A stretch of DNA of 64,000 nt from Candidatus Microgenomates bacterium (lineage in GTDB: Bacteria; Patescibacteriota; Microgenomatia; JACQLA01). Every line of letters starts with the position of its first letter. Position 1 is the first letter of the stretch. This document shows positions 1 to 64,000 of the stretch, piece by piece. The notes below the pieces were generated by a model. The model did no database searches. It was not told where the DNA came from and saw only the letters and a list, made by a program, of their open reading frames with translations. A program made the position numbers and the translations under genes. The stretch spans positions 68,339-132,338 of the forward strand of contig JACQLA010000005.1 in NCBI GenBank assembly GCA_016204255.1, written 5' to 3'.

Positions 1-146
1 AGCTGTGAGATAAGACACTCCTGCGTCGGTCAATGCATGTCGCAGTTGGGTCTCTGCTTTAGTCTCGTGTCCAACGTTCGCTAGCATAACTCGGCGAACA
101 CGGGGAGATGAAGCAGAAGGGGCCCTTGACCGGATTGATTTACCGT

Positions 147-434
147 TCACGGTGCTGCTGTCTCCTCGTTGATATCTTCGGGCAGAGCGGATTCCTCTGC
201 ATAATCGGCAGGCTCAGGGCTTCGATTTATAATTAAAGTTTCTCCTTCGATGTTTATCACAAGTTGTGATGGATTCATCACCAGTGTAAGTGCCGGCAGT
301 TCTTGTGTAGCTTCCGGCACTTCCTTAAGGAGTGCCTCGATTGGTTCACGAACATACTTTTCAAGAAAGCGACTCATAGTGGGACCAGCCATTGAGTCGA
401 GGTGCTGCCAAGCCTTGTCTCTGTAAGTTTTCAA
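147..434 (-). CDS. hypothetical protein (95 aa)
   Basis: ORF from the track with a TTG start at 434; an in-frame ATG at 392 is an alternative. I recognise no motif. It lies in the GC-richer left edge of the window. Confidence 0.4.
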   Translation of the reverse strand: MKTYRDKAWQHLDSMAGPTMSRFLEKYVREPIEALLKEVPEATQELPALTLVMNPSQLVINIEGETLIINRSPEPADYAEESALPEDINEETAAP

Positions 435-523
435 AAAAAAGTTAAACTTTTTAGCCTCAACAAAAATGTAAAATTTGTAAAATTGAGGCTAATTTTGTTT
501 ACCAAAATTTTGAAAACTTACAC
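421..523. repeat. nested three-tier hairpin element, copy A (paralog at 20818-20920)
   Basis: The outer 14-bp inverted repeat is gtaagttttcaaaa (423-436) / ttttgaaaacttac (508-521). The inner inverted repeat is tagcctcaa / ttgaggcta. The blocks aaaagttaa, tttttagcctcaa, gaggcta and tgtttacca are shared with copy B. The element ends 1-2 nt from the stop codon of the 523..927 gene. Confidence 0.75.
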
Positions 524-927
524 TACGATAATCTGGGAATTCCGCGTTTGGGGATATTTTTGAAAAGGTGTCGTCTTATTTCTCGTCCATGTTCCTGAAT
601 CACCTTAATATGATCTAAAGAGGAGGCAATTGTTTCGGTGGCGGTTTGAATAATTTGCTCTTTAATTGGTTCCTCTTCTTTTTTGACTTCTTCCCCAATT
701 ACATTCTCAATTTTCTCAGCCTTCTCAACTAATTCCTCGCCCTTTTCTTCCAATTCCTCCAGCCACTGGGGTAGTTTTTCCAAAAAATCATCTCCCTCTT
801 CCTTTAGTCTCTTTTTAATCTCCTTGCCTTTTTCAGTTTCCAGAAAAATTAAGATTCCGGTGGCCAGTACCGCCCCCCAAATCAAACCTTTTATAAATCC
901 TCTGATTTCAGTAAATTCTTCTCGCAT
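523..927 (-). CDS. YtxH-like general stress membrane protein
   Basis: The N-terminal segment GFIKGLIWGAVLATGILIFLETEKGKEIKKRL is followed by a Glu/Lys-rich coiled coil, which is typical of YtxH. I prefer the ATG at 927 (MREEF...) over the track's TTG at 963. It sits next to a DUF948 gene, as in the Bacillus ytxG/ytxH pair. Confidence 0.7.
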   Translation of the reverse strand: MREEFTEIRGFIKGLIWGAVLATGILIFLETEKGKEIKKRLKEEGDDFLEKLPQWLEELEEKGEELVEKAEKIENVIGEEVKKEEEPIKEQIIQTATETIASSLDHIKVIQEHGREIRRHLFKNIPKRGIPRLS

Positions 928-1020
928 TATTTTATTTACTTGTTTATTTTCGCCAGGAAACAAACTTGCTTATTTTCGTAAGGAAAAAGCTCGTCTATTT
1001 TTGCAAGAAAACAAGCTTGC

Positions 1021-1284
1021 TTATTTTTTTTCTTTTTTAAGTCGGGCCACGAAAATTTTGAAAATCTTTAGTCCAGTCTTAAGGCCTAAAAAAGTCCCGA
1101 TCCCGGAACCGGTGGGTAAAGTCATTTCTTCAGAAATTTTTCCCATATCGGTAAGAATTTTATTCACATTTTCAACCGTTTTTTTAAATTCTTTAAGAAT
1201 TTTGATAACCTCAAGGGCCACCAAAACTAAAATTACGGTTAAAACGCCAATAATAATAACAAAAACAATTTGTGGTATTTCCAT
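1021..1284 (-). CDS. DUF948-like small membrane protein (YtxG-like)
   Basis: The 87-aa protein has an N-terminal TM helix (IVFVIIIGVLTVILVLVAL) followed by an amphipathic helix. It is adjacent to the YtxH-like gene. Confidence 0.65.
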   Translation of the reverse strand: MEIPQIVFVIIIGVLTVILVLVALEVIKILKEFKKTVENVNKILTDMGKISEEMTLPTGSGIGTFLGLKTGLKIFKIFVARLKKEKK

Positions 1285-1317
1285 TGCTTTTCTGAGGAGA
1301 AAAAAGATAACTAATTT

Positions 1318-1345
1318 ATTTTAGAATATGGTCAAAATTTGTCAA
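1318..1345 (-). promoter_or_regulatory. putative sigma70-type promoter for the DUF948/ytxH-like pair
   Basis: The minus strand reads TTGACA (1345->1340), a 16-nt spacer, then TAAAAT (1323->1318). This lies about 35 nt upstream of the ATG at 1284. Confidence 0.45.
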
Positions 1346-1368
1346 CTACTAATTCCAATTTAAACTCA

Positions 1369-2007
1369 TCAAGGGATAAATTCTATATTTATTTTTACCT
1401 TCTTTTCCTTGCCTAATTTATTTTTAGCGACAAATTCCAAATCATTTGGGCCAGGAACTAAATTAAAGGCTTGTGTAAAAGAACCATCTGGCTCCAACAT
1501 AATCTTTTGGCCGTTTAAAAAAAGTCTGGCGTCAGGATCAGTTTTACCTTTTAGGTCGATCGTATCTTGTCTAACCTGATTACTTTCTTTTAAATTCTGT
1601 ATCGTTAACGGTGGTGGTTGAGTAAAGGAACGATATTCTCGATAAAGATAGCCAAAGAAAAGTGACAAGAGAAAGAAAAAGGAAAAAATAATCAGTTGTG
1701 AGGCCCTAAATCTAAAAAACCCTGGCCGTTGAGCGGGAACCAGACCTTTAGGCAGAATTCCAAGATTTTTCTTTTCATCAAATTGGCGTCTGAAAATGGC
1801 TAAAACTTTCGAGGACGAGAGTCCTAAAAATTCACTATAGTTTTTAATAAAGCCTTTTATGTAAACAGAGGAGGGAAACTTTTGATATTCATCTTCTTCA
1901 ATTGCCCGCAGAAATTGGGCGCGGATTTTAATTTCTTTTTCGACTTCTTCCAGGGTCAGCTTTTTTTCAATACGGGCTTTTCGTAAAATTTCCCCAACAC
2001 TTTTCAT
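1369..2007 (-). CDS. RodZ-like HTH (XRE-type) membrane protein
   Basis: The N-terminus VGEILRKARIEKKLTLEEVEKEIKIRAQFLRAIEEDEY resembles the RodZ HTH_25 domain. A TM segment and a C-terminal beta-rich domain follow. Confidence 0.7.
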   Translation of the reverse strand: MKSVGEILRKARIEKKLTLEEVEKEIKIRAQFLRAIEEDEYQKFPSSVYIKGFIKNYSEFLGLSSSKVLAIFRRQFDEKKNLGILPKGLVPAQRPGFFRFRASQLIIFSFFFLLSLFFGYLYREYRSFTQPPPLTIQNLKESNQVRQDTIDLKGKTDPDARLFLNGQKIMLEPDGSFTQAFNLVPGPNDLEFVAKNKLGKEKKVKINIEFIP

Positions 2008-4112
2008 TCTGTTTGCTCATCTTGCTTCTGTAAAAGGAACTCCTCTGCATTATGAATTAAAACATCGCGGGGTTTAGATCCTTCTCCAGGACCAATGATT
2101 CCCGCGTTTTCAAGCTGATCAATAATTCTGGCGGCCCGGGCATAACCAACTGAGAGACGCCGTTGTAAAAGAGAGGCGGAAGCTCGATCATACTGGCAAA
2201 CTGCCCGCACAGCCTCTTCAAATAAGTCGTCTTTGCCTTCGTCTGACCCGCGCCCCCCGCCCTTCCCGCGCCAAGCCAAAGGCATAGACGTGACCTCTTC
2301 TGTATACTCCATAGGCAGACCTTTAGCCTTCAAAAATTCAACCATGCGCTGAATTTCTCCTTCGGAAACATAAGTTCCCTGTATTCTTGCCGGTTTGGCC
2401 TGATCCGGTGGAATATAAAGCATGTCTCCCCGTCCTAAAAGTTTCTCTGCTCCCGGCATGTCTAGAATAACCCGTGAATCAATCATTGAAGAAACATTAA
2501 AGGCAATTCGGGCCGGGATATTGGCCTTAATCAAACCGGTAATAACGTCTACTGACGGTCTTTGAGTAGCTATGATTAGATGAATGCCTGTAGCGCGAGC
2601 CATTTGAGCAATTCGGCAAATTGCATCTTCCACTTCAACTGGGGCAAAAGCCATCAAATCCGCCAGTTCGTCGATAAGAATCACGATATACGGCAAAGCC
2701 TGAAACCCGGAAAGTTCGTTATAACCATCAATATTGCGAACATTAACGGAGGCAAAAAGCTTATATCGTCGATCCATTTCGGCCATTGCCCATTTAAGAG
2801 CTGACAGAATTTTTTCTGCTTCAACAATCACCGGGGTTAGAAGATGAGGAATATTATTATACATCGTTAATTCCACACGCTTGGGGTCAACCAAAATAAG
2901 CTTCACCTCCGAAGGGGTCGCCCTAAAAAGCAAGGAGGCAATAAAAGAGTTCAATAAGACCGACTTACCCGAGCCAGTTGTTCCGGCAACCAGCAAGTGG
3001 GGCATCTTGGCAATATCGGCGGTAACCGGGTTCCCCGCCACGTCAAGCCCCAGGGCAGTTACCAGTTTTGACTTGGAATTTTGCATGATTTCTGAGGAAA
3101 GCATAGTTTTCAAAGTCACAAACTCCAAAGAACGATTGGGTATTTCAATACCTACTAGGCTTCTACCTGGAATAGGCGCATCAATTCTGATTTGCCCGGT
3201 GGGTGCGGCCAGTGCCAATGCCAGATCATTGGAAAGACTGGTAATTTTAGAAAGTTTTGTGCCCAAAGCAATCTCCAGAGCATACTGGGTTACTGCTGGT
3301 CCAAGATTTACTTCCACCACTCTTGCCTCGATACCAAAACTTCCTAAGGTTCTCTCAATAATGGCTGCGTTTTGCCTTAAATCACCTCTTTCAGCCTTTT
3401 TGCCCGGCCCGGCGGACAAAAGGGAAAGCGGCGGATATTCCCAAATTTCTTTATTTTGAGTGTTGGCGATAACCGTGGTTCCTAACTCGGATCCAGCCGT
3501 AGCCGACGGCGGAGGAGACTTTACGGCCTGCTTTACATCTGCCGTTTTACCTTTTAAATCAGATTTTTCTGTCGGAAAAACTAGTTTTGATTTTTTCGGA
3601 AAAGGGGAAGAAAAAAATGTTTTTTTAAAAACAGCCTGAAATTCTTTAATAATTTGCGTTAAGATCGAAAAAACCTGATCGATCGAAGTGTTTAAAAAGA
3701 CTACAATCCCGATAAGCGTTGCACCCAAAAGGATAATAAAGGCGCCAAATGAGGTTAGAAGGGTCGCCATGTTAAACCACACCTCCTGACCTAAAACCCC
3801 GGCCCGGGTCAAGGTAATTAAAGAAAGCCACAAAAGGGTTGAGCCAATAATTACATTGGGTTGACCAAAGGGGAGCTTAAGTCGAGTAAAGAAAAAGCCG
3901 AAAAAGGAAAGAATAAAGGGGAGAAAAATTATTCCCCAGCCAAAATTCTTAACTCCCATTAAATAAAGTGTGGCCAAGGGCGGTTCTTTTTTTAAAACTG
4001 CCAGACCCATAAGTCCTGCCAGACCAAAAAGGAGAATTGAAAAGATCGTATAAACGGTTTCTTTTTTAAGTTTCAATTTAAAAGCTGAGTGTCGCCGGTA
4101 TTTTCTTTTCAT
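2004..4112 (-). CDS. ftsK: DNA translocase FtsK/SpoIIIE
   Basis: The 702-aa protein has N-terminal TM helices, the Walker A motif GTTGSGKSV, the motor motif IATQRPSVDVITG and a C-terminal gamma (winged-helix) domain (LLQRRLSVGYARAARIIDQLE). Confidence 0.95.
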   Translation of the reverse strand: MKRKYRRHSAFKLKLKKETVYTIFSILLFGLAGLMGLAVLKKEPPLATLYLMGVKNFGWGIIFLPFILSFFGFFFTRLKLPFGQPNVIIGSTLLWLSLITLTRAGVLGQEVWFNMATLLTSFGAFIILLGATLIGIVVFLNTSIDQVFSILTQIIKEFQAVFKKTFFSSPFPKKSKLVFPTEKSDLKGKTADVKQAVKSPPPSATAGSELGTTVIANTQNKEIWEYPPLSLLSAGPGKKAERGDLRQNAAIIERTLGSFGIEARVVEVNLGPAVTQYALEIALGTKLSKITSLSNDLALALAAPTGQIRIDAPIPGRSLVGIEIPNRSLEFVTLKTMLSSEIMQNSKSKLVTALGLDVAGNPVTADIAKMPHLLVAGTTGSGKSVLLNSFIASLLFRATPSEVKLILVDPKRVELTMYNNIPHLLTPVIVEAEKILSALKWAMAEMDRRYKLFASVNVRNIDGYNELSGFQALPYIVILIDELADLMAFAPVEVEDAICRIAQMARATGIHLIIATQRPSVDVITGLIKANIPARIAFNVSSMIDSRVILDMPGAEKLLGRGDMLYIPPDQAKPARIQGTYVSEGEIQRMVEFLKAKGLPMEYTEEVTSMPLAWRGKGGGRGSDEGKDDLFEEAVRAVCQYDRASASLLQRRLSVGYARAARIIDQLENAGIIGPGEGSKPRDVLIHNAEEFLLQKQDEQTE

Positions 4113-4116
4113 TTAA

Positions 4117-5778
4117 TTAAACTTCCACCACAACTGGTAAAATTAGTGGTTTTCTTTTTGTTTTTTGGTAAAAAAATTTCTCCAGGCTTCCTTCAAGATT
4201 TCTCCTTAAAAATTGCCAGTCTAAAACTCGGCCATGATAGGGCGCCAAACATTCTTTAACTACGCTTTTTGTCTCCTCAATTAGTTTGCCCGACTGTTTC
4301 ATATAAACGAATCCTCGGGATACCACGTCGGGCTCAGCTACCACCTGACCGGTTGCCTGATCAACCGGGACAATTAAAACAACGATGCCGTCAGCCGACA
4401 TCATTTTCCTATCTCTTAAAACGATCTCGCCGATATCGCCAATACCCAAACCATCGACTAAAACATTTTGAACCTCAACCTTACCATCAATATGTGCCTG
4501 ACCCGTAGCTGAGAATTCTATTATATCACCGTCTTCCGCCAAGATAATTTTATCCTCAGGGTATCCCATCCCCTGGGCTAACCGGCTGTACTGTTTTATA
4601 TGCCGAAACGTCCCGCCAATGGGTATTATATATTTCGGTTGAGTCAAGCCAATCATCAGCATCAAATCACCGGCGGCTCCATGACCGGAAACATGCACAT
4701 CCTCTAGAATATCCGAGTAGGAAACATTTGCCCCACGTTTAGTTAACGTGTCAATTAAACTGTTAACGGCATTTTCATTGCCGGGGATCGGATCGGAGGA
4801 AAAAACTACAACATCTCGCGGCTTAATTTTAACAAACCGGTGGTCGCCGTGAGCGATGCGCGAAAGAGCTGAGCTTGCCTGACCTTGACTACCAGCTACC
4901 AGTAAAGTTATCTCCTTTTCGGGATAACGGGGAAGAGCTTCGGGTGATACAATATCGTGTTCTTCAATTTTTAAAAATCCAAGCTTTTGCGCCACCTCAA
5001 CGCTTTGTTCAAGACTGCGGCCGATAAAGCTTATTTTGCGATTGTGCCTTAAGGAAACATTAATCGCTTGTTGTAAACGGGAGATGTTAGATGATTGAGT
5101 AGTCACAATAAATTTACCTTCGCATTTTCTTAATTCTTTCTCAAATGTCTCTTCAATCATCTGTTCAGAAGGGGTGTATCCGGGCTTTTCTGATCTTAAG
5201 CAATCAGACAGCAAACATAAAACCCCTTTTTTTCCGGCCTCAGCAATTCGACCAACCTCAGGAAGTTGTCCATCAACTGGTGTCCAGTCAAACTTAAAAT
5301 CGGCGGCATGAAAAATCGTACCCACTGGAGTGTGGATAATTAAAGCTGAGGCATCAGGAACAGAATGAGTAATATGAGCAAAGTCAATTTTAAAAACACC
5401 CAGCTCCAGTGTTTCTTGCGGTTTTACAACCTGAATATTCTTTTCCAAACCCCACTCTTTTAACTTAACCTCGGCCAAACCTGCAGTTAAGCGCGTAGCA
5501 AAAACCGGTACGTTAAGCTTAGGTAAAATATAAGGTAGGGCGCCAATATGATCCTCGTGTCCATGGGTCAAAACAATTCCTTTTACTTTGTGCTTTCTTT
5601 CCAAAAGAGAGGAAACATCAGGAATTATTAAATCAACTCCCGGCATTCCCTCATCCGGAAAACCCACACCACAATCAACCACAAGAATATCATCACCATA
5701 TTCATAGATATACATGTTTTTGGTGACATCGCCTACGCCTCCTAAGGGTATGATTTTTAGTGCTTCGTTTTCTGACAT
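4117..5778 (-). CDS. rnj: ribonuclease J (metallo-beta-lactamase / beta-CASP)
   Basis: It contains the HGHEDHIG motif and shows full-length RNase J architecture. I prefer the ATG at 5778 (MSENEALKIIPLGG), which is preceded by GAGGT, over the track start at 5796. Confidence 0.92.
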   Translation of the reverse strand: MSENEALKIIPLGGVGDVTKNMYIYEYGDDILVVDCGVGFPDEGMPGVDLIIPDVSSLLERKHKVKGIVLTHGHEDHIGALPYILPKLNVPVFATRLTAGLAEVKLKEWGLEKNIQVVKPQETLELGVFKIDFAHITHSVPDASALIIHTPVGTIFHAADFKFDWTPVDGQLPEVGRIAEAGKKGVLCLLSDCLRSEKPGYTPSEQMIEETFEKELRKCEGKFIVTTQSSNISRLQQAINVSLRHNRKISFIGRSLEQSVEVAQKLGFLKIEEHDIVSPEALPRYPEKEITLLVAGSQGQASSALSRIAHGDHRFVKIKPRDVVVFSSDPIPGNENAVNSLIDTLTKRGANVSYSDILEDVHVSGHGAAGDLMLMIGLTQPKYIIPIGGTFRHIKQYSRLAQGMGYPEDKIILAEDGDIIEFSATGQAHIDGKVEVQNVLVDGLGIGDIGEIVLRDRKMMSADGIVVLIVPVDQATGQVVAEPDVVSRGFVYMKQSGKLIEETKSVVKECLAPYHGRVLDWQFLRRNLEGSLEKFFYQKTKRKPLILPVVVEV

Positions 5779-5789
5779 TTTATTTACCT

Positions 5790-6842
5790 CTACCAACTTG
5801 GTAAGAATTCATTAATATTTTGGGCAGTTAGTTGAAACTTCTCCCCTCTCCCCTCCACTTTCATCTTGGCGACTTTACGGCAAATCCCCTCAATTGTTCG
5901 CTCCAGTGTCCTGATTCCGGCATCAAATCCTAAGGGACGCACGATTTTTGGCCAAAGATCGGAAGTAATCGCTAAATCCTGGGGGGACAAACCGGAGTCT
6001 TTAAGTGATCGCGGGAAGACATACTCGCTTCCTATTTTAATTTTTTCTTCATCAGTGTAAGAAGGCATTTGCATCGGCTCCAACCGGTCTAAAACCGCCG
6101 GCGAAATGTTGGTTGTGTTGTTGCAAGTAGCAATAAATAACACTTGAGACAAGTCAAAGGGATAATCTATATAATGATCGATAAAAGAGACGTTTTGTTC
6201 AGGATCCAAAAGTTCGAGTAAAACTCCCATAATGTCACTACGTGCACTTTCTGCCACCCGATCAATTTCATCAAGTAAAATAACTGGATTTTTGGTTCCG
6301 CAGCGTTTTAAAACCTTAACCACCTGACCGGGTTCTGCGTCAGGATAGGCCCGCGATTGACCACGCAGCTGCAAAGCATCTCCCAAGCCCCCGAAGGGGA
6401 TCCGGCCAAAGTTTCTTCCCATCGCTTCAGCAACCGAATATCCCAGTGTTGTTTTACCTGTTCCTACCAACCCAACCAGACAAAGAATCGGTGCGTGTGT
6501 AATATGACTCTGGTCTTCGGTTTTTTTGAGACTGAGAACAGCCAAGTACTCTAAAATTCTTTCTTTAATTTCTCCCAATCCAAAATGATTTTTATCAAGG
6601 GTTGCTCGGGTAGTTTTTAGATCAAGAGTGTCTTCGCTCCTTCTATCCCAAGGCAAACCGCAAATCCAGTCAATATAGCGAGCGATTTGATCATACTCGG
6701 CTGAGTAACCACCCATTTTTGCCATTCTTCCTAAGCGCACAAGCATGGCTAAAATTTTTTCTTTCAACTCGGGCGGTAAAGAAGTATTTGAGACTTTCTC
6801 TTCGAGTTGCTCAATCTCAACAAACAAGTCCTGGGCAGTCAT
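5790..6842 (-). CDS. Lon-like AAA+ ATPase module (no protease domain)
   Basis: The sequence is colinear with the Lon ATPase region (YIDWICGLPW, GLGEIKERILEYLAV, Walker A GLVGTGKTTLG, Walker B ILLDEIDR, LDPEQN, LDRLE). The ORF ends after the alpha-helical lid, and the next gene is rnj. Confidence 0.8.
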   Translation of the reverse strand: MTAQDLFVEIEQLEEKVSNTSLPPELKEKILAMLVRLGRMAKMGGYSAEYDQIARYIDWICGLPWDRRSEDTLDLKTTRATLDKNHFGLGEIKERILEYLAVLSLKKTEDQSHITHAPILCLVGLVGTGKTTLGYSVAEAMGRNFGRIPFGGLGDALQLRGQSRAYPDAEPGQVVKVLKRCGTKNPVILLDEIDRVAESARSDIMGVLLELLDPEQNVSFIDHYIDYPFDLSQVLFIATCNNTTNISPAVLDRLEPMQMPSYTDEEKIKIGSEYVFPRSLKDSGLSPQDLAITSDLWPKIVRPLGFDAGIRTLERTIEGICRKVAKMKVEGRGEKFQLTAQNINEFLPSW

Positions 6843-6861
6843 AAAATAAATAAAGGATTAT

Positions 6862-6978
6862 ATTAAACGCTTGTTTTGCAAGCTACTAATTGCTTTAGAA
6901 AATTAGACGGCTCGCTACGCTCACTACTAATTTACTTCAATTAGACGCTCTGCAATGCAGAGCTACTAATTTACTTTG
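6862..6978. repeat. three tandem ~37-bp units (aattagacg - variable hairpin - ctactaattta)
   Basis: U1 is attaaacg-cttgttttgcaag-ctactaatt. U2 is aattagacg-gctcgctacgctca-ctactaatt. U3 is aattagacg-ctctgcaatgcagag-ctactaatt. The array lies between the pnp stop codon and the start of the Lon-like gene. Confidence 0.7.
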
Positions 6979-7019
6979 TAAATTATAACAAACAATGAGG
7001 GAAAGGCGCAATTTGGTGA

Positions 7020-9227
7020 TTAAAATCTTGATCTTTTACGAAAGCGGTCTTGAAAACCACCGCCTGGACGACGATGGTGTCCGGGGGCACTAGAAAATTT
7101 TCTCTCTGGACGACTGTCTCTGACAACTTTTTTAGCATCTTCGCCAAAAAGCATCGAAAGGTTGATTCTCCCTTGATCGTCAATTTCTATCACTCTGACT
7201 TTTACCTTTTGTCCAATCTGAACCACCTCTGATGGTTCAGAAACAAAACTGGTTGACATTTGAGAAACCCTGACTAAACCTTCTTTTCCGGGCAAAATTT
7301 CAACAAAAGCTCCGAATGGTAAAATTCTTTTAACTTCTCCTTCAAATGTCTCTTCCGGTTTTACTTCCCGAGTCAAACCCTGAACCCACTGGACAGCCTT
7401 CTCAATATTTTCGGCTTTCATACCGGAAATTGTTACTTTCCCATCGTCTTCTACATCGACAACCGCTTGTGTCTCGGCAATGATTTTGCGAATAATTTTA
7501 CCACCCGGGCCGATTACTTCACCAATCATTTCAGTAGGAATATGTAAAACAGCGATTTTAGGAGCATAAGAAGAAACTTCGGATCGATAGGTAGGAATTA
7601 TATTAAGCATTTTTTCCAGGATAAAAAGCCGGGCCTGGCGGGCTTTTTCCAAAGCTTCGACCAAGATAACATTTTTTACTCCCGAAATTTTAATATCCAT
7701 TTGTAAAGCCGTGATCCCATTTTTTGTTCCGGCCACCTTAAAGTCCATATCCCCATTGGCATCTTCGGTGTAAGCGATATCGGTTAAAACTACATGTTTT
7801 TCACCATCGGTCATAAGCCCCATGGCGATTCCGGCAACCGGTTCTTTAATCGGAACTCCCGCGTCCATAAGAGACAACGTCGAGCCACAGACAGAAGCCA
7901 TAGAGGTCGATCCGGATGAGGAAAGAACTTCAGAAACCACGCGGATGGCGTAGGGAAACTTTTCCTCGGTGGGGATAACCGGAACCAAAGCTCTTTCAGC
8001 TAAATTACCATGGCCGATTTCCCGGCGCCCAGGAGCTCCCAACCGCCTTACTTCCCCAGTTGAGAAAGGAGGGAAATTATAATGATGCATGTATCTTTTT
8101 CGCTCTTCTCCCTCCATGCCCTCAATTAACTGTTCCAAAGTGGGAGAACCAAGGGTTACAGCGCTTAAAACTTGCGTTTGGCCGCGTCTGAAGATGGCTG
8201 AACCGTGGGCTCGGGGTAAAACGCCGACTTCTATCTCCAGCTCGCGGATTTCATCAGGTTTTCTTCCATCGAGTCGATGACCCTTCTTTAATATTTCCTG
8301 ACGGACATAAGATTTAAACTCTTCGAAAAATATTTTGGCTAAAACTTTTTTCTCAATTTCTTTTTCGGCGAATTTTTCCTCAAGTTCCTTAAGGGAATGG
8401 TCTCCCCAAGTCTCATCCAAAGCTACCTCCGGATCCTGGAGCTGAGGCAAATAATCATTCTGGATGGTTTTTCTCAATTCGCTAATGACTTCTTCTTCGT
8501 CTTCCTTCTGAACCATGGTGGCTTTTTCTACCCCGACCTCTTTACGTAAATCTTCAATTAAGTCAATAACTGGTTTTATTTCGTCCTTGGCCTTTTTCAG
8601 GGCTTTGGTCATTGAGTCCTCATTCACTTCGCTTGCCTTTGCCTCAACCATAACGATGGCTTCGCTGGTTCCCGAAACGACCAAATCCATTTCCGAAAGC
8701 TCAAGTTCTCCATTTACCGGATTAATAAAAAAGCTATTTTCTTTAAGTCCTAAACGGACGGCACCGATCGGACCATTCCAAGGAATATCAGAAATGGCTA
8801 AAGCCGCCGAAGTAGCAATAATTGCCAACACTCCCGGATCGTTTTCGGAATCAACGGATAAAACGGTAATAACTACTTGGACCTCATTGAAAAAATCTTT
8901 AGGAAAAAGAGGGCGGATTGAACGATCAACTAAGCGACCGTTAAGAATTGCCTCCTCCGAAGGCATCCGTTCACGCTTTATAAAACGGGAGCTGGAGATT
9001 CTTCCGCCGGCGTAAAGTCGCTCCACGTAATCAACACTTAAAGGAAAGTAGTCAAGATCTGCGCGAGGGCTAGATTGACAAACCGTTACCAAAACCATTG
9101 TGTCGCCATAACGCGCCAAAACCGCGCTATCAGCATGTCCGGCAAGATGTCCCGTTTTTAAAGTTAACTCTCTTCCTCCAATTTTAATCGACTTGGAAAA
9201 TTCTTTAAGTTTTTTAAAAGATTTCAT
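7020..9227 (-). CDS. pnp: polyribonucleotide nucleotidyltransferase (PNPase)
   Basis: The 735-aa protein has two RNase PH domains, KH and S1 domains, and a basic C-terminal tail. It shows the conserved rpsO-pnp synteny. Confidence 0.97.
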   Translation of the reverse strand: MKSFKKLKEFSKSIKIGGRELTLKTGHLAGHADSAVLARYGDTMVLVTVCQSSPRADLDYFPLSVDYVERLYAGGRISSSRFIKRERMPSEEAILNGRLVDRSIRPLFPKDFFNEVQVVITVLSVDSENDPGVLAIIATSAALAISDIPWNGPIGAVRLGLKENSFFINPVNGELELSEMDLVVSGTSEAIVMVEAKASEVNEDSMTKALKKAKDEIKPVIDLIEDLRKEVGVEKATMVQKEDEEEVISELRKTIQNDYLPQLQDPEVALDETWGDHSLKELEEKFAEKEIEKKVLAKIFFEEFKSYVRQEILKKGHRLDGRKPDEIRELEIEVGVLPRAHGSAIFRRGQTQVLSAVTLGSPTLEQLIEGMEGEERKRYMHHYNFPPFSTGEVRRLGAPGRREIGHGNLAERALVPVIPTEEKFPYAIRVVSEVLSSSGSTSMASVCGSTLSLMDAGVPIKEPVAGIAMGLMTDGEKHVVLTDIAYTEDANGDMDFKVAGTKNGITALQMDIKISGVKNVILVEALEKARQARLFILEKMLNIIPTYRSEVSSYAPKIAVLHIPTEMIGEVIGPGGKIIRKIIAETQAVVDVEDDGKVTISGMKAENIEKAVQWVQGLTREVKPEETFEGEVKRILPFGAFVEILPGKEGLVRVSQMSTSFVSEPSEVVQIGQKVKVRVIEIDDQGRINLSMLFGEDAKKVVRDSRPERKFSSAPGHHRRPGGGFQDRFRKRSRF

Positions 9228-9292
9228 AAGTTTTTATTTTTGGAACTTGCGCAGAGGAAAAATGCACTGGAGATTTTTGCAAATTTTACCTT

Positions 9293-9562
9293 CTATTTAG
9301 CAAGGTTAAGTTTCTCAATAACTAGTTTATACCTTTCATCGTCCTTTTTAGCAAGATAATTAAGAAGTCTTCGTCTTTTCCCGACTAAAGAAAGAAGCCC
9401 TCGCCTTGAGTGTACATCATGGGAATGGGTTTTTAAATGCTCAGTTAAATTTTTAATTCTTTCCGTTAAAAGAGCCACCTGAACTTCAGGGCTACCAGTA
9501 TCGGTTTTATTAATTTGATATTCAGTAATAATCTTTTTTTTATCTTTATCAATTGTTGTCAT
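9293..9562 (-). CDS. rpsO: 30S ribosomal protein S15
   Basis: The 89-aa protein contains [36 protein letters not shown]. Confidence 0.97.
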
Positions 9563-9567
9563 ATAAT

Positions 9568-10464
9568 TTAAGAGAAGTCAGAGCTCTTATAGACCTTGGG
9601 CTTAAACCAATCTGATGGTGTAGTAGGCTCTTCCTTTTGATCCTCGGTTCTATTAATTTTGGGCAAAGAAGAATTTTGTATTCCAATGTTTTTGGCCTGG
9701 CGGTGTTGCTCTATGATAGGAGCACGCTTATTAACCCCGCTTCTTTTGCCACCGGCGCGTAAACAGGCAGCTGCGGCCTCAAAGGCCTCAGTTGAAGCCA
9801 AAGGCGAAGCAAACCCTTGAGTGGCAAAATCAATGCCCATCAAAAGGTTTGTCGCTATATCCGCGTCAAGACCAATTCCTAAGCTTTTTAGCAACCAAAC
9901 TACGATCTCGCTTGTTGAAGAAGCGTAGGGATGGAAAAAATTGACTACACCGTATTGCTTATTCTCAGGATTATGATCGATAACGACCACCGGGCGATTA
10001 GCAAATAGAGCCTGTTCTTCTCGATAAAAGGAGCCCAAATCGGCCAGATCGGCGGTAGATATAATGAAAATCAGGTCAGCGTCAACACCCTGGTAAGAAA
10101 ACTTAACTTTATCTTGAGAAAGAAGCCTAGTCTCATTGCGAGTCTGGATAACAAGATTAAATCTATCACCTTCGATATTATAACTGACTTTTTCGATTGA
10201 ACCTTCCGTGTAGGGAAAAGAAACAACCAGGTTTTTATTCCCTAAAGCATCTTTAAGCTTATTGATTCCGATTAAATTACCAAATTCGACAGTCGGCGCT
10301 TTGGGACAAGCCACAGAAACTGTTTTTCCCATCTTTCCTAAGGCCAAAAAAAGGCCCAAGCTGGCACCTAGACTATCAAGGCTGGGATTTTGCCCAGTAA
10401 GAATTAAAATATTCTGAGCTGAGGCCAATAGTGGCTGTAATTTTTCAATAGTATCCTGTTTCAT
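9568..10464 (-). CDS. DHH/DHHA1-family (NrnA-like) protein with degenerate catalytic motifs
   Basis: It has the DHH-family layout, but motif I is NPSLDS (expected PDGD), motif III is IDHN (expected DHH), and the DHHA1 motif is AGGKRSG (expected GGGH). It is located between infB and rpsO. Confidence 0.65.
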
Positions 10465-10546
10465 AATAAAAAAGTCTGTTCCAAGACTTTTAAGTCGCAG
10501 TAACTGCGACTTAAAATGCGAAATTCATTTCGCTGCTGAGTTATTG

Positions 10547-11980
10547 CTATGACTTATAGGATATTAACACATCTCCGGTTTGAAAGTCAAGTGGAGAAGT
10601 CAAAAGAACCCCGCACTCCTTCCCGATTTCAGCCTTAGTAATTTCTTCTTTTAGATGTTTTAGCGATCGGATTTTACTCCGCCCGATCTCCTCCTCTAGG
10701 CGCAAAATTTTGACGCTGTCGCCTCGCGCCAATCTGCCTTCAACAACTCGACAACCGGCCACTGTTTCTTGCTCAAAAGGGAATTGGGCAATAATCTTAG
10801 CTTTCCCCATGATCTCCTCACTAATAATTTTTACTGCGCCTGTAATTAGTTTATTAAGTTCATCCAATAGCTCATAAATAAGTCTAAAAGTTTTTATCTT
10901 CACGCCTTCCACCTCGGCAAGCTTCAAAATATTGGCTGAGAGTTTGAGATTAAATCCTATAATAATTGATCGGCTGGTTTTTGCCAAAAGAACGTCTGAC
11001 TCGGAAATTTCACCGACTCCTTTGTTAATAATTTCTAACCCCGGCGGCAAAGAGTTGAAAACGGCCTCTAAGGAACCTGCCACATCGGCCTTTAAAATAA
11101 TCCTTATTTTTTTCTCAACCTCGTCTCCAGTCGGTTTACTGGCCCCTGCCTGCTCAAAATCAGATACTTCACCCACGGGTGGAACCTGCTTTAAACCAAG
11201 GATCTCAACCGGTTGGGAAGGCCCAGCCTCCGCAACTCTTCTCCCGGTGTCGTCGATCAAGGCCCGCACTTTACTTTTAACTCCGGCCAAAGAAATCATG
11301 TCGCCCACGCGAAGGATCCCGTTTTGAACAATCACGGTGGCCACCGGCCCTTTGGCTTTGTCAAGCTTCGCTTCCACAACGGCCAATTTCAATTCCCCGG
11401 TAAAATCTGCTTTTAATTCGGCCATTTCTGCAACCAGAAGAATCATTTCTAAAAGATCTTCAATTCCTTGTCCTGTTTTGGCGGAAACATTCACGCAAAC
11501 TACATCGCCACCTAATCCTTCAGGCAAAATCCCCTCTTCAGCCAGTTGTTTTTTAACACGCTCGGGATTGGCTGTCGGCAGGTCGATTTTATTTAAGACC
11601 ACAATCATTGGAACCTTTGCTTCCTGAATATGTCTAATCGATTCTTTAGTTTGGGGTTTTACTCCCTCGTCAGCCGAAACAACTAAAATGGCTAAATCGG
11701 TAACTTTTGCTCCCCGCGCCCGCATTTTTATGAAAGCCTCATGTCCGGGCGTATCAATGAAGGTTATTTTTTTTCTTTTGCCGACAGGGCCGACTTCTAC
11801 CTGATAAGCACCGATGCTTTGAGTGATCTGTCCGACTTCTTTTTGGGCGATTTTTGTGCGGCGAATAGTGTCTAAAAGGGTTGTTTTCCCATGATCAACA
11901 TGACCCATAACTACCACTACTGGGGGCCGACTTGCAAATTGATTTTTATTTTCACTGCTGGAAAGTTTATTTTTAACCAT
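10547..11980 (-). CDS. infB: translation initiation factor IF-2 (short form)
   Basis: The G-domain motifs [17 protein letters not shown] and NKID are present. The protein is 477 aa and lacks the long N-terminal region. Confidence 0.95.
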
Positions 11981-12032
11981 AGCTTTTATGGCAATTTAAA
12001 TGGGCGCAAGAGTGCTACAGAAAAGAAGTGGG

Positions 12033-13115
12033 CTATTCCTTTTTAGCTTTTGTTTTCTTTTGTGTCTTTTTTTTGGCCGAAGTTTTTTCTTTGGTAGATT
12101 TTTCAGTTTTTTTGGTTGTTTTAGTTTTAGCGGAGGCCTTTTTCTTTTCCTCTTCGGCTTGAGTTTTCCCCTTGATATCAATTTTCCAGCCCGTTAGCTT
12201 AACGGCTAAACGTACATTTTGGCCTTCTTTACCAATAGCCAGAGAAAGTTGATCATCTGCGATGATTGCTTCAGCCGTTTTTTCCTCTTCCTGAAGAACA
12301 ATCTCTATATCTTTAGCGGGTGAAAGAGCATAGGCGATAAATTTAGCTACATCCTCGCTCCACTGGATAATATCAATTTTTTCCATCCCACCCAACTCAT
12401 TAATTACCGTTTGCACTCTTACACCCTTTTGCCCGACACAGGCTCCCACCGGATCAACTCCGCGTTGAGTAGAAAAAACCGCCACTTTCGAATGACTACC
12501 AGCTTCCCGGGAAATTTCTTTAATCTCCACAGCTCCGTTTTGGATCTCCGGCACTTCCCGGCGAAAAAGACCAGACACTAAACCCTTGTGGGCGCGGGAG
12601 ACAATAATTTCTGACCCCCTCATCGTCTGCTTAATTTCGACAATATAGAAGGTTAATCGCTGATTCAAGTGGTAATGTTCGTTTGGAACCTGTTCATGGG
12701 GCGGCATCACACCTTCGCCCCTACCGATATCGACAATAATATTGGCCCCATCAAAACGTAGAACACGACCGTTTACCGCAGTCCCGACCTTGCGGCTATA
12801 ATCCGATAGAATAGCTGTTTTTTCCGCCTCTTTAACTCTTTGCAGGATAACTTGCTTAGCAGTTTGGGCAGCAATCCGGCCAAAACCGGGAGGAGTTACG
12901 TCCTTACCTTTATGTAAAATATGAACTTCGCCATTTTCCGCGTTTAGATCCACTTCGTATTCCTCAATATTCTCTGCCTCCACGGGCTTTTCCTTGCGGT
13001 AGGCAGTCAAAATTGCCGCCTTAACGCTTTCCAAAACCACATCCGGTTCAATTCCCCGTTCGGCGCATACCTGATTTAGGGCTAAAACGAATTCTGATCG
13101 AACAATTGCTGGCAT
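12033..13115 (-). CDS. nusA: transcription termination/antitermination factor NusA
   Basis: It has an N-terminal domain, an S1 domain and two KH domains. The C-terminus is a Lys-rich tail rather than acidic repeats. It sits upstream of infB. Confidence 0.94.
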   Translation of the reverse strand: MPAIVRSEFVLALNQVCAERGIEPDVVLESVKAAILTAYRKEKPVEAENIEEYEVDLNAENGEVHILHKGKDVTPPGFGRIAAQTAKQVILQRVKEAEKTAILSDYSRKVGTAVNGRVLRFDGANIIVDIGRGEGVMPPHEQVPNEHYHLNQRLTFYIVEIKQTMRGSEIIVSRAHKGLVSGLFRREVPEIQNGAVEIKEISREAGSHSKVAVFSTQRGVDPVGACVGQKGVRVQTVINELGGMEKIDIIQWSEDVAKFIAYALSPAKDIEIVLQEEEKTAEAIIADDQLSLAIGKEGQNVRLAVKLTGWKIDIKGKTQAEEEKKKASAKTKTTKKTEKSTKEKTSAKKKTQKKTKAKKE

Positions 13116-13307
13116 CTTTTTTACCTCTTTTTACAAAAAATGGCGGGGTTTCCTCCCACCAATCGCCTTTTTTCTTAATTCTTAATCTTGTCTTTAAGCA
13201 TCAAAAGTATACCACTTTTCCCCAAATAGTCAACCTTTCGAAGTTGACTTTTTCCCCTGTTAACTCTACTCTAAAATTAGACCATGATGGAAAGGGGGTG
13301 ATAAAAA

Positions 13308-13514
13308 ATGAAAATGTTGCATTTTATTACTTTTACCCTTGTCGTTATCGGCGGCATAAACTGGGGGCTGATTGGCCTTTCAAATCTTAATCTAATTAAT
13401 TCGATCTTTGCCTCGGCACCCAGTCTTGAAAAAATAGTCTATATTCTAGTGGGCATTTCAGCTTTATATCTGATTCTCACCCACAAGAACGATTGTAAAA
13501 TTTGTGGTAAATAA
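13308..13514 (+). CDS. DUF378 small membrane protein
   Basis: It carries the GGINWGLIG signature and two TM helices. A strong SD sequence (aagggggtga) lies 6 nt upstream of the ATG. Confidence 0.75.
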   Translation: MKMLHFITFTLVVIGGINWGLIGLSNLNLINSIFASAPSLEKIVYILVGISALYLILTHKNDCKICGK

Positions 13515-13665
13515 AACCACGGTTCTAAGATAAAAATAGATTATAACGGCGTTTTCCATTCTTACTTTTAACAAAGCGGGAAATAAATTTTTTTCCAAAA
13601 TTTCTTCTTTTAATTCCCTGTGTTTCTCGTACAACTCCAAAGTGATAAAATAAATAAAATTAACA

Positions 13666-14019
13666 ATGACTACAATTAAAAATCTGCAGAAAGAGGTTTT
13701 GAAGTTTCGTAATGAGCGGGATTGGGCTCAATTTCACAACCCAAAGGATAGCGCCATAGCGATGGTTTCTGAGGCGGTTGAAGTTCTGGACCATTTTAAA
13801 TGGAAAAACGAGCGTGAAATTCAAACATTTTTGGCAAAAAACAAAAAGAAAGTTGGGGATGAGCTGGCGGACGTTTTTTTCTGGGTTTTACTTATGAGCT
13901 ACGATTTGGGAATTGATCTGATCAGCGCTTTCCGAGAAAAAATGAAAGAAAACGCTCAAAAATATCCAATTGAAAGAGCGAAAGGTTCAAATATTAAATA
14001 CACGGAGTTCGAAAAATAA
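13666..14019 (+). CDS. MazG-like nucleotide pyrophosphohydrolase (dCTPase-like)
   Basis: The motifs FRNERDWAQFHNPKD, EAVEVLDHF and ELADVFFWVLL are typical of the all-alpha NTP-PPase family. Confidence 0.8.
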   Translation: MTTIKNLQKEVLKFRNERDWAQFHNPKDSAIAMVSEAVEVLDHFKWKNEREIQTFLAKNKKKVGDELADVFFWVLLMSYDLGIDLISAFREKMKENAQKYPIERAKGSNIKYTEFEK

Positions 14020-14023
14020 GTTT

Positions 14024-14797
14024 TTAAGATCTGAGGCAAAAATAGCTGCCGATACCGGAAAGCTCGGCAAGCGTGAGAAATGGCGAATAAAAGGCTGAGG
14101 CCGAGCCTCCATCAAGGTTTTGGGCTTCGGTAAATTCAACCCCAATATTTTTCTCAAAATCAGTAAGCACGCCTGGTAATTTAGCCAAAAATGGCCCCTC
14201 AAAGAGGGAATCTCTGTTGTAAAAGACTACAAAATAAGCTTCATTTTTATCGTCAATCGCAACAACAATCCGTCGCGCCGCCTCATCAGCGATTATTTGC
14301 AATTTCTGCTCCTCCCTGTCGCTTTTAAGAATTGGTCCTGATTGCAAAGCCAATCTTACGTTTGGGGGAGAAAAAAGCATGATAGCGGCGCGCCCATTTT
14401 TATCGATACTAAAAACTCCATCGAAAAGTCGACTAGCAATTCTTTCTTTGATTATTTCGCCTTCGCTTACAAATAAACCCACCGGCTCATTTTCTTTAGT
14501 ATAAAAACCAGCGCTAATAAGACTTTGACAATCTTTTTCCTGAAATAATTTTTGAGCGCTTAATTTTTCTTTAAAATTGGGGTAAAGAAAAATATTTTCC
14601 GTATCGGAAGCCTTCACCCAGCTTGCCCGAAACTGCTGCCCACCGCTTTCAAAATCTATCACTTGATCCTGCTTTATCGGTGTCAAAGTCGGCGTCGGCG
14701 AAACAACAATGTCAGTTGCGACGAAAGATGGCTTGAATATAAAAAAGAAGGATAGAATTAAAGCCAAACTGCCTGAAAAAATAATTTTTTTCACCAA
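14024..14797 (-). CDS. phosphodiester glycosidase family (DUF2233) protein, membrane anchored
   Basis: It has an N-terminal TM/signal anchor and the C-terminal motif NLDGGSASAF, which is typical of DUF2233/NAGPA-like proteins. Confidence 0.65.
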   Translation of the reverse strand: MVKKIIFSGSLALILSFFFIFKPSFVATDIVVSPTPTLTPIKQDQVIDFESGGQQFRASWVKASDTENIFLYPNFKEKLSAQKLFQEKDCQSLISAGFYTKENEPVGLFVSEGEIIKERIASRLFDGVFSIDKNGRAAIMLFSPPNVRLALQSGPILKSDREEQKLQIIADEAARRIVVAIDDKNEAYFVVFYNRDSLFEGPFLAKLPGVLTDFEKNIGVEFTEAQNLDGGSASAFYSPFLTLAELSGIGSYFCLRS

Positions 14798-14910
14798 TCT
14801 TATTATACTATGCTTCTGATAATCATCCTCTTAAGCACTTCTATATATTAATTAAAATATTACATGCTTCTTACTCAAGATTAATAAAAAGATTCTATTA
14901 TGAAAATGTT

Positions 14911-15354
14911 ATGAAAATAATAATTCTTCTTTTAAGTTTTTTCCTTTTTCTCACCGCTCCAGAAATAGCTTTTGCTCAAAACAACACCGAAGAAAAACTT
15001 ATAACCGTAGATATAGACAAACAGATGCTTTATGCCTGGGAAAACGGCCGGGTGGTTAACCAATCGCTTGTTTCCACCGGGCTTATCCGGACACCAACGG
15101 TTAAGGGCAGTTTCCAAATCTATCGGAAAATTCCCTCTCAGGCAATGCGCGGATACTCTCTGGTAAACGGCTGGTATTACCACCCGAATGTACCCAGCGT
15201 TATGTATTTTTATAAAGCCTATGCCATCCACGGCGCCTATTGGCACAACAACTTCGGCCAACGAATGAGTAACGGCTGCGTCAATTTGCCCCTACCGTTT
15301 GCCCAATGGCTGTTTAACTGGGCCCCAAATGGAACCAGGGTCGAAATTTCCTAA
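14911..15354 (+). CDS. L,D-transpeptidase (YkuD domain)
   Basis: It has a signal peptide and the catalytic motif IHGAYWHNNFGQRMSNGCVNL (H...SxGC). Confidence 0.85.
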   Translation: MKIIILLLSFFLFLTAPEIAFAQNNTEEKLITVDIDKQMLYAWENGRVVNQSLVSTGLIRTPTVKGSFQIYRKIPSQAMRGYSLVNGWYYHPNVPSVMYFYKAYAIHGAYWHNNFGQRMSNGCVNLPLPFAQWLFNWAPNGTRVEIS

Positions 15355-15402
15355 TCTCACTTCTATAAGATAGAGCTTAATAATCCCATTAGCTTTACTA
15401 AT

Positions 15403-15413
15403 TGTGTTATAAT
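15403..15413 (+). promoter_or_regulatory. extended -10 box (TGtTATAAT) 7 nt upstream of the ATG at 15421
   Basis: The sequence tgtgttataat ends at 15413, and the ATG is at 15421 with no SD sequence between them. Confidence 0.45.
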
Positions 15414-15420
15414 AAATACT

Positions 15421-15858
15421 ATGGGGAATGAAATTAGCTCCGATTCCAGAGAAGCATATCGCTATTTTAGATCCACTTTAAGAAGAACGGGTAATTTCTG
15501 CAGTCAGCACGGAATTGCTCGGAAGCAATTTGATGTATTTGTTGCCGCTGCTAATCAAACATCTATAAATCAAGGCGAAGATATTCCTTCTGATGAATCA
15601 GTCTTAAATTCTAATGAGCAGGCGGTTCGGGGTCTCGTCTTTCAAATGCGTCAAGAATTGCATTGCGGCCTAAAAAAAGGAAGCATAATACCAAGACACG
15701 CGAGAAAAGCAGCAAGTGCCTGGGGCTTAAGATTAGATTCCTGGGCAAAAGGAAAAAAACAGAAACGAGAAATTCCCTCATTAAGAAATTCTACAGAAAT
15801 GGGCTTTCTCAGACCACTTTACCCAAAAAACCTAAGACTTAAAATTAGAACAAGATAA
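15421..15858 (+). CDS. hypothetical basic protein (145 aa)
   Basis: ORF from the track with an ATG start directly behind a good -10 box. I recognise no motif. Confidence 0.45.
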   Translation: MGNEISSDSREAYRYFRSTLRRTGNFCSQHGIARKQFDVFVAAANQTSINQGEDIPSDESVLNSNEQAVRGLVFQMRQELHCGLKKGSIIPRHARKAASAWGLRLDSWAKGKKQKREIPSLRNSTEMGFLRPLYPKNLRLKIRTR

Positions 15859-15934
15859 CCCATTTAAAACTTTTATCAGCCTAAAATTCAGCTCTTTACG
15901 GTAATGACATTTCCTTGTATAATTTGAGAAGAAA

Positions 15935-16372
15935 ATGGCCAAGTTTATTTTAGGTATCGCAATAGTTATAGTCTTGGGAGGAGGAGCATTTTTTATGCTA
16001 AACCAACAAGCCCAACAAACCTCCCCCACTCCTGCTTCTGAAATAGAAGTAACGCCAACTGCAAACATAACAATTACTTCTCCAACCCCAGCTGCTGAAA
16101 CGACTAATTCTACAATTAAAATAACCAGCGCTGGGTTTGAGCCAAAAAATTTAACAGTTAAAGTGGGTGCGCGAGTAACCTGGGTAAATAGCAGCGGAAG
16201 TTTGACAAATATTTCTTCAGCTACACATCCAACCCATCAAGTTTATCCACCACTAAACTTGGGTAATCTGCCGGATGGACAATCTGTTTCTTTGGTCTTT
16301 GACAAGTCCGGTTCGTATACTTACCATGACCACCTAAACCCGAATAAAACCGGCGTGATAGTGGTCGAATAA
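15935..16372 (+). CDS. cupredoxin-like domain protein, membrane anchored
   Basis: An N-terminal TM helix and a Thr/Pro linker are followed by a beta-sandwich segment (FEPKNLTVKVGARVTWVN...YTYHDHLNPNKTGVIVV) that resembles plastocyanin/EfeO-type cupredoxins. Confidence 0.6.
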   Translation: MAKFILGIAIVIVLGGGAFFMLNQQAQQTSPTPASEIEVTPTANITITSPTPAAETTNSTIKITSAGFEPKNLTVKVGARVTWVNSSGSLTNISSATHPTHQVYPPLNLGNLPDGQSVSLVFDKSGSYTYHDHLNPNKTGVIVVE

Positions 16373-16373
16373 A

Positions 16374-17279
16374 TTAAAACCAACCGCTTCCCTTTTTGTT
16401 TTTATTCAATTCTTCAAATTCTTTAAGCAGCTCTTTCTGCTCACGACTAATTTTTTGGGGCACCTCAACAAGAATACGTACATATTGATCACCACGGCCG
16501 CTACTACGCAAATGAGGAACTCCTTTTCCCCGTAATCTTACCAATGAGCCGGGCTGGGTACCAGCCTTGATGTTTAATTTCAGTGGGCCATCGATGGTGG
16601 GTATGGACACCACCGCTCCCAAAACTGCCTGGACAAAACTGATAGGAAATTCGATGACCAGGTCATCTCCCTGACGATGAAAAACCTTATCCGGGCGCAC
16701 ATCCAAAACAAGATCAAATTCTTCAAATCTGATCCTTGAGCCATCAAGGACTCCGGCGGGAATCTTAATTCTCTTTCTTTTACCAGCAACCTCGACTTCT
16801 TTCTCCGCTCCTTTAACCGCCTCTATAAAATCAAGGGTCAAGGAATAAGCTGGTTTTCTTTGCCGCCGGCCAAAAGGTGAGCCGCCAAAAAATTGTTCAA
16901 AGATTTCAAACGGATCAGAAAATCCTCCAAAGTCAAAATCACCTTGACCCCCTTCTCCACCGGAAGTATAGTAAGTATAAGAAAACGGCCCCTGTCGATA
17001 AGTTCGGCCCTGATCAAACCCTCCAAAAGGTCCGCCAGCCCCTCCCGCGCCACCCTGGGTAAAGGCGGTATGTCCAAACTGGTCGTAAGCTGCTTTTTTC
17101 TCCGGATTGGATAAAATCTCGTAGGCTTCATTTATTTCTTTAAATTTTTCGTGGGCATCGGAAGCTTTATTATGATCCGGATGATACTCAAGAGCCATTT
17201 TCCGATAGGCTCTTTTCAATTCTTCAGGGCTTGCGTTTTTATTAACACCCAAAATTTGATAGTAATCACGCTTATCCAT
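16374..17279 (-). CDS. dnaJ: DnaJ-family co-chaperone lacking the CxxCxGxG zinc finger (class II-like)
   Basis: It has a J domain (DYYQILGV...HPDHN), a G/F-rich region and C-terminal substrate-binding domains. No cysteine repeats are present. Confidence 0.9.
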
Positions 17280-17307
17280 ATGTATTTACATGTATTCTAC
17301 CACCAAA

Positions 17308-17328
17308 TGGGCCGCCATTGGCGGCCCA
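17308..17328 (-). other. GC-rich stem-loop between dnaK and dnaJ
   Basis: The sequence tgggccgcc-att-ggcggccca forms a perfect 9-bp stem in an otherwise AT-rich spacer. It could act as a processing, attenuation or stability element inside the operon. Confidence 0.5.
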
Positions 17329-17354
17329 AATTTATTTTTTCTTTTTAAAAAAGG

Positions 17355-19274
17355 TTAACCTACGACTTCACCCTCTTCGATCTTTTCTTCAGCCTTTTTC
17401 CCGGTTTTTGTTCCGTTTCCCTCTGCCTCAGCCTGAGCTGTTTCTCCTGGCTGCGGACTAGTAGTATCTTGAGCTGAATCGGCTGAAGTATACATGGCCT
17501 GCCCCACTTTTTGTAAAGAATCAGAAAGATCTTTGGTCTTGGCCTCTAAATCTTCCTTTGTACCGGTTTCCAGAACGGCTTTTAGGGCAGCTACCTTCTC
17601 TTCAACTTCACTTTTGATTTCAGCCGGGACTTTATCGCCCCCCTCCCGCAGGGTTTTTTCGGCCGTAAAGATTAAATTATCGGCGGTATTTTTAGCCTCA
17701 ATCCTTTCTTTTTTGGCCTGATCTTCGCTAGCGTGAGCTTCCGCCTCTTTTGTCATCCGCTCCACTTCATCTTTACTCAAGCCGGTTGAACCGGTAATCT
17801 TAATACTTTGTTCCTTACCAGTTGCTTTATCCTTAGCTTTAACATTGAGAATGCCGGAGGCATCGATATCAAAGGTCACCTCAATCTGAGGAATACCTCG
17901 CGGCGCCGGCGGAATCCCGTCTAAAATAAACCGGCCCAAGGATTTATTGTCAGCGGCCATCGGTCTTTCTCCCTGCAAAACATTTATTTCAACTGAGGTC
18001 TGGTTGTCAGCCGCGGTTGAAAAAATTTGTGACTTGCTCGTCGGAATAGTGGCATTTCTGGAAATAAGCGGTGTGGCCACCGCACCTAAAGTCTCGATCC
18101 CCAACGTTAACGGCGTCACGTCAAGCAGCAAGACGTCTTTAACCTCACCACCCAAAACTCCACCCTGAATAGCGGCCCCAATTGCTACAACTTCATCAGG
18201 GTTAACCCCTCGATGAGGCTCTTTGCCAAAAAACTTTTGAACGGCTTCCGCAATTTTGGGCATGCGCGTCATACCACCGACTAAAATTACTTCATTAATA
18301 TCGCCGACTTTCATCTTGGCATCTTTTAAGCAGGCCTCCACCGGTTTAATGGTTTTTTGAACCAACTCATCAACAATTTGTTCAAGCTTGGCCCGGGTTA
18401 GCTTCATAGTTAAATGCAGAGGGCCGGCGGATCCCTGAGTAATAAATGGTTGATTTATCTCTGTTTCCTGAGCAGAAGACAGTTCAATCTTTGCTTTCTC
18501 GGCTGCTTCCCGAAGTCTTTGAAGCGCTTGAGGATCTTTTTTTAAATCAACATTATTCTCTTTTTTGAATTCATCGGCAATATAATCGATGATTACTTTG
18601 TCAAAATCGTCTCCTCCCAAATGGGTGTCACCATTGGTGGCCTTTACTTCATAAACTCCCTCTCCTAGCTCTAAAATAGAGATGTCAAAAGTCCCGCCGC
18701 CTAAATCATAAACTGCCACCGTATGGGCCTGTTTTTTATCCAAGCCATAGGCTAAAGCGGCGGCTGTCGGCTCATTAATAATTCTTAAAACTTCCAAACC
18801 GGCAATTTCCCCAGCCTGTTTAGTGGCTTGTCTCTGAGAGTCGTCAAAATAGGCCGGAACGGTAATAACTGCTTGTGTGACTTTTGAACCGAGGTAAGTT
18901 TCGGCGTCGGCTTTAATTTTTTGCAAAGTCATAGCCGAAATTTCTTGGGGGGTAAATGTTCTTCCACCAACTTCAACAACTGCCATTCCCTCGCGGCCCG
19001 ATTTAATAGTATAAGGCAACCATTTCATATCGTGTTGCACCGAGGAGTCAGTGAATTTTCGTCCCATTAATCTTTTAATTGAAAAAATGGTTGATCTGGG
19101 ATTAACAACCATCTGGCGTTTAGCCACATCGCCGACAAGATGTTTAATAGGCTCAACAACCGAAGGAATAACGTTGCGGCCTTCGGCCGAATGAATAATT
19201 TTAGGGGTGCCACCTTCCATAACGGACATTGCCGAATTAGTGGTGCCTAAATCAATACCAATTATTTTTCCCAT
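17355..19274 (-). CDS. dnaK: molecular chaperone DnaK (Hsp70)
   Basis: The 639-aa protein contains [17 protein letters not shown] and other canonical Hsp70 motifs. Confidence 0.98.
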
Positions 19275-19286
19275 AAAATCCTCCTT

Positions 19287-19787
19287 TTATATGTAGTCGC
19301 CCTTTTGTAGTTGATCAAGGGCTAGTTCTTCTGCTTTTTCTTCAACTTTTTTCTTTCCGACGTTGACTTGGGCATGTCGGATAACTTGATTATTTAATTT
19401 ATATCCAGCGCGAAATTCCTTTACAACCTTATTTTCCTCTTCCCCCGGCACTATTTCTATTGCCTCCATCTCTGCCGGGTCAAAAATTCTTCCCGAAGTC
19501 TCAATTTTTGACAAACCCTCCTTTTCCAAGACCTGATATAGGTGCCTTAGGGCCAAATTCAAACCCTCATCTTTTAGATGCTCGGCGGCTCTTTCAAAAT
19601 CGTCTAGGCAGGGCAAAATTTTTAAGACAATTTCCCCGGCCGCTGATTTGATTAATTTTTCTTTTTCTTCTTTTGCTCTTTTTTCTAAATTCTGATAGTC
19701 AGCCAGGGCTCTTTTCCATTTTTCTTCAAATTCTACCCTTTCCTCAGTAATTTTTTCATTTTTGTCGCTTCCCTTTTGTTTACCCAT
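19287..19787 (-). CDS. grpE: nucleotide exchange factor GrpE
   Basis: It has the GrpE coiled coil plus beta domain (ADYQNLEKRAKEE...FDPAEMEAI). I prefer the ATG at 19787, which is preceded by GGTGA, over the TTG at 19799. Confidence 0.92.
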   Translation of the reverse strand: MGKQKGSDKNEKITEERVEFEEKWKRALADYQNLEKRAKEEKEKLIKSAAGEIVLKILPCLDDFERAAEHLKDEGLNLALRHLYQVLEKEGLSKIETSGRIFDPAEMEAIEIVPGEEENKVVKEFRAGYKLNNQVIRHAQVNVGKKKVEEKAEELALDQLQKGDYI

Positions 19788-19792
19788 TTTAA

Positions 19793-20527
19793 TCACCAAT
19801 TTTTAGTGACCTCAGTAATTAAATCTCCAAAGTACCGCACTGTAGGAATGATATAGGGATAATCAAGTCTTACCGGTCCGACAACACCGATGGCGCCTGA
19901 ATACTTGGATCCGGCTTGATAATGACTATAAACAAAACCGCAGGAGCCTAAAAATTCCCCCAGTTCCTCTCCGAGCAAAATATGTATTGGCTCTTCGCTC
20001 TCAATTGCCTGGGCAAAAAGATTCTCCCAAAAATCTACCCGGTCCAGCATGAAGAGGAGATTTTTTGTTAAATTGATATCGTAAAATTCGGGCATTGCTA
20101 AAACATTGGCCATACCCGAGGCAAAAAGATCCCCCTCGCTATTAGTGGCCAAGGCTAAGGTTTTGGTTTTTTCGGCTAAAAGGTGAGTTGCTTCCCGTAA
20201 AAGCTTGTTTAATGAATGGCGATAATTCCAAACTTTCTCTTTGACCGCCACTTCCTCGCGAACACTAACTTCTTTAGTCTTCATCAGCTCGCGAATATAA
20301 AACTTTAGGCCAACAGGCGTAGGAACTCGTCCGGCTGAAGAATGGAGTTTTTTCAAAAATCCGGCTTCTGTCAGCTTAACCATCTCATTGCGAATGGTCG
20401 CCGGCGAAATTCCTAATTTAGGATATTTTTTCTCAATTGTCTCCGAACCGACCGCTTCCGCACTTTCGATATATTCTTCGATAATTGCTTTTAAAAGTTG
20501 AGATTGGCGTAAAGTTAAGTCAATCAT
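19793..20527 (-). CDS. hrcA: heat-inducible transcription repressor HrcA (short, 244 aa)
   Basis: The N-terminal winged helix LTLRQSQLLKAIIEEYIESAEAVGSETI is present. It is the first gene of the hrcA-grpE-dnaK-dnaJ operon, and a CIRCE element lies upstream. Confidence 0.9.
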   Translation of the reverse strand: MIDLTLRQSQLLKAIIEEYIESAEAVGSETIEKKYPKLGISPATIRNEMVKLTEAGFLKKLHSSAGRVPTPVGLKFYIRELMKTKEVSVREEVAVKEKVWNYRHSLNKLLREATHLLAEKTKTLALATNSEGDLFASGMANVLAMPEFYDINLTKNLLFMLDRVDFWENLFAQAIESEEPIHILLGEELGEFLGSCGFVYSHYQAGSKYSGAIGVVGPVRLDYPYIIPTVRYFGDLITEVTKNW

Positions 20528-20545
20528 ATTTATCTAAAAAAGCCA

Positions 20546-20582
20546 TTAGCACTTATATAACACGACTGCTAATTTTTGTCAA
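20546..20582 (-). promoter_or_regulatory. hrcA promoter (TTGACA-N17-TATATA) overlapped by a CIRCE operator
   Basis: The CIRCE element is ttagcactt-N9-gactgctaa at 20546-20572. On the minus strand the -35 box TTGACA is at 20582->20577 and the -10 box TATATA is at 20559->20554. Confidence 0.8.
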
Positions 20583-20817
20583 GCCCCGAGCCTTTTATGG
20601 CGCAGACAAAAATGTAGAGGCGATTTCAGCCTCGTCTCTTTTGTCAAGAGACAAAAAGCTTACCACCAGCATCACCTTTACAGGTGATGATTTATCAGCC
20701 TTGGCAAAATATGTTAGTGCCGGAGTAATAATTCTACAAACTTCTCATCCAGTCATTTCAAAATTAAAATCTGCTTTTACAAGATTGGGGTTACCTACTC
20801 CTAAAGGATTGTAGTGG

Positions 20818-20920
20818 CTGTCAGTTTGCATAAAAAGTTAACACTTTTTTTAGCCTCAAATTTGCAAATTTTGCAAACTCCCGAGGCTAGAAATGTTTAC
20901 CATTTCGTGCAAACTGACAG
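20818..20920. repeat. nested three-tier hairpin element, copy B (paralog at 421-523)
   Basis: The outer 13-bp inverted repeat is ctgtcagtttgca (20818-20830) / tgcaaactgacag (20908-20920). The inner inverted repeat is tagcctc / gaggcta. The loop carries tttgcaaa twice. The element ends 4 nt from the murJ stop codon. Confidence 0.75.
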
Positions 20921-20924
20921 AAGT

Positions 20925-22577
20925 TTATATTTTTTCCTCGAGAAGCTCTTCCTGTTGACTTAAAACTCTTCGCCAATTACCAATTTTTCGGAAAACAACT
21001 AAAAATCCCTCCGCCTCCTTAATCTCCAGTAGCCAAGCTAAAAAAAGATAGCTTATCAAGCCAATAATAGAAACAATCGTTGTTTCCATAATTAAATCAA
21101 CTGTATATTTAGTATCAAAAACAAGCTGATCAAAAAGCTTAAGCGGCCCCCACAGGAAAAAAGCCATCACTAAGGATGCTGTCAGAATTTTAAATGCCGG
21201 CAAGAGGAGTTCCCTTCGATTGAATTTATCGACTTTCCCGTCTAGAAGAATCAGAAGGAAAAAAAGGTTGAGAAAAGCCCCAAGTGAAGCAGAAATTCCC
21301 AAACTCCAAACAGGAAGATTTAAAAAGCGGATAAAAACAATGCTCATTAAAACATTTATTCCAACCGTTATTAAATTAACTTTTAATGGTGTCTTGGTAT
21401 CATGAATGGCATAAAAAGCTCGCATTAGAAGCGAAGACCCTGCTTGAGCGATAATCCCTAAAGATAAAAAAGCGAGGGTCCATCCCGTTAGAAATGTGGC
21501 CTCCCAGGTGAAAAGGCGAGCACCAAAAACTAAACGCGTTAGCGGAGTATGCAAAATAAACAGTGCGGTTACGGCCGGTACGGTTAGAAATAAGATTTGG
21601 TGCAGGGAAAGGAGCAGGGTCGATTTAAATTCCTCAATTTTATTTTGATTTTTTACGACTGAGAGCGTGGGAAAGGCTGCTTGTGAAATTGCAGTTCCAA
21701 AAAGATTAAGTGGAACAAAGGCTAAATGCTGGGCAAAGGTTAAAAAAGTGATACTGGAAAGAGATATTAAGGAGGCTAGTGCAGTATTAACAAAAAGGTT
21801 GGTTTGCTGGGCGGCCAAGGCCAAGCTTCGGGGCAACATTAGCCGGCCGATTTCTTTTACCCCCGGATGAAAAAGATTAAACTTTAATTGAGGACGAAAA
21901 CCTAATTTATAAGCCAGAGGCAACTGTATTAAGAAGTGGAAAAAAGCGCCCAGAATTACCCCCAGCATCACCCCATAAATTCCAAATATTGGAACTAAAA
22001 ATATAATACCAGCAATAATCCCCAGATTATAAAAAACTGAGGCTACGGCTGGTAACAAAAATCGTTGAGAAGATTGAAGAATCCCCGTTAAGAAAGAAGA
22101 AAACACAAAGAATAATTGGGAAAGAAGAATAATTCTGGTCAGATTAAGAAAAAGGTCCAAATGCTCGGGTTTTTCACGAAGGAGCCCCGGAACAAGAAGA
22201 AAAGAAAGAGGTTTAAGAAACAAGAAAAAAACTAAAATTATTAAAATAAAGGCGACGATGGCTATGTTTAAAAGCGACGCAGCTAGTTGCCAAGCTTCTT
22301 TTTCATCTTTTTGCCAGTAATTTGTAAAAACTGGAATAAAAGCCACTGATAGGGCGCCAAAAATTAGAACCTGGAAAGCAAAATCCGGAAGACGAAAGGC
22401 AGCAAAGTAAATACCGACTAGGTCTGGAGTGAAGTGGCTCGCCATTAAACGATCCCGCACCAACCCCAAAAATCCCGAGGCCAAAGACATAAACATGATA
22501 ATCGTGGCGGCAGAAAGAATATCTGCTTGTTTTGAAAGAAAAAAGGCAGTCCCGTTCTTGAAAATCCTTTTTACCAT
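20925..22577 (-). CDS. murJ: lipid II flippase MurJ (MviN family)
   Basis: The 550-aa polytopic membrane protein has the N-terminus SAATIIMFMSLASGFLGLVRDRLMASHF, which is typical of MurJ. Confidence 0.88.
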   Translation of the reverse strand: MVKRIFKNGTAFFLSKQADILSAATIIMFMSLASGFLGLVRDRLMASHFTPDLVGIYFAAFRLPDFAFQVLIFGALSVAFIPVFTNYWQKDEKEAWQLAASLLNIAIVAFILIILVFFLFLKPLSFLLVPGLLREKPEHLDLFLNLTRIILLSQLFFVFSSFLTGILQSSQRFLLPAVASVFYNLGIIAGIIFLVPIFGIYGVMLGVILGAFFHFLIQLPLAYKLGFRPQLKFNLFHPGVKEIGRLMLPRSLALAAQQTNLFVNTALASLISLSSITFLTFAQHLAFVPLNLFGTAISQAAFPTLSVVKNQNKIEEFKSTLLLSLHQILFLTVPAVTALFILHTPLTRLVFGARLFTWEATFLTGWTLAFLSLGIIAQAGSSLLMRAFYAIHDTKTPLKVNLITVGINVLMSIVFIRFLNLPVWSLGISASLGAFLNLFFLLILLDGKVDKFNRRELLLPAFKILTASLVMAFFLWGPLKLFDQLVFDTKYTVDLIMETTIVSIIGLISYLFLAWLLEIKEAEGFLVVFRKIGNWRRVLSQQEELLEEKI

Positions 22578-22884
22578 TTTCTTTTTTTTAGCCCTCGAAA
22601 CTATTTACCCTATTATTTACCCATCGTGTTTTTCCATCCTTTAATCGCGCCGATTGCCTTTCTAATTTAGTTTTGCTATAATCGTTTGCAAACTCAACGT
22701 ATAGCTTTAATCAAAAGCGCGTTTAACTGAATAAAAACAACGTGTGGCGAAAACTTAGTTTCGCATTTTGATTCAAAAAATACAAGGCCTACTTTAAGTG
22801 AAAAAGTTCTTGGCGGATGGCTTTGTGTTAAAACGTAGGTTTTTTCATTTTAACATAAATTAATTATTTAAAGTAAAGGAAACT

Positions 22885-23202
22885 ATGCCATTAATTAAAT
22901 CCGCTATCGAGAAAATGCGGCGCGACCGAAAAAAGACTAAGCAAAATAAAAGCAAAGCCCTATCTTTAAAGGGAGCTATTAAAAAGGCGCAAAAAGAACC
23001 TAAAATAGAAAATATTAAAAAAGCGATCTCACTGCTTGATAAAGCGGGTGCTAGCCATCTTCTTCATAAAAATAAAGTTGCTCGTATAAAATCTCGCCTT
23101 TCTAAACTGACAGAGGATTCCCCAAAAAAGGCAACTCAAAAGGCCAAGCCTGCCGGCAAGGTTAAAAAGGTAAGATCAAAAAAGGCTACTAAAACCAGCT
23201 AA
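22885..23202 (+). CDS. rpsT: 30S ribosomal protein S20 (with Lys-rich C-terminal extension)
   Basis: The N-terminus is MPLIKSAIEKMRRDRKKTKQNKSKA, and LLDKAGASHLLHKNKVARIKSRL follows. An SD sequence (aaggaa) lies upstream. Confidence 0.9.
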   Translation: MPLIKSAIEKMRRDRKKTKQNKSKALSLKGAIKKAQKEPKIENIKKAISLLDKAGASHLLHKNKVARIKSRLSKLTEDSPKKATQKAKPAGKVKKVRSKKATKTS

Positions 23203-23248
23203 ATACTCCTTTGACAATTAAGGTTAAAATCAATACACTTAACCTAAG

Positions 23249-23785
23249 ATGTCTGTTTCCAAAATAAAGGTTAATCTTCTCCCCCGTAAGGAGCTAGAAC
23301 AAGGGTTTTCCGGGAAATTTTTGGAGTGGGTGCTTAATTATGGGCGTTATATTATTATCGGGACCTTTATCATTGTTCTTGCGGCCTTCTTATCCCGTTT
23401 TAAGCTGGACTATGATCTTTCAAATCTATCGGACGAAATTAAAAATAAACAGGAAACAATTAAACGATTTGGCGATTTAGAATTAAAAGTAAGAGCGCTA
23501 CAAAGTCGTTTGGCGTTAATCAAAAAAATTCAAGGAGAAAACCTGCCTTACACAAAAGCCTTAAACACCCTTTCCCAAATAACCCCGCAGGATGTTATTT
23601 ATAGTAAATTGGATTTTACCTCTTCTAAAGTCAGTCTTTCTGCTACCGCCCTATCTTTAAGTGGTTTTTCAACATTCATCGAAGAGCTTAAGGCTTCTAA
23701 AGCATTTACGTCAATAAATTTAGGAAAAGTGGGGCAGGGAAAAGGCGGGATTGAATTTAGTCTTAGTGCCGAGTACAAAAAATGA
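23249..23785 (+). CDS. PilN-like type IV pilus assembly protein
   Basis: It has an N-terminal VNLLPRKE motif, a single TM helix and a coiled coil, as in the PilN family. No pilM gene lies upstream. Confidence 0.55.
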   Translation: MSVSKIKVNLLPRKELEQGFSGKFLEWVLNYGRYIIIGTFIIVLAAFLSRFKLDYDLSNLSDEIKNKQETIKRFGDLELKVRALQSRLALIKKIQGENLPYTKALNTLSQITPQDVIYSKLDFTSSKVSLSATALSLSGFSTFIEELKASKAFTSINLGKVGQGKGGIEFSLSAEYKK

Positions 23786-23801
23786 TGCCCAGTTAAAATA
23801 A

Positions 23802-24440
23802 ATGACCGATACAACTTCTCTTCGCTATCGTAAATATTTTAAAGACCTTCGGCCAGCGCTTCAGAAACCGAAAGTTAAAGCGTATACAATGCTCATCTTT
23901 TCCCTATTGGTGCTTTCATCATTTAGTTTTTTCGTTATCCGGCCAACCGTTGAAACGATTCTCGAATTGAATCGTAAAATCAAGGACTACCAGACTCTCA
24001 ATCGTAAGCTGGACGAAAAGATTAAAAATTTACAACAGGCCCAAAGAAATTATCAAGAGATACAGCCTGAAATCCCTATCGTTTTGGCGGCCCTACCTCA
24101 ACAGCCTGATTTTCCTCCCTTTCTCAAGGATCTTGAGTCTATGGCTTCAGGAAGCGGCGCAATGGTCGACTCGCTTAAATTCCAAAAAATAAATCTCACT
24201 CCGCAGCTTCAAGCAAGCGGTTCTTCTCAGGCCGCACAAGCAAACATTAAATTTGACCTCGGTTTCATAGGCGGCTATACTGAATTTTTAGCCTTTCTAA
24301 ATAAAACTGGGCAACTAAAAAGGCTTGTTAATTTTGAATCCTTCAGTCTCGAGGCCGGCAAAGGAGGAAGCGCAAGTGGTGAGTTAAATATGAGTCTTAA
24401 AGGAACTACCTATTTCTTTTTAAAGCAGAAGGGAGAATAA
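23802..24440 (+). CDS. PilO-like membrane protein
   Basis: It has a TM helix, a coiled coil (LELNRKIKDYQTLNRKLDEKIKNLQQAQ) and a C-terminal alpha/beta domain. It follows the pilN-like gene. Confidence 0.45.
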   Translation: MTDTTSLRYRKYFKDLRPALQKPKVKAYTMLIFSLLVLSSFSFFVIRPTVETILELNRKIKDYQTLNRKLDEKIKNLQQAQRNYQEIQPEIPIVLAALPQQPDFPPFLKDLESMASGSGAMVDSLKFQKINLTPQLQASGSSQAAQANIKFDLGFIGGYTEFLAFLNKTGQLKRLVNFESFSLEAGKGGSASGELNMSLKGTTYFFLKQKGE

Positions 24441-24631
24441 TGAATAGTAAAGATCTTTTTTTAATCTCTTTACTTCTATTCCTCACGGTTACAGCCTGGA
24501 TTATTGCTGGTGTTTATCATAAATCAATAGATTCAACTCTGACACCTACAGATCGTAAACTTATTGAACCATTAAATCCTGCTCTTGATAAACAGGTAAT
24601 TTTAGATTTAAAATCGAGCTATGGCCCTTAA
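24440..24631 (+). CDS. small single-pass membrane protein
   Basis: The 63-aa ORF has one TM helix. Its start overlaps the upstream stop (ATGA), which suggests translational coupling. Confidence 0.4.
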   Translation: MNSKDLFLISLLLFLTVTAWIIAGVYHKSIDSTLTPTDRKLIEPLNPALDKQVILDLKSSYGP

Positions 24632-26012
24632 TTTTTTACCCAAAGAGAGAAAAATCCCCACTCTGATTGGAATTTTTGTTCTGTTGATCGGAATCGGCGT
24701 AACTACTTATTTGACACAAACTGTTCCGCGATTTTTTCTAAAAGCGCAGCCAGATATTTCTCCTCAGGATGTTAAAATTACCAATGTTTTTCCTAATAGT
24801 TTCACCGTATCCTGGATTACACCCGGAAAGCCATCTACTGGCTATGTGACTTATGGGCAAGGTAATTCGTTAGAGAGTAAAGGTTTAGATATAAGAGACA
24901 AGGGACTCGAAGCATTAGGTCAATATATTATCCATTATGCTGAAGTTAAAAATCTTCAACCTCAAAGCACTTATTTGTTTAAAATTATCTCCAATAATAA
25001 AACTGCCAATAACGGAGCACCTTATAAAGTCACTACAGCACCTGAGCTAACCTCCCCACCCACCATGGACCCGATCCATGGTTTGGTTTTTGCCGAGGAT
25101 GAAAAATCTCCTGCTAAAGGAATTATATTTTTAACCATTGGACAATCGGCAATCCTATCAACTTTCATCAACTCTTCAGGTAATTGGCTTATTCCTTTAA
25201 ATCTATTACGCACCGCGGATTTTAAAAATTATTCTCAAATAAAGGAAAATGATTCTATTGAAATTTTTGCTCAGGGAGAACAAAAATCGTCCCAAGCTAT
25301 GGTGTCACTTGCTAATAGCTCTCCTGTCCCGCCCATTATCTTGGGAAAAAACAGTGACTTTCGCACGGCTAGCACGGCTTCTCCTACTCCATCGGTTACT
25401 CTCCCAACGCTTACGGAAATACCATCAGGCAACCTTGGCCTTACCACCCCCGCTACCAATGCCGCCGTCCCCGGTCAACCATTTTTTAGAGGAACCGGTC
25501 TTCCTGGCCAGAAACTTCAAATTAAAGTAGAGTCCCCGACAACGTATAGCGGTCAAGTGACTGTTGATCAAAACGGGAATTGGTCTTGGCAACCACCTGC
25601 AAATCTTCCCCCCGGCCAACATACAGTAACCATTACCAGCACCGACCAAAGTGGAAATTTAATGACTATCGTGCGTAAATTTATAATTCTAGCCAGTGGG
25701 ACACAAATAACAGAAGCTGCCACTCCTTCTGCCACCCCAACTTCTGTCCCGACATCAACACCCACTCCCGCTCCTCGGGCGACGGCTTCTCCTACGGCAA
25801 AACCATCACCAACCTTAACTCCGACACCAACCCCTACTCCGGTTCCCCCCGGTCCAACCGTTAAGCTATCGCCAACACCAATTACAACATCCTCTGCTAT
25901 CCCTCAAAGCGGAGATCTTTTATTCACTTTAATTTTAGCCACCGGCGGATTTAGTTTTATTCTTCTAGGCTTCTTTCTTTTGAGGAACTACAATTATACT
26001 TTACCCGGATGA
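24621..26012 (+). CDS. membrane-anchored surface protein (FN3-like + Ig-like domains, Pro/Thr linker, C-terminal sorting-signal-like tail)
   Basis: It has an N-terminal TM helix, an FN3-like segment (FTVSWITPGKPSTGYVTYGQG), an Ig-like segment (GQVTVDQNGNWSWQPPANLPPGQHTVTITSTD) and a PT-rich linker. The C-terminus reads IPQSGD, then a hydrophobic helix, then RNYNYTLPG. Confidence 0.6.
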   Translation: MALNFLPKERKIPTLIGIFVLLIGIGVTTYLTQTVPRFFLKAQPDISPQDVKITNVFPNSFTVSWITPGKPSTGYVTYGQGNSLESKGLDIRDKGLEALGQYIIHYAEVKNLQPQSTYLFKIISNNKTANNGAPYKVTTAPELTSPPTMDPIHGLVFAEDEKSPAKGIIFLTIGQSAILSTFINSSGNWLIPLNLLRTADFKNYSQIKENDSIEIFAQGEQKSSQAMVSLANSSPVPPIILGKNSDFRTASTASPTPSVTLPTLTEIPSGNLGLTTPATNAAVPGQPFFRGTGLPGQKLQIKVESPTTYSGQVTVDQNGNWSWQPPANLPPGQHTVTITSTDQSGNLMTIVRKFIILASGTQITEAATPSATPTSVPTSTPTPAPRATASPTAKPSPTLTPTPTPTPVPPGPTVKLSPTPITTSSAIPQSGDLLFTLILATGGFSFILLGFFLLRNYNYTLPG

Positions 26013-26036
26013 ATCGATAACTCATTTAAACTGAAT

Positions 26037-27116
26037 TTAAGGAGAACTTGCTAGTTCGTTTTTTAAAAAACTCCTGATTTCATCCCAATTACCAACCCTG
26101 GGTATTAAAACCCAAGCGCCATTGTGTTCCCAAACAGGAGGGTTAATTAAAAGTCCTTGGCGGCCATTTTTGGGATCCCCCCAATCCAAGACTAAATTTT
26201 TTGTTTTGGTAGCACTAATTTTAGGGAAAATTTTTACAAAATCATCAAAATCTGAAACTGGAATATCGGTTTCAATGCTTTCTCCAAGGCTTTTTTTCAG
26301 ATTAACAATCTTTTCGGGATTCAACAGAATCTCGTAGGAAAAGGTTTTATTTTTGAGTGCTAGTAAAAGATTTTGTTGTCTGGTTGATCGGGCAAAATCC
26401 GTACCCTCATCGTCTTCGGCATGACGAGACCGGGCATATTTTAAAGCAACTTCCCCATTCATATGCTGCTGACCCTTTTCAAAATGCAGATGTTCAAAAC
26501 GACATTGGTATTCTGGGTCTCCACCGCAAAGATCCTCTTCCTTGCCCTCAATAGGGTACTTGTAATCATCAAATGTCTGCGCTATATCGATGTCAACGCC
26601 TCCTAAAAGATCAATTGTTTTTTTAAAACCGTCAAAGTCCATAACCACTGCATAATGGACAGGTTGATCTAATATATCGGCAACAACAGCTTTAGCCAAA
26701 ACTAAGCCCCCACCGGGCCGCTTCTCTTCCGCCGAAGCGTAAGCGGTATTAATTTTCCCTTTTAAATCATCGATCCAAATATCGCGAGGAATAGAAAGAA
26801 GTGTAACTTCATCCTCTTTAAGGTTTATGCTTACAAAAATCATCGTGTCTGTTAGATCCTTTCCTTCATGATTCCCCCCTGCTTTTCCCAAAAGCAAAAT
26901 GTTGGTTCGCCCCGAATTTGACTTTAAAGAAAGCGATCGGTCTGTTGCTACAGACCATAAAATGGATGGAATGCTGGAAAACTCCCGCAAAAATTGCACT
27001 GTTAGAGGAACTATTTTGAATAAACCAATAATAAAAAGGCCGATGAGGACCCCGACCAGAAAAAGACGAATCTTAGGCAAAAGCTTAAAAAAACGGCGTC
27101 TTATTTTAGGCGACAT
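26037..27116 (-). CDS. LytR-CpsA-Psr (LCP) family glycopolymer transferase
   Basis: A TM anchor is followed by TNILLLGKAGG...DTMIFVSINLKEDEVTLLSIPRD, which is the canonical LCP core. Confidence 0.87.
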   Translation of the reverse strand: MSPKIRRRFFKLLPKIRLFLVGVLIGLFIIGLFKIVPLTVQFLREFSSIPSILWSVATDRSLSLKSNSGRTNILLLGKAGGNHEGKDLTDTMIFVSINLKEDEVTLLSIPRDIWIDDLKGKINTAYASAEEKRPGGGLVLAKAVVADILDQPVHYAVVMDFDGFKKTIDLLGGVDIDIAQTFDDYKYPIEGKEEDLCGGDPEYQCRFEHLHFEKGQQHMNGEVALKYARSRHAEDDEGTDFARSTRQQNLLLALKNKTFSYEILLNPEKIVNLKKSLGESIETDIPVSDFDDFVKIFPKISATKTKNLVLDWGDPKNGRQGLLINPPVWEHNGAWVLIPRVGNWDEIRSFLKNELASSP

Positions 27117-27765
27117 GATTAGTAATTGATAAGAACTCTTGAGAGGAAAGGCTGGCGCCTCCTACTAAAACACCATCAATATGAGGTTGTGAAACAAAAC
27201 TATAAACATTCTCGGCATTAATACTTCCACCGTAGAGTACTTTAAAATCACCTTTCTTTTTAATTTCCGCGGCAACGCTATCAGCGTTTTCCGGCGTATC
27301 AGGCCTACCTGAACCAATTGCAAATAATGGTTCGTAGGCCACGATCTTTACCCCTTCTGGAATAGACATTTGACTTTCAGAAATACAATAAACCGGATTT
27401 ATCCCGTTTGCGAGTGCTTGCCTGACTTTCTGCGCCAAAATTTCATCCGTTTCCCCAAAGTTTTTCCTCCGCTCCGAATGGCCAATGAGTGAATACTCTA
27501 CTAAGCCCCTAAGCATTTCTGCCGCTACTTCTCCCGTATAGGCCCCCTTATTAAACTGGGAAACATTTTGAGCTGACAATTTCAACGCCAGGCCTTTTTC
27601 GCGAATGAATCTTGCCAAGAAGGAAATATGGATAAAAGAAGGGGCTAGAATAATTTCTAAAGCACCTCCAGAGCTCCAGTTTTTGACAAAATCCTCGACC
27701 CAAGCCAGGGCCTCTTCGGTACTTTTGTTAGCCTTCCAATTGCCTAAAATAATTAAGGGTTTCAT
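27106..27765 (-). CDS. tpiA: triosephosphate isomerase (short, 219 aa)
   Basis: The motifs GNWKAN, IGHSERR, YEPLFAIGSG and GGASL are present. Confidence 0.9.
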   Translation of the reverse strand: MKPLIILGNWKANKSTEEALAWVEDFVKNWSSGGALEIILAPSFIHISFLARFIREKGLALKLSAQNVSQFNKGAYTGEVAAEMLRGLVEYSLIGHSERRKNFGETDEILAQKVRQALANGINPVYCISESQMSIPEGVKIVAYEPLFAIGSGRPDTPENADSVAAEIKKKGDFKVLYGGSINAENVYSFVSQPHIDGVLVGGASLSSQEFLSITNHVA

Positions 27766-27866
27766 ATGTTAAAATATTAACATTCTCTCCCTGCCTTCAG
27801 GCGGAAGTTTTAAAAGATAGAGACTTTTCTATCCCTCACGTTTACAACAATGGGTTTAATTGTAAC

Positions 27867-29708
27867 ATGAAATCGTTTCTTCTTGAAGATTTAAATAGTC
27901 AACAGCAATCAGCCGTAAGTCAAACAGACGGTCCAATTTTAATTCTGGCAGGCGCCGGATCCGGCAAAACCAGAGTCTTAACCTATAAAATTGCCTATCT
28001 TATTGCCCAAAGCGGTGTCAGTCCGGAAAATATTTTGGCTTTAACTTTTACAAACAAAGCCGCCGCCGAAATGAAAAACCGAATTAAAAAATTAGTTGCT
28101 CGTTCCCCTGAGGCGACCTCCAAATTACCTTGGGCAAGCACTTTCCACTCATTTTGTGCCAGAATATTAAGAATTGAGGGCAAACATATTGATCTGGCGC
28201 CAAATTTTTTAATTTACGACCAGGCTGATCAAAAAGAGCTGATAAAAGCGGTGCTAAAAAAACTTGATCTTTCCCCCAAGAGCTTTTCCCCGGCGTCCGT
28301 CTTAAATACCATCAGCGGAGCTAAAAACGAACTAATTTCTGCTTTAGAATATTTACAGTACGCAAAGGGTTTTTGGCAGGAAACTGTCACCAAGATTTAT
28401 CTGGAATATCAAAAAGCGCTAGTTGCCAACTCGGCTTTAGATTTTGATGATCTGCTTTTAAAAACAAATGAGCTTTTTCAAAAGAATTCTTCCGTCTTAC
28501 AAAAATACCAAGATCGCTTTCATCATCTTCTTATTGATGAGTACCAAGACACAAATAACGCTCAATACCAATTAGGTAAGATGCTTGCCGGAAGATGGCG
28601 AAATATATGTGTGGTGGGCGATGCCTCTCAAAGTATTTACTCTTGGCGGGGAGCAGATTTTCGAAACCTCACCCGGTTTCAAGAGGATTTTCCTGATTTA
28701 AAGATCTTTAATCTGGAACAAAATTACCGATCGACCCAGAAAATTTTGGATGCCGCCTACGCCGTTATTACTCACAACCAATCTCATCCCATTCTAAAAC
28801 TTTGGACCGAAAATCCAGGCGGCGAAAAAGTAAATCTTTATAGTGCTCAAAACGAACATGATGAGGCAGAATTTATCGCCAACACCATTATTAATTACAA
28901 TGGTGTTCTTGGAGATTTTGCCGTTTTATATCGGACCAATGCCCAGTCGCGTGTTTTGGAAGAAGTTTTTTTACGCTCAGGACTACCCTATGCGCTCGTA
29001 GGAGGAACCAGATTTTATGAACGGCGGGAAATTAAGGATGTTTTAGCCTATTTAAAAATCTTCCATAATCCTAAGGATACCGTTTCTCTTAATCGGCTTG
29101 AAAAAATAGGAAAAACCCGTCTTAAAAAATTTATGGAATTTAACGAAGTCTCGAAAAAAAACCCCGAGCGAAATTTAACAACCTCTTATCTTCTTGATCA
29201 AATTTTGACAATTACGGGCTACCTAGATCTTTACGATCCTAAAGTTGAAGAGGAACTGATGCGGCTTGAGAACATTAAAGAGCTTGGAAGTGTGGCTCAA
29301 GAATTCCCTGACTTAGGCCAATTTCTGGAAAATGTGGCGCTTGTGGAGCAGGAGTATCTGCCCGACAGCTCAGCTCAGATCGAACAAACAGAAAGAATAA
29401 CTCTTATGACTCTCCACACGGCTAAAGGTCTGGAGTTCCCGGTGGTGTTTATTATCGGGATGGAGGAAGGAATTTTTCCCCATTCAAAAAGCCTTTTTGA
29501 TAAACAAGAACTTGAAGAGGAAAGGCGTCTTTGTTATGTTGGCTTTACCCGGGCGAAAAAAATGCTCTATCTGACCCATGCTGCACGCAGACTTTTTTTT
29601 GGCACTCAAACCGCCAATTTTATTTCCCGCTTCGTTTTAGATCTGCCGGAAAATTTAGTTACCCCGCTTTCTAGTCAGCAAACTCTACGCCAGGGCAGTT
29701 TTGGGTAA
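27867..29708 (+). CDS. UvrD/PcrA-type ATP-dependent DNA helicase (613 aa)
   Basis: It contains motif I (AGAGSGKTRVL), motif II (LIDEYQDTN), the motifs VGDASQSIYSWRGA, TLHTAKGLEF and YVGFTRAK. Confidence 0.9.
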   Translation: MKSFLLEDLNSQQQSAVSQTDGPILILAGAGSGKTRVLTYKIAYLIAQSGVSPENILALTFTNKAAAEMKNRIKKLVARSPEATSKLPWASTFHSFCARILRIEGKHIDLAPNFLIYDQADQKELIKAVLKKLDLSPKSFSPASVLNTISGAKNELISALEYLQYAKGFWQETVTKIYLEYQKALVANSALDFDDLLLKTNELFQKNSSVLQKYQDRFHHLLIDEYQDTNNAQYQLGKMLAGRWRNICVVGDASQSIYSWRGADFRNLTRFQEDFPDLKIFNLEQNYRSTQKILDAAYAVITHNQSHPILKLWTENPGGEKVNLYSAQNEHDEAEFIANTIINYNGVLGDFAVLYRTNAQSRVLEEVFLRSGLPYALVGGTRFYERREIKDVLAYLKIFHNPKDTVSLNRLEKIGKTRLKKFMEFNEVSKKNPERNLTTSYLLDQILTITGYLDLYDPKVEEELMRLENIKELGSVAQEFPDLGQFLENVALVEQEYLPDSSAQIEQTERITLMTLHTAKGLEFPVVFIIGMEEGIFPHSKSLFDKQELEEERRLCYVGFTRAKKMLYLTHAARRLFFGTQTANFISRFVLDLPENLVTPLSSQQTLRQGSFG

Positions 29709-30411
29709 TCCATCGACGATATTCTTTTTGACAAAGGTCAAAATTTGGGTTTTTAGGGTCAAGAATTGGCATGCAATTAATCGTTTTAGTCGAAGGACAT
29801 TTGAATTTTTGTTCACCGTAGAACTTCATGCTGGAAATCATTTCAAGATAAATCTTATCTAAATTTTCGCTGGGATTTTTTGCGATGAGTTCAAAAACTT
29901 TATCGTGTTCCTGAAAGAAAATCCGCACAACCGGATAATCCCATGACGAGGCTTCCTGAAAAGTTAGAAAAGCCTCATGATCCCCAACATTAAAATTAGA
30001 CTTAGTCGGGATCTTTTTAAGATCTACGTCTTCATGGCGATACCAGCGCAACCAGGTGGGAATCGCCACTTTTTGCTTGTTTCCCCAAACAACGACTTGA
30101 AAATTTCCTTCTCGGCCCTCAAGGTTAACTTGCTGCCAGATCATACCGTCTGGCAGGGTTTTAAGCTTGGCGGCATTCTCAATATTCCATTCAGTCTTTT
30201 CCCATCCAGGCGGAAAATTTATCTCATACCCATGTAAAGAATTTAGATAAGTCTGCCAGATTAGAACAGTCGGGGTGGGAGAAAGGGTGGGGAAAAGCCG
30301 GGGGAAATTTTTCTCATTTTGAAATGTTTTTCCTAAAAATAGAGCGGCAATCACTATTAAAACAATCACACCAGCTACTAAAGGGAGTATTAAGGGTAAC
30401 CGGGTCTTCAT
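29671..30411 (-). CDS. hypothetical membrane-anchored exported protein (Cys-rich C-terminus)
   Basis: An N-terminal TM anchor and a PT linker are followed by a Trp-rich domain. The 3' end overlaps the convergent helicase gene by 38 nt. Confidence 0.55.
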   Translation of the reverse strand: MKTRLPLILPLVAGVIVLIVIAALFLGKTFQNEKNFPRLFPTLSPTPTVLIWQTYLNSLHGYEINFPPGWEKTEWNIENAAKLKTLPDGMIWQQVNLEGREGNFQVVVWGNKQKVAIPTWLRWYRHEDVDLKKIPTKSNFNVGDHEAFLTFQEASSWDYPVVRIFFQEHDKVFELIAKNPSENLDKIYLEMISSMKFYGEQKFKCPSTKTINCMPILDPKNPNFDLCQKEYRRWITQNCPGVEFAD

Positions 30412-30478
30412 TGATTTTATCTTAGCATAAATGCGTCAATAGAGTATAATTGAGAAGTAAACAAGTTTCTTACTTCCC

Positions 30479-30553
30479 GTCATTCCGAGCGTAGTCGAGG
30501 AATCTTTTTCATCAAGGTCTTTAATTAGATCCCTCCACGTTGGTCGGGATGAC
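30479..30553. repeat. GTCATT-type palindromic element, copy a
   Basis: The arms gtcattccgagc (30479-30490) and ggtcgggatgac (30542-30553) form an imperfect inverted repeat, and the inner pair cgaggaatct / agatccctc also pairs. The element lies just upstream of the FemAB-like gene. Confidence 0.7.
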
Positions 30554-30579
30554 GACTGCGAAATTTGTTTGATATTATT

Positions 30580-31590
30580 ATGCTCACTCGAGAAACACTA
30601 GCGCCTGAAGAAAAAGAAAAATATAATAAGCTTGTTACTCATGTTCTCCAATCCTGGGAATGGGGAGAGTTTCGGGAAAAAACCGGTGTCAAAGTTATAA
30701 GACCGGGTCTTTTTGAAAAGAACCGTCTTATCACCGCTTATCAGCTAACGATCCATTCGATTCCCCATACTCCATACACTGTAGGCTACTTACCTAAAGG
30801 CCCTGTGCCCGATGAACAAATGCTTAGTGCTCTTGAGGATATTGGTATGGAAAATAACACCATTTTTTTTAAACTGGAACCAAATATTACTATTAACCAG
30901 AAACCGGTGATTAACAGCCGACTGACTTCTTCCCCACGACCTCTTTTTACTCGCTATACTTTTCAAATAGATCTGAGGAAAAGTGAAGAGGATCTCTTAA
31001 GACAAATGAAGGAAAAAACTCGCTATAATGTGCGCCTGGCCCAAAGAAATGGCGTTAGGGTCGCAGAAAATAATTCACCGGAGGCTTTTGAAGTTTATCT
31101 ACGACTGATGCAAGAGACTACGCAAAGACAAAATTTTTATGCCCATTCGGAAAAATACCACCGACTTATGTGGGAAACACTTCAAAAGGCCGGCATTGCC
31201 CACTTGCTGATCGCCGATTATAACAACGAGTCGTTGGTCGCCTGGATACTTTTTGTCTTTAATAAAGTCCTTTATTATCCCTATGGCGCTTCATCCACTG
31301 TTCATCGCGAAGTGATGGCCTCGAATTTAATGATGTGGGAGGCGATGAAATTCGGGCAAAAAATGGGTTGTGAGAAATTTGATCTTTGGGGCGCATTAGG
31401 TCCGGAACCTAATCCGAAAGATCCGTGGTATGGGTTTCACCGTTTTAAAGAAGGTTACGGTGGAGAGCTGGTGGAATTTGTCGGCAGCTACGATTTTGTT
31501 TTGAACTGGCCTCTTTATAAGCTTTACAATCTGGCTGATAATCTTCGCTGGGGACTCCTCCGACTTAAATCACGAATTAATCCCGGTTAA
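30580..31590 (+). CDS. FemAB-family peptidoglycan interpeptide-bridge peptidyltransferase
   Basis: FemX/MurM-like sequences are present (TRYNVRLAQRNGV, LYYPYGASS, MWEAMKF, KEGYGG). I prefer the ATG at 30580; the track's TTG at 30565 is possible. Confidence 0.83.
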   Translation: MLTRETLAPEEKEKYNKLVTHVLQSWEWGEFREKTGVKVIRPGLFEKNRLITAYQLTIHSIPHTPYTVGYLPKGPVPDEQMLSALEDIGMENNTIFFKLEPNITINQKPVINSRLTSSPRPLFTRYTFQIDLRKSEEDLLRQMKEKTRYNVRLAQRNGVRVAENNSPEAFEVYLRLMQETTQRQNFYAHSEKYHRLMWETLQKAGIAHLLIADYNNESLVAWILFVFNKVLYYPYGASSTVHREVMASNLMMWEAMKFGQKMGCEKFDLWGALGPEPNPKDPWYGFHRFKEGYGGELVEFVGSYDFVLNWPLYKLYNLADNLRWGLLRLKSRINPG

Positions 31591-31598
31591 ACTTTCTA

Positions 31599-31865
31599 TC
31601 AACCTTCGAAAATTGTATGATCGAAGATAAGAACCCGCTTTCCTCGATTTGTCCTTCCTAAGGTATTCACTCTATCACTATGAACCACGGAATTAAGCCT
31701 TTCGAGGGCTGCCATTGATTCGGCTGATCCCACCGGTGCATTAGCCATAGCACAGAAGGCGGCTATTTCCTCATCTTTAGCTTCAGCCATTGCCACCTTT
31801 CGCTCCCCATCGGTTTCCTTAACAACCTTGATTATACCTCTTAAATATTCTTTAACTTGCGGCAT
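31599..31865 (-). CDS. hypothetical protein (88 aa)
   Basis: ORF from the track with an ATG start. I recognise no motif. Confidence 0.4.
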   Translation of the reverse strand: MPQVKEYLRGIIKVVKETDGERKVAMAEAKDEEIAAFCAMANAPVGSAESMAALERLNSVVHSDRVNTLGRTNRGKRVLIFDHTIFEG

Positions 31866-31924
31866 TTATTTTCACCTCCTCTCAAATAAAACTAAATCTT
31901 AATTTTTTATTTTAACCCATTCAA

Positions 31925-32935
31925 TCAGGAAAAGCCAAAGGCTCTTTTGATAAGACTTTTAATTGTCTCAAACCCACGGATTTGGCTGATTTTTGATCTT
32001 TTAACCGGCGGATAAGCAACGGTTATGACTTTCGCTTTTAATTTTTCAGGAAATGATGGTAGCGCTTCCCACCTAAGTTGTTTCTCATAAGTTGAAGGTT
32101 TAGAATAAGAGATTTTTATATTAACAAGTTTATCACCGATAATTTCAATCCTGTCTAAATCTCCCTCACCCAAATTTTCTTTTTGACATAAAGAAAGATA
32201 GCCGATTTTTTGCGGATCAAAACCCATGACCCGTGCCGCCGTAAAATCCGCGGCTAAAAAATCCAGGCTGGCAATTGCAAACTTGCTTTTTACCGCCACC
32301 CCGCCCACCGGCCCGTTTCCGCCCATCCCCTCAAACCCATCAATAATTGATAAGTTGGGATGAACTTTGCGGGCCAAATAAGTTAAGTTCTGATTAAACG
32401 CTTTTAACCCCTGATGAATAAGAGGCGCGTAATTTAAACTACCGACAACAACATTTTTTAAAGAAAGGGTGACTATTCCAACATCGTGAGTTTTGGCGGG
32501 TGTTGCCGAAATTAGAAAATCGGATTCCAAAACAGTTCTAGCAATACCGATCTTAATTTTTTTAAAACTGGCATCGTAAATTTCTTCCGTTAAAAACTGC
32601 TCTTCCGCCAGATCCACCAAATCGATATCATAATCTTTTTTTAAATCATAATAATGATAATTTTTAAAACCCTCCTTCGTGGTTCCCACTGCCGCTTTTT
32701 CGGCAATAATTATTTTTCCTTTATAAATTGGTTTTAGAAAATCCAGGATCGCCCGAATGGTTTCGACATGGGTGGCAGCCAGCTGATTGTAGACGGTGAC
32801 GAAATTAGGTTTGACAACAATCCTCTTTTTGCCGGCAGTTTTCCTTTTAATATCTTCTTCCAAAAGTCTAAGAGTGGATAAAATATTTTCCCGGCGGGAT
32901 TTACCAATAGCTAAGGCAACTTTCGTTTTCTTCAT
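31925..32935 (-). CDS. DUF362 domain protein
   Basis: The N-terminal segment KRIVVKPNFV and the overall length match DUF362. Confidence 0.7.
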   Translation of the reverse strand: MKKTKVALAIGKSRRENILSTLRLLEEDIKRKTAGKKRIVVKPNFVTVYNQLAATHVETIRAILDFLKPIYKGKIIIAEKAAVGTTKEGFKNYHYYDLKKDYDIDLVDLAEEQFLTEEIYDASFKKIKIGIARTVLESDFLISATPAKTHDVGIVTLSLKNVVVGSLNYAPLIHQGLKAFNQNLTYLARKVHPNLSIIDGFEGMGGNGPVGGVAVKSKFAIASLDFLAADFTAARVMGFDPQKIGYLSLCQKENLGEGDLDRIEIIGDKLVNIKISYSKPSTYEKQLRWEALPSFPEKLKAKVITVAYPPVKRSKISQIRGFETIKSLIKRAFGFS

Positions 32936-32940
32936 AGAGG

Positions 32941-35850
32941 CTAATCAGTATCACAAAGAAGCTTATACTCGCAATATTTACAAAGCTCGCTTTTGGTACA
33001 ACGGAAATCAGATTGAGCGATTTTTTCCGCCCAAGAAAAAATTTCTTCTTTGGCTTTTTCCAACTGTTCTTTAGTCCGCACTGTTGTTATCTTTTGGCTA
33101 TTTTCAAAAAAATAAAGGCTCAAAAAAACTTCCTCCGGTTTTTTGCCTAATGGCGGCTCCAGCACTTCAGTGGCGGCCAAAGCGTATATCGTCAACTGTA
33201 AATTTTGATCAACTTCCTTTTGACTGGGAGGACGACTACCGGTTTTATAATCAATAATTTCAATTTTTCCATCTCCTAAGGAATCAACCCGATCAAGCCT
33301 TCCCACAACTCGAAAACTCCTCAGAGGGAAAACAAAAGATTTTTCCAAGGCCAACGGGGTGATTTGAGAATCCTTTGTTTTTAGCCAAAACTCGTGCAAA
33401 AATCTTTCTCCCTGTTGAAAGAGTAAATCTTCATGCTTTTTACTTTTATAACCCTCCCCAACCCAGTTTTCCTTAAGTAGGGCTAAAAGTTTCTCTTCTC
33501 CCGGATTTTTATCAGTAATTTTCAACCGGTAAAAATCCCGCAACGCCGCATGTAAACTAATGCCAAAAGATTGAGCAGATGAGGGAGGGGTGGGAATTTT
33601 TAAAATAAATTTTAATTTATAATGAAGAGGGCAATTCATAAAGGCCTCAATTTGAGAGTACGAAAGATAGAGAGGTCGAGAGTTCAATCTATTAACCGCT
33701 GTTTCCGGCTCCACCGGCTTAGCCCATTCTAAAAAAGAGAGTTGTTTACTTGAGGCGTTGATTTTTTGTTTCCCAAATACTTCTTCTCCTAGCGCCTCCC
33801 CTACAAAGGGCGAAATTTTTCTTTCACGTTTACCCTCACCATAAAAATTGGCCGATGTTAAAAAAAGTCGATCTTTAGCTCTGGTCATTCCGACATAAAA
33901 AAGCCTGCGCTCTTCCTCTAAATGAGCATCGCCCTCGGGCAGAATTTCTTTTATTAAATCCTGGGGAATGGGAATTTGCTCCTGGCGTTCAGTTGTAGGA
34001 AAACGCTGGGCAACCAAATTAACTAAGAAAACTACCGGAAACTCAAGGCCCTTAGAAGAATGAACTGTTAAAAGATTAACGGCGTTTACTTCCGCCCAAT
34101 CGGTATCTGAAGCCTGGGGTGATTCCCCCAATTCCTGTGACATTTCAATCCAGTCAACTACCGCCGAAACGGCAGCATCCTCGTGGGTAACTTCATAACT
34201 TTTAATTTTTCCAAAAAACTTAGAGACGTTTTGGGCACGCTTTTCATCCTGGGCATTTTTATACACCGTCAAACTAGATAAAAGACCGGAGTCGGAAAGG
34301 AAATAGTAAAGGATTTGGCCAGCGCTTTCCTTGGATAAAAGTTTCAGATGACGATTTACCATCGCCACAATTTTTTCTAATTTTATTTTTGTTTCCTCAC
34401 TGATAATCGGTCTGGTGTTGGCTATTAAGCGGCCATTTTCTTTTCCGGTGGCCAACTCACAGGATTCAAGTAAGGAAAGGTTGGTTTTTTTAGCGAAGCT
34501 TGTCAATGCCGCTACGTCCCGGGCGGAAATCTCAAAAATATCCATTGCTAAAACCCGATAAAAAGCAACCGAGTCTTCAACGTTATACAAAACCTTAAGG
34601 TAGGCAATTAAATCCTTTACCTCCGGCTGACGGAAAAGCATTCCCGGTCCTAAAAATTGATAGGGGACCCCCGCACGAACCAAAGCCCGGGTAAAAGGTT
34701 CGGCGTGAGAATTGGCCCGAAATAAAATAGCAAAATCTTTAAATTCATAGTTCGTTTTTTTAAGTTGTTTAATCTTTCGGGCGATTTCTTCAGCTTCATC
34801 TTCGACTCGCTCCGCATGAATCCACTCCACCTTTTCCTCGTCCACTTTTCTCATCCGCTTAAGATTTTTACTAATCCCCAGTTTTACTTCCAGGGTATCG
34901 GGATCGTTAAATTTAATCAGGCGATGAGCGTGATCAAGAATAGTTTGGGTTGAGCGATAATTTTTGGTCAAAATAACTTGTTTGACTCTCTTGTACTCCT
35001 CCATAAATTGTAGAATATTGGAAATAGCCGCCCCGCGGAATTTATAAATTGACTGAGAATCATCCCCAACAACCGTCAAATTGGGATTTTCCATAGGAGG
35101 AGCTAAGATTTTTAAAAGATTGTACTGGGCAAAATTAGTATCTTGGAACTCATCAACCAAAACATATTTGAATTGCTTTTGATATTGACTCAAAATATTT
35201 GGTCTGGCGCGAAAAAGTTTAAGGGTATTGGCTATTAAATCGGCAAAATCAGCCATTCCTCCCTTAGTTTTAAGCTCTTCATAAATTCGGTAGGCCTTGA
35301 CCAATTCTAATATTTTTTTCCTTTCTTCCTCTGGCAGATTTTGACCCTTAGTAAAATTTAGGTATTCTTCCGGCTCGATATCTTCATCTTTGAGCCGGGA
35401 AAAATGCTGGAGCATCCCCCCAATAAATTTATTTGGGTTGCCTAAAGGACGGAAGTAATTCAGCTCAAATTTAAAAAGACTGGCTCGTAGAAAAATTATC
35501 GTCTCTGCCTCCGTCATTAAGCGATAATCGGGGCTAAGACCAATATGGACTGCCTCATTCCGAAGGACCCGATCGCAAAAGGAGTGGAAGGTGGAAATCC
35601 ACATCTGAGTGTAGCCGTAAGGCATAGCTATATCGACTCTCTCCTCCATTTCCCGCACCGCTTTTTCAGTAAAAGTGAGGGCTAAAATTTCGGCCGGGTG
35701 GGCCAGATTTTGGGAAATCAACCATTTAATCCGCTCTGTTACCACCGTTGTTTTGCCGGTTCCGGCGCCGGCAATTATTAGAAGGGGACCCTTGTCATGT
35801 TTTACCGCCTCCAGTTGTTCATCATTCAATTTTTTTTCGCCGTTGCTCAC
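32941..35850 (-). CDS. UvrD-type helicase fused to a C-terminal Fe-S PD-(D/E)XK (AddB/Cas4-like) nuclease
   Basis: The helicase motifs AGAGTGKTTVV, VDEFQDTN, VGDDSQSIYKFRGA, TVHSSKGLEF and YVGMTRAK are present. The C-terminus has NCPLHYK, GRLDRVD, IIDYKTG and C-x5-C-x2-C-x5-C (CTKSELCKYCEYKLLC). Confidence 0.85.
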   Translation of the reverse strand: MSNGEKKLNDEQLEAVKHDKGPLLIIAGAGTGKTTVVTERIKWLISQNLAHPAEILALTFTEKAVREMEERVDIAMPYGYTQMWISTFHSFCDRVLRNEAVHIGLSPDYRLMTEAETIIFLRASLFKFELNYFRPLGNPNKFIGGMLQHFSRLKDEDIEPEEYLNFTKGQNLPEEERKKILELVKAYRIYEELKTKGGMADFADLIANTLKLFRARPNILSQYQKQFKYVLVDEFQDTNFAQYNLLKILAPPMENPNLTVVGDDSQSIYKFRGAAISNILQFMEEYKRVKQVILTKNYRSTQTILDHAHRLIKFNDPDTLEVKLGISKNLKRMRKVDEEKVEWIHAERVEDEAEEIARKIKQLKKTNYEFKDFAILFRANSHAEPFTRALVRAGVPYQFLGPGMLFRQPEVKDLIAYLKVLYNVEDSVAFYRVLAMDIFEISARDVAALTSFAKKTNLSLLESCELATGKENGRLIANTRPIISEETKIKLEKIVAMVNRHLKLLSKESAGQILYYFLSDSGLLSSLTVYKNAQDEKRAQNVSKFFGKIKSYEVTHEDAAVSAVVDWIEMSQELGESPQASDTDWAEVNAVNLLTVHSSKGLEFPVVFLVNLVAQRFPTTERQEQIPIPQDLIKEILPEGDAHLEEERRLFYVGMTRAKDRLFLTSANFYGEGKRERKISPFVGEALGEEVFGKQKINASSKQLSFLEWAKPVEPETAVNRLNSRPLYLSYSQIEAFMNCPLHYKLKFILKIPTPPSSAQSFGISLHAALRDFYRLKITDKNPGEEKLLALLKENWVGEGYKSKKHEDLLFQQGERFLHEFWLKTKDSQITPLALEKSFVFPLRSFRVVGRLDRVDSLGDGKIEIIDYKTGSRPPSQKEVDQNLQLTIYALAATEVLEPPLGKKPEEVFLSLYFFENSQKITTVRTKEQLEKAKEEIFSWAEKIAQSDFRCTKSELCKYCEYKLLCDTD

Positions 35851-35959
35851 CGCCTAATTTTACCATAAAAAATGCTTCGGTCTGATTAAAATTCGATTTC
35901 TTGCTGTTTTCTTACACATTTTTGATTGCTTTTTGACTTTAAAAGTGCAAATTATAACC

Positions 35960-36073
35960 GTGGGGGCAAACGTCTGGAAACATTTAAAAATTAAAATTTA
36001 ACCGGGCGCCCCACACTTAAAGTACAACTCTCGCTATGTGGAGATGATTCCCTAAGGCGAGAGTTGTTTTTTT
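35960..36073 (+). ncRNA. candidate small RNA or cis-regulatory leader (long hairpin + intrinsic terminator)
   Basis: Hairpin 1 pairs gtgggg (35960-65) with ccccac (36009-14) and cgtctgg (35971-77) with ccgggcg (36002-08, two G-U pairs), closing a 24-nt AU loop. Hairpin 2 is the terminator at 36024-36073. No plus-strand gene lies upstream. Confidence 0.35.
36024..36073 (+). terminator. rho-independent terminator-like hairpin
   Basis: A perfect 11-bp stem, acaactctcgc / gcgagagttgt, is followed by a run of 7 T. It sits 15 nt before the ATG at 36089. Confidence 0.6.
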
Positions 36074-36088
36074 GCTATACTTAGCATT

Positions 36089-36648
36089 ATGACCTTATGG
36101 AGAAGTTGGCAGTATAAGAATCTCACGATCTTTTCTTTAGGCCTCGCGGTTGCCTTCGCGTTATCAAGGCTTGAAGGATTCCATAATTTTTACTACATCT
36201 GGGCGGCTTTGATTATCTTGGCGCTTTTATTGCCGGAGGGCTTTTTGTTTCGACTTTTACCGTTGGCACCGGCATCATTATCCTTTTAGTCCTGACTCAA
36301 ACTTTAACCCCCCTGGAAATAGCTGTAATTGCAGGGCTGGGGGCGGTTTTGGGTGATTTTACCATTTTCCGGCTTGTTAAAAACAACCTGACAAACGAGT
36401 TAGTAAACATTTACAATCATTTTGACAGCAATCATCATTTCAAAAGACTCCTTCATTCAAAATATTTCAGCTGGACCTTGCCGGTTGTCGGTGCGCTTAT
36501 TATCGCCTCGCCTTTGCCGGATGAATTGGGCGTAAGTTTAATGGGAATTTCTAAGATGAAAACTTATCAGTTTTTAATTATTTCCTTCATCTTAAATACC
36601 ATCGGAATATTTCTGGTTGTTTCAGCCTCTTTGGTTTTAAAACCATAG
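36089..36648 (+). pseudogene. DedA/YqaA-like membrane protein gene split by a frameshift at a T5 run (or a homopolymer sequencing error)
   Basis: The track ORFs 36089..36289 and 36349..36648 are in different frames. The second frame is open back to 36187 and reads FLLHLGGFDYLGAFIAGGLFVSTFTVGTGIIILLVLTQTLTPLEIAVIAGLGAVLGDFTIF. The two frames meet at ttttt (36187-36191). Confidence 0.55.
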
Positions 36649-36750
36649 TTTCTTAAAAACTTAGCTGTTTTCAAGTGCTTGATTTTGCTCATTTTGAGGT
36701 TCGTGTTAAAATTAGCCTTATAATATAATACTAAAATTTCTATTTAATTT

Positions 36751-38970
36751 ATGAAGCAGACCGTCCTTGCTGTTTTTTTTATTGCCATAATTGTCAGTCT
36801 TGTCGCGGTTTCTTTTACTATAAATCAGGTGGGTCAAGAAGAAAAACGGCTAAGTGTTGATCTCCAACATCGCTCAACGCTTCTTGCAGAAAGTCTTAGG
36901 GAAACCATCGAACCAAACTTTATAAATAAATCAGATAAGTATTTGCAGGATGTTGTAGAAAAGTTTGCGAATAAAGAAAGATTTGCCGGGCTGGCTGTCT
37001 ACGACAATAAAGGAATTGTCATTGCTATTTCTTCTAGTTTGCCCAAAGAAATTTCGGAGTCACAAAAAATTGCTTCTGATGTTATGGATGGCGACAAAGC
37101 CAATGGCGACTTTATCACCTTTGGTGATAAAAAAATGTACCTTTTTGCGATTCCTCTTCGTGATGAAAAAAGCGTAGTTGGGGCATTGATGATTGCACAA
37201 AATGCCGGGTATATCGACTCACGCTTGCAAGAAATTTGGAGAAACAATTTAATAAGATTATTTGCGCAGGTTTTTCTCCTATCAATTGCCGTGATTCTTT
37301 TTTTACAATGGGTTATTTATAAACCTATGCGGAATCTGGTGGAATCTTTAAGGCTGGCCCGATCAGGAGCAAGGTCCCTTGCTATTCCAATCCATCCATT
37401 TTTCCAACCACTGGCTAAAGAGATTTCAAACATTAATCGCAGTCTTATAGAAGCGCAGTTAAGCGCCAGCGAGGAAGCAAGAATGAATCTGGAAAAATTA
37501 GATTCTCCCTGGACCGAAGAAAGATTAAAGGAATTTGTAAAAGATATCTTGAAAGATAAATCAATCGTTGTGGTTTCAAATAGAGAACCATATATTCACA
37601 CTAAAGTCGGGAATAAAATTAATTATTATTTTCCGGCAAGCGGCATGGCAACCGCAATTGAACCAATGATGCAGGCCTGCGGAGGAACTTGGATTGCTCA
37701 CGGAGGCGGAGATGCCGACAGACTCACAGTTGATAAGAATAATGAACTCCAGGTCCCGCCTGATGAACCAAAATATACCCTAAGACGAGTCTGGCTAAGC
37801 GAGGAAGAAGAAAAGGGATATTATTATGGTTTTTCCAACGAAGGAATGTGGGCTCTGTGCCACATAGCACATACTCGGCCTATTTTTAGAAAAAACGACT
37901 GGGAGGAGTATAAAAAGGTGAATGGTAAATTTGCCAAAACTGTGCTTACCAAGATACGAGATCTTCAAAACCCCATCATCTTGATTCAAGACTTTCATTT
38001 CTCTCTTTTGCCGCGAATGATCAAAAATAGCAGGCCCGATGCAACAATAGGACTTTTTTGGCACACCCCTTGGGTCAGTGCAGAGTCCTTTAGTATCTGC
38101 CCCTGGAGAAAAGAAATTTTAGATGGTATGCTGGGCGCCGATTTAATCGGCTTTCATATTCAGCTTCATTGCAATAACTTTATTGAAACCGTTGGAAAGG
38201 AGCTTGAATCTTTGATTAACTTTGAACAATTTACTATCACTCGAGATGACCATATTTCATTAATAAAATCTTTCCCCATCAGCATTGCTTTTTCTAACGG
38301 GAAGTCACAACAGCAAAAAGAAAACTTCGATAAGGAAGGACTTTTAAAAAGCTTGGGGATAAAAACAAAATATATCGGAGTTGGGGTTGACCGCCTGGAT
38401 TACACAAAAGGAATTTTAGAGCGCATCAAAGCAATTGAAATTTTTCTTCAAAACTACCCCTCATATCGGGAGTATTTTACTTTCATTCAAATCGCCGCAC
38501 CAAGCCGGAGTAAAATAAAAAGGTATCGGGAGTTTGCTCAAGAAGTAGAGAAAGAGGTAGAACGTGTTAACTCACGCTTTAAAATAAAAAATTGGAAACC
38601 GATAATTCTTATAGAAAGACATCACAGCCATGAAGAAATTAATCAGTTTTATCAACTCGCTAATTTTTGCTTGGTGACGTCTATCCATGATGGGATGAAT
38701 TTAGTGGCCAAAGAATTTGTTGCCGCAAGAAACGATGAAATGGGTGTGCTTATTTTAAGCCAGTTTACTGGTGCTTCACGGGAACTAAAAGACGCCCTGA
38801 TTGTTAATCCATACAATGGAGAACAAACTGCTGAAGCAATATACACTGCTTTGTCTATGAGGGCTTCCGAACAAAAAAAGCGCATGAAAAAATTAAGGGG
38901 AACCGTTAGAAACTATAATGTCTACCGTTGGTCAGCTGAGTTTTTGAAAACTTTAGTAAATTTAAGCTAA
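36751..38970 (+). CDS. otsA: trehalose-6-phosphate synthase (GT20) with N-terminal TM-sensor-TM-HAMP-like module
   Basis: From about residue 270 the sequence is a canonical GT20 OtsA core (VVVSNREPY, WIAHGGG, GFSNEGMWALCH, IQDFHF, LFWHTPW, GVDRLDYTKG, DGMNLVAKEF, ILSQFTGA). Residues 1-270 contain two TM helices flanking a ~150-aa extracytoplasmic domain, then an amphipathic HAMP-like linker. Confidence 0.87.
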   Translation: MKQTVLAVFFIAIIVSLVAVSFTINQVGQEEKRLSVDLQHRSTLLAESLRETIEPNFINKSDKYLQDVVEKFANKERFAGLAVYDNKGIVIAISSSLPKEISESQKIASDVMDGDKANGDFITFGDKKMYLFAIPLRDEKSVVGALMIAQNAGYIDSRLQEIWRNNLIRLFAQVFLLSIAVILFLQWVIYKPMRNLVESLRLARSGARSLAIPIHPFFQPLAKEISNINRSLIEAQLSASEEARMNLEKLDSPWTEERLKEFVKDILKDKSIVVVSNREPYIHTKVGNKINYYFPASGMATAIEPMMQACGGTWIAHGGGDADRLTVDKNNELQVPPDEPKYTLRRVWLSEEEEKGYYYGFSNEGMWALCHIAHTRPIFRKNDWEEYKKVNGKFAKTVLTKIRDLQNPIILIQDFHFSLLPRMIKNSRPDATIGLFWHTPWVSAESFSICPWRKEILDGMLGADLIGFHIQLHCNNFIETVGKELESLINFEQFTITRDDHISLIKSFPISIAFSNGKSQQQKENFDKEGLLKSLGIKTKYIGVGVDRLDYTKGILERIKAIEIFLQNYPSYREYFTFIQIAAPSRSKIKRYREFAQEVEKEVERVNSRFKIKNWKPIILIERHHSHEEINQFYQLANFCLVTSIHDGMNLVAKEFVAARNDEMGVLILSQFTGASRELKDALIVNPYNGEQTAEAIYTALSMRASEQKKRMKKLRGTVRNYNVYRWSAEFLKTLVNLS

Positions 38971-38972
38971 TC

Positions 38973-39854
38973 ATGAAGGTCTTTCATAAACCTATAAAAA
39001 ACGATTATTTCCATGCGCTTCAAAGGCTTGAAATGGCCTTAAAAAAGGATGATTCTCAAAATTTAGATCTTCGCGAGTTCTGGAAAGGAGTGGTTCGAGA
39101 CCCTGAAGGACGGTGGACAAAATATTGCGCCCAAGGAATTAAATATTTTAAATACGGTAAACAATCTAGACCAAATCTAACCACTAAAGAAGACTTTAAT
39201 TTCATAATCGCTGCAATCAAACAGGAAAAAGCCTTTCTTAAAGGTCTTCAGAACAAAAGCTTTCGTAACTACAAACACTGGCTTATTACCCTACATAAAA
39301 AACAGGCCTATAAAGGCCATGGAGGCAGAATTTTGCCTAAAAGGAGGATTTCAATGGGCGAACACAGCAAAATAGTTAAAGATGCTGTTTTGCCTTTAGC
39401 AAAAAAATATTCCGACCCCTATACCAATAGCGGTTTACAAGTTCTGCGGTTAGCCGGAATAGGTCGGAATGGACGGCCTATGGATGAGTGGAAAAACAAA
39501 AACGAAGTTATCCATTATTATCCCGACCCAGATTATTTTGATGATTACCTTCAAATAATGAAAAAAAAACTGCAGGAATTTACTTACGAATCAACAAAGC
39601 CTTTTAGCATGAACATTTTAATTTTAATTGCAAACTATTTCCAGTATGGCGTTAACACGCACCTGTTTGAAGACATTAACCAAAGCTTGTTCGCCAACCA
39701 GGCAAATGCGATGCTAAAATACTTGGGATTAAAACCGGTTGAGCAGGGAATTCTTGATTTTACAGCGATGAGATTGCAACCGAAAAACTTTGCAAGATAC
39801 TTCATTGATGAAGTGAAAAAGGCCAATCCTAACAATCATTTTTATGAAAAATAA
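38973..39854 (+). CDS. hypothetical protein with a degenerate Fic-like motif (HLFEDINQS)
   Basis: The 293-aa ORF starts 3 nt after otsA. The segment THLFEDINQSLFANQANAMLKYLGLKP aligns position by position with the Fic core HPFxDGNGRxxRxxxNxxLxxxGxxP but lacks the G, G and R residues. Confidence 0.6.
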   Translation: MKVFHKPIKNDYFHALQRLEMALKKDDSQNLDLREFWKGVVRDPEGRWTKYCAQGIKYFKYGKQSRPNLTTKEDFNFIIAAIKQEKAFLKGLQNKSFRNYKHWLITLHKKQAYKGHGGRILPKRRISMGEHSKIVKDAVLPLAKKYSDPYTNSGLQVLRLAGIGRNGRPMDEWKNKNEVIHYYPDPDYFDDYLQIMKKKLQEFTYESTKPFSMNILILIANYFQYGVNTHLFEDINQSLFANQANAMLKYLGLKPVEQGILDFTAMRLQPKNFARYFIDEVKKANPNNHFYEK

Positions 39855-40557
39855 TTTACAGAGTTTAGAAAACTTAAAAAGCAGTCTTTTAAAACTTAAA
39901 AATCCGCAAAAAGCCAAGCTTCTTTCCCGATTTTTTAAAACCGGCGATGGAGAATACGGGCAAGGCGATATTTTTCTGGGACTCACCGTTCCGCAACAAC
40001 GCCAAGTCGCCAAAAATCATTCCCATTTAACCCTAAGTGATTTGCAAAATTTACTTTCCTCAAAAATTCATGAGTATCGGCTGAGTGCACTTTTTGTTTT
40101 AATGGCCAAATACAAAAAGGCTGACGAAACAGAAAAAGAAGAAATTTTTACTTTTTATCTTAAAAACACTAAAAATATCAATAATTGGGACTTGATTGAT
40201 CTGTCTGCTCCAACCATAGTGGGGGATTACCTTCTCAATAGGGATAAATCCATTTTATTTAAACTGGCAAAATCCGAAAGTTTATGGGAAAAAAGAATTG
40301 CCATTCTTTCTACTTACACTCTTATCCGCAATAACAACGTTTCTGAAACTTTAAAAATCGCCGAAATTCTTTTAAAAGATAACCACGACTTAATCCATAA
40401 GGCGGTCGGCTGGATGTTAAGAGAAGTGGGAAAAAGAAATCAGAAAGCAGAAGAAAATTTTTTAAAGAAACATTATAAAATTATGCTCCGGACTATGCTG
40501 CGCTACGCCATCGAAAAATTCGGTGCTGAAAAAAGAAAATTTTATTTAGGAAAATAA
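39844..40557 (+). CDS. DNA alkylation repair protein (AlkD/AlkC-like HEAT-repeat glycosylase family)
   Basis: The motifs NPQKAKLLSRFFKTGDGEYGQGDIFLGLTVPQQR, NNWDLID and HKAVGWMLREVGKR are typical of the family. Confidence 0.83.
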   Translation: MKNNLQSLENLKSSLLKLKNPQKAKLLSRFFKTGDGEYGQGDIFLGLTVPQQRQVAKNHSHLTLSDLQNLLSSKIHEYRLSALFVLMAKYKKADETEKEEIFTFYLKNTKNINNWDLIDLSAPTIVGDYLLNRDKSILFKLAKSESLWEKRIAILSTYTLIRNNNVSETLKIAEILLKDNHDLIHKAVGWMLREVGKRNQKAEENFLKKHYKIMLRTMLRYAIEKFGAEKRKFYLGK

Positions 40558-40583
40558 ATCATTCAAAATTTACTTAAGGTAAA

Positions 40584-41747
40584 CTAGTCAAATCTGAGAG
40601 CGGAGAGCATCTGGTTAAAAGTTTGAACAAGGTTTTGTTTTATGGAGCTTTCATTGTCAACATAAAGAGAAATTATGTAAGACAAGTCGTTTTTGTTGAA
40701 AAATATCTTATGGGTATAAAGTTTAATCCCATTCGTTCTATCATCTTCCACCCACTCAATTTTATTAGCCTTCACTCTTCCTAAATTGATTTCAGCTGCG
40801 CGACTACCCGCACGGCTTTCCGCATTGCTAATTAGCACATCAAGTGGGGTGGATCTGACTGCAATATCAATCACGCCTTTACCAATAAAATTTTTCGCCT
40901 CTGGACGAGAAATAGAACGAGAAGAGAGCAGTTCGGAGTCGGGCGCCTGTAACTCTGAACTTAGAAGCATATCAGAAGGGTAACTTACCTTAAATCCATA
41001 TTTTTCATTTTTATAAATTTTCCAGCCAGTAGTGTTGCCAGCTTGGTTTTGATCCAAAAATTTGAAGGTAGAGAGGATTTGATCAACACCTGTTATGTAT
41101 GAACCACTATACTGTTTTATTGTTGGCCACCTAACTATGTAAAAATAGTTTCCTTGCAAAGCAATAAAGGTCGTTATTGATTCAAATGCGTCGAAATCAA
41201 ATTGTATGCCAGTTAAGGACCCATAGGTTTTTGCCACCCTATTTGCCACTGACGTTGAGGGTTGTATTGTGGCTTCAATCGATTTGATATAGTCGTCTAT
41301 TGTATTTATTGTTCCCACGCTCGTATCTCCTTTAGACATTCTTGCAATGGTAATAGAAAAACCTGACCTGGTGTCAGAACCTTGCTTATAATCGGGAGCC
41401 GTAATAAAGACACAGGAATCATTTGAATCCTGGATAAAATATTTCTGCGCGTTCCATTCCTGTGGATATTTTACTGAAAAACTACAAGATGATATATATG
41501 TTTTCCAATTATTAGTAGTTGGGTCTGCGGACTGGGTAATTGACGGTTCGGGGGCAAGGATTGGAAAAGGAGAGGGGCCCTTGAATGCTTGTTTTTGGGA
41601 ATATTGCCAGCCGGCGTAAAAAATACTTGTGGCAAGTAGTGCTCCGATAACTAAGAAGCCAGTCATCCAAAATTTTCTGAAAGGAACCACTATCGGTCTT
41701 TCCGCCGAATCCGACTGAATTTTCTGATCTGAATTATCTTCTTCCAT
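40584..41747 (-). CDS. hypothetical membrane-anchored exported protein with two related domains
   Basis: It has an N-terminal TM anchor. A repeated signature occurs (WKTYISSCSFSVKYPQEW and WKIYKNEKYGFKVSYPSDM). Confidence 0.6.
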   Translation of the reverse strand: MEEDNSDQKIQSDSAERPIVVPFRKFWMTGFLVIGALLATSIFYAGWQYSQKQAFKGPSPFPILAPEPSITQSADPTTNNWKTYISSCSFSVKYPQEWNAQKYFIQDSNDSCVFITAPDYKQGSDTRSGFSITIARMSKGDTSVGTINTIDDYIKSIEATIQPSTSVANRVAKTYGSLTGIQFDFDAFESITTFIALQGNYFYIVRWPTIKQYSGSYITGVDQILSTFKFLDQNQAGNTTGWKIYKNEKYGFKVSYPSDMLLSSELQAPDSELLSSRSISRPEAKNFIGKGVIDIAVRSTPLDVLISNAESRAGSRAAEINLGRVKANKIEWVEDDRTNGIKLYTHKIFFNKNDLSYIISLYVDNESSIKQNLVQTFNQMLSALRFD

Positions 41748-41788
41748 TCCTATAGTTTAAATCTATCTTCGGAAAGTTGTCAAATTAA

Positions 41789-41956
41789 TGTCATTTCGAA
41801 TGGAATGAGAAATCTAAAAAGGGCGCATCTAAACGATGCCTAAATGCGTCTGTCATTGCGAGGAATCTCGCCAGAGGCGGATGACGAAGCAATCTAGATC
41901 GGGTAGATTCCTATATCAAGATTGCCAACGCCTCATTTTATTCGGCTCGCAATGAC
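41789..41956. repeat. GTCATT-type palindromic elements, copy b (half element 41789-41815 + full 105-bp element 41852-41956)
   Basis: The arms gtcattgcgag (41852-62) and ctcgcaatgac (41946-56) form a perfect 11-bp inverted repeat. The inner pairs are gaggcg/cgcctc and gcaatct/agattgc. The half element tgtcatttcgaatggaatgagaaatct is 25/27 identical to 43092-43118. Confidence 0.8.
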
Positions 41957-42005
41957 GTAAAGGAGCAAACTATAGGGACTCAAAAGATAATACTGGATTG
42001 GGGGA

Positions 42006-43022
42006 TTAATCTTTCACTGTTTCCAGTTGGCTGATTTCCTCGTCGGCGACACTTTCGCCTAAAGATTGTGTGGAGGTGAGTTTTTGGCCAAGCATGGTAA
42101 AACCAGAGGCAACATTACTCATCTGATTATAGGCATTTTGGATATGACGTCCCAAAACCCCCAAATTTTCATCGACCTTATTGTAATCTTTTTGAATCGC
42201 GCGGATAGCAGCCAAAATTGCTCTTGCCCGGGACTCGATTTTTTGCCCCTCAAATGACATTAAAATTGCCTTCATATAGGCGTAAAAGGTCATCGGCGAA
42301 ACCGGCAAAACTCCTTTTTTCCCGGCGTAATCAAAAAGATCAGCATTGTTGATTATTTCGTAATAAATAGTTTCAGAGGGGATATACATTAGAGCATAAT
42401 CAATTGTTCCTTCTTCAGTTAAAATATATTTTTTAGAAATATCATCAACGTGTTTTTTGACATCACGGACAAATTCTTTTTCCACGATCTTTTTCTCGGC
42501 CTCGTCTTCAGCGGAGGCCATTTTGCGAAAATTTTCCATAGGGAATTTGGAGTCAACGGGGATAATGCCCGCGGCAGTTTTAATCGCTGCATCCACCATC
42601 GCTCCGGATTTAAAACTGTATTGTAAATGAAAAGACTGTTTAGGCAGCATTTGCCCCAAAAGCTCTTTTAAAACCTGCTCGCCGATGTTTCCCCGCAGTT
42701 TGGGGGAGCGCAAAAATTCCTGGATATCTTTCATTCCCCGGCCGATCTCCGACATCTCGCCGATATTTTTTTGGACCTGGGAAATAACCCGGGCGGCATT
42801 ATCGAGTCTTTCGTTTAAGGATTTTGTCGAAAGAGCAATGCTTTGGGAAAAAACTTTATTTTGATCGTCCATTCGCGCAGAGGTGGATTTAAGCCATTCT
42901 AAAAGTTCTTCGTTGGGACCATTTTTTTCACCAATTTGGGAGATTTTTTTATTTAACCAGAAGGCTAATCCCGCAAAGGTTAAAAGGACTAAAGCCAAAA
43001 GGAGATAGATTTCATTTCCCAT
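42006..43022 (-). CDS. rmuC: DNA recombination protein RmuC
   Basis: It has an N-terminal TM helix, a coiled coil, LRSPKLRGNIGEQVLKELL and a C-terminal nuclease-like domain (DAAIK...IPVDSKFP). Confidence 0.88.
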   Translation of the reverse strand: MGNEIYLLLALVLLTFAGLAFWLNKKISQIGEKNGPNEELLEWLKSTSARMDDQNKVFSQSIALSTKSLNERLDNAARVISQVQKNIGEMSEIGRGMKDIQEFLRSPKLRGNIGEQVLKELLGQMLPKQSFHLQYSFKSGAMVDAAIKTAAGIIPVDSKFPMENFRKMASAEDEAEKKIVEKEFVRDVKKHVDDISKKYILTEEGTIDYALMYIPSETIYYEIINNADLFDYAGKKGVLPVSPMTFYAYMKAILMSFEGQKIESRARAILAAIRAIQKDYNKVDENLGVLGRHIQNAYNQMSNVASGFTMLGQKLTSTQSLGESVADEEISQLETVKD

Positions 43023-43092
43023 AAATTTAAGGACTTTGGAAGTTTTTGTATTTTATCATTTTTTAACATAAAATTAAATTACAACTAATTCT

Positions 43093-43220
43093 GTCATTCC
43101 GAATGAAATGAGAAATCCCGCCTTGTTGCGAGGCAGGTAGGCGCGAAGTGCCTCAATTCACGCTTCGCTAGATTTCTCGCTGGAGTTTACACTGAGCGTG
43201 ACGAATGTGCTCGAAATGAC
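43093..43220. repeat. GTCATT-type palindromic element, copy c (128 bp)
   Basis: The pairs are gtcattccga (43093-) with tcgaaatgac (43211-43220), gagaaatc with gatttctc, and gcgaag with cttcgc. The element lies upstream of rmuC. Confidence 0.75.
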
Positions 43221-43243
43221 GATGGATTATTTACAATTAAACT

Positions 43244-43594
43244 ATGCGGCGGCGACAGAAACTGGGTCCTAAAATTTTTTTCGCTCTTCTTTTTTGGTTA
43301 GGCTGGGTTTATCTTGTTTTAAGAATTCCTCCTGATAAATTTTACCTTTTAGTTTTGTTTTTCTTTCTTTTTTTTATAGCTTCGGGGTTAACTTTTTCCT
43401 TGATTTTAAAAAACCGGCTTTATGGTTTTTTGTTTGCTGCAATAATCACTGTCTTTTTGCTTTTACGGATTTTAAAAATGGCCAATATTTTAAATCTTGT
43501 CCTACTTTCATCTTTGGGTTTAACCTTGATACTCTTTTTTTGGTCACCCAGGCACAAAAGAAAGTTACCGCCACAAAATTTTCCCCAGCCTTGA
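43244..43594 (+). CDS. hypothetical polytopic membrane protein (116 aa)
   Basis: ORF from the track with three or four hydrophobic helices. Confidence 0.5.
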   Translation: MRRRQKLGPKIFFALLFWLGWVYLVLRIPPDKFYLLVLFFFLFFIASGLTFSLILKNRLYGFLFAAIITVFLLLRILKMANILNLVLLSSLGLTLILFFWSPRHKRKLPPQNFPQP

Positions 43595-43599
43595 GTTTG

Positions 43600-43608
43600 T
43601 GCTAGAAT
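43600..43608 (+). promoter_or_regulatory. extended -10 box (TGcTAGAAT) 9 nt upstream of the metG ATG
   Basis: The box tgctagaat is at 43600-43608 and the ATG is at 43618. No SD sequence lies between them. Confidence 0.45.
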
Positions 43609-43617
43609 AGGCTGCAT

Positions 43618-45036
43618 ATGACTAATAAATTCTATTTGACCACCGCCATTCCGTATGTGAATGCCAAACCCCATATCGGGCATGCCCTGGAATTTATCCA
43701 GGCCGACTGCGTAGCACGCTATCATAAACTTTTAGGCGAGGATACGCTGCTGCTTTCCGGCGCCGATGAAAACAGTTTAAAAAATGTCCAGGCCGCCGAA
43801 GATCGGGGAGTGCCGGTTAAACAGCTTTGTGACGAAAATTCCAAGGCTTTTTCCGATTTATTGGAAAAATTAAACGTTTCCGTCAACATCTTTCAACGAG
43901 CCAGCGAAAAAAAACATTTTGAAAGCAGTCAGAAACTTTGGCAAAGGTGCCAAAAAAATGGGGATATTTATAAAAAATCTTACGAGGGTCTTTATTGTAT
44001 TGGCTGTGAAGCATTTTACACCGAAGATGAATTGGAAAATGGCCTTTGCCCCGAACATAAAACCAGACCGGAAAAAATCAGCGAAGAAAATTATTTTTTT
44101 AGACTCTCCAAATATCAAAAGCAGATCGAAGAGTTGATTGAAGGCGATGAGTTAAAACTTATTCCCGCAACCAGAAAAAACGAGGCTCTCGGTTTTATTC
44201 GGGGAGGACTTGAAGATTTTAGCATTTCCCGCTCGCAAAAAAGAGCCCGCGGCTGGGGCGTTCCGGTCCCAAACGATTCTAACCAGATTATGTATGTTTG
44301 GTTTGACGCTTTAAATATTTATCAAAGCGGTGTCGGTTTTGGCTGGGATGAAAAAAGTTATCAACAATGGTGGCCGGCAGATTTACATATTATCGGCAAA
44401 GGAATTTTAAGGTTCCATGCGGTTTATTGGCCAGCAATTTTACTTTCCGCCGGACTTCCTTTACCCAAATCGATTTTTGTCCACGGTTATATAACTGCCG
44501 GCGGACAAAAAATTTCAAAATCTTTAGGAAATGTTATTGACCCGATTGAAATGATTGAAAAGTATGGTGTTGATTCATTGCGTTATTACCTTCTACGCGA
44601 GATACCAGCCTATAGTGATGGCGATTTTTCAGAAAGAAGATTTAAAGAAATTTATAACGCTGATCTGGCTAACGGATTAGGCAATTTAGTCGCCCGAACT
44701 GTAAAACTTTGCGAAAAGATCGATACTGAATTCAAACCTCTAAAGGCGGCTCTTTCAGAAGATTATAAAAATGATTTAGGTTCTTTTTGCTTCGATGAAG
44801 CTTTGGCCACAATCTGGGACGAAATAAGAAGCCTAGATCGGTATTTAGAAAAAGAAAAACCCTGGCTGATTAGTGATATTTCAAAGCTCTTTCCGATTCT
44901 TGAATTTACTGTGGGACGAATTCTACAAATTGCCTATGAACTTCAGCCATTTCTTCCTGAAACAGCAGAAAAAATTCAAAAACAATTTGCCGGGCCACAA
45001 ATTAAATCCGGACCGCCGTTATTTCCTCGATTGTAA
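43618..45036 (+). CDS. metG: methionyl-tRNA synthetase (short form, no C-terminal tRNA-binding domain)
   Basis: The HIGH-type motif (PYVNAKPHIGH), the KMSKS-type motif (KISKSLGN) and the zinc knuckle CIGCEAF...CPEH are present. Confidence 0.95.
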   Translation: MTNKFYLTTAIPYVNAKPHIGHALEFIQADCVARYHKLLGEDTLLLSGADENSLKNVQAAEDRGVPVKQLCDENSKAFSDLLEKLNVSVNIFQRASEKKHFESSQKLWQRCQKNGDIYKKSYEGLYCIGCEAFYTEDELENGLCPEHKTRPEKISEENYFFRLSKYQKQIEELIEGDELKLIPATRKNEALGFIRGGLEDFSISRSQKRARGWGVPVPNDSNQIMYVWFDALNIYQSGVGFGWDEKSYQQWWPADLHIIGKGILRFHAVYWPAILLSAGLPLPKSIFVHGYITAGGQKISKSLGNVIDPIEMIEKYGVDSLRYYLLREIPAYSDGDFSERRFKEIYNADLANGLGNLVARTVKLCEKIDTEFKPLKAALSEDYKNDLGSFCFDEALATIWDEIRSLDRYLEKEKPWLISDISKLFPILEFTVGRILQIAYELQPFLPETAEKIQKQFAGPQIKSGPPLFPRL

Positions 45037-45066
45037 GCATTAAATCATAAATAATAGATAATCTTT

Positions 45067-45870
45067 ATGCTAATTGATACTCACGCTCACCTAAATTTCC
45101 AGGCCTTTACCGCTGACTTCCCCGAGGTTTTAAAGCGGGCCAAGGAAGAAGGCGTGGAAAAAATAATCAACGTTGGCGCCAGTTTGGATTCAAGCCAAAA
45201 AGCCGTTGAAATATCTCAAAAATATGAAGGACTTTATGCTTCGGTCGGAATTCACCCCCATCACGCCGAAGAAACACTAAAGAACTTCGGTACTAAGGAA
45301 CTTAAGAATAAATTAGACAAATTAGCCCAAAATCCTAAAGTTGTAGCAATCGGCGAAGGCGGCTTAGATTACCACATGTATAAAAACGGCGGTATCGCCA
45401 ACCCGGAAAAACAAAAAAAACTTTTTCTGGTTCACCTTGATTTAGCACAAAAATTAAATTTGCCGCTCATCTTCCATTGTCGAGACGCCCATGATGATAT
45501 GCTAAAAACTCTTAAACTATACACTATACACTCTACCCCATATGCCATCCAAGGAGTTTTTCATTGTTTTTCCGGTGATCAGGATTTTTTGGAAAGTGTT
45601 TTAGAGATGGGTTTTTATGTCGGCTTTGACGGCAATATTACTTACAAGAGCGCCCAATGCTTGCGCGATTTGGTCTCTTCTACCCCCATTGACCGTCTGC
45701 TTCTAGAGACAGACTGTCCCTATCTGCCGCCTGAACCCTTCCGTGGTTTGCGCAACGAACCTAAAAATGTTAAGATTGTGGCTGGGGCAGTGGCTGAAAT
45801 TAAAGGACTGCCCTCTAAAGTTGTGGCAGAAAAAACCAGCGAAAACGCCCATAGACTCTTTAAGATATGA
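45067..45870 (+). CDS. tatD: TatD-family metal-dependent hydrolase
   Basis: The motifs MLIDTHAHLN, GIHPH, GEGGLDY, HCRDA, HCFSG and ETDCPYL are present. The metG-tatD synteny is common. Confidence 0.92.
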   Translation: MLIDTHAHLNFQAFTADFPEVLKRAKEEGVEKIINVGASLDSSQKAVEISQKYEGLYASVGIHPHHAEETLKNFGTKELKNKLDKLAQNPKVVAIGEGGLDYHMYKNGGIANPEKQKKLFLVHLDLAQKLNLPLIFHCRDAHDDMLKTLKLYTIHSTPYAIQGVFHCFSGDQDFLESVLEMGFYVGFDGNITYKSAQCLRDLVSSTPIDRLLLETDCPYLPPEPFRGLRNEPKNVKIVAGAVAEIKGLPSKVVAEKTSENAHRLFKI

Positions 45871-47360
45871 AATTTTTTGATCGTCTTTTTAAACGCTATC
45901 CGATTAAAACCATGCGTGCTCTGGAAATTATGCCGGGCCTACTTTCCTGGTCGTTGATCCTATTCCCCTTTTGGGGCTCGCTTCTGGTTCCTATTGCAAT
46001 TGCCTACTTTCTGATTTTCTACAACATATTTTGGTTTTATAAATCTTTCTATATGGCTGCAACGGCCATTTTGGCTCACCGAAAGATTGAAGAATCACAA
46101 AAAATTAACTGGCTGGAAAAAGCGAACAAGTTGGCGAATTTTGAAAAAGTCAGACATCTTATAATCATCCCTAACTATAAGGAGAAGGTAGAAAAATTAA
46201 GAGACACCATTCAATCGCTGGTTGATCAAAACTATCCTAAAGAAAATATGGTTATTGTTTTGGCTATGGAAATACGGGAAGCTGGAGCTCAGGAAAAAGT
46301 TAAAGTTTTAGAGCATGAGTTCGGAAAAAAATTTGGTCATTTTTATGCAACTTTTCACCCGGCTATTGCCGGAGAAGTGGCCGGAAAATCCTCAAATGAA
46401 GCCTGGGCAGGCATTTGGGCGAAGAAAAAACTTGTCGATGAGTTAGGATACGATTTGGATTACATAACCGTCTCCTCAGTAGATGCCGATTCAATATTCC
46501 ATCCACAATATTTTGCTTATTTGTCTTTTGAATTCTTAAAAGCGGGTGAAAAACGCTATCTTCATTTTTGGCAATCGGCTAATGTTTTACACAATAATAT
46601 CTGGCGCGTCCCCGCCCCAATCAGAACTTCCTCAATTATTTCTTCCGTTTGGCGAACCAGTGTCCTATTGAGACACGATCGTCTAATTCCCAACTCTACC
46701 TACTCCCTAAGTCTTAAAATGCTTGATAAAGTTGGTTATTGGGATATTGATGTTATTCCTGAGGACTACCGAATTTTCTTCAAGGCTTTTTACAAACTCG
46801 AGGGAAAAGTCGAAACCAGACCCATTTTTTTAACCACTTCTATGGACGCAGCCGAATCAACAACATACTGGAAAAGCTTGCTTAATAAATATGAACAAGA
46901 AAAACGCTGGGCCTGGGGCGTTTCTGATGACCCTCTTTTTATTAAATGGTGGCTAACCGTTCCCAACGTATCCTTTTGGGATAAAACTGTTCATCTGATT
47001 AAAATTTTGGAGGATCATATTCTTTGGCCGGTTAACTGGTTTGCAATCACCATTGGCGCCAATATAATTCCTTTCTTAAATCCCCAATTCAGTCGAACGG
47101 TTCTTGGTTACAATTTACCAAGATTTTCCTCCTTTATCTTAACGACCTGTGTTTTGGCCCTGGCCGTAATTTTAGTTATCGACTTGCGTCAAAGACCCAA
47201 GTCGCAACAGTCCCCAATCCAACGAAAATTACTCACTGTTTTGGAATTTATTTTAATGCCCTTCACCTCTTTTTTTCTTTGGGCCCTGCCTGGAATTATT
47301 GCTCATACACAACTCATGCTTGGGAAAAGATTGGAATATAAGGTTACTGAAAAAGTTTAG
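45867..47360 (+). CDS. membrane-embedded family-2 glycosyltransferase (processive-synthase-like)
   Basis: N- and C-terminal TM helices flank a GT-A domain (IIIPNYKEK, VDADSIF and the QxxRW-like EQEKRWAWG). Confidence 0.75.
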   Translation: MKFFDRLFKRYPIKTMRALEIMPGLLSWSLILFPFWGSLLVPIAIAYFLIFYNIFWFYKSFYMAATAILAHRKIEESQKINWLEKANKLANFEKVRHLIIIPNYKEKVEKLRDTIQSLVDQNYPKENMVIVLAMEIREAGAQEKVKVLEHEFGKKFGHFYATFHPAIAGEVAGKSSNEAWAGIWAKKKLVDELGYDLDYITVSSVDADSIFHPQYFAYLSFEFLKAGEKRYLHFWQSANVLHNNIWRVPAPIRTSSIISSVWRTSVLLRHDRLIPNSTYSLSLKMLDKVGYWDIDVIPEDYRIFFKAFYKLEGKVETRPIFLTTSMDAAESTTYWKSLLNKYEQEKRWAWGVSDDPLFIKWWLTVPNVSFWDKTVHLIKILEDHILWPVNWFAITIGANIIPFLNPQFSRTVLGYNLPRFSSFILTTCVLALAVILVIDLRQRPKSQQSPIQRKLLTVLEFILMPFTSFFLWALPGIIAHTQLMLGKRLEYKVTEKV

Positions 47361-47371
47361 AAGCTACTTCC

Positions 47372-48865
47372 ATGTTAGAAAAAATAGAAAAACATCTAGA
47401 TTTAGGTTTTCTCTTAGCTTTATCTTTTTTTCTCAGACTCCCCTCTCTTTTTGAACCCTACCATTATGGAGATGAAGGAATTTATGAAGTTCTAGGGCAG
47501 GCAGTTTCTCAAGGAGGCTTACTCTATCGCGACGCTTGGGATAATAAACCACCGTTTCTTTACTTAATTTACGCCGTTTTTAGCGGCGATCTCTTTTGGG
47601 TCAAGTTTCTCTCTTTAGTTTTCTGTCTTTTAACCATTACTGTCTTTTATCTTTTGGCAAGGAAAATATTTACATCTGGCCGACTAGCCTTACTCTCAAC
47701 CCTAATCTTTACACTACTTTTCTCTCTCCCCTTTCTTGAGGGTAATATTGCCAATGCAGAAAACTTTATGTTACTACCGATCATTTTTGCCTTTTATCTT
47801 GTATTTCGCTATTTTCCCAAAAGTAACAGATTTCATTTTTTAAGCGCTGGTTTTTTACTCGGCTTAGCTTTTCTTCTTAAAATCGTTGCCATTTTTGACT
47901 TTGCCGCGCTTGGCGTTTTTCTTCTGATTGGACTTTGGGATAAAATATTCCCTCCTTTAAAGTCAAATAAAATCTTTAAAAAACTTTTAAATTTCAAGCC
48001 AGAAATGGTCTTTCCTTTACTTTTTCTTTTCGGAGGTTTTATCCTACCAATTATCGCAACCTTCATGTTTTTCTTCTTTCAAGGATCTTTTAAAGATTTT
48101 CTCACCGCCGCTTTTTCCCAAAATGCAAATTATGTCGCCGCGGGCAACCAGTTATTTATCCCTCAGGGCTGGTTGCTTTTTAAGCTTTTGTTGCTTGCAA
48201 TTTTTTGTCTCTTTCTTCTGCTTAAACGCGGATCTTTTACAAAGGGACAGCTTTTAATCTTTCTTTGGTTTGGTTTTTCTGTATTCAACGCTCTTTTTGC
48301 CGAAAGACCGTGGATTCACTATCTTCTGGTTTTAATCCCGGCGCTTTCTTTACTTTTACTCTTTCCTTTCCAAGAAAAAAAATGGAGGAGATTTACTTTA
48401 GCTATTATTATTTTTACTTTTTATCTTATTGGGTCTCGCTTTTGGCTCTATGGAAAAACATTTACCTACTACGAAAATTTCTTTTCCTTGATAGCCGGAA
48501 AAAAATCGGTTGAAGACTATTATTCTTTTTGGGGGAATCACGTTAATCGCGATTATCAGGTGGCGCAATTTTTAATGGCTAAAAATGGAGGCTCTGATCC
48601 GATTTTTATTTGGGGAGATAATGCTCAAATTTATGCCTTAGCCAAAAAGCCAGTAGTCGGTCGTTACTCGGTCGCCTATCATATTACTTTCTATCCTCAG
48701 GCCTACCAAGAAACAATAGAAGCCTTGAGTCAAAAACAACCCAGATATATTATTATTCTTTTACCACAAACGGCTCCTTTAAAAGATATCGGGGTCTTCA
48801 TAAGCCAGCACTATCGTCTTCTTTTCCAAACTGAAGGTTTTATTGTTTATGAAAAACAGCTTTAA
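47372..48865 (+). CDS. GT-C fold glycosyltransferase (ArnT/PMT, GT39/83-like)
   Basis: It has about 12 TM helices. The first extracytoplasmic loop carries YHYGDEGIY, a DE-type motif. The C-terminus is a soluble domain. Confidence 0.72.
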   Translation: MLEKIEKHLDLGFLLALSFFLRLPSLFEPYHYGDEGIYEVLGQAVSQGGLLYRDAWDNKPPFLYLIYAVFSGDLFWVKFLSLVFCLLTITVFYLLARKIFTSGRLALLSTLIFTLLFSLPFLEGNIANAENFMLLPIIFAFYLVFRYFPKSNRFHFLSAGFLLGLAFLLKIVAIFDFAALGVFLLIGLWDKIFPPLKSNKIFKKLLNFKPEMVFPLLFLFGGFILPIIATFMFFFFQGSFKDFLTAAFSQNANYVAAGNQLFIPQGWLLFKLLLLAIFCLFLLLKRGSFTKGQLLIFLWFGFSVFNALFAERPWIHYLLVLIPALSLLLLFPFQEKKWRRFTLAIIIFTFYLIGSRFWLYGKTFTYYENFFSLIAGKKSVEDYYSFWGNHVNRDYQVAQFLMAKNGGSDPIFIWGDNAQIYALAKKPVVGRYSVAYHITFYPQAYQETIEALSQKQPRYIIILLPQTAPLKDIGVFISQHYRLLFQTEGFIVYEKQL

Positions 48866-49202
48866 AAAAATTCTTAATAACCCTCCCTATCTTTGGGGAA
48901 TCGTTTTTACGGTGGTTGTTATTCTTTTCTCTGTTTTTCTTTTAGTCTTAAATTGGCAGAATCTTCCTCCACAAGTTCCTATTTTTTATAATCGCCTTTG
49001 GGGGGAAGACCAACTGGGAAAACGGGAAGAACTTTTACTGCTTCCATCAATCGCTTTTGTATTTTTCATAATCAATATCCTTCTGGCAACAAAAATTTAT
49101 TTAAAAGAGGGTCTAATTTCTTTAATTTTGATTTGGACTGCTTCCTTCTTAGCATTTGCCGGGATCTTCACTTTACTGCAAATTATAAGGATTGTTGGTT
49201 AA
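48849..49202 (+). CDS. small polytopic membrane protein
   Basis: ORF from the track. I prefer the ATG at 48849. It sits between the GT-C and GT4 genes. Confidence 0.5.
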   Translation: MKNSFKKILNNPPYLWGIVFTVVVILFSVFLLVLNWQNLPPQVPIFYNRLWGEDQLGKREELLLLPSIAFVFFIINILLATKIYLKEGLISLILIWTASFLAFAGIFTLLQIIRIVG

Positions 49203-49206
49203 ATTT

Positions 49207-50316
49207 ATGGATGTTTTTAATCCTTTTTTTCAAAATTTTCTCCTTTTTCCCTTCTTAACAGCTTTTATTTTTTCCTTTATTTCTACCCCTTTTGTCATTC
49301 GTCTGGCCCGTTATTTTGAACTGGTTGACAATCCTAAGGTAAGAAAGCACCCCGCGCACGTCCATAGTCACACCATTCCTCGAGCCGGAGGATTAGCGAT
49401 TTACTTCGGAATTATTATTAGCGTCATTCTATTTTTTCCTTTCTCGAAACAGTTATTGGGAATTGTGGGTGGGATGACCGCTCTTATTTTTATTGGCCTG
49501 CTAGATGATAAATTTGACCTTAATCCTTATTTCCGCTTAGTAACTAACTGTTTTGCGGCGCTTTTAGTCATCGGATCAGGAATCAGTATCGCCTATATCA
49601 CCAACCCCTTTGGAGGAATCATCCACTTCGATACCCTGAGGATAAAATTTAACTTTTTCGGACCGCACTCCATTATAGTATGGGCAGATCTTTTGGCCCT
49701 TATTTGGATTGTCTGGTGTATGAACATGGTCAACTGGTCAAAGGGTGTAGATGGGCAAATGCCGGGCTTTACCGCCATAAGCGCTTTCATTTTAGGAATT
49801 CTGGCCTTTCGTTTTGCCATCGGCGGTGATTCATCTCAATGGTTTGTGGTTGTCTTCAGCTTTATCGCTGCCGGCGCTTTTTCCGGTTTTATCCCTTTTA
49901 ATTTTTATCCGCAGAGGGTAATGCCTGGCTATGGAGGCGGGAGTTTAGCCGGCTTTATTTTAGCAATACTGGCTATTTTATCCGGCGCAAAACTTGCCAC
50001 AGCCATTTTGGTTTTGGGTGTTCCTATGGTTGACGCTTGCTACACCATCGCCCGAAGAATGTTTAGCAAGCGTTCTCCTGTTTGGGCTGATCGCGGACAT
50101 CTCCATCATAAACTTATGGATCTTGGTTGGGGTAAACGCCGGATTGCTTTATTTTATTGGCTGCTCTCTGCTATACTAGGGGCGGTTTCTTTGAATCTCA
50201 ATAGCCGGGGTAAATTTTTTGCCATCGTCCTTGTTGGAGTGCTTTTAGGAGGTGTTCTTTTATGGTTAAGCTTTTGGGCTACCTTTTCAAGGCAAGCCGA
50301 CCGAAACAATGGTTAA
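49207..50316 (+). CDS. polyprenyl-phosphate N-acetylhexosamine-1-phosphate transferase (GT4, MraY/WecA family)
   Basis: The motifs PRAGGLAIY, GLLDDKFDLNP and NMVNWSKGVDGQ (a variant of NxxNxxDGxDG) are present, plus a C-terminal HLHHKL. I prefer the ATG at 49207. Confidence 0.83.
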   Translation: MDVFNPFFQNFLLFPFLTAFIFSFISTPFVIRLARYFELVDNPKVRKHPAHVHSHTIPRAGGLAIYFGIIISVILFFPFSKQLLGIVGGMTALIFIGLLDDKFDLNPYFRLVTNCFAALLVIGSGISIAYITNPFGGIIHFDTLRIKFNFFGPHSIIVWADLLALIWIVWCMNMVNWSKGVDGQMPGFTAISAFILGILAFRFAIGGDSSQWFVVVFSFIAAGAFSGFIPFNFYPQRVMPGYGGGSLAGFILAILAILSGAKLATAILVLGVPMVDACYTIARRMFSKRSPVWADRGHLHHKLMDLGWGKRRIALFYWLLSAILGAVSLNLNSRGKFFAIVLVGVLLGGVLLWLSFWATFSRQADRNNG

Positions 50317-51206
50317 AAAACCTTAGCCTTTTTGCGGCAATAGTTTTCACCGGGCAGCTTTTTACTCCTGAATTGCTTAAAATCAGCCTTTTTGCGTTTG
50401 TGATTTTTTGTCTCCTTTCTTCCAGCTCCTATTTAATTAACGACGTAATTGATGCCAATCGTGATCGTTTGCATCCATTTAAAAAATTACGCCCCATTGC
50501 CTCGGGAAAGCTCTCCCGCAATTTCGCCCTAGGGGTGGCCTTAGCGGAAGTTATTTTCGCTCTTAATTTTTCTTTACTGATAAGCCAAGGGTTCTTTTTA
50601 ATTGCTCTAACCTTCTGGATGCTCCATATGTCCTACTCCTTTTTTCTCAAGAAGGCGACAGTAATTGACATTTTAGCAATAGCAACCTGCTATATCCTGC
50701 GAGTTTATGCTGGCGAGATAGCCACCGGTTTTCACCTCTCTGTCTGGCTAATGCTTTGCATTATTTCTCTTTCTCTCTTTTTAGCCATCGGCAAAAGACG
50801 TTCTGAACTCACTCTTTTGACTGCCCACAATGAATCAATTTCTGCTAAAGTTCGCGGGACTCTTTTACATTACTCCGAAAAACTGCTGGACGTATACACT
50901 GCCATTTTTGCTAACGCCATTTGGATAACTTATGCCTTCTTTACCTTTTTGGAGCGTCCACCAACTTACGGCTGGCTGTGGCAAAGTCAATGGGGACAGT
51001 TTTTGTATTCTTCCTACGCCGACCGCAAATGGCTTATGGCCACTATTCCTTTAGTAATCTATGGTATTATGCGATACCTGCAGCTTATTTATGAAAAATC
51101 AGAGGGTGAATCCCCGGAGGAAGTTTTGCTCTCCGACAAACCTCTTTTGTTTACGGTGATTTTTTGGAGCTTTGCGGTCGTAATTATCATTTATGGACTT
51201 GGTTAA
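50262..51206 (+). CDS. UbiA-family polyprenyl-phosphate phosphoribosyltransferase (DPPR synthase-like)
   Basis: The motifs RPKQWLKN and NDVIDANRDRLHPFKKLRPIASG, plus a second Asp-rich region, match the decaprenyl-phosphate phosphoribosyltransferase subfamily. It overlaps the upstream gene by 55 nt. Confidence 0.82.
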   Translation: MVKLLGYLFKASRPKQWLKNLSLFAAIVFTGQLFTPELLKISLFAFVIFCLLSSSSYLINDVIDANRDRLHPFKKLRPIASGKLSRNFALGVALAEVIFALNFSLLISQGFFLIALTFWMLHMSYSFFLKKATVIDILAIATCYILRVYAGEIATGFHLSVWLMLCIISLSLFLAIGKRRSELTLLTAHNESISAKVRGTLLHYSEKLLDVYTAIFANAIWITYAFFTFLERPPTYGWLWQSQWGQFLYSSYADRKWLMATIPLVIYGIMRYLQLIYEKSEGESPEEVLLSDKPLLFTVIFWSFAVVIIIYGLG

Positions 51207-52030
51207 AGTCCATTAATCTTTTGTCCGTATTGGGAGGAAATCCAGCCCTCTTTTTCCTCGCCATCCTCATTGTACTGGATTTTAAACCAATCTTCCTGCT
51301 CTTCAAGCAAAGGATATTCTTCATTGGGCTTAATTTTGGCCGCTTCGCTGGCGGCAACCGATGGCTCGGTTCTGACCCGCAACCATCCAGTAGGAGTTTT
51401 AAGAATTTTAACCTTTAAAACAGCACTCTCGGAGGCTATTTTGGGGACTTCCTGAACAGTTCCCGCAAGCTTTACATTGATCAAAAGTTTATATCCGGCC
51501 GCTGTCCTAATAGTTAGAGTTCTTTCTTGATAACCGGGAAAAGAAAAACGTAACTCATGGTCGCCACTTTCATAACCGCCCAAAACCTTGGGCGCTGTCC
51601 CCTGATCTTCACCATCAATCGAAAAGCTCGCGCCATCCGGATCTGATAAAACCATTATTTCTCCTTTTTTTTCATTAGTTTTTTCTAAAGTTAGGATCTC
51701 CCCTACCGATTCCTTTTCTGTTGGCCCAAAAAGATAATTTACCGAAGTTAAAACCCGAGGATAAAGTTTAACTTTCCGCTCAACAATAGAGCCGTTATTC
51801 TCTTGTACGAGGCGGAGTGTGTACTCACCCGGCGCAAGCTGATCATTTTCTAAAGGAGACTTGCCCAAATCTTTTCCATCAAGGAAAACCCGGGCAGGAG
51901 GAATGGTCGTTACTTGTAGTGCGGCAACAACGTTTTTTTTGGGTAAGGCGGCGATTATATTCCCTCCCCAAAAAATCGCTCCGCCAAGAAGGACAAAGCC
52001 AATAAATAGTAAAAAATAACCTTTTCTCAT
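51203..52030 (-). CDS. PEGA-domain protein with C-terminal SH3b domain, membrane anchored
   Basis: It has two PEGA-like repeats (LAPGEYTLRL and GDHELRFSFPGYQERT) and a C-terminal SH3_3-like segment (GWLRVRTEPS...WFKIQY...GWISSQY). Confidence 0.72.
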   Translation of the reverse strand: MRKGYFLLFIGFVLLGGAIFWGGNIIAALPKKNVVAALQVTTIPPARVFLDGKDLGKSPLENDQLAPGEYTLRLVQENNGSIVERKVKLYPRVLTSVNYLFGPTEKESVGEILTLEKTNEKKGEIMVLSDPDGASFSIDGEDQGTAPKVLGGYESGDHELRFSFPGYQERTLTIRTAAGYKLLINVKLAGTVQEVPKIASESAVLKVKILKTPTGWLRVRTEPSVAASEAAKIKPNEEYPLLEEQEDWFKIQYNEDGEEKEGWISSQYGQKINGL

Positions 52031-52145
52031 GTTGTATCTATACCTAATTCCACCAACAACAAAATTCAGACCTATTAATAATACCCATAATTATACACTC
52101 CCTCTGAAAGAGGTATAGTAATTTCTTCCTGTAAGCGTAAGGAAT

Positions 52146-52214
52146 TTGACTTTTGAACGGATTTTTGCTAGAATCAGGTTTCTCCTATTTACAGTAGGAG
52201 TTTTTTCTTTTTTT
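52146..52214 (+). promoter_or_regulatory. promoter (TTGACT-N17-TGcTAGAAT) followed by an early hairpin + T-run in the M23 peptidase leader
   Basis: The -35 box is at 52146-52151 and the -10 box at 52169-52174. A hairpin, ctccta (52182-87) / taggag (52195-200), is followed by ttttttcttttttt (52201-52214). Confidence 0.55.
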
Positions 52215-52277
52215 CGCCCCATCAGGCGAAAACCTCTAGCTCGTTTCCTGTCCTTAAAAAAACAAGCAGAGATAGTT

Positions 52278-52853
52278 ATGGTTAAAAAAATAAAGATTTC
52301 CTATCGCTTTTTAAGCCGGAAATTTTTGGACCAAAAACGAATCAAAAAAATAGTTGGGATTAATCTAGTAGCCATCGGGCTACTCTTTGGTATTTTGCCT
52401 TCGGGCGTGGAAGCTTTTTATAACCGCCAGATTATTAGCGATTTATCCACCATCCAATTTACGGTTCAAGAGCTAACAACGCTGAAAGCCTCCCAATTTC
52501 CACTTAAAACTTACGATTATATCTCACAATATTTTTCTTACTATCACCCGGGAATTGACTTAAGTGCACCTTTTAAAACTCCCATTTACCCCATTGAAAA
52601 GGGAGAAGTTAAGGCAATTTACAGTCTTTTTTATGACTATGGCCGATATATCGTTATTGACCACGGCGATGGTTTGGAGTCCTTATACGCGCATCTTTCC
52701 TCTTTTAATGTTAACGTGGGTGATAAGGTAACTAAAGAAAGCGTAATTGGCTTTGTTGGGGCCACCGGACGAGCAACAGGTAGTCATCTGCACTTGGAAA
52801 TTTGGATAAACGGCAAGGCTTTAAATCCGCTTGAGGTTTTAGGAGAAAAATAA
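52278..52853 (+). CDS. M23-family (LytM-type) peptidoglycan endopeptidase
   Basis: The motifs HPGIDL and GSHLHLEI are present, with an N-terminal TM anchor. I prefer the ATG at 52278 because the track's TTG at 52146 coincides with the -35 box. Confidence 0.86.
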   Translation: MVKKIKISYRFLSRKFLDQKRIKKIVGINLVAIGLLFGILPSGVEAFYNRQIISDLSTIQFTVQELTTLKASQFPLKTYDYISQYFSYYHPGIDLSAPFKTPIYPIEKGEVKAIYSLFYDYGRYIVIDHGDGLESLYAHLSSFNVNVGDKVTKESVIGFVGATGRATGSHLHLEIWINGKALNPLEVLGEK

Positions 52854-52884
52854 ACCATCCGTAAAGTAGTTTAACCATTTAAAA

Positions 52885-52911
52885 AGCGCTCCCGCGGGAG
52901 CGCTTTTTTTA
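52885..52911. terminator. bidirectional rho-independent terminator (M23 peptidase / groEL)
   Basis: The perfect 20-nt palindrome agcgctcccgcgggagcgct is flanked by aaaa on the 5' side and ttttttt on the 3' side. It lies between two convergent genes. Confidence 0.85.
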
Positions 52912-52942
52912 TTAGCAATTAGATAATTTGAAAGTTTGTAAT

Positions 52943-54583
<1,641 letters not shown>

Positions 54584-54886
54584 TTATTCAACAATAGCTA
54601 AGATATCTTTTTGTTCGACAAGCAACCATTCCCCGCCTTCAACTTTGACCTCATTTCCGCCCCATTTTTTATACATCACTTTCTGCCCGACTTTAACCAC
54701 GATTGGAAGTTTTTTTCCTTCGTCGCTTGTGGCTCCAGGACCGATAGCCATCACTTGGCCAATTTGAGGTTTTTCTTTGACGGATTCGGGTAATAAAATC
54801 CCGGAAGGAGTTTTTGTTTCCTCCGCTAAGGGTTTAATAAGAATATAATCAAATAACGGTTTAATTTTTGCTGTTTTGTTAGTCAT
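54584..54886 (-). CDS. groES: co-chaperonin GroES
   Basis: The 100-aa protein contains IKPLFDYILIKP and sits upstream of groEL. Confidence 0.96.
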   Translation of the reverse strand: MTNKTAKIKPLFDYILIKPLAEETKTPSGILLPESVKEKPQIGQVMAIGPGATSDEGKKLPIVVKVGQKVMYKKWGGNEVKVEGGEWLLVEQKDILAIVE

Positions 54887-54910
54887 AAAATCCCCTTTTA
54901 ACGATAAAAA

Positions 54911-54967
54911 ATATCACTCTTTTAAAGCGACTGCTAATATATATAGCAAAAACCTGTCATTTGTCAA
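54911..54967 (-). promoter_or_regulatory. groES promoter (TTGACA-N16-TATATA) followed by a CIRCE-like operator
   Basis: The CIRCE-like element is atatcactc-N9-gactgctaa at 54911-54937; its left half is degenerate. On the minus strand the -35 box TTGACA is at 54967->54962, inside the 3' end of the upstream gene, and the -10 box TATATA is at 54945->54940. Confidence 0.65.
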
Positions 54968-55898
54968 GAGGTAAATTCCGAATTCTCGCGTAATAGCTTG
55001 CCAAAATCCACTTTCTGGCATCTTGGGGGTGAAATCGAATCGCTCCATCACTAATTATCTCGGTCGTACGGTGTCTGCGCATATACCATAATTGAAGGTT
55101 TTTAAAAAACTTTTCAAAAAGCGCAAAAGCATAAATAGTTAAAACGGGTGGGCCCGAATTATGTTTTCTTAAACCTCGGTTTTTTGTTTTTATTCCCTTC
55201 GGCAAATATTTTTTTACCCAGAGGTTAGCTTTTAGGAATTTTTCGTGAGCATAATCTCTATCCCATAAAGATATTAATTGCGCGACCTCGTGTGCCGTAT
55301 ATAAATCTTGGTCTTCAGGAGAAATCTGAAGGTGTTCTTCATCCAGAAACATATTGAGGCAGATTTTGTCTTTAGTTTCCTTCTCCCGTGGACGCCGGCG
55401 CTGGCCTAAGATTTCTAATAAAATAGTCGTCCAAAAACGGGTTAGCCAAAGAGTTCCCGTCTTGCTCACAATCAAAATATCAATATCATCATCTTGTTCG
55501 CTGTTTCTAACCGCCAGAGTCCCGGTTAAAGCAATCATCTTGATTGTGGGGATAAGTTTAAGAAAATGAGTGATGCGCCTGGCTTTAATTAATTTCACCC
55601 TGCTCCATTTTTCCCTTTCCTGTCGAATTCTCACAATTTTTTCTCGCTTTTTCAAAAAATAAAATCCGTCCTTAAATCCAAATTTATCCGAAGATTTACT
55701 CCGAATTGATCCAAATTTATCTTTCCATTCGGATTTATTTGGATTAATAATTCGAGTTTCATCCGGATCTTTAATAAGCCAGCGAAAAAGTTCTTTTTCC
55801 GTAAGGGGATAGTCAAAAACATCAGCGTAAGCCAGAGTTTTGAGAACAGCGTTCTCCATCGGGATATTCTTTACCCCTGGCTTATTTACTACATTCAT
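54957..55898 (-). CDS. hypothetical protein with Pol-beta-type nucleotidyltransferase-like core
   Basis: The segment LTGTLAVRNSEQDDDIDILIV resembles the GS-x(n)-DxD minimal NTase motif. An N-terminal winged-helix-like region is present. Confidence 0.5.
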   Translation of the reverse strand: MNVVNKPGVKNIPMENAVLKTLAYADVFDYPLTEKELFRWLIKDPDETRIINPNKSEWKDKFGSIRSKSSDKFGFKDGFYFLKKREKIVRIRQEREKWSRVKLIKARRITHFLKLIPTIKMIALTGTLAVRNSEQDDDIDILIVSKTGTLWLTRFWTTILLEILGQRRRPREKETKDKICLNMFLDEEHLQISPEDQDLYTAHEVAQLISLWDRDYAHEKFLKANLWVKKYLPKGIKTKNRGLRKHNSGPPVLTIYAFALFEKFFKNLQLWYMRRHRTTEIISDGAIRFHPQDARKWILASYYARIRNLPLDK

Positions 55899-55909
55899 TT
55901 ATGTTCTGT

Positions 55910-57478
55910 TTATTGGGCAGCAACGTTATAAGTGGAGAGAATCTGCTTAACTCCCTTAGCGGCAGTTTCAAGCGCAGACTTGGGGCTAACTCCGCGATTG
56001 ACGGAATTAACGGCGTCCTCAAGATATTTAATCCCCTTATCATTTATCCCATTGTCAAAAGTCTGGGAGCTAAAATAAAAAGATTGTGCATCGGATGCTT
56101 GTTTAATATAGGGCCAAATATAGGGATCGTTTTCTAAACTCGAGGCCAAATCTTGTCGACTATAAGGCTCACCAAAGGTTCGAGTTTTGGCAATTTCGGT
56201 GTAAAACTTTACCATAGTGTCTTTCTGAGAAAGATATTTTAAAAATTCCCATGCTTCTTTCTGATGAGAACTTTTCGCTGAAACACCCTCTGCCCAATAA
56301 CTCGCCCAGGTGATATTTGATCCGGGCAGCTGAGGAACCGGCAAAACTTTAAATTTAAGATCGGGATTTATGGCCTTAATTTTTAGAATTTGCCAAGAGG
56401 GGGCAAAAATCATAGCCACTTTCCCCGCGGCAAAAGCCTCGGTCGAAGCGGGCAGGATTTCATCCCAAACTTTATTATCGCCTTGAGCAAAAGAAGTGTA
56501 AAAAGTAAGAGCGTCTTCGGCTAATTTTCCCTGGGGATTTTTTAAATCTACTCCATTTTGGAGAAGCATTAGCGCTAAAATATCGCTCCAACCATCAATA
56601 TTGGCGGTCAAACCCAGAGCCGCACCGGCAGTCTTAATTCGCCCCTGTTGATCTTTGACCGTCAACAGATAAGCAGCTTTTTGCAAATCGAGCCAGTTAG
56701 CTGGCGGTGGTAAACTGGCTTCTTTAAAAATCTCCTCATTATATAATAACGCCAAGCCATCAACCTCCAGAGGGATGCCGTAATAATTATTACCCATTTT
56801 TAAGTCTCTCGTTGCAACCGGATAGAAGATTTTTTGGAAGTCATTTGCGGAATAAACATTTGAAGGAACCGGTGAAAGCCCGGTTTTAAGCATTGGCAAC
56901 CAAGTATTATGGAACCGGAAAAGATCGGGCCCGTCACTACGAACCAAGGCCGCTTGGAGTCTTTCGCGATACTCTTTGGGGCTTTGTTTTTTGTAAACAA
57001 TCTTAACTCCCCGGTGGCTTTTCTCAAAATCAGTGATTATTGACTGTACTACTTTTTCATCCTCCCAAAGACCCCAGTAAGTAAGGTTCACTCCTCCCGG
57101 CCTCATGCTGGCCGGCAAGACGGGCAAAACAAATTTCCAAATCCCAAAACCCAGCCCTCCCAAAAAAATAAGAATTAAAAGAAAAATTAACAACCTCTTT
57201 AAAGAACTCCAGGCTGAAGTGGTAACCACGCCTGGCGGCGGCGATACCGGAGGATTGTTTTCTACCGAAGCGCTTTCTCCCGTAGGAGACGAGGAAACAG
57301 GCGGGGATACAGGCCGAAGGGGATGAAAATTTGTTAAGGGCGTGTAACTGCTGGCTGGAGTTGAAGCTTCATTTTTTACCGGGGAAAATCCCGGAGGAAC
57401 TGTTGCTGCTTTTGGAGCAGATGCGGACTGTCCAGGCAAGATATCGCTCGGGCCGGTTTTAGGATCAAAATTAGCCAT
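55910..57478 (-). CDS. membrane-anchored extracellular solute-binding protein (ABC SBP family 1-like)
   Basis: A ~100-aa Pro/Ser-rich N-terminus and a TM helix are followed by an SBP fold (LTYWGLWE...PDLFRFHNTW...). No permease or ATPase gene is adjacent. Confidence 0.75.
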   Translation of the reverse strand: MANFDPKTGPSDILPGQSASAPKAATVPPGFSPVKNEASTPASSYTPLTNFHPLRPVSPPVSSSPTGESASVENNPPVSPPPGVVTTSAWSSLKRLLIFLLILIFLGGLGFGIWKFVLPVLPASMRPGGVNLTYWGLWEDEKVVQSIITDFEKSHRGVKIVYKKQSPKEYRERLQAALVRSDGPDLFRFHNTWLPMLKTGLSPVPSNVYSANDFQKIFYPVATRDLKMGNNYYGIPLEVDGLALLYNEEIFKEASLPPPANWLDLQKAAYLLTVKDQQGRIKTAGAALGLTANIDGWSDILALMLLQNGVDLKNPQGKLAEDALTFYTSFAQGDNKVWDEILPASTEAFAAGKVAMIFAPSWQILKIKAINPDLKFKVLPVPQLPGSNITWASYWAEGVSAKSSHQKEAWEFLKYLSQKDTMVKFYTEIAKTRTFGEPYSRQDLASSLENDPYIWPYIKQASDAQSFYFSSQTFDNGINDKGIKYLEDAVNSVNRGVSPKSALETAAKGVKQILSTYNVAAQ

Positions 57479-57509
57479 TTATGGTATCATATAACAAACA
57501 AAAAATAAA

Positions 57510-58919
57510 ATGCAAGCGAAATTATGGCGAAAAAAAATTAAAATTTGGAGAAAAATCTTTTTCTTCACTCTGGGCATCACCTTCGGCGGTTTTTTCACAC
57601 TAACTACCTTTATTATCGTCTGGGAACGTCAGTTTGACGGCCGGGTCTATTCCGGAGTTAGAATTTCGGGAAAGGATTTTGGAGGCAAAACCCCGAAAGA
57701 GGTGGAAGATTTTTTCAAGCAAAAAAACAGCGAGCTTTCTTTTCAATTCACCTTCAGTCACCAAAGCACTATCTCTACTTTAAGCGCTCAGGATTTGGAT
57801 TGGGGATATAACGAAAAATTAATCGCCGCTCAAGCTTTTTATTTTGGCCGTTCAGGCCATTTATTTTCTGATCTTTATTTTAAAACTTTAGCCTTAAGAA
57901 ACGGTTTTGATATTAATCCTGCCTATTATTACAACGATGTAAGGCTCACCTCGCTGCTATCAAAACTTGGTGAAAAAATTGATATCCCCGCCCAGGAAGG
58001 GCTTTTTCAATACAGTAGCGGCAAAGTTACCGCTTTCCGTCCCTCCCGGGCCGGACAAATCCTAGACATCGAGGAAGCCAAGAAAAATTTCGCTGATAGT
58101 TTCAAAATTATTAACACCGGCACTTCATCGTCGCTGTTTGTTTTAAAACTTCCGGTAAAAAAAATTGAACCAAAAGTAACTACCGAAAATGCCAATAATC
58201 TCGGCATTAAGGAACTTGTGGCCAGCGGGTCATCGCGTTTTGTCGGCTCAATCCCTAACCGAATCCACAATATTCAACTGGCTGCTTCCCGCTTAAACGG
58301 AATTTTAGTGGCTCCGGGGGAAGAATTCTCTTTCAATAATACTTTGGGGGATGTTTCAAAATTTACCGGCTATAAAGAAGCCTATGTTATTCAAAATGGT
58401 CGAACAGTCTTAGGCGATGGCGGTGGAGTTTGCCAGGTTTCGACTACTCTTTTTCGCGCGCTTTTAAATGCCGGCTTGCCGATTACTGAACGTCACCCTC
58501 ATTCCTATCGAGTAGGCTACTATGAGCAGGGGTCGCCAGTGGGCTTGGATGCCTCGGTTTATGCTCCCAACTGGGATTTAAAATTTAGAAATGACACTGG
58601 CTCTTATCTTCTTATCCAGTCAGTATTTAATCTGCGGGATGCCTCGCTGGTCTTTGAACTTTATGGTCAAAATGACGGCCGAACGGCCATAATCACCACA
58701 CCACAAATTACAAATCAAAAACCACCGCCTGAAGATTTATACCAGGATGGTCCAACCTTACCCAAAGGCGAGCTAAAACAGGTCGACTGGAAAGCCTGGG
58801 GGGCAGATGTTTCTTTTTCCCGGGTGGTTAAAAAGGGCGAGGAGACATTAATTTCTGAAAAATTCAACTCCCGTTATCAACCTTGGCAATCTGTCTTTTT
58901 GCGCGGAACCAAAGAATGA
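57510..58919 (+). CDS. VanW-family protein
   Basis: It has an N-terminal TM helix and the VanW core GGGVCQVSTTLFRALLNAGLPITERHPHSY. Confidence 0.87.
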   Translation: MQAKLWRKKIKIWRKIFFFTLGITFGGFFTLTTFIIVWERQFDGRVYSGVRISGKDFGGKTPKEVEDFFKQKNSELSFQFTFSHQSTISTLSAQDLDWGYNEKLIAAQAFYFGRSGHLFSDLYFKTLALRNGFDINPAYYYNDVRLTSLLSKLGEKIDIPAQEGLFQYSSGKVTAFRPSRAGQILDIEEAKKNFADSFKIINTGTSSSLFVLKLPVKKIEPKVTTENANNLGIKELVASGSSRFVGSIPNRIHNIQLAASRLNGILVAPGEEFSFNNTLGDVSKFTGYKEAYVIQNGRTVLGDGGGVCQVSTTLFRALLNAGLPITERHPHSYRVGYYEQGSPVGLDASVYAPNWDLKFRNDTGSYLLIQSVFNLRDASLVFELYGQNDGRTAIITTPQITNQKPPPEDLYQDGPTLPKGELKQVDWKAWGADVSFSRVVKKGEETLISEKFNSRYQPWQSVFLRGTKE

Positions 58920-59054
58920 AAATAAGAAACTTTAGAGCACTAAATTCTAAACAAATCTTAATAACCAACATCCAAAAAATCAAAATTGTTTTTGAGCCTT
59001 TTAAAATTTGAGTTTTAAATTTGTTTCGAATTTCGATATTGGGATTTAGGATTT

Positions 59055-59540
59055 ATGAGTAAAATAATCCGTCTAACTAAAGCTACCACAATAAGCCAAA
59101 AATTAAGGGGTGCCGGAAAAACTATAGTCTTGGTTGGTGGTTGTTTTGATATTCTTCATTTAGGGCATATTAAATTCCTGGAGGAAGCAAAAAAAGCGGA
59201 CGGCATCCTTTTTATCGCCTTAGAAAGCGATCATAATGTTCGTCGGCGTAAAGGAGGCGCCCGCCCGATAAACTCTCAGAAAGACCGGGCTAAAATTCTG
59301 GCTGCCTTAAAACATGTCGATTTTGTGATCCTTCTACCCGACATGCGAGGATTCGATAATTATTTTGAGATGGTTGAAACAATCAATCCGCATTTCATTG
59401 CCGTCACCGAGGGTGATTATCATTTTGATCTTAAAAAAAGGCAGGCGGAAAAAATAGGCGCTCAAATTTTGGTTGTCACGCCCGTTTTACGAACAAAATC
59501 CACTACCAAGATTGCTCAACTTTTGGAAAAGGAAATCTAA
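59055..59540 (+). CDS. cytidylyltransferase-like (HxGH nucleotidyltransferase superfamily) protein
   Basis: The segment VLVGGCFDILHLGHIKFLEEAKK is present. The 161-aa single domain is RfaE-II/TagD-like. Confidence 0.78.
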   Translation: MSKIIRLTKATTISQKLRGAGKTIVLVGGCFDILHLGHIKFLEEAKKADGILFIALESDHNVRRRKGGARPINSQKDRAKILAALKHVDFVILLPDMRGFDNYFEMVETINPHFIAVTEGDYHFDLKKRQAEKIGAQILVVTPVLRTKSTTKIAQLLEKEI

Positions 59541-59562
59541 TTCTGAATTTAAGGAGAGAAAA

Positions 59563-60723
59563 ATGCGTATCTTAGGAATTGAGAGCTCTTGTGATGAAAC
59601 CGGGGCGGCGATTGTCGAAGACGGAACAAAAATTTTATCCAATATTGTTGCCTCCTCTCAGGAATTACATATAAAAACCGGTGGCATTATTCCGGAAGTT
59701 GCCTCGCGCGAACAAATCAAATATATTGTTCCGGTCATCAATCAAGCACTTAAAGGAGCACTTCCTGAAACTCTAAACTCTGCGCCATATGTCCTGTCTC
59801 AAATAGACGCCATCGCAGTTACGGTTGGCCCAGGACTCATCGGCTCACTTTTGGTCGGCGTGGAAACAGCCAAAACATTGGCCTACCTTTGGAATAAACC
59901 GATTATCCCCGCTAACCATTTACTCGCTCATCTTTATGCTAACTGGGTCTCTCCCTTGTTATCGCAAGACCATAAAGTGGCGAAGCAATCCCTTAATCTC
60001 AATAGTAAGATTGCCGCGTCGCCTACGGCTCCTCGCAATGACGAATCTCAAACTCCAAGCTTCCCCGCCGTCGCTTTGATTGCTTCCGGCGGTCATACCG
60101 ACCTCCTTTTAATAAAGAATCACGGTAAAATCCGGTGGCTGGGAGGAACACGGGATGACGCGGCCGGTGAGGCTTTTGACAAAATCGCCCGACTTTTAGA
60201 ACTCCCCTATCCCGGCGGACCGGAAATTGCGGCCGAAGCCACAAAACTAAAAACTAAAAACTTAAAACTTACAATTAAGTTGCCGCGCCCATTGATGGAC
60301 GCCGATGATTTTGACTTCAGTTTTAGTGGACTAAAAACCGCTGTTTTAAGAGAAGTCAATAATCTCAAGGCTAAACACTATAATGATACATATTATTATA
60401 GTGAAATAATTCCTTCACTCGCCTACGAGGTTCAAGAGGCCATTACGGATGTTTTAGTTACTAAAACCATCCGCGCCGCCCAAAAATATCGGGTTAAATC
60501 AATCTTACTCGGCGGCGGTGTTGTGGCCAATGAAAGACTTCGAGAAAAAATGTCAAAATCTGTTCTTAAGTTTTTTGGTTCTTCAGTTTCAATGTTTGTG
60601 CCTCCGACCCGATTGTGCACCGATAATGCCGTCGTCATCGCTTCAGCCGCCTTTTTTAATTATAAACCTGTTCCTTGGAAAAAAATCCAAGCCCACCCGG
60701 ATCTTTACTTCCAGTCTCAATAG
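59563..60723 (+). CDS. tsaD: tRNA N6-adenosine threonylcarbamoyltransferase TsaD, with an internal ~30-aa insertion
   Basis: The motifs MRILGIESSCDETGAAIVE, GPGLIGSLLVG, ANHLLAH, SGGHT, DDAAGEAFDK and YPGGP are present. An SD sequence (aaggagag) lies upstream of the ATG at 59563, so the track start at 59473 is not used. Confidence 0.93.
   Translation: MRILGIESSCDETGAAIVEDGTKILSNIVASSQELHIKTGGIIPEVASREQIKYIVPVINQALKGALPETLNSAPYVLSQIDAIAVTVGPGLIGSLLVGVETAKTLAYLWNKPIIPANHLLAHLYANWVSPLLSQDHKVAKQSLNLNSKIAASPTAPRNDESQTPSFPAVALIASGGHTDLLLIKNHGKIRWLGGTRDDAAGEAFDKIARLLELPYPGGPEIAAEATKLKTKNLKLTIKLPRPLMDADDFDFSFSGLKTAVLREVNNLKAKHYNDTYYYSEIIPSLAYEVQEAITDVLVTKTIRAAQKYRVKSILLGGGVVANERLREKMSKSVLKFFGSSVSMFVPPTRLCTDNAVVIASAAFFNYKPVPWKKIQAHPDLYFQSQ
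59958..60042. repeat. GTCATT-type palindromic element copy embedded in frame in tsaD
   Basis: The sequence gttatcgcaag...ggcgaagcaatcc...aagattgcc...ctcgcaatgac is colinear with element b at 41852-41956. Confidence 0.7.
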
Positions 60724-60789
60724 ATAATTTAGATGATTCTATAGCCCGCAGAGGACGTCTCGCTAAAAATATGTTAAAATCCTCATCGT

Positions 60790-60957
60790 ATGGCAATCCC
60801 TTTTCTCGAGCGAGTCGGTCGGAGCGTAGATCACTTTATTCAGCGGCGGCTTACCCCTCCAGAGGAAAAAGACGCACTCGAAATAGATTTAGCTCAGCAA
60901 GAGTTAGAAGCTTCCGAAAGGAAAATGGCTGGCAAAAATATTGACAAAAAGATCTAG
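60790..60957 (+). CDS. possible unannotated small ORF (55 aa)
   Basis: I translated ATG..TAG by hand as MAIPFLERVGRSVDHFIQRRLTPPEEKDALEIDLAQQELEASERKMAGKNIDKKI. It fills most of the 248-nt tsaD-valS gap. There is no clear SD sequence. Confidence 0.25.
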   Translation: MAIPFLERVGRSVDHFIQRRLTPPEEKDALEIDLAQQELEASERKMAGKNIDKKI

Positions 60958-60971
60958 GAAGCCGTCAAAAT

Positions 60972-63467
60972 ATGGATAAAACTTACAATTTTAAACAATC
61001 TGAGGAAAAATGGTATTCTTTTTGGGAAAAAGAGGGCTTTTTTAAGCCGAAAGTTGATCAAAAAAACCTGCCTGCTCGCCTCACGGCGAAGCGGGCCGGC
61101 AAGACAGGGAAGCCTTTTGTGATTGTCATTCCCCCACCCAACATTACCGGCTCATTACATATGGGCCACGCCCTTAATAATACTGTCCAGGATATTTTAA
61201 TCCGTCTCAGTCGAATGAAGGGCAACCCGACTCTTTGGATTCCCGGAACGGACCATGCCGGTATCGCCACCCAAAATGTGGTTGAGAAGAATTTAGCTAA
61301 AGAAGGAAAAAGTCGTTTTGACCTAGGTAAAGAGCAATTTGTTGAAAGGGTTTGGGAATGGAAAGAAAAGTATGGACATATCATTACCGACCAACTGAAA
61401 ACTTTAGGTTGTTCTTGCGACTGGTCGCGCCAGCGCTTTACAATGGATGAAAATTACCTTAAGGCTGTTAATGAGGCCTTTCGCCATTACTGGGAAAAGG
61501 GCTGGATCTATCGAGGCGAACGCTGTATCAACTGGTGTCCTCGCTGTGGAACAAGCCTTTCCGACCTTGAAGTAGTTTATAAAGAGGAAGAGGCAAAACT
61601 TTACTACATTAAGTATGGGCCAATAACGATTGCCACTGTCCGCCCAGAAACCAAATTGGGTGACACCGCCGTCGCCGTCAACCCCAAAGATCCCCGCTAT
61701 AAAGAATTTATCGACAAGACTATCGATATTCAGACCGTCTTGGGCCCGGCCAAAATGAAGGTTATTGCTGATGAGTCGATTGATACGAAATTCGGCACTG
61801 GTGCAATGAAAGTTACCCCGGCCCATGACCCCCATGATTTCGAACTGGGGGAAAAACATGGTCTTGAAAGAAAGCAGGTTATTGGGCCTGATGGCCGAAT
61901 GACCCAACTTGCCGGTAAATACGCCGGGTTAAAGGTAAGCGAGGCAAGAACACAGATTATTGAGGAGATGGAAAAAATTGGGATTTTGGAAAAAGTCGAG
62001 CCCTACCATCACAATGTCGCCACTTGCTATCGCTGTGGCAGAGTCTTGGAACCCTTGCTTTCAAAACAGTGGTTTTTAAAAATGGCTGATTTGGCAAAGC
62101 CGGCGATTAAGGTTGTTGTAGAGGGAAAAATTAAATTTGTCCCCTCCCGCTGGAAAAAAGTCTATCTTGACTGGCTGAAAAATATTCGGGATTGGTGTAT
62201 CTCGCGTCAAATTTGGTGGGGCATCCAGATCCCCGTTTGGCATTGCGGTGGACTGGAAAAAAGTGGACTTTACCGTCTTGGATTTCATGAAAGCGTCGTA
62301 CCGCAGGTTTTTGCCGACAAGACCAAAACCTACCGTCTGCGTGATCATCTGTTAAAAGTCGGGCAAGAGGTAGCTTTTGAGAATAGCCAGACTAAAAAAC
62401 TTTTTGGCTATGGGAAAATTACAAATATTGAACACACAACGGTTGGAGAAATTCAATTGGATGACCCGGCCCACAGTGCCACTTATCAAACCCGCCAACA
62501 ACTAATTGCCGCCTTCAAAAGACATCACCCGGAAAAGGAGATAAATGAAGGCACGCCAGCAATAATTTATACTTATCAATTTAAGTCTATTAAAGATTCC
62601 GCTGTCAAAAACGGCTGTGGGGAAATGATTGTTTCTACCGAAAAACCAAAGACATGTCCGACTTGCGGAGGAAGTCGTTTAATCCAGGACGCAGACACTT
62701 TAGACACCTGGTTTTCTTCTGCCCTTTGGCCTTTCGCCACTTTAGGTTGGCCTAAAGAAACTGCGGATTTAAAATATTTCTATCCCACGACCGTTTTATC
62801 AACTGCCCGCGATATTATCTTTCTTTGGGTGGCCCGAATGGTTTTCTCCAGCCTTGAATTTATGGACAAAGAGATTCCTTTTTCCCAGGTCTATATTCAT
62901 CCGACCATTTTTAACAAGGAAGGAAAAAGAATGAGTAAATCTTTGGGGACGGGCGTTGATCCTTTGGAGTTAATTGAAAAATATGGCGCTGACGCAACCC
63001 GCTTTGGTTTGATGTATATGAATACTGGAACTCAAGATATTAAATTTTCTGAGGAAGCAATTTTGGCCGCGAGAAATTTTTGCAATAAAATTTGGAATGC
63101 CTCCCGTTTCGTTCTCTCTCAGCCTAAACCCTACCCCCTATCCCCTGGACCCTCTAATCATCCCGACGACCAGTGGATCCTTGAGCAATTGGAGAAAACT
63201 ATTAAGTCGGTAAACGCCGACTTAGATCACTTCCGTTTTGGGCAGGCGGCTCACACTTTATACGACTTTTTCTGGCATGATTTTTGCGATAAGTATTTGG
63301 AGATTAGCAAGAAAAGACGTGAAGAAGCGCAACCGGTCCTGCTGTATGTGTTGGAAAATTCTTTAAAACTTCTCCACCCGTTTATGCCTTTCATCACCGA
63401 GGAAATTTATCAGCTCCTCCCCCATCACGAAAAATCCATAATGACTGCCGACTGGCCTAAGGCATAA
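60972..63467 (+). CDS. valS: valyl-tRNA synthetase with inserted ASCH-like domain; no C-terminal coiled coil
   Basis: It has the HIGH-type motif (PPPNITGSLHMGH), the CP1 editing domain (TVRPETKLGDTAVAVNP and GTGAMKVTPAHDPHDF), the KMSKS-type motif (RMSKSLG) and an anticodon-binding domain. A 123-aa insert lies between Cys425 and Cys549. Confidence 0.95.
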   Translation: MDKTYNFKQSEEKWYSFWEKEGFFKPKVDQKNLPARLTAKRAGKTGKPFVIVIPPPNITGSLHMGHALNNTVQDILIRLSRMKGNPTLWIPGTDHAGIATQNVVEKNLAKEGKSRFDLGKEQFVERVWEWKEKYGHIITDQLKTLGCSCDWSRQRFTMDENYLKAVNEAFRHYWEKGWIYRGERCINWCPRCGTSLSDLEVVYKEEEAKLYYIKYGPITIATVRPETKLGDTAVAVNPKDPRYKEFIDKTIDIQTVLGPAKMKVIADESIDTKFGTGAMKVTPAHDPHDFELGEKHGLERKQVIGPDGRMTQLAGKYAGLKVSEARTQIIEEMEKIGILEKVEPYHHNVATCYRCGRVLEPLLSKQWFLKMADLAKPAIKVVVEGKIKFVPSRWKKVYLDWLKNIRDWCISRQIWWGIQIPVWHCGGLEKSGLYRLGFHESVVPQVFADKTKTYRLRDHLLKVGQEVAFENSQTKKLFGYGKITNIEHTTVGEIQLDDPAHSATYQTRQQLIAAFKRHHPEKEINEGTPAIIYTYQFKSIKDSAVKNGCGEMIVSTEKPKTCPTCGGSRLIQDADTLDTWFSSALWPFATLGWPKETADLKYFYPTTVLSTARDIIFLWVARMVFSSLEFMDKEIPFSQVYIHPTIFNKEGKRMSKSLGTGVDPLELIEKYGADATRFGLMYMNTGTQDIKFSEEAILAARNFCNKIWNASRFVLSQPKPYPLSPGPSNHPDDQWILEQLEKTIKSVNADLDHFRFGQAAHTLYDFFWHDFCDKYLEISKKRREEAQPVLLYVLENSLKLLHPFMPFITEEIYQLLPHHEKSIMTADWPKA

Positions 63468-63510
63468 AGAGACGCGGTAGTTCTTTTTCCACTTTAGTAG
63501 GAACAATAAA

Positions 63511-64000
63511 ATGAGTGCTAGCGAAAGAGGAAAACATTTTTTAACAAAGGTCAATGATGCGTATACTCAACTTAATGCCCGGGCTGAGCTTCTAATGTGG
63601 AAAATTCAAGATGCTGTCGAATATCCTTTAGGGGAATTAAGTGAATTAAAACATGCTCTTACTTTTCCGCTCCTTCTTAAAAGAGGACTTAAGAAAAATC
63701 TAAGTATTTTAGATTGCCAGCCTGAAGAAAGATGGGGAAATCAAGCCCTACGCGATACCGAAAAGTGGCTTTTGGATAAAAAAGCTACTCCCGGCGCAGC
63801 AATTATGATTCCTTTGGGGGCTTGGTTATTAAATTCTCGCTACCTAAAACCCGAGCTCGGAAGCAGTTTTCCGATTGGTATTATGGGACGTCAGGATACA
63901 CATGAAGCACTGGAGGTGGTATATTTCTATCCTTGTCTAATTTCTTTTAATCCTAACCAGCTAGCAGAAATCGGGCAGCGATTTGAAGAGGAATTAAAAC
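63511..64000 (+). CDS. hypothetical protein, 3'-truncated by the window edge
   Basis: I translated it by hand from the ATG at 63511 (MSASERGKHFLTKVNDAYTQLNARAELLMWKIQDAVEYPLGEL...). The frame is open to the end of the window. It is not in the ORF track. Confidence 0.5.
   Translation, partial: MSASERGKHFLTKVNDAYTQLNARAELLMWKIQDAVEYPLGELSELKHALTFPLLLKRGLKKNLSILDCQPEERWGNQALRDTEKWLLDKKATPGAAIMIPLGAWLLNSRYLKPELGSSFPIGIMGRQDTHEALEVVYFYPCLISFNPNQLAEIGQRFEEELK

Follow-up and report, generated by a model that had tools for sequence, protein, structure and literature searches.

A probable core operon of Microgenomates predicted to build an envelope glycan bearing lipid-supplied ribose

Which glycan is assembled by a five-gene cluster of membrane enzymes in Candidatus Microgenomates (CPR/Patescibacteria), an uncultured, ultra-small bacterium, and which sugar does its UbiA enzyme load onto the lipid carrier? 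The mycobacterial decaprenyl-phosphoarabinose/arabinogalactan pathway, with Rv3806c, Rv3807c, DprE1/E2, WecA, GlfT2, Emb/Aft, and Lcp1, is one point of comparison. It is most likely, as judged from the gene products, that the cluster makes a cell-surface sugar polymer bearing ribose supplied on a lipid carrier, and that its combination of a ribose-lipid UbiA, a synthase-type GT2, and a divergent polyprenyl-phosphate N-acetylhexosamine-1-phosphate transferase (PNPT) is a variant of pathways known from tuberculosis bacteria and gut-bacterial O-antigens.

Gene layout, the UbiA enzyme, and its donor sugar

In the window (the whole stretch of 64,000 nucleotides analysed), the ORF list places five co-directional ORFs with short gaps or overlaps at 45867–51206, in the order GT2, GT-C, small protein, PNPT, and UbiA, exactly where the sequence-only reading had located five membrane-glycan genes. 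These and two further genes considered below are as follows.

45867–47360, + strand: membrane-integrated GT2 of the processive-synthase type, 497 aa (Pfam Glyco_trans_2_3, 29 bits)
47372–48865, + strand: PMT_2/ArnT-like GT-C, 497 aa (Pfam PMT_2 and PMT, ~40 bits each)
48843–49202, + strand: small 3-TM membrane protein, 119 aa (TM prediction in the family; loop LPPxxPxFYxxxWG)
49192–50316, + strand: divergent PNPT of the MraY/WecA superfamily, 374 aa (Pfam Glycos_transf_4, E = 5.7e-22)
50262–51206, + strand: putative UbiA-superfamily polyprenyl-phosphate 5-phosphoribosyltransferase of the DPPR-synthase/PPPRS type, 314 aa (NCBIfam scores and residues)
51203–52030, − strand: membrane-anchored PEGA + SH3_3 protein, convergent, 275 aa (Pfam PEGA, 4.3e-20; SH3_3, 3.1e-9)
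26037–27116, − strand: LCP (LytR-CpsA-Psr) family protein (Pfam LytR_cpsA_psr, E = 1.1e-32)

The GT2 gene overlaps the preceding TatD gene by 4 nt and is separated from the GT-C gene by 11 nt; the remaining junctions are overlaps of 23 nt (GT-C/small protein), 11 nt (small protein/PNPT), and 55 nt (PNPT/UbiA). The NCBI annotation starts the PNPT at Met6 (position 49207, giving 369 aa). Since each cluster protein has hundreds to thousands of homologs, the five ORFs are real genes and not chance ORFs.

The UbiA protein is strongly supported by its sequence as a PRPP-dependent polyprenyl-phosphate phosphoribosyltransferase. Its scores with the two DPPR-synthase models of NCBIfam are 209.2 bits (NF008978; cutoff, 207) and 203 bits (NF008977), against at most 56 bits with the generic prenyltransferase models, which rules out a menaquinone or heme-O prenyltransferase, the grouping that the sequence-only reading had set against its own assignment. 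The sole relative in the PDB is Rv3806c (PDB ID: 8J8J; E = 2.8e-32). The motif NDVIDANRDRLHPFKKLRPIASG, taken in that reading as a DPPR-synthase signature, spans residues 60–82 and aligns with Asn73–Gly95 of Rv3806c, and both the NCBIfam scores and the conserved PRPP contact residues agree with it. The contacts of Rv3806c to Mg2+, the ribose 5'-phosphate, and pyrophosphate have been defined, and its phosphoribose sites are without counterpart in ordinary UbiA prenyltransferases (PMC10994848). Ten of the 12 substrate-contact residues are identical in the UbiA protein, namely Arg13, Lys19, Tyr57, Asn60, Asp64, Lys74, Arg77, Tyr125, Lys130, and Tyr144 (Arg22, Lys28, Tyr70, Asn73, Asp77, Lys87, Arg90, Tyr138, Lys143, and Tyr157 of Rv3806c, respectively); nine of them are unchanged in all 121 homologs, with Tyr or Phe at the remaining position.

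Of the ORFs of ≥200 aa in the window, none encodes a DprE1/DprE2-like protein, none was found within 10 kb past each window end (~84 kb of contig in all), and an epimerase-sized insertion is absent from all 65 anchored clusters. As an epimerase is lacking in this range and in the related clusters, the donor sugar is likely ribofuranose rather than arabinofuranose, in line with the earlier remark that no such epimerase is visible and that the donor may be ribose or phosphoribose. In published systems, PPPRS, flippase, and GT-C sets without an epimerase add alpha-ribofuranose, and the arabinofuranose (Araf) systems surveyed have DprE1/E2 homologs inside the candidate modification system (PMC11127046).

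Partner enzymes and the proposed pathway

The GT2 is predicted, from its motifs and fold, to be a hyaluronan/cellulose-synthase-like processive membrane synthase. Two N-terminal TM helices precede a GT-A domain, which is followed by interface helices and four TM helices at the C terminus, and Asp206-x-Asp208, Glu299-Asp300, and Gln344-xx-Arg347-Trp348 (the QxxRW motif) are invariant in 40 homologs; the TM helices and the Glyco_trans_2_3 domain confirm the membrane GT2 proposed earlier. A search against solved synthases gave no match at the sequence level. The best Foldseek match of the AF2 model (mean pLDDT, 80.9) is Chlorella virus hyaluronan synthase (TM score, 0.53–0.56; E ~1e-9), followed by BcsA and Xenopus HAS. 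Its conservation, at 58–76% identity, is the highest in the cluster.

The GT-C comprises ~11 TM helices and a C-terminal alpha/beta domain, and its first loop contains the invariant residues Glu28, Pro29, Tyr32, Gly33, Asp34, Glu35, Gly36, and Asp57-Asn58-Lys59-Pro60-Pro61. The Pfam matches (PMT_2, 4.3e-10; PMT, 1.7e-9), together with the first-loop DE motif and the GT-C fold, suggest a lipid-P-sugar transferase, and the ArnT/PMT-like type assigned earlier holds. Foldseek with the AF2 model (mean pLDDT, 91.8) returned STT3, AglB, PglB, DPY19, PMT, and OST folds (E = 1e-7 to 1e-4), with the best local structural fit to Pmt2 (rmsd, 4.4 Å; 20% identity). An Emb/Aft arabinosyltransferase type is disfavoured, as EmbB and AftD matched at E ≥ 0.1 only.

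The PNPT was called a GT4 GlcNAc-1-P transferase earlier; GT4 here refers to the Pfam name Glycos_transf_4 of the PNPT family and not to CAZy GT4, and GlcNAc-1-P is a presumed donor. Its description as WecA-like stands as regards the family, and fails as regards the score and active site: among the NCBIfam models, WecA ranks first with 90 bits (cutoff, 326), and MraY scores 57 bits (cutoff, 192). Asp105-Asp106, Asp187, and His303/His305/His306 are kept, whereas Tyr247 occupies the position of MraY Asp265, a catalytic residue adjoining the bound Mg2+ (PMC5039524), and Lys184 that of the first Asp of the TDGLDG motif. Both losses are specific to the clade, in which the former position is Tyr or Phe and the preceding conserved Asp is replaced by Lys, Asn, or Ser. 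Because two canonical acidic residues are missing, the activity, the donor, and even the catalytic competence of this enzyme are uncertain; it presumably makes a polyprenyl-diphosphate-sugar primer. The small protein, with three predicted TM helices in 64 of 71 family members, has only sub-threshold DUF1648 matches in Pfam and no similarity to PDB entries, GtrA, SMR, or MATE in our searches. In 23 of the best 150 representative PNPT homologs, it forms the N-terminal domain of a single fused protein, which identifies it, by gene fusion, as a putative partner or subunit of the downstream enzyme.

Altogether, we favour, with a probability of about 0.55, an operon for a polyprenyl-phosphate-dependent envelope glycan in which a synthase-type polymerase makes the backbone and pentofuranose is added outside the cytoplasm. 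On the cytoplasmic face, UbiA would transfer 5-phosphoribose from PRPP to polyprenyl phosphate to give polyprenyl-P-ribofuranose-5-P, the step for which sequence support is strong. Some phosphatase would then remove the 5-phosphate and some flippase would turn the lipid-sugar over; neither a HAD-PRP or PAP2 phosphatase nor a recognised polyprenyl-P-sugar flippase (MATE, SMR, or GtrA) was found in the cluster. The donor would stay ribofuranose because of the absent epimerase. Outside the membrane, the GT-C may glycosylate an acceptor with the lipid-P-sugar, as its fold, motifs, and precedent suggest, while the GT2, by its motifs and fold, would use a nucleotide sugar to polymerise and extrude a beta-linked backbone. 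The divergent PNPT and its small partner may provide the polyprenyl-PP-sugar primer or anchor for the GT2 polymer, in parallel with synthase-dependent O-antigen assembly, and such a primer would allow an LCP-type enzyme to move the product onto peptidoglycan.

The least unlikely alternative is protein glycosylation with no wall polymer, in which the GT-C puts ribofuranose or a PNPT-primed glycan on pilins, S-layer, or other surface proteins, as TfpW puts arabinofuranose on Pseudomonas aeruginosa pilin. The nearest GT-C relatives by structure and sequence are indeed protein glycosyltransferases (STT3, PglB, AglB, DPY19, and PMT), a DPPRS ortholog feeds pilin O-arabinosylation in P. aeruginosa (cited in PMC11127046), PilN and PilO lie in the window, and a conserved PEGA/SH3 surface protein gene adjoins UbiA. 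However, this leaves the invariant HAS-like synthase GT2 unexplained, a WWDxG-type OST motif is not evident in the C-terminal domain of the GT-C, itself the least constant cluster member, and no pilin gene is adjacent.

Conservation and neighbourhood

The cluster is syntenic in >80 Microgenomates genomes, with the same gene order in Levy-, Gottesman-, Davies-, Collier-, Beckwith-, Curtiss-, and Woesebacteria-type genomes. The PNPT gene lies directly upstream of UbiA in 81 of 82 testable loci, and the two ORFs overlap in 77 of those 81. Across related loci, GT2 is present in 61/66, the small protein in 63/66, and GT-C in 52/66. The co-conservation expected by the sequence-only reading is thus borne out for PNPT/UbiA, GT2, and the small protein; the GT-C is not invariant, since roughly one lineage in five has a cluster without it, so that its link to UbiA is weaker than that of the PNPT. 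The five genes most likely form a core, lineage-wide operon of Microgenomates on this comparative evidence.

Functional coupling is suggested by the start/stop overlaps, shared gene order, co-occurrence, and small protein–PNPT fusions. Housekeeping synteny is also widespread in Microgenomates (MetRS-TatD upstream, GroES/EL downstream, and M23), so that some of the clustering may reflect inherited order. In its full form, which we consider improbable, the five genes have independent functions held together by gene order: the GT2 makes a separate exopolysaccharide, the PNPT/small protein pair starts another glycan, for example for Wzx/Wzy_C, and UbiA supplies GT-Cs anywhere in the genome. The syntenic, unrelated housekeeping surroundings, a GT-C that certain lineages have relocated or can do without, and Wzx-like and Wzy_C genes elsewhere on the contig fit this reading, whereas the overlaps run through all five genes, the PNPT/UbiA overlap is widely kept, the block is preserved between variable flanks, and all the enzymes are membrane proteins, three of them acting on polyprenyl-phosphate substrates.

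The convergent PEGA/SH3_3 gene follows UbiA directly in 75 of 81 loci, and a hairpin (51193–51213) lies at the convergent gene ends; this conserved neighbour may be associated with the cluster, by its position. The LCP gene noted earlier is present, and its implied connection to the cluster is not supported, as it lies 19 kb away and unlinked; its product is a candidate ligase of polyprenyl-diphosphate-linked glycan to peptidoglycan. The Wzx-like and Wzy_C genes are likewise 19 kb from the cluster.

Relation to known pathways

The nearest known parallel, one that the sequence-only reading does not name, is the three-component pentofuranose glycosylation system, as in ORF15-ORF14-ORF12 of Citrobacter youngae O1/O2 (Kelly et al., PNAS 2024, PMC11127046), which likewise has a gene for a PRPP-using UbiA-type phosphoribosyltransferase beside a GT-C, and in which the lack of an epimerase predicts ribofuranose and transfer from lipid-P-pentofuranose is extracytoplasmic. 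In contrast, the present cluster lacks the fused HAD phosphoribose phosphatase and the MATE/SMR flippase, has a GT-C of Pfam PMT_2, contains in addition the HAS-like GT2 and the divergent PNPT with its small partner, and is a lineage-wide core operon amid housekeeping genes rather than a variable O-antigen locus. CPR bacteria are absent from the published examples (PMC11127046).

The Corynebacteriales arabinogalactan analogy drawn by the sequence-only reading proved loose. The Rv3806c homology is shared, as is the possession of genes for a PNPT-family enzyme, a processive GT2, a GT-C, and an LCP protein; however, a PAP2 phosphatase, DprE1/E2, Glf/GlfT2, and an Emb/Aft-type GT-C were not found, the GT-C is PMT/OST-like, the GT2 is a HAS/BcsA-like membrane-channel synthase and not a soluble GlfT2-type enzyme, the PNPT is far under the WecA cutoff with a remodelled active site, and the host belongs to the CPR and not to the actinobacteria. 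A true Araf pathway, in which DprE1/DprE2-type epimerases and a phosphatase encoded at other genomic loci would turn the lipid-linked ribose into arabinose for polymerisation by the GT-C, is the most doubtful alternative: the conserved UbiA contacts, the PNPT, GT-C, and LCP genes on one contig, and an epimerase search that covered ~84 kb of the genome leave it some room, but FAD_binding_4/ALO and SDR genes are absent from the window and its flanks and, in relatives with Pfam-annotated context, from the DNA up to 10 kb from the cluster, published Araf systems contain their own DprE1/E2 homologs, no Glf/GlfT2-type genes were seen, and the GT-C has the poor Emb/AftD match given above.

The GT2 shares D, DxD, ED, and QxxRW motifs and a HAS/BcsA-like fold with synthase-dependent assembly, in which WbbF of Salmonella O:54 is described as both polymerase and translocator of an Und-P-linked O antigen (PMC2841628), and the PNPT encoded with it could supply a polyprenyl-linked primer; the missing sequence-level match to any solved synthase and the coupling to a PRPP-derived lipid-pentose donor, not known for such systems, set it apart. 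With MraY, WecA, and GPT (PF00953), the PNPT shares the Pfam domain, a ten-TM-type architecture, the DD motif, the HxHH loop, and the second Asp of the NxxNxxDGxDG motif, but differs in the two substituted acidic positions and in its pairing with the small 3-TM protein, which some homologs carry as a fused domain.

Organization and conservation of the cluster

The cluster consists of five co-directional ORFs at 45867-51206 with short gaps or overlaps, as described by the sequence-only reading:

45867-47360, + strand, GT2, 497 aa (Pfam Glyco_trans_2_3)
47372-48865, + strand, GT-C, 497 aa (Pfam PMT_2/PMT)
48843-49202, + strand, small membrane protein with three TM helices, 119 aa
49192-50316, + strand, PNPT of the MraY/WecA superfamily (Pfam Glycos_transf_4), 374 aa
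50262-51206, + strand, UbiA protein, 314 aa, without an extra domain

At the sequence level, one tightly packed, lineage-wide operon unites a lipid-phosphate phosphoribosyltransferase that uses PRPP, a GT2 of the synthase type, a GT-C of the class using lipid-linked sugars, and a divergent PNPT with its partner. In the designation 'GT4' given to the PNPT by the sequence-only reading, GT4 stands for the MraY/WecA superfamily, and specificity for GlcNAc-1-P is a presumption. The MetRS and TatD genes are located upstream in the same direction, with the TatD gene overlapping the start of the GT2 gene by 4 nt, and a PEGA/SH3 gene lies downstream, convergent with the UbiA gene and overlapping it by 4 nt. 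At 50262-50316, the last 55 nt of the PNPT gene are also the first 55 nt of the UbiA gene, read in another frame, and among the related loci the overlap is again 55 nt in 26 and 20 nt in 16. Since the C-terminal tail of PNPT (…DxDNG) and the N-terminus of UbiA (MVKLL…RPRQW) are both conserved, the overlap is a dual-coding stretch, which suggests translational coupling. A perfect 8-bp stem-loop at 51193-51213 (ATGGACTT-GGTTA-AAGTCCAT), which coincides with the stop codons at which the UbiA and PEGA/SH3 genes converge, may act as a bidirectional terminator; except for this hairpin, promoter and terminator scans of 42900-52300 gave near-chance, uninformative results, and no RNA genes were detected in the window with Rfam or by a tRNA scan.

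In a scan with one genome per species, a relative was detected in at least 583 genomes, the best 80 of which were all of the Microgenomates type (Gottesman-, Levy-, Davies-, Curtiss-, Collier-, Beckwith-, and Woesebacteria). The order MetRS-TatD-GT2-GT-C-small-GT4-UbiA, with the PEGA/SH3 gene converging on its downstream end, is found in relatives whose UbiA is just 48-60% identical.

Table. Conservation of cluster features (86 non-duplicate loci; denominators are the loci testable for each feature) and architecture classes (65 TatD-anchored loci)
PNPT directly upstream of UbiA: 81/82
PNPT/UbiA ORF overlap: 77/81
GT2 in cluster: 61/66
Small protein in cluster: 63/66
GT-C in cluster: 52/66
Convergent downstream PEGA/SH3 gene: 75/81
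Architecture same as in the window: 33 loci (34 counting L079, in which the small protein has diverged too far to be labelled)
PMT_2 GT-C of 440 aa, divergent and often accompanied by an additional PF00535 GT2 of 236 aa: 15 loci
Daviesbacteria type, with a 600-aa GT2 variant and without GT-C: 11 loci
GT-C missing from the cluster or moved upstream of TatD: 5 loci

The genes are co-conserved in relatives, and because of these counts and architectures, GT2, the small protein, PNPT, and UbiA are regarded as an invariant core, to which GT-C is often, though not always, added. Co-location by itself overstates functional coupling, above all for GT-C, because background synteny is strong in these reduced genomes.

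Several variations on this arrangement were observed. In the Gottesmanbacteria-type loci L001, L003, L005, L010, and L018, an extra soluble PF00535 GT2 of 231-239 aa is inserted between TatD and the large GT2 (~5000-5720 in locus coordinates); it occurs neither in the window nor in Levybacteria-type loci, and its NCBIfam matches are all weak and far under the cutoffs. In the Daviesbacteria-type loci, GT2 and GT-C are replaced by a single GT2 variant of 589-608 aa (6841-8658 in L046, 6782-8551 in L059, 6760-8565 in L087, and 10 further loci), which carries an N-terminal extension of ~100 aa and three TM helices with a faint, sub-threshold match (E = 0.004) to GtrA, a family of proposed polyprenyl-P-sugar flippases. 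Many TPA MAGs having the cluster and its synteny (L011, L012, L018, L019, L023, and others) are titled 'uncultured Gammaproteobacteria' or 'Pseudomonadales', and one 'Spirochaetia'; these titles are evidently taxonomic mislabels.

The UbiA protein and its predicted ribofuranose donor

The UbiA protein scored 209.2 bits against the NCBIfam model of decaprenyl-phosphate phosphoribosyltransferase (DPPR synthase; NF008978), a marginal pass over the cutoff of 207, fell just short with NF008977 (202.9 bits; cutoff, 234), and reached 149.5 bits with NF008976 (cutoff, 474) and 154 bits with PRK08238, a 482-position UbiA-family profile, as compared with at most 56 bits against the models for heme-O, menaquinone, ubiquinone, and chlorophyll prenyltransferases. 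Its NCBI product name is already 'decaprenyl-phosphate phosphoribosyltransferase', and its sole relative of solved structure is Mycobacterium tuberculosis Rv3806c (8J8J; E = 2.8e-32). In Rv3806c, Mg2+ is bound by Asn73 and Asp77, the ribose by Asn73 and Gln135, the 5'-phosphate by Lys28, Tyr70, and Tyr157, and the pyrophosphate by Arg22, Lys87, Arg90, Tyr138, Lys143, and Lys208, and the phosphoribose sites are not common to ordinary UbiA enzymes (PMC10994848). Of these 12 substrate contacts, the window protein has ten unchanged, and nine of the ten are invariant in 121/121 homologs. The Mg2+ ligands of the NDxxD motif (Asn60 and Asp64; 121/121 homologs) and the pyrophosphate contacts Arg13, Lys74, Arg77, Lys130, and Tyr125 are invariant, and the 5'-phosphate contacts are conserved as Lys19, Tyr57, and Tyr144, the last (the tenth identical contact) being Tyr or Phe among the homologs, as in some mycobacteria. 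The two exceptions are His122 at the position of Gln135, the ribose O3 contact, which varies in the clade (Gln, His, Glu, Ser, or Ala), and Gly199 at the position of Lys208, which is not conserved and is next to an invariant Arg198. Both the model scores and the retained phosphoribose contacts place the protein with DPPR synthases, as the sequence-only reading had proposed, argue against grouping with menaquinone or heme-O enzymes, and strongly support its assignment as a PRPP-dependent polyprenyl-phosphate phosphoribosyltransferase, which is predicted to convert PRPP and polyprenyl-P into polyprenyl-P-ribose-5-P.

The reported lack of a DprE1/DprE2-like epimerase was borne out for the whole 64 kb of the window, for 10 kb past either end, and for the related clusters, with no epimerase-like gene inserted in any of the 65 TatD-anchored loci. 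This lack favors a ribofuranose donor by analogy with the Citrobacter O1 pentofuranose system, which has ribose and is without epimerase (PMC11127046). A phosphatase for the phosphoribose 5'-phosphate was likewise not found: the cluster and the 65 TatD-anchored loci contain no HAD, PAP2, or other phosphatase-like insertion, and UbiA carries no fused domain. The sole HAD gene seen is ~50 kb away from the cluster, ~4 kb outside the window at its far end. TatD, overlapping the start of GT2, was considered for this role and rejected, as it matches the YchF/TatD nuclease family at full length (268 bits) and its pairing with MetRS upstream of the cluster recurs in the related loci. No dedicated MATE- or SMR-type flippase was found in the cluster; a MurJ gene (20925-22577) and a Wzx-like gene past the window are present, unlinked to it.

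The glycosyltransferases and the remodelled PNPT

The motifs D206xD208, E299-D300, and Q344xxR347-W348 of GT2 are invariant in 40 sequences. Its AF2 model (mean pLDDT, 80.9) superposed over the full length on Chlorella virus hyaluronan synthase (Foldseek TM, 0.53-0.56 over ~480 columns; E, about 1e-9), followed by BcsA (E, about 1e-8) and vertebrate HAS. Like the GT2s of the HAS, BcsA, and chitin-synthase type, it has the D, DxD, (T)ED, and QxxRW motifs and a GT-A domain that packs against a bundle of TM helices. The motifs and the modelled fold thus point to a membrane-integrated GT2 of the processive-synthase type, for which polymerization coupled with translocation is predicted. The AF2 model of GT-C (mean pLDDT, 91.8) shows ~11 TM helices and a terminal α/β domain, and the first loop contains an invariant Asp34-Glu35 and a D57-N58-K59-P60-P61 motif. 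Foldseek matched this Pfam PMT_2/PMT protein with STT3, AglB, PglB, DPY19, and PMT, Pmt2 being the best local fit; E values were 1e-7 for OST and 2.5e-5 for PMT, and 0.1-1 for EmbB, EmbA, and AftD. Sequence-profile searches of the PDB with the GT2, GT-C, and small-protein families gave no relatives, fold comparison alone being informative.

The PNPT matches Pfam PF00953 (E = 5.7e-22), with invariant Asp105-Asp106 and His303/His305/His306 of the HxHH loop. Its best NCBIfam match is WecA at 90 bits, as compared with a cutoff of 326, and the possibility that it is the housekeeping MraY was rejected (57 bits; cutoff, 192); it is closer to WecA than to MraY, though far under both cutoffs. As for a possible WecA ortholog that would initiate a linkage unit as in Corynebacteriales ('WecA-like' in the earlier designation), WecA is the top model, but with this low score and with a remodelled active site in the protein. 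When the family profile was aligned to MraY structures, 'PGY' ('PGYGG') of PNPT lay opposite MraY 'MGD' ('MGDxGS'), so that Asp265 of AaMraY (Asp231 of BsMraY), a catalytic residue adjoining the bound Mg2+ (PMC5039524), corresponds to Tyr247. In addition, the first Asp of 'TDGLDG', which by its spacing is probably Asp174 of BsMraY, is replaced by Lys184. The protein thus shares PF00953, the DD motif, and the HxHH loop with the MraY/WecA/GPT superfamily, and differs from it in lacking the Asp265-type residue. An exhaustive search identified 494 representatives at E ≤ 1e-30, and the residues were surveyed in the 123 full-length sequences among the best 150 (P0361-P0510). Position 247 is non-acidic in the closest 63 of the 123 and is the canonical Asp or Glu in the 60 more distant ones, most of which also retain the canonical Asp at position 184. 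In the clade of the window protein, position 247 is Tyr or Phe and position 184 (first Asp of 'DGxDG') is Lys, Asn, or Ser, with the DD and HxHH motifs retained.

The small 3-TM protein is fused to the N-terminus of PNPT in 23 of the best 150 representatives (471-523 aa), all of which have Tyr or Phe at position 247. These fusions indicate that the small protein is a PNPT partner. It was also observed that loss of the two acidic residues co-occurs with the small protein, either adjacent or fused. A PNPT clade without the Mg2+-adjoining Asp of MraY and tied to a small partner is relevant to how a major family of antibiotic targets works. Two other roles of the small protein were rejected. Its pairing with PNPT and the QxxRW motif and HAS-like fold of GT2, which is not GtrB/DPMS-like, stand against a classical trio of GtrB, GtrC, and GtrA formed by GT2, GT-C, and the small protein. 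Nor does the small protein qualify as the missing flippase of the GtrA/SMR type, having no similarity to GtrA, SMR, or MATE and being fused to the PNPT domain in homologs.

The predicted wall polymer and other envelope genes

Among known systems, the nearest is pentofuranose glycosylation by three components (PMC11127046), in which, as in the window and in 52/66 of the related loci, the gene for the polyprenyl-phosphate phosphoribosyltransferase is clustered with that of a GT-C. The GT-C of that system belongs to CAZy GT136; the one in the window is assigned to Pfam PMT_2/PMT. Unlike that system, a variable O-antigen accessory, the Microgenomates cluster is a core operon of a CPR class embedded among housekeeping genes, lacks a phosphatase domain and a recognised flippase, and adds a synthase and the remodelled PNPT. 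The Corynebacteriales arabinogalactan pathway, to which the sequence-only reading had likened the cluster, is a loose analogue at most: UbiA is homologous to Rv3806c, whereas no DprE1/E2, Emb/Aft-type GT-C, GlfT2, or PAP2 was found in the ~84 kb of contig covered, and the GT-C here matches OST and PMT (1e-7 and 2.5e-5) with Emb/AftD at just 0.1-1. No account of a DPPR-type UbiA or of such a cluster in CPR/Patescibacteria was found in the literature that was searched, and the supplement of PMC11127046 contains no CPR example.

Beyond family and fold, we infer the functions as follows. UbiA would make polyprenyl-P-ribose-5-P, which would be dephosphorylated and flipped by other proteins, and GT-C would transfer ribofuranose outside the membrane. 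The backbone would be made and extruded by GT2, and PNPT would supply a polyprenyl-PP-sugar primer, as in synthase-dependent O-antigen assembly (PMC2841628). The LCP gene noted earlier at 26037-27116 is real, and an LCP enzyme may attach the polymer to peptidoglycan. The boldest reading envisages a lineage-defining secondary wall polymer containing ribofuranose, with a backbone extruded by a HAS-like synthase, a primer from a two-subunit PNPT (small 3-TM protein and catalytic domain) with a remodelled Mg2+ site, and GT-C decoration outside the cell from polyprenyl-P-(phospho)ribose; because no phosphatase was found, the 5-phosphate is possibly kept as an anionic group like that of teichoic acids. 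We give this reading as a whole a probability of about one in four. Such a route would be a hybrid not described before. Given the presumed life of CPR bacteria in attachment to host cells, the ribofuranose polymer could, if real, be a main surface determinant of that attachment. To our knowledge, the chemistry of the CPR/Patescibacteria envelope is essentially uncharacterized, and a core operon syntenic over a class-level lineage, predicting a PRPP-derived lipid-linked ribofuranose donor, offers a concrete chemical hypothesis for it that is testable by heterologous expression for an uncultured organism. It would also carry the paradigm of pentofuranose glycosylation over to a lineage that is deep-branching and monoderm-like, and to a housekeeping context that is non-variable.

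Other genes of the contig also concern the envelope:

20925-22577, - strand, MurJ
30565-31590, + strand, FemAB-family protein
57510-58919, + strand, VanW/PG_binding_4 protein

These three show that the organism makes peptidoglycan with interpeptide bridges, which is consistent with a monoderm-type wall able to carry an attached secondary polymer. On L093, the locus extending the same contig, the stretch 16016-21829, ~6-11 kb past the 3' end of the window, encodes a Wzx-like flippase with a Polysacc_synt match, a Wzy_C protein of the O-antigen ligase/polymerase-like kind, and a DUF4012 protein of 916 aa; they form a second lipid-linked glycan module, which could use a PNPT-made primer. The 739-aa product of 36751-38970 (+ strand), which is of the GT20 (trehalose-6-phosphate-synthase-like) type, has an N-terminal extension of ~270 aa without a Pfam match, as is also the case for the 293-aa ORF that follows. 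A secreted protein with an NAGPA (phosphodiester glycosidase) domain (14024-14797, - strand) adjoins a small secreted protein (14911-15354, + strand), in which 'HGAYWHNNFGQRMSNGCVNLP' resembles what we take to be a YkuD-type L,D-transpeptidase active site; the NAGPA-domain and putative YkuD-type proteins are candidates for wall remodelling.

What the first reader, a model, noticed from the sequence alone, without database searches (positions are those of the whole stretch)
59958..60042. Intergenic palindromic repeat inserted in frame inside the essential tsaD gene
TsaD has 51 residues between the conserved ANHLLAH and ASGGHT segments. From my memory of E. coli and T. maritima TsaD, about 17-19 are expected.

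The extra DNA is colinear with the intergenic palindromic element at 41852-41956. The right arm ctcgcaatgacg is 12/12 identical, the internal blocks gaagcaatc and aagattgcc are identical, and the left arm gttatcgcaag matches gtcattgcgag at 8/11. The internal pairings ggcga/tcgcc and gcaatc/gattgc are retained.

The reading frame stays open, so the element is translated as roughly LLSQDHKVAKQSLNLNSKIAASPTAPRNDES. This is the behaviour known for Rickettsia palindromic elements. I am not aware of it being described for this repeat family or for CPR-like genomes.
Basis: partly seen in the sequence, partly recalled or inferred. Interest (0 to 1): 0.78.

Follow-up and report, generated by a model that had tools for sequence, protein, structure and literature searches.

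The report
Palindromic repeat translated inside tsaD
An 85-base palindromic repeat of a widespread bacterial family sits in frame in a loop of the essential tRNA-modification gene tsaD of a CPR bacterium. This behaviour is known from Rickettsia, and here it recurs at the same loop in at least 24 CPR tsaD genes and in many other CPR housekeeping genes.

Summary
tsaD (59563-60723) carries about 31 extra residues between HxxxH and SGGHT. The DNA at 59958-60042 is a nested palindrome colinear with the intergenic element at 41852-41956. A profile built only from copies in other genomes hits the 64 kb window exactly twice: the tsaD insert (E=2e-13) and that intergenic element (E=1e-8).

The nearest TsaD relatives (62-63% identity) lack the insert. 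Twenty-three other CPR tsaD genes carry family copies in the same loop, in three reading-frame configurations and with varying lengths and insertion points. This argues for repeated insertion.

The same subtype lies in frame in Fpg, LeuRS, UvrC, FolD, ValS, Tgt and other genes.

Each half is a [C/T]GTC-ATTGC...GCAAT-CC unit. These features match the CGTC-tagged REP superfamily of Di Nocera et al. 2013, which includes Rickettsia RPE-4 and RPE-6.

All intragenic copies are free of stop codons, so the insert is most likely translated. AlphaFold predicts a low-confidence coil. The window copy is the most decayed of the set.

The behaviour is known, but I found no report of it in CPR or in tsaD. 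Whether the tsaD loop is a targeted site or merely a permissive one is open.

The parts
59563..60723 (+). tsaD gene (386 aa plus stop), the host of the insert
   Evidence: Pfam TsaD E=4e-76. The protein is 100% identical to NCBI TsaD MBI4100635.1. HxxxH, SGGH, DDAAGE and CTDN are invariant in the 72-sequence alignment.
59958..60042 (+). In-frame inverted dimer of CGTC-type REP units (85 nt, flanked by T at 59957 and G at 60043). It is translated as about LLSQDHKVAKQSLNLNSKIAASPTAPRND.
   Evidence: nhmmer E=2.4e-13 with a profile built without any window sequence. Alignment. No counterpart in solved TsaD structures.
59958..59992 (+). Left unit: decayed head and stem GTTATCGCAAG, inner hairpin CCAT-AAA-GTGG (59970-59980), GAAGCAATC (59982-59990), and tail CC.
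   Evidence: Three transitions relative to GTCATTGCGAG. The same subtype GACCAYRAARTGGCGAAGCAA occurs in L004 and L018 tsaD and at 57 metagenome places.
59993..60006 (+). Variable spacer between the two units
   Evidence: This segment is not alignable between copies.
60007..60043 (+). Right unit, inverted: AAGATTGCC, inner hairpin GCC-TAC-GGC (60021-60029), and CTCGCAATGAC-G, which is the CGTC head on the minus strand.
   Evidence: 36/36 identical to the tsaD insert of a Daviesbacteria MAG (L031) and 32/34 identical to copies in Tsuneonella, an alphaproteobacterium.
41852..41956 (.). Intergenic full-length copy of the same family (105 nt), lying between two minus-strand ORFs
   Evidence: nhmmer E=1.1e-8. 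Hairpin of -42.4 kcal/mol, z=-3.8. No spanning ORF.
41790..41815 (+). Single related unit (GTCATTTCGAA...GAGAAATC), intergenic
   Evidence: Read directly from the sequence.
43093..43222 (.). Related dimer with ATTCC/ATTTC-type units (GTCATTCCGAA...CTCGAAATGACG), intergenic
30479..30553 (.). Related dimer (GTCATTCCGAG...TCGGGATGAC), intergenic

Best explanation
A non-autonomous palindromic repeat inserted into the DNA that encodes the linker between the two ASKHA subdomains of TsaD. The repeat is an inverted dimer of two CGTC-type REP units, which makes it REPIN-like and RPE-like. The insertion site lies between the HxxxH metal site and the strand that leads to SGGH.

The copy happened to have no stop codon and to preserve the reading frame, so the essential gene survived. 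The repeat is now transcribed and translated as a roughly 29-31 residue, probably disordered, surface loop.

The copy has since begun to decay. It has three transitions in the left arm and a weakened hairpin, so it is probably no longer mobile.

The same process has happened repeatedly in CPR bacteria, at this loop of tsaD and in permissive loops of many other housekeeping genes. Selection removes every insertion that is not open and in frame.

Shown: family membership, absence from the nearest relatives, recurrence, and the open-frame filter.
Inferred: translation, neutrality of the loop, and the mode of mobilisation (the transposase is unknown).
For: Family membership:
- A profile built from other genomes hits only the tsaD insert and the intergenic copy in the window.
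- The conserved blocks are colinear.

Lineage-specific gain:
- The closest TsaDs (P0002-P0007 and P0069, 62-63% identity) lack the insert. The window TsaD nests among non-carriers in the NJ tree.

The insert is younger than the host divergence, or is homogenised:
- tsaD outside the loop is 55-64% identical at the nucleotide level and 33-41% at third codon positions.
- The element is 73-87% identical, with a 36/36 run shared with L031.

Recurrence:
- 20 of 98 genome-scan hits are CPR tsaD genes with the family in the same loop. Adding L004, L006, L007 and the window gives 24.
- There are three reading-frame configurations (SLR..PRND, VIx..PRND, VIA..LAMT), lengths of 73-132 nt, and insertion points that differ by several codons.
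- Both A/A homodimers and B/A heterodimers occur, and both also exist intergenically.

Other hosts, in frame:
- Fpg, GT4 glycosyltransferase, LeuRS, SucD-like protein, metallophosphoesterase, UvrC, M23 peptidase, Wzy, FolD and a methyltransferase.
- ValS-like aaRS and Tgt, the latter with three copies.

Translatability filter:
- Only 38% of orientation-by-frame readings of 27 intergenic copies are free of stops.
- All 20 TsaD-context hits are open.

Structure:
- AF2 mean pLDDT is 88. The insert is coil with pLDDT below 50 at residues 137-155, between helix 119-128 and strand 169-174.

Precedent:
- Intragenic CGTC REP dimers encoding 20-30 aa occur in R. conorii and other species.
Against: - There is no direct evidence of translation, neither proteomics nor RNA-seq.
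- No empty-site allele was found in a close relative. The nearest relative is only 63% identical, so the insertion event itself is inferred.
- No target-site duplication and no cognate transposase were found.
- Perfect arms in many deeply diverged tsaD genes could also reflect one old insertion kept uniform by gene conversion or by selection on the hairpin. Within the Daviesbacteria-like clade all sampled members carry an element at the same point. That sample was ascertained by the element itself.
- Low pLDDT may only reflect a shallow alignment over the insert.
Confidence: 0.85

Rival explanations
1. There was a single ancient insertion in an early CPR ancestor, inherited vertically. Its palindromic arms were kept intact because the hairpin or the peptide has a function in tsaD, for example mRNA stability, attenuation, or a CPR-specific protein contact.
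For: The loop is occupied in both Microgenomates-type and Parcubacteria-type tsaD genes. All seven Daviesbacteria-like genes sampled have an element at the same codon position. Intragenic copies fold as strongly as intergenic ones.
Against: - Carriers are scattered among non-carriers in the tree, and the window's closest relatives lack the insert.
- Reading frames, lengths, unit types and insertion points differ between carriers.
- The arms match the consensus of the mobile family rather than showing covariation.
- The same subtype occurs at 55 non-tsaD places.
- The window copy is decaying.
Confidence: 0.08
2. The tsaD loop is an actively targeted integration site for these repeats, through sequence-specific or structure-specific insertion, rather than merely a permissive site.
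For: At least 24 tsaD genes carry the family in one short loop, whereas only a few copies lie elsewhere in TsaD (the L032 second site and the L064/L071 half unit). The left flanks are pyrimidine-rich.
Against: No conserved target motif or target-site duplication was found. Insertion points vary by up to about five codons. The scan was designed to find only tsaD, so no comparison of rates with other genes exists. For one subtype, tsaD accounts for 2 of 57 places.
Confidence: 0.15
3. The insert is removed from the transcript or bypassed, like an intron or through processing at the hairpin, so it is not part of the protein.
For: The element forms a long hairpin. CPR genomes are known for insertions in rRNA and tRNA genes (titles listed).
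Against: An excised element would not need to be free of stops or to preserve the frame. All 20 TsaD-context copies are open, against 38% open readings in intergenic copies. There is no Rfam match.
Confidence: 0.04
4. The similarity is due to chance or convergence, and the loop is an ordinary lineage-specific expansion.
For: Pairwise local alignment alone is weak: z=4.5, and an unrelated tile scores as high. Many CPR TsaDs have long unrelated loops.
Against: The independent profile gives E=2.4e-13. There is a 36/36 identity with another genome's insert. Related copies show perfect arms.
Confidence: 0.01

Closest known systems
CGTC-tagged REP superfamily (Di Nocera, De Gregorio and Rocco 2013, BMC Genomics 14:522; PMC3733652)
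   Same: - Terminal CGTC or TGTC tag.
- Stem that starts with A-T and T-A pairs.
- Short C-rich tail (CCA in the alphaproteobacterial copies seen here).
- Units arranged as inverted dimers with a spacer that can fold into one long hairpin.
- Homodimers and heterodimers both occur.
- Mostly intergenic, with some dimers intragenic and encoding 20-30 aa, including in tRNA-related and repair genes.
- No dedicated transposase found.
   Different: The published families have 8-9 bp stems and 4-5 nt loops. Here the outer stem is 5 bp (ATTGC/GCAAT) and encloses a 12-25 nt interior with a variable inner hairpin. CPR is not among the phyla in that paper. I could not see the paper's figures, so identity with one of CGTC-1 to CGTC-4 is not established.
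Rickettsia palindromic elements (RPE). RPE-6 and RPE-4 equal CGTC-1 and CGTC-4 according to Di Nocera et al.; RPE-1 was described by Ogata et al. 2000 (from my own knowledge).
   Same: Palindromic repeats inserted in frame in essential genes of a reduced genome and kept as extra peptide segments. R. conorii dimers read SFLRKQES...DSRFRGND. This is the same head and tail reading (S-F/L-x-R ... R-x-N-D) as SLR...PRND here.
   Different: The phylum differs (CPR versus Alphaproteobacteria), and so do the interior sequence and the host gene (tsaD). Recurrence at one loop across many species has not been reported for RPEs as far as I found.
REPINs mobilised by RAYT transposases (Bertels and Rainey 2011; PMC3116915, listed)
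   Same: Two inverted REP units plus a spacer form a long hairpin. The elements are non-autonomous and dispersed.
   Different: REPINs carry GTAG heads and have a single-copy RAYT flanked by REPs. Here the head is CGTC, and no RAYT was found in the window. The one CPR Y1_Tnp gene seen (L005) is flanked by unrelated hairpins.
Bacterial MITEs that insert into genes, such as the Coxiella MITEs (PMC5896051, listed)
   Same: Short elements with terminal inverted repeats that can add peptide segments to proteins.
   Different: No target-site duplication and no related IS element were found here.

Membership tests
TsaD/Kae1/Qri7 (PF00814) | Pfam profile match above the gathering score | tested here: met
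   256.6 bits against a cutoff of 24.8. The match is split into two stretches by the insert.
TsaD/Kae1/Qri7 (PF00814) | Catalytic motifs: HxxxH, SGGH turn, C-terminal CTDN Asp | tested here: met
   H119, H123, S175-H178 and D354 are invariant columns in the 72-sequence alignment.
CGTC-tagged REP superfamily | Terminal CGTC (or TGTC) tag | tested here: met
   The right end reads ...AATGAC-G, which is CGTC on the minus strand. The left end is T-GTT (decayed). Orthologous copies have C/T-GTC.
CGTC-tagged REP superfamily | Stem begins with complementary A/T residues at positions 1 and 2 | tested here: met
   ATTGC...GCAAT in A units and ATTCC...GGAAT in B units.
CGTC-tagged REP superfamily | Stem of 8-9 bp and loop of 4-5 nt | tested here: not met
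   The outer stem is 5 bp and encloses 12-25 nt with an inner hairpin. The paper allows longer loops in Bradyrhizobium CGTC-1.
CGTC-tagged REP superfamily | Short unpaired tail (consensus CCA) | tested here: inconclusive
   The tail is CC(C) in the window unit, C-T or C-C in other CPR copies, and CCA in the Bradyrhizobium and Sphingomonadales copies of the same family.
CGTC-tagged REP superfamily | Units mostly organised as inverted dimers with a spacer | tested here: met
   All full copies are inverted dimers with tags facing outward, either homodimers or heterodimers.
Rickettsia palindromic elements | In-frame insertion in protein-coding genes with the frame preserved | tested here: met
Rickettsia palindromic elements | Nucleotide homology to the RPE consensus sequences | not tested
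   No RPE DNA was available. Only peptide readings from the supplement could be compared.
Rickettsia palindromic elements | Insert lies on the protein surface away from the active site | tested here: inconclusive
   AF2 predicts a low-confidence coil between the subdomains. The tRNA contacts listed for T. maritima TsaD do not include this loop. No coordinates were available to measure exposure.
REPIN/RAYT system | Two inverted REPs forming a long hairpin | tested here: met
REPIN/RAYT system | GTAG head | tested here: not met
   The head is CGTC or TGTC.
REPIN/RAYT system | Cognate RAYT gene flanked by the REPs | tested here: inconclusive
   tblastn with a CPR Y1_Tnp protein found nothing in the window or in the other loci held at that point (L001-L105). 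That gene is not flanked by this family. Only 64 kb of the genome was available.
MITE | Terminal inverted repeats plus a target-site duplication | tested here: not met
   Terminal inverted repeats of 11-12 nt are present. No duplication was seen at 20 insertion sites.

The most novel reading that the evidence does not exclude
The inter-subdomain loop of TsaD is a specifically targeted or domesticated landing site for CGTC-type REP dimers throughout the CPR. This would mean either a site-specific insertion mechanism for a repeat class with no known transposase, or a function of the hairpin or peptide linked to t6A synthesis in these reduced bacteria. More broadly, repeat insertion followed by decay would be a main source of the many lineage-specific loop expansions in CPR proteins.
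Probability: 0.15. Interest if true: 0.75.

Novelty: new member of a known kind. Interest (0 to 1): 0.55.

Why it matters
- It extends the phenomenon of selfish palindromic DNA translated inside essential genes from Rickettsia and a few Proteobacteria to the CPR/Patescibacteria. These are another group with very small genomes and little intergenic space.
- One short loop of an essential enzyme has been hit again and again.
- One repeat unit is nearly identical between CPR bacteria and an alphaproteobacterium, which raises the question of what keeps it conserved.
- It offers a concrete source for lineage-specific loop insertions in CPR proteins.
- It has a practical consequence: such inserts split profile matches and inflate apparent divergence in annotation and phylogeny.

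Tried and rejected
- **Protein-profile search with the insert peptides**. The aim was to list host proteins at scale. Only 176 candidates came back, and the 16 hits were all short hypothetical ORFs, so it was uninformative.
- **Rfam at gathering threshold on the whole window.** No match.
- **Literature search by sequence motif and by peptide.** It returned only unrelated primers. Searches combining CPR/Patescibacteria with REP/REPIN/RAYT/MITE, or TsaD with insertion, found no paper on this.
- **Pairwise local alignment of the insert against the intergenic copy.** It was too weak to decide on its own.
- **Search for a RAYT-like transposase.** None was found in the window.
- **Target-site motif or duplication.** None was found.
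- **Test of whether intragenic copies have weaker hairpins than intergenic ones.** No difference (p=0.26). Only the window copy is weak.
- **The 15/16 match at 9800-9818.** I considered it a possible second intragenic remnant. There are no arms or partner nearby, so it is probably chance.

Full report
**1. The observation**

The ORF at 59563-60723 (+) is tsaD. Pfam TsaD matches at E=4e-76, and the protein is 100% identical to an NCBI TsaD from a candidate-phylum MAG. The same protein, insert included, is encoded on contigs from three independent data sets: GCA_964420235.1, SRR4343430 and SRR12113430. The insert is therefore not an assembly artefact.

Between the HxxxH motif and SGGHT there are 51 residues. 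The shortest of the 120 best homologs have 19-22. Against solved TsaD structures, residues 129-165 have no counterpart, opposite 5-7 residues in 8iey and 6nak.

The DNA at 59958-60042 reads GTTATCGCAAG ... GAAGCAATC ... AAGATTGCC ... CTCGCAATGAC. The intergenic element at 41852-41956 has the same blocks in the same order. Both fold as nested hairpins.

**2. Is the similarity more than chance?**

The two sequences compared alone give only a modest signal. The local alignment has z=4.5, 1 of 2000 shuffles reaches the observed score, and an unrelated tile near 9800 scores as high.

The decisive test used no window sequence. I found four TsaD orthologs (57-61% identity) whose loop peptides looked like translated repeats. 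I fetched their DNA. All four carry a perfect [T/C]GTCATTGCGAG ... CGAAGCAATC ... AGATTGCC ... CCTCGCAATGAC[A/G] element in the same loop. An nhmmer profile of those four hits the 64 kb window exactly twice: the tsaD insert (E=2.4e-13) and the intergenic element (E=1.1e-8).

In the window only the tsaD copy is intragenic. Related units at 30479-30553, 41790-41815 and 43093-43222 are intergenic.

**3. Anatomy**

Each element is an inverted pair of units with the heads facing outward. A unit consists of:
- a head [C/T]GTC;
- an outer stem ATTGC...GCAAT (type A) or ATTCC...GGAAT (type B);
- an interior GAG-(variable hairpin, often with a GAA loop)-CGAA;
- a C-rich tail.

The inner hairpin shows compensatory change between copies. 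It is CCAT/ATGG in L004, CCAC/GTGG in L018 and GGCCAC/GTGGCC in L058.

A/A homodimers and B/A heterodimers both occur, in tsaD and in intergenic DNA. Heterodimers inside tsaD are therefore ordinary family members and not recombinants.

No target-site duplication or conserved target motif is visible at 20 insertion sites.

**4. Gain in this lineage, and recurrence**

The window's closest TsaDs (P0002-P0007 and P0069, 62-63% identity) have unrelated loops of 21-38 residues. In a loop-masked NJ tree the window protein nests among these non-carriers.

A scan of 185,579 species genomes for the right arm placed 25-55 nt upstream of the SGGHT codons gave 98 hits. By my own estimate about 67 are expected by chance. 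Twenty of the 98 are TsaD genes that cluster with CPR TsaDs in the loop-masked tree and carry the family in this loop. They are titled Daviesbacteria, Levyibacteriota, Gottesmanbacteria, Staskawiczbacteria and Parcubacteria, plus several MAGs with doubtful titles. With L004, L006, L007 and the window, that makes 24 genes.

These genes differ in four ways:
- reading-frame configuration (SLR..PRND, VIx..PRND, VIA..LAMT);
- length (73-132 nt);
- unit type;
- insertion point, from 3 to 8 codons after YANW[ILV].

Four carry only half an element (L013, L040, L072, L078). These look like deletion remnants.

**5. Age**

Between the window and nine other carriers, tsaD outside the loop is 55-64% identical in nucleotides and 33-41% at third positions. 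The elements are 73-87% identical. The window's right unit is 36/36 identical to that of L031. At the 58% background identity that has a probability of about 3e-9 (my arithmetic).

The same unit is 32/34 identical to copies in Tsuneonella, an alphaproteobacterium. Copies thus stay close to a cross-phylum consensus. The tsaD copies are therefore either much younger than the host divergence or are kept uniform at the DNA level.

Scattered carriers, different frames and different unit types favour repeated insertion. Within the Daviesbacteria-like clade, one ancestral insertion followed by turnover cannot be excluded.

**6. Not only tsaD**

The window's left-unit subtype (GACCAYRAARTGGCGAAGCAA, read as SLRDHEVAKQS) occurs at 57 places in metagenome contigs. 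Only two of these are tsaD. Many are short intergenic stretches.

Others lie in frame in long ORFs identified by Pfam: Fpg/MutM, a GT4 glycosyltransferase, LeuRS, a succinyl-CoA-ligase-like protein, a metallophosphoesterase, UvrC, an M23 peptidase, an O-antigen ligase, FolD and a methyltransferase.

Further examples come from the genome loci:
- a ValS-like synthetase carries a dimer between its catalytic and anticodon-binding domains;
- a Tgt carries three;
- one TsaD (L032) carries two.

**7. Translation**

In 27 intergenic full-length copies only 38% of the six possible readings are free of stops. All 20 TsaD-context copies are open in the TsaD frame. This is what selection on a translated insert predicts, and it is not expected if the element were removed from the RNA.

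AlphaFold2 on a 72-sequence alignment gives a confident TsaD fold (mean pLDDT 88.3). The insert is coil, with pLDDT below 50 at residues 137-155, between helix 119-128 and strand 169-174. This segment is the linker between the two subdomains.

The tRNA contacts described for T. maritima TsaBD are the alpha1-alpha2 hairpin, alpha5, alpha7 and the SGGH turn. They do not include this loop.

All catalytic motifs are intact.

**8. State of the window copy**

Its left arm carries three transitions (GTCATTGCGAG to GTTATCGCAAG). Its hairpin is the weakest of 21 intragenic copies, at -0.22 kcal/mol per nt against -0.35 to -0.58. It is an ageing copy.

**9. Comparison with what is known**

Di Nocera et al. 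2013 (PMC3733652) defined the CGTC-tagged REP superfamily by these features:
- a CGTC or TGTC head;
- stems starting with A/T pairs;
- a CCA tail;
- mostly inverted dimers, both homodimers and heterodimers;
- no dedicated transposase.

They assign R. conorii RPE-6 and RPE-4 to it. They list intragenic dimers encoding 20-30 residues, for example SFLRKQES...DSRFRGND, including in repair and tRNA-related genes.

The present family shares the head, the A/T start, the tail and the dimer organisation. It fails the stem and loop dimensions: a 5 bp outer stem with a long structured interior, against 8-9 bp stems with 4-5 nt loops. I therefore call it a variant within, or next to, that superfamily. It works like an RPE.

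No paper in the searchable library connects REPs, REPINs or MITEs with CPR bacteria or with tsaD.

**10. Open points**

- It is unresolved whether the tsaD loop is targeted or merely tolerant.
- What mobilises these units is unknown.
- Why one unit sequence is conserved from Alphaproteobacteria to CPR is unknown.

**Verdict**

It is ordinary in kind, but it appears in a new lineage and host gene and recurs to a notable degree.

Noticed in passing
window 30479-30553, 41790-41815, 43093-43222: There are three further intergenic elements of sister unit types (ATTCC/GGAAT, ATTTC/GAAAT, ...GGGATGAC): one singleton and two dimers. The window thus holds at least five members of the wider GTC-ATTNC...GNAAT-C group.
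   Followed up: partly
window 63117-63150 (valS, residues about 716-727, KPYPLSPGP): A C-rich stretch CCTAAACCCTACCCCCTATCCCCTGGACCC lies at the ValS site where another CPR ValS (L064) carries a REP dimer. Similar peptides (PKPYTLNP, NPYPLTP) fill the TsaD loop of the window's nearest relatives (P0004, P0005, P0033, P0089). This may be a second short repeat family that uses the same permissive loops.
   Followed up: partly
window 9800-9818 (inside the minus-strand ORF 9568-10524): GGCGAAGCAAACCCTT matches the insert's inner block GGCGAAGCAATCCCTT at 15/16. No arms or partner lie nearby, so it is probably chance.
   Followed up: partly
L032 7073-7158; L064 4771-4812; L071 3842-3891: These TsaD genes hold a second family copy at other positions. 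L032 has a full dimer near residue 270. L064 and L071 have half units (PKKRLPRPFGARND) near residue 75.
   Followed up: partly
L077 3399-4778 (-): The Tgt gene (queuine tRNA-ribosyltransferase) of a Parcubacteria MAG carries three in-frame dimers of the family.
   Followed up: yes
L026 2507-2625 and 3067-3186; L053 200-278: Alphaproteobacterial copies (Tsuneonella, Bradyrhizobium) of the same family have perfect CGTC heads and CCA tails. The Tsuneonella right unit is 32/34 identical to the window's right unit, a striking conservation across phyla.
   Followed up: partly
L005 5279-5977 and flanks: A Y1_Tnp-like (IS200/RAYT-type) gene in a Gottesmanbacteria contig is flanked by its own hairpins (CAAGAGGACCTCTTG and AAGAGGTCCTCTT) and not by the CGTC-type units.
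   Followed up: partly
TsaD homologs P0008-P0120 (loop region): Many CPR TsaD loops contain other repeat-like peptides, such as TAVDGRRKAEDG, SENSESQQVRKSDNLKIR, TVKQLNSRTVKQLNS and VIPSEVEES...GMT. The loop seems to collect several kinds of repetitive DNA.
   Followed up: no
L018, L022, L040, L048, L064, L072, L079: These contigs are titled Gammaproteobacteria or Pseudomonadales MAGs. Their TsaD proteins cluster with those of CPR bacteria, so the record titles look unreliable.
   Followed up: no
window 939-1027: A tandem array of 3.5 copies of a 26-nt unit (CTTGCTTATTTTCGCAAGGAAACAAG). The unit is itself partly palindromic.
   Followed up: no
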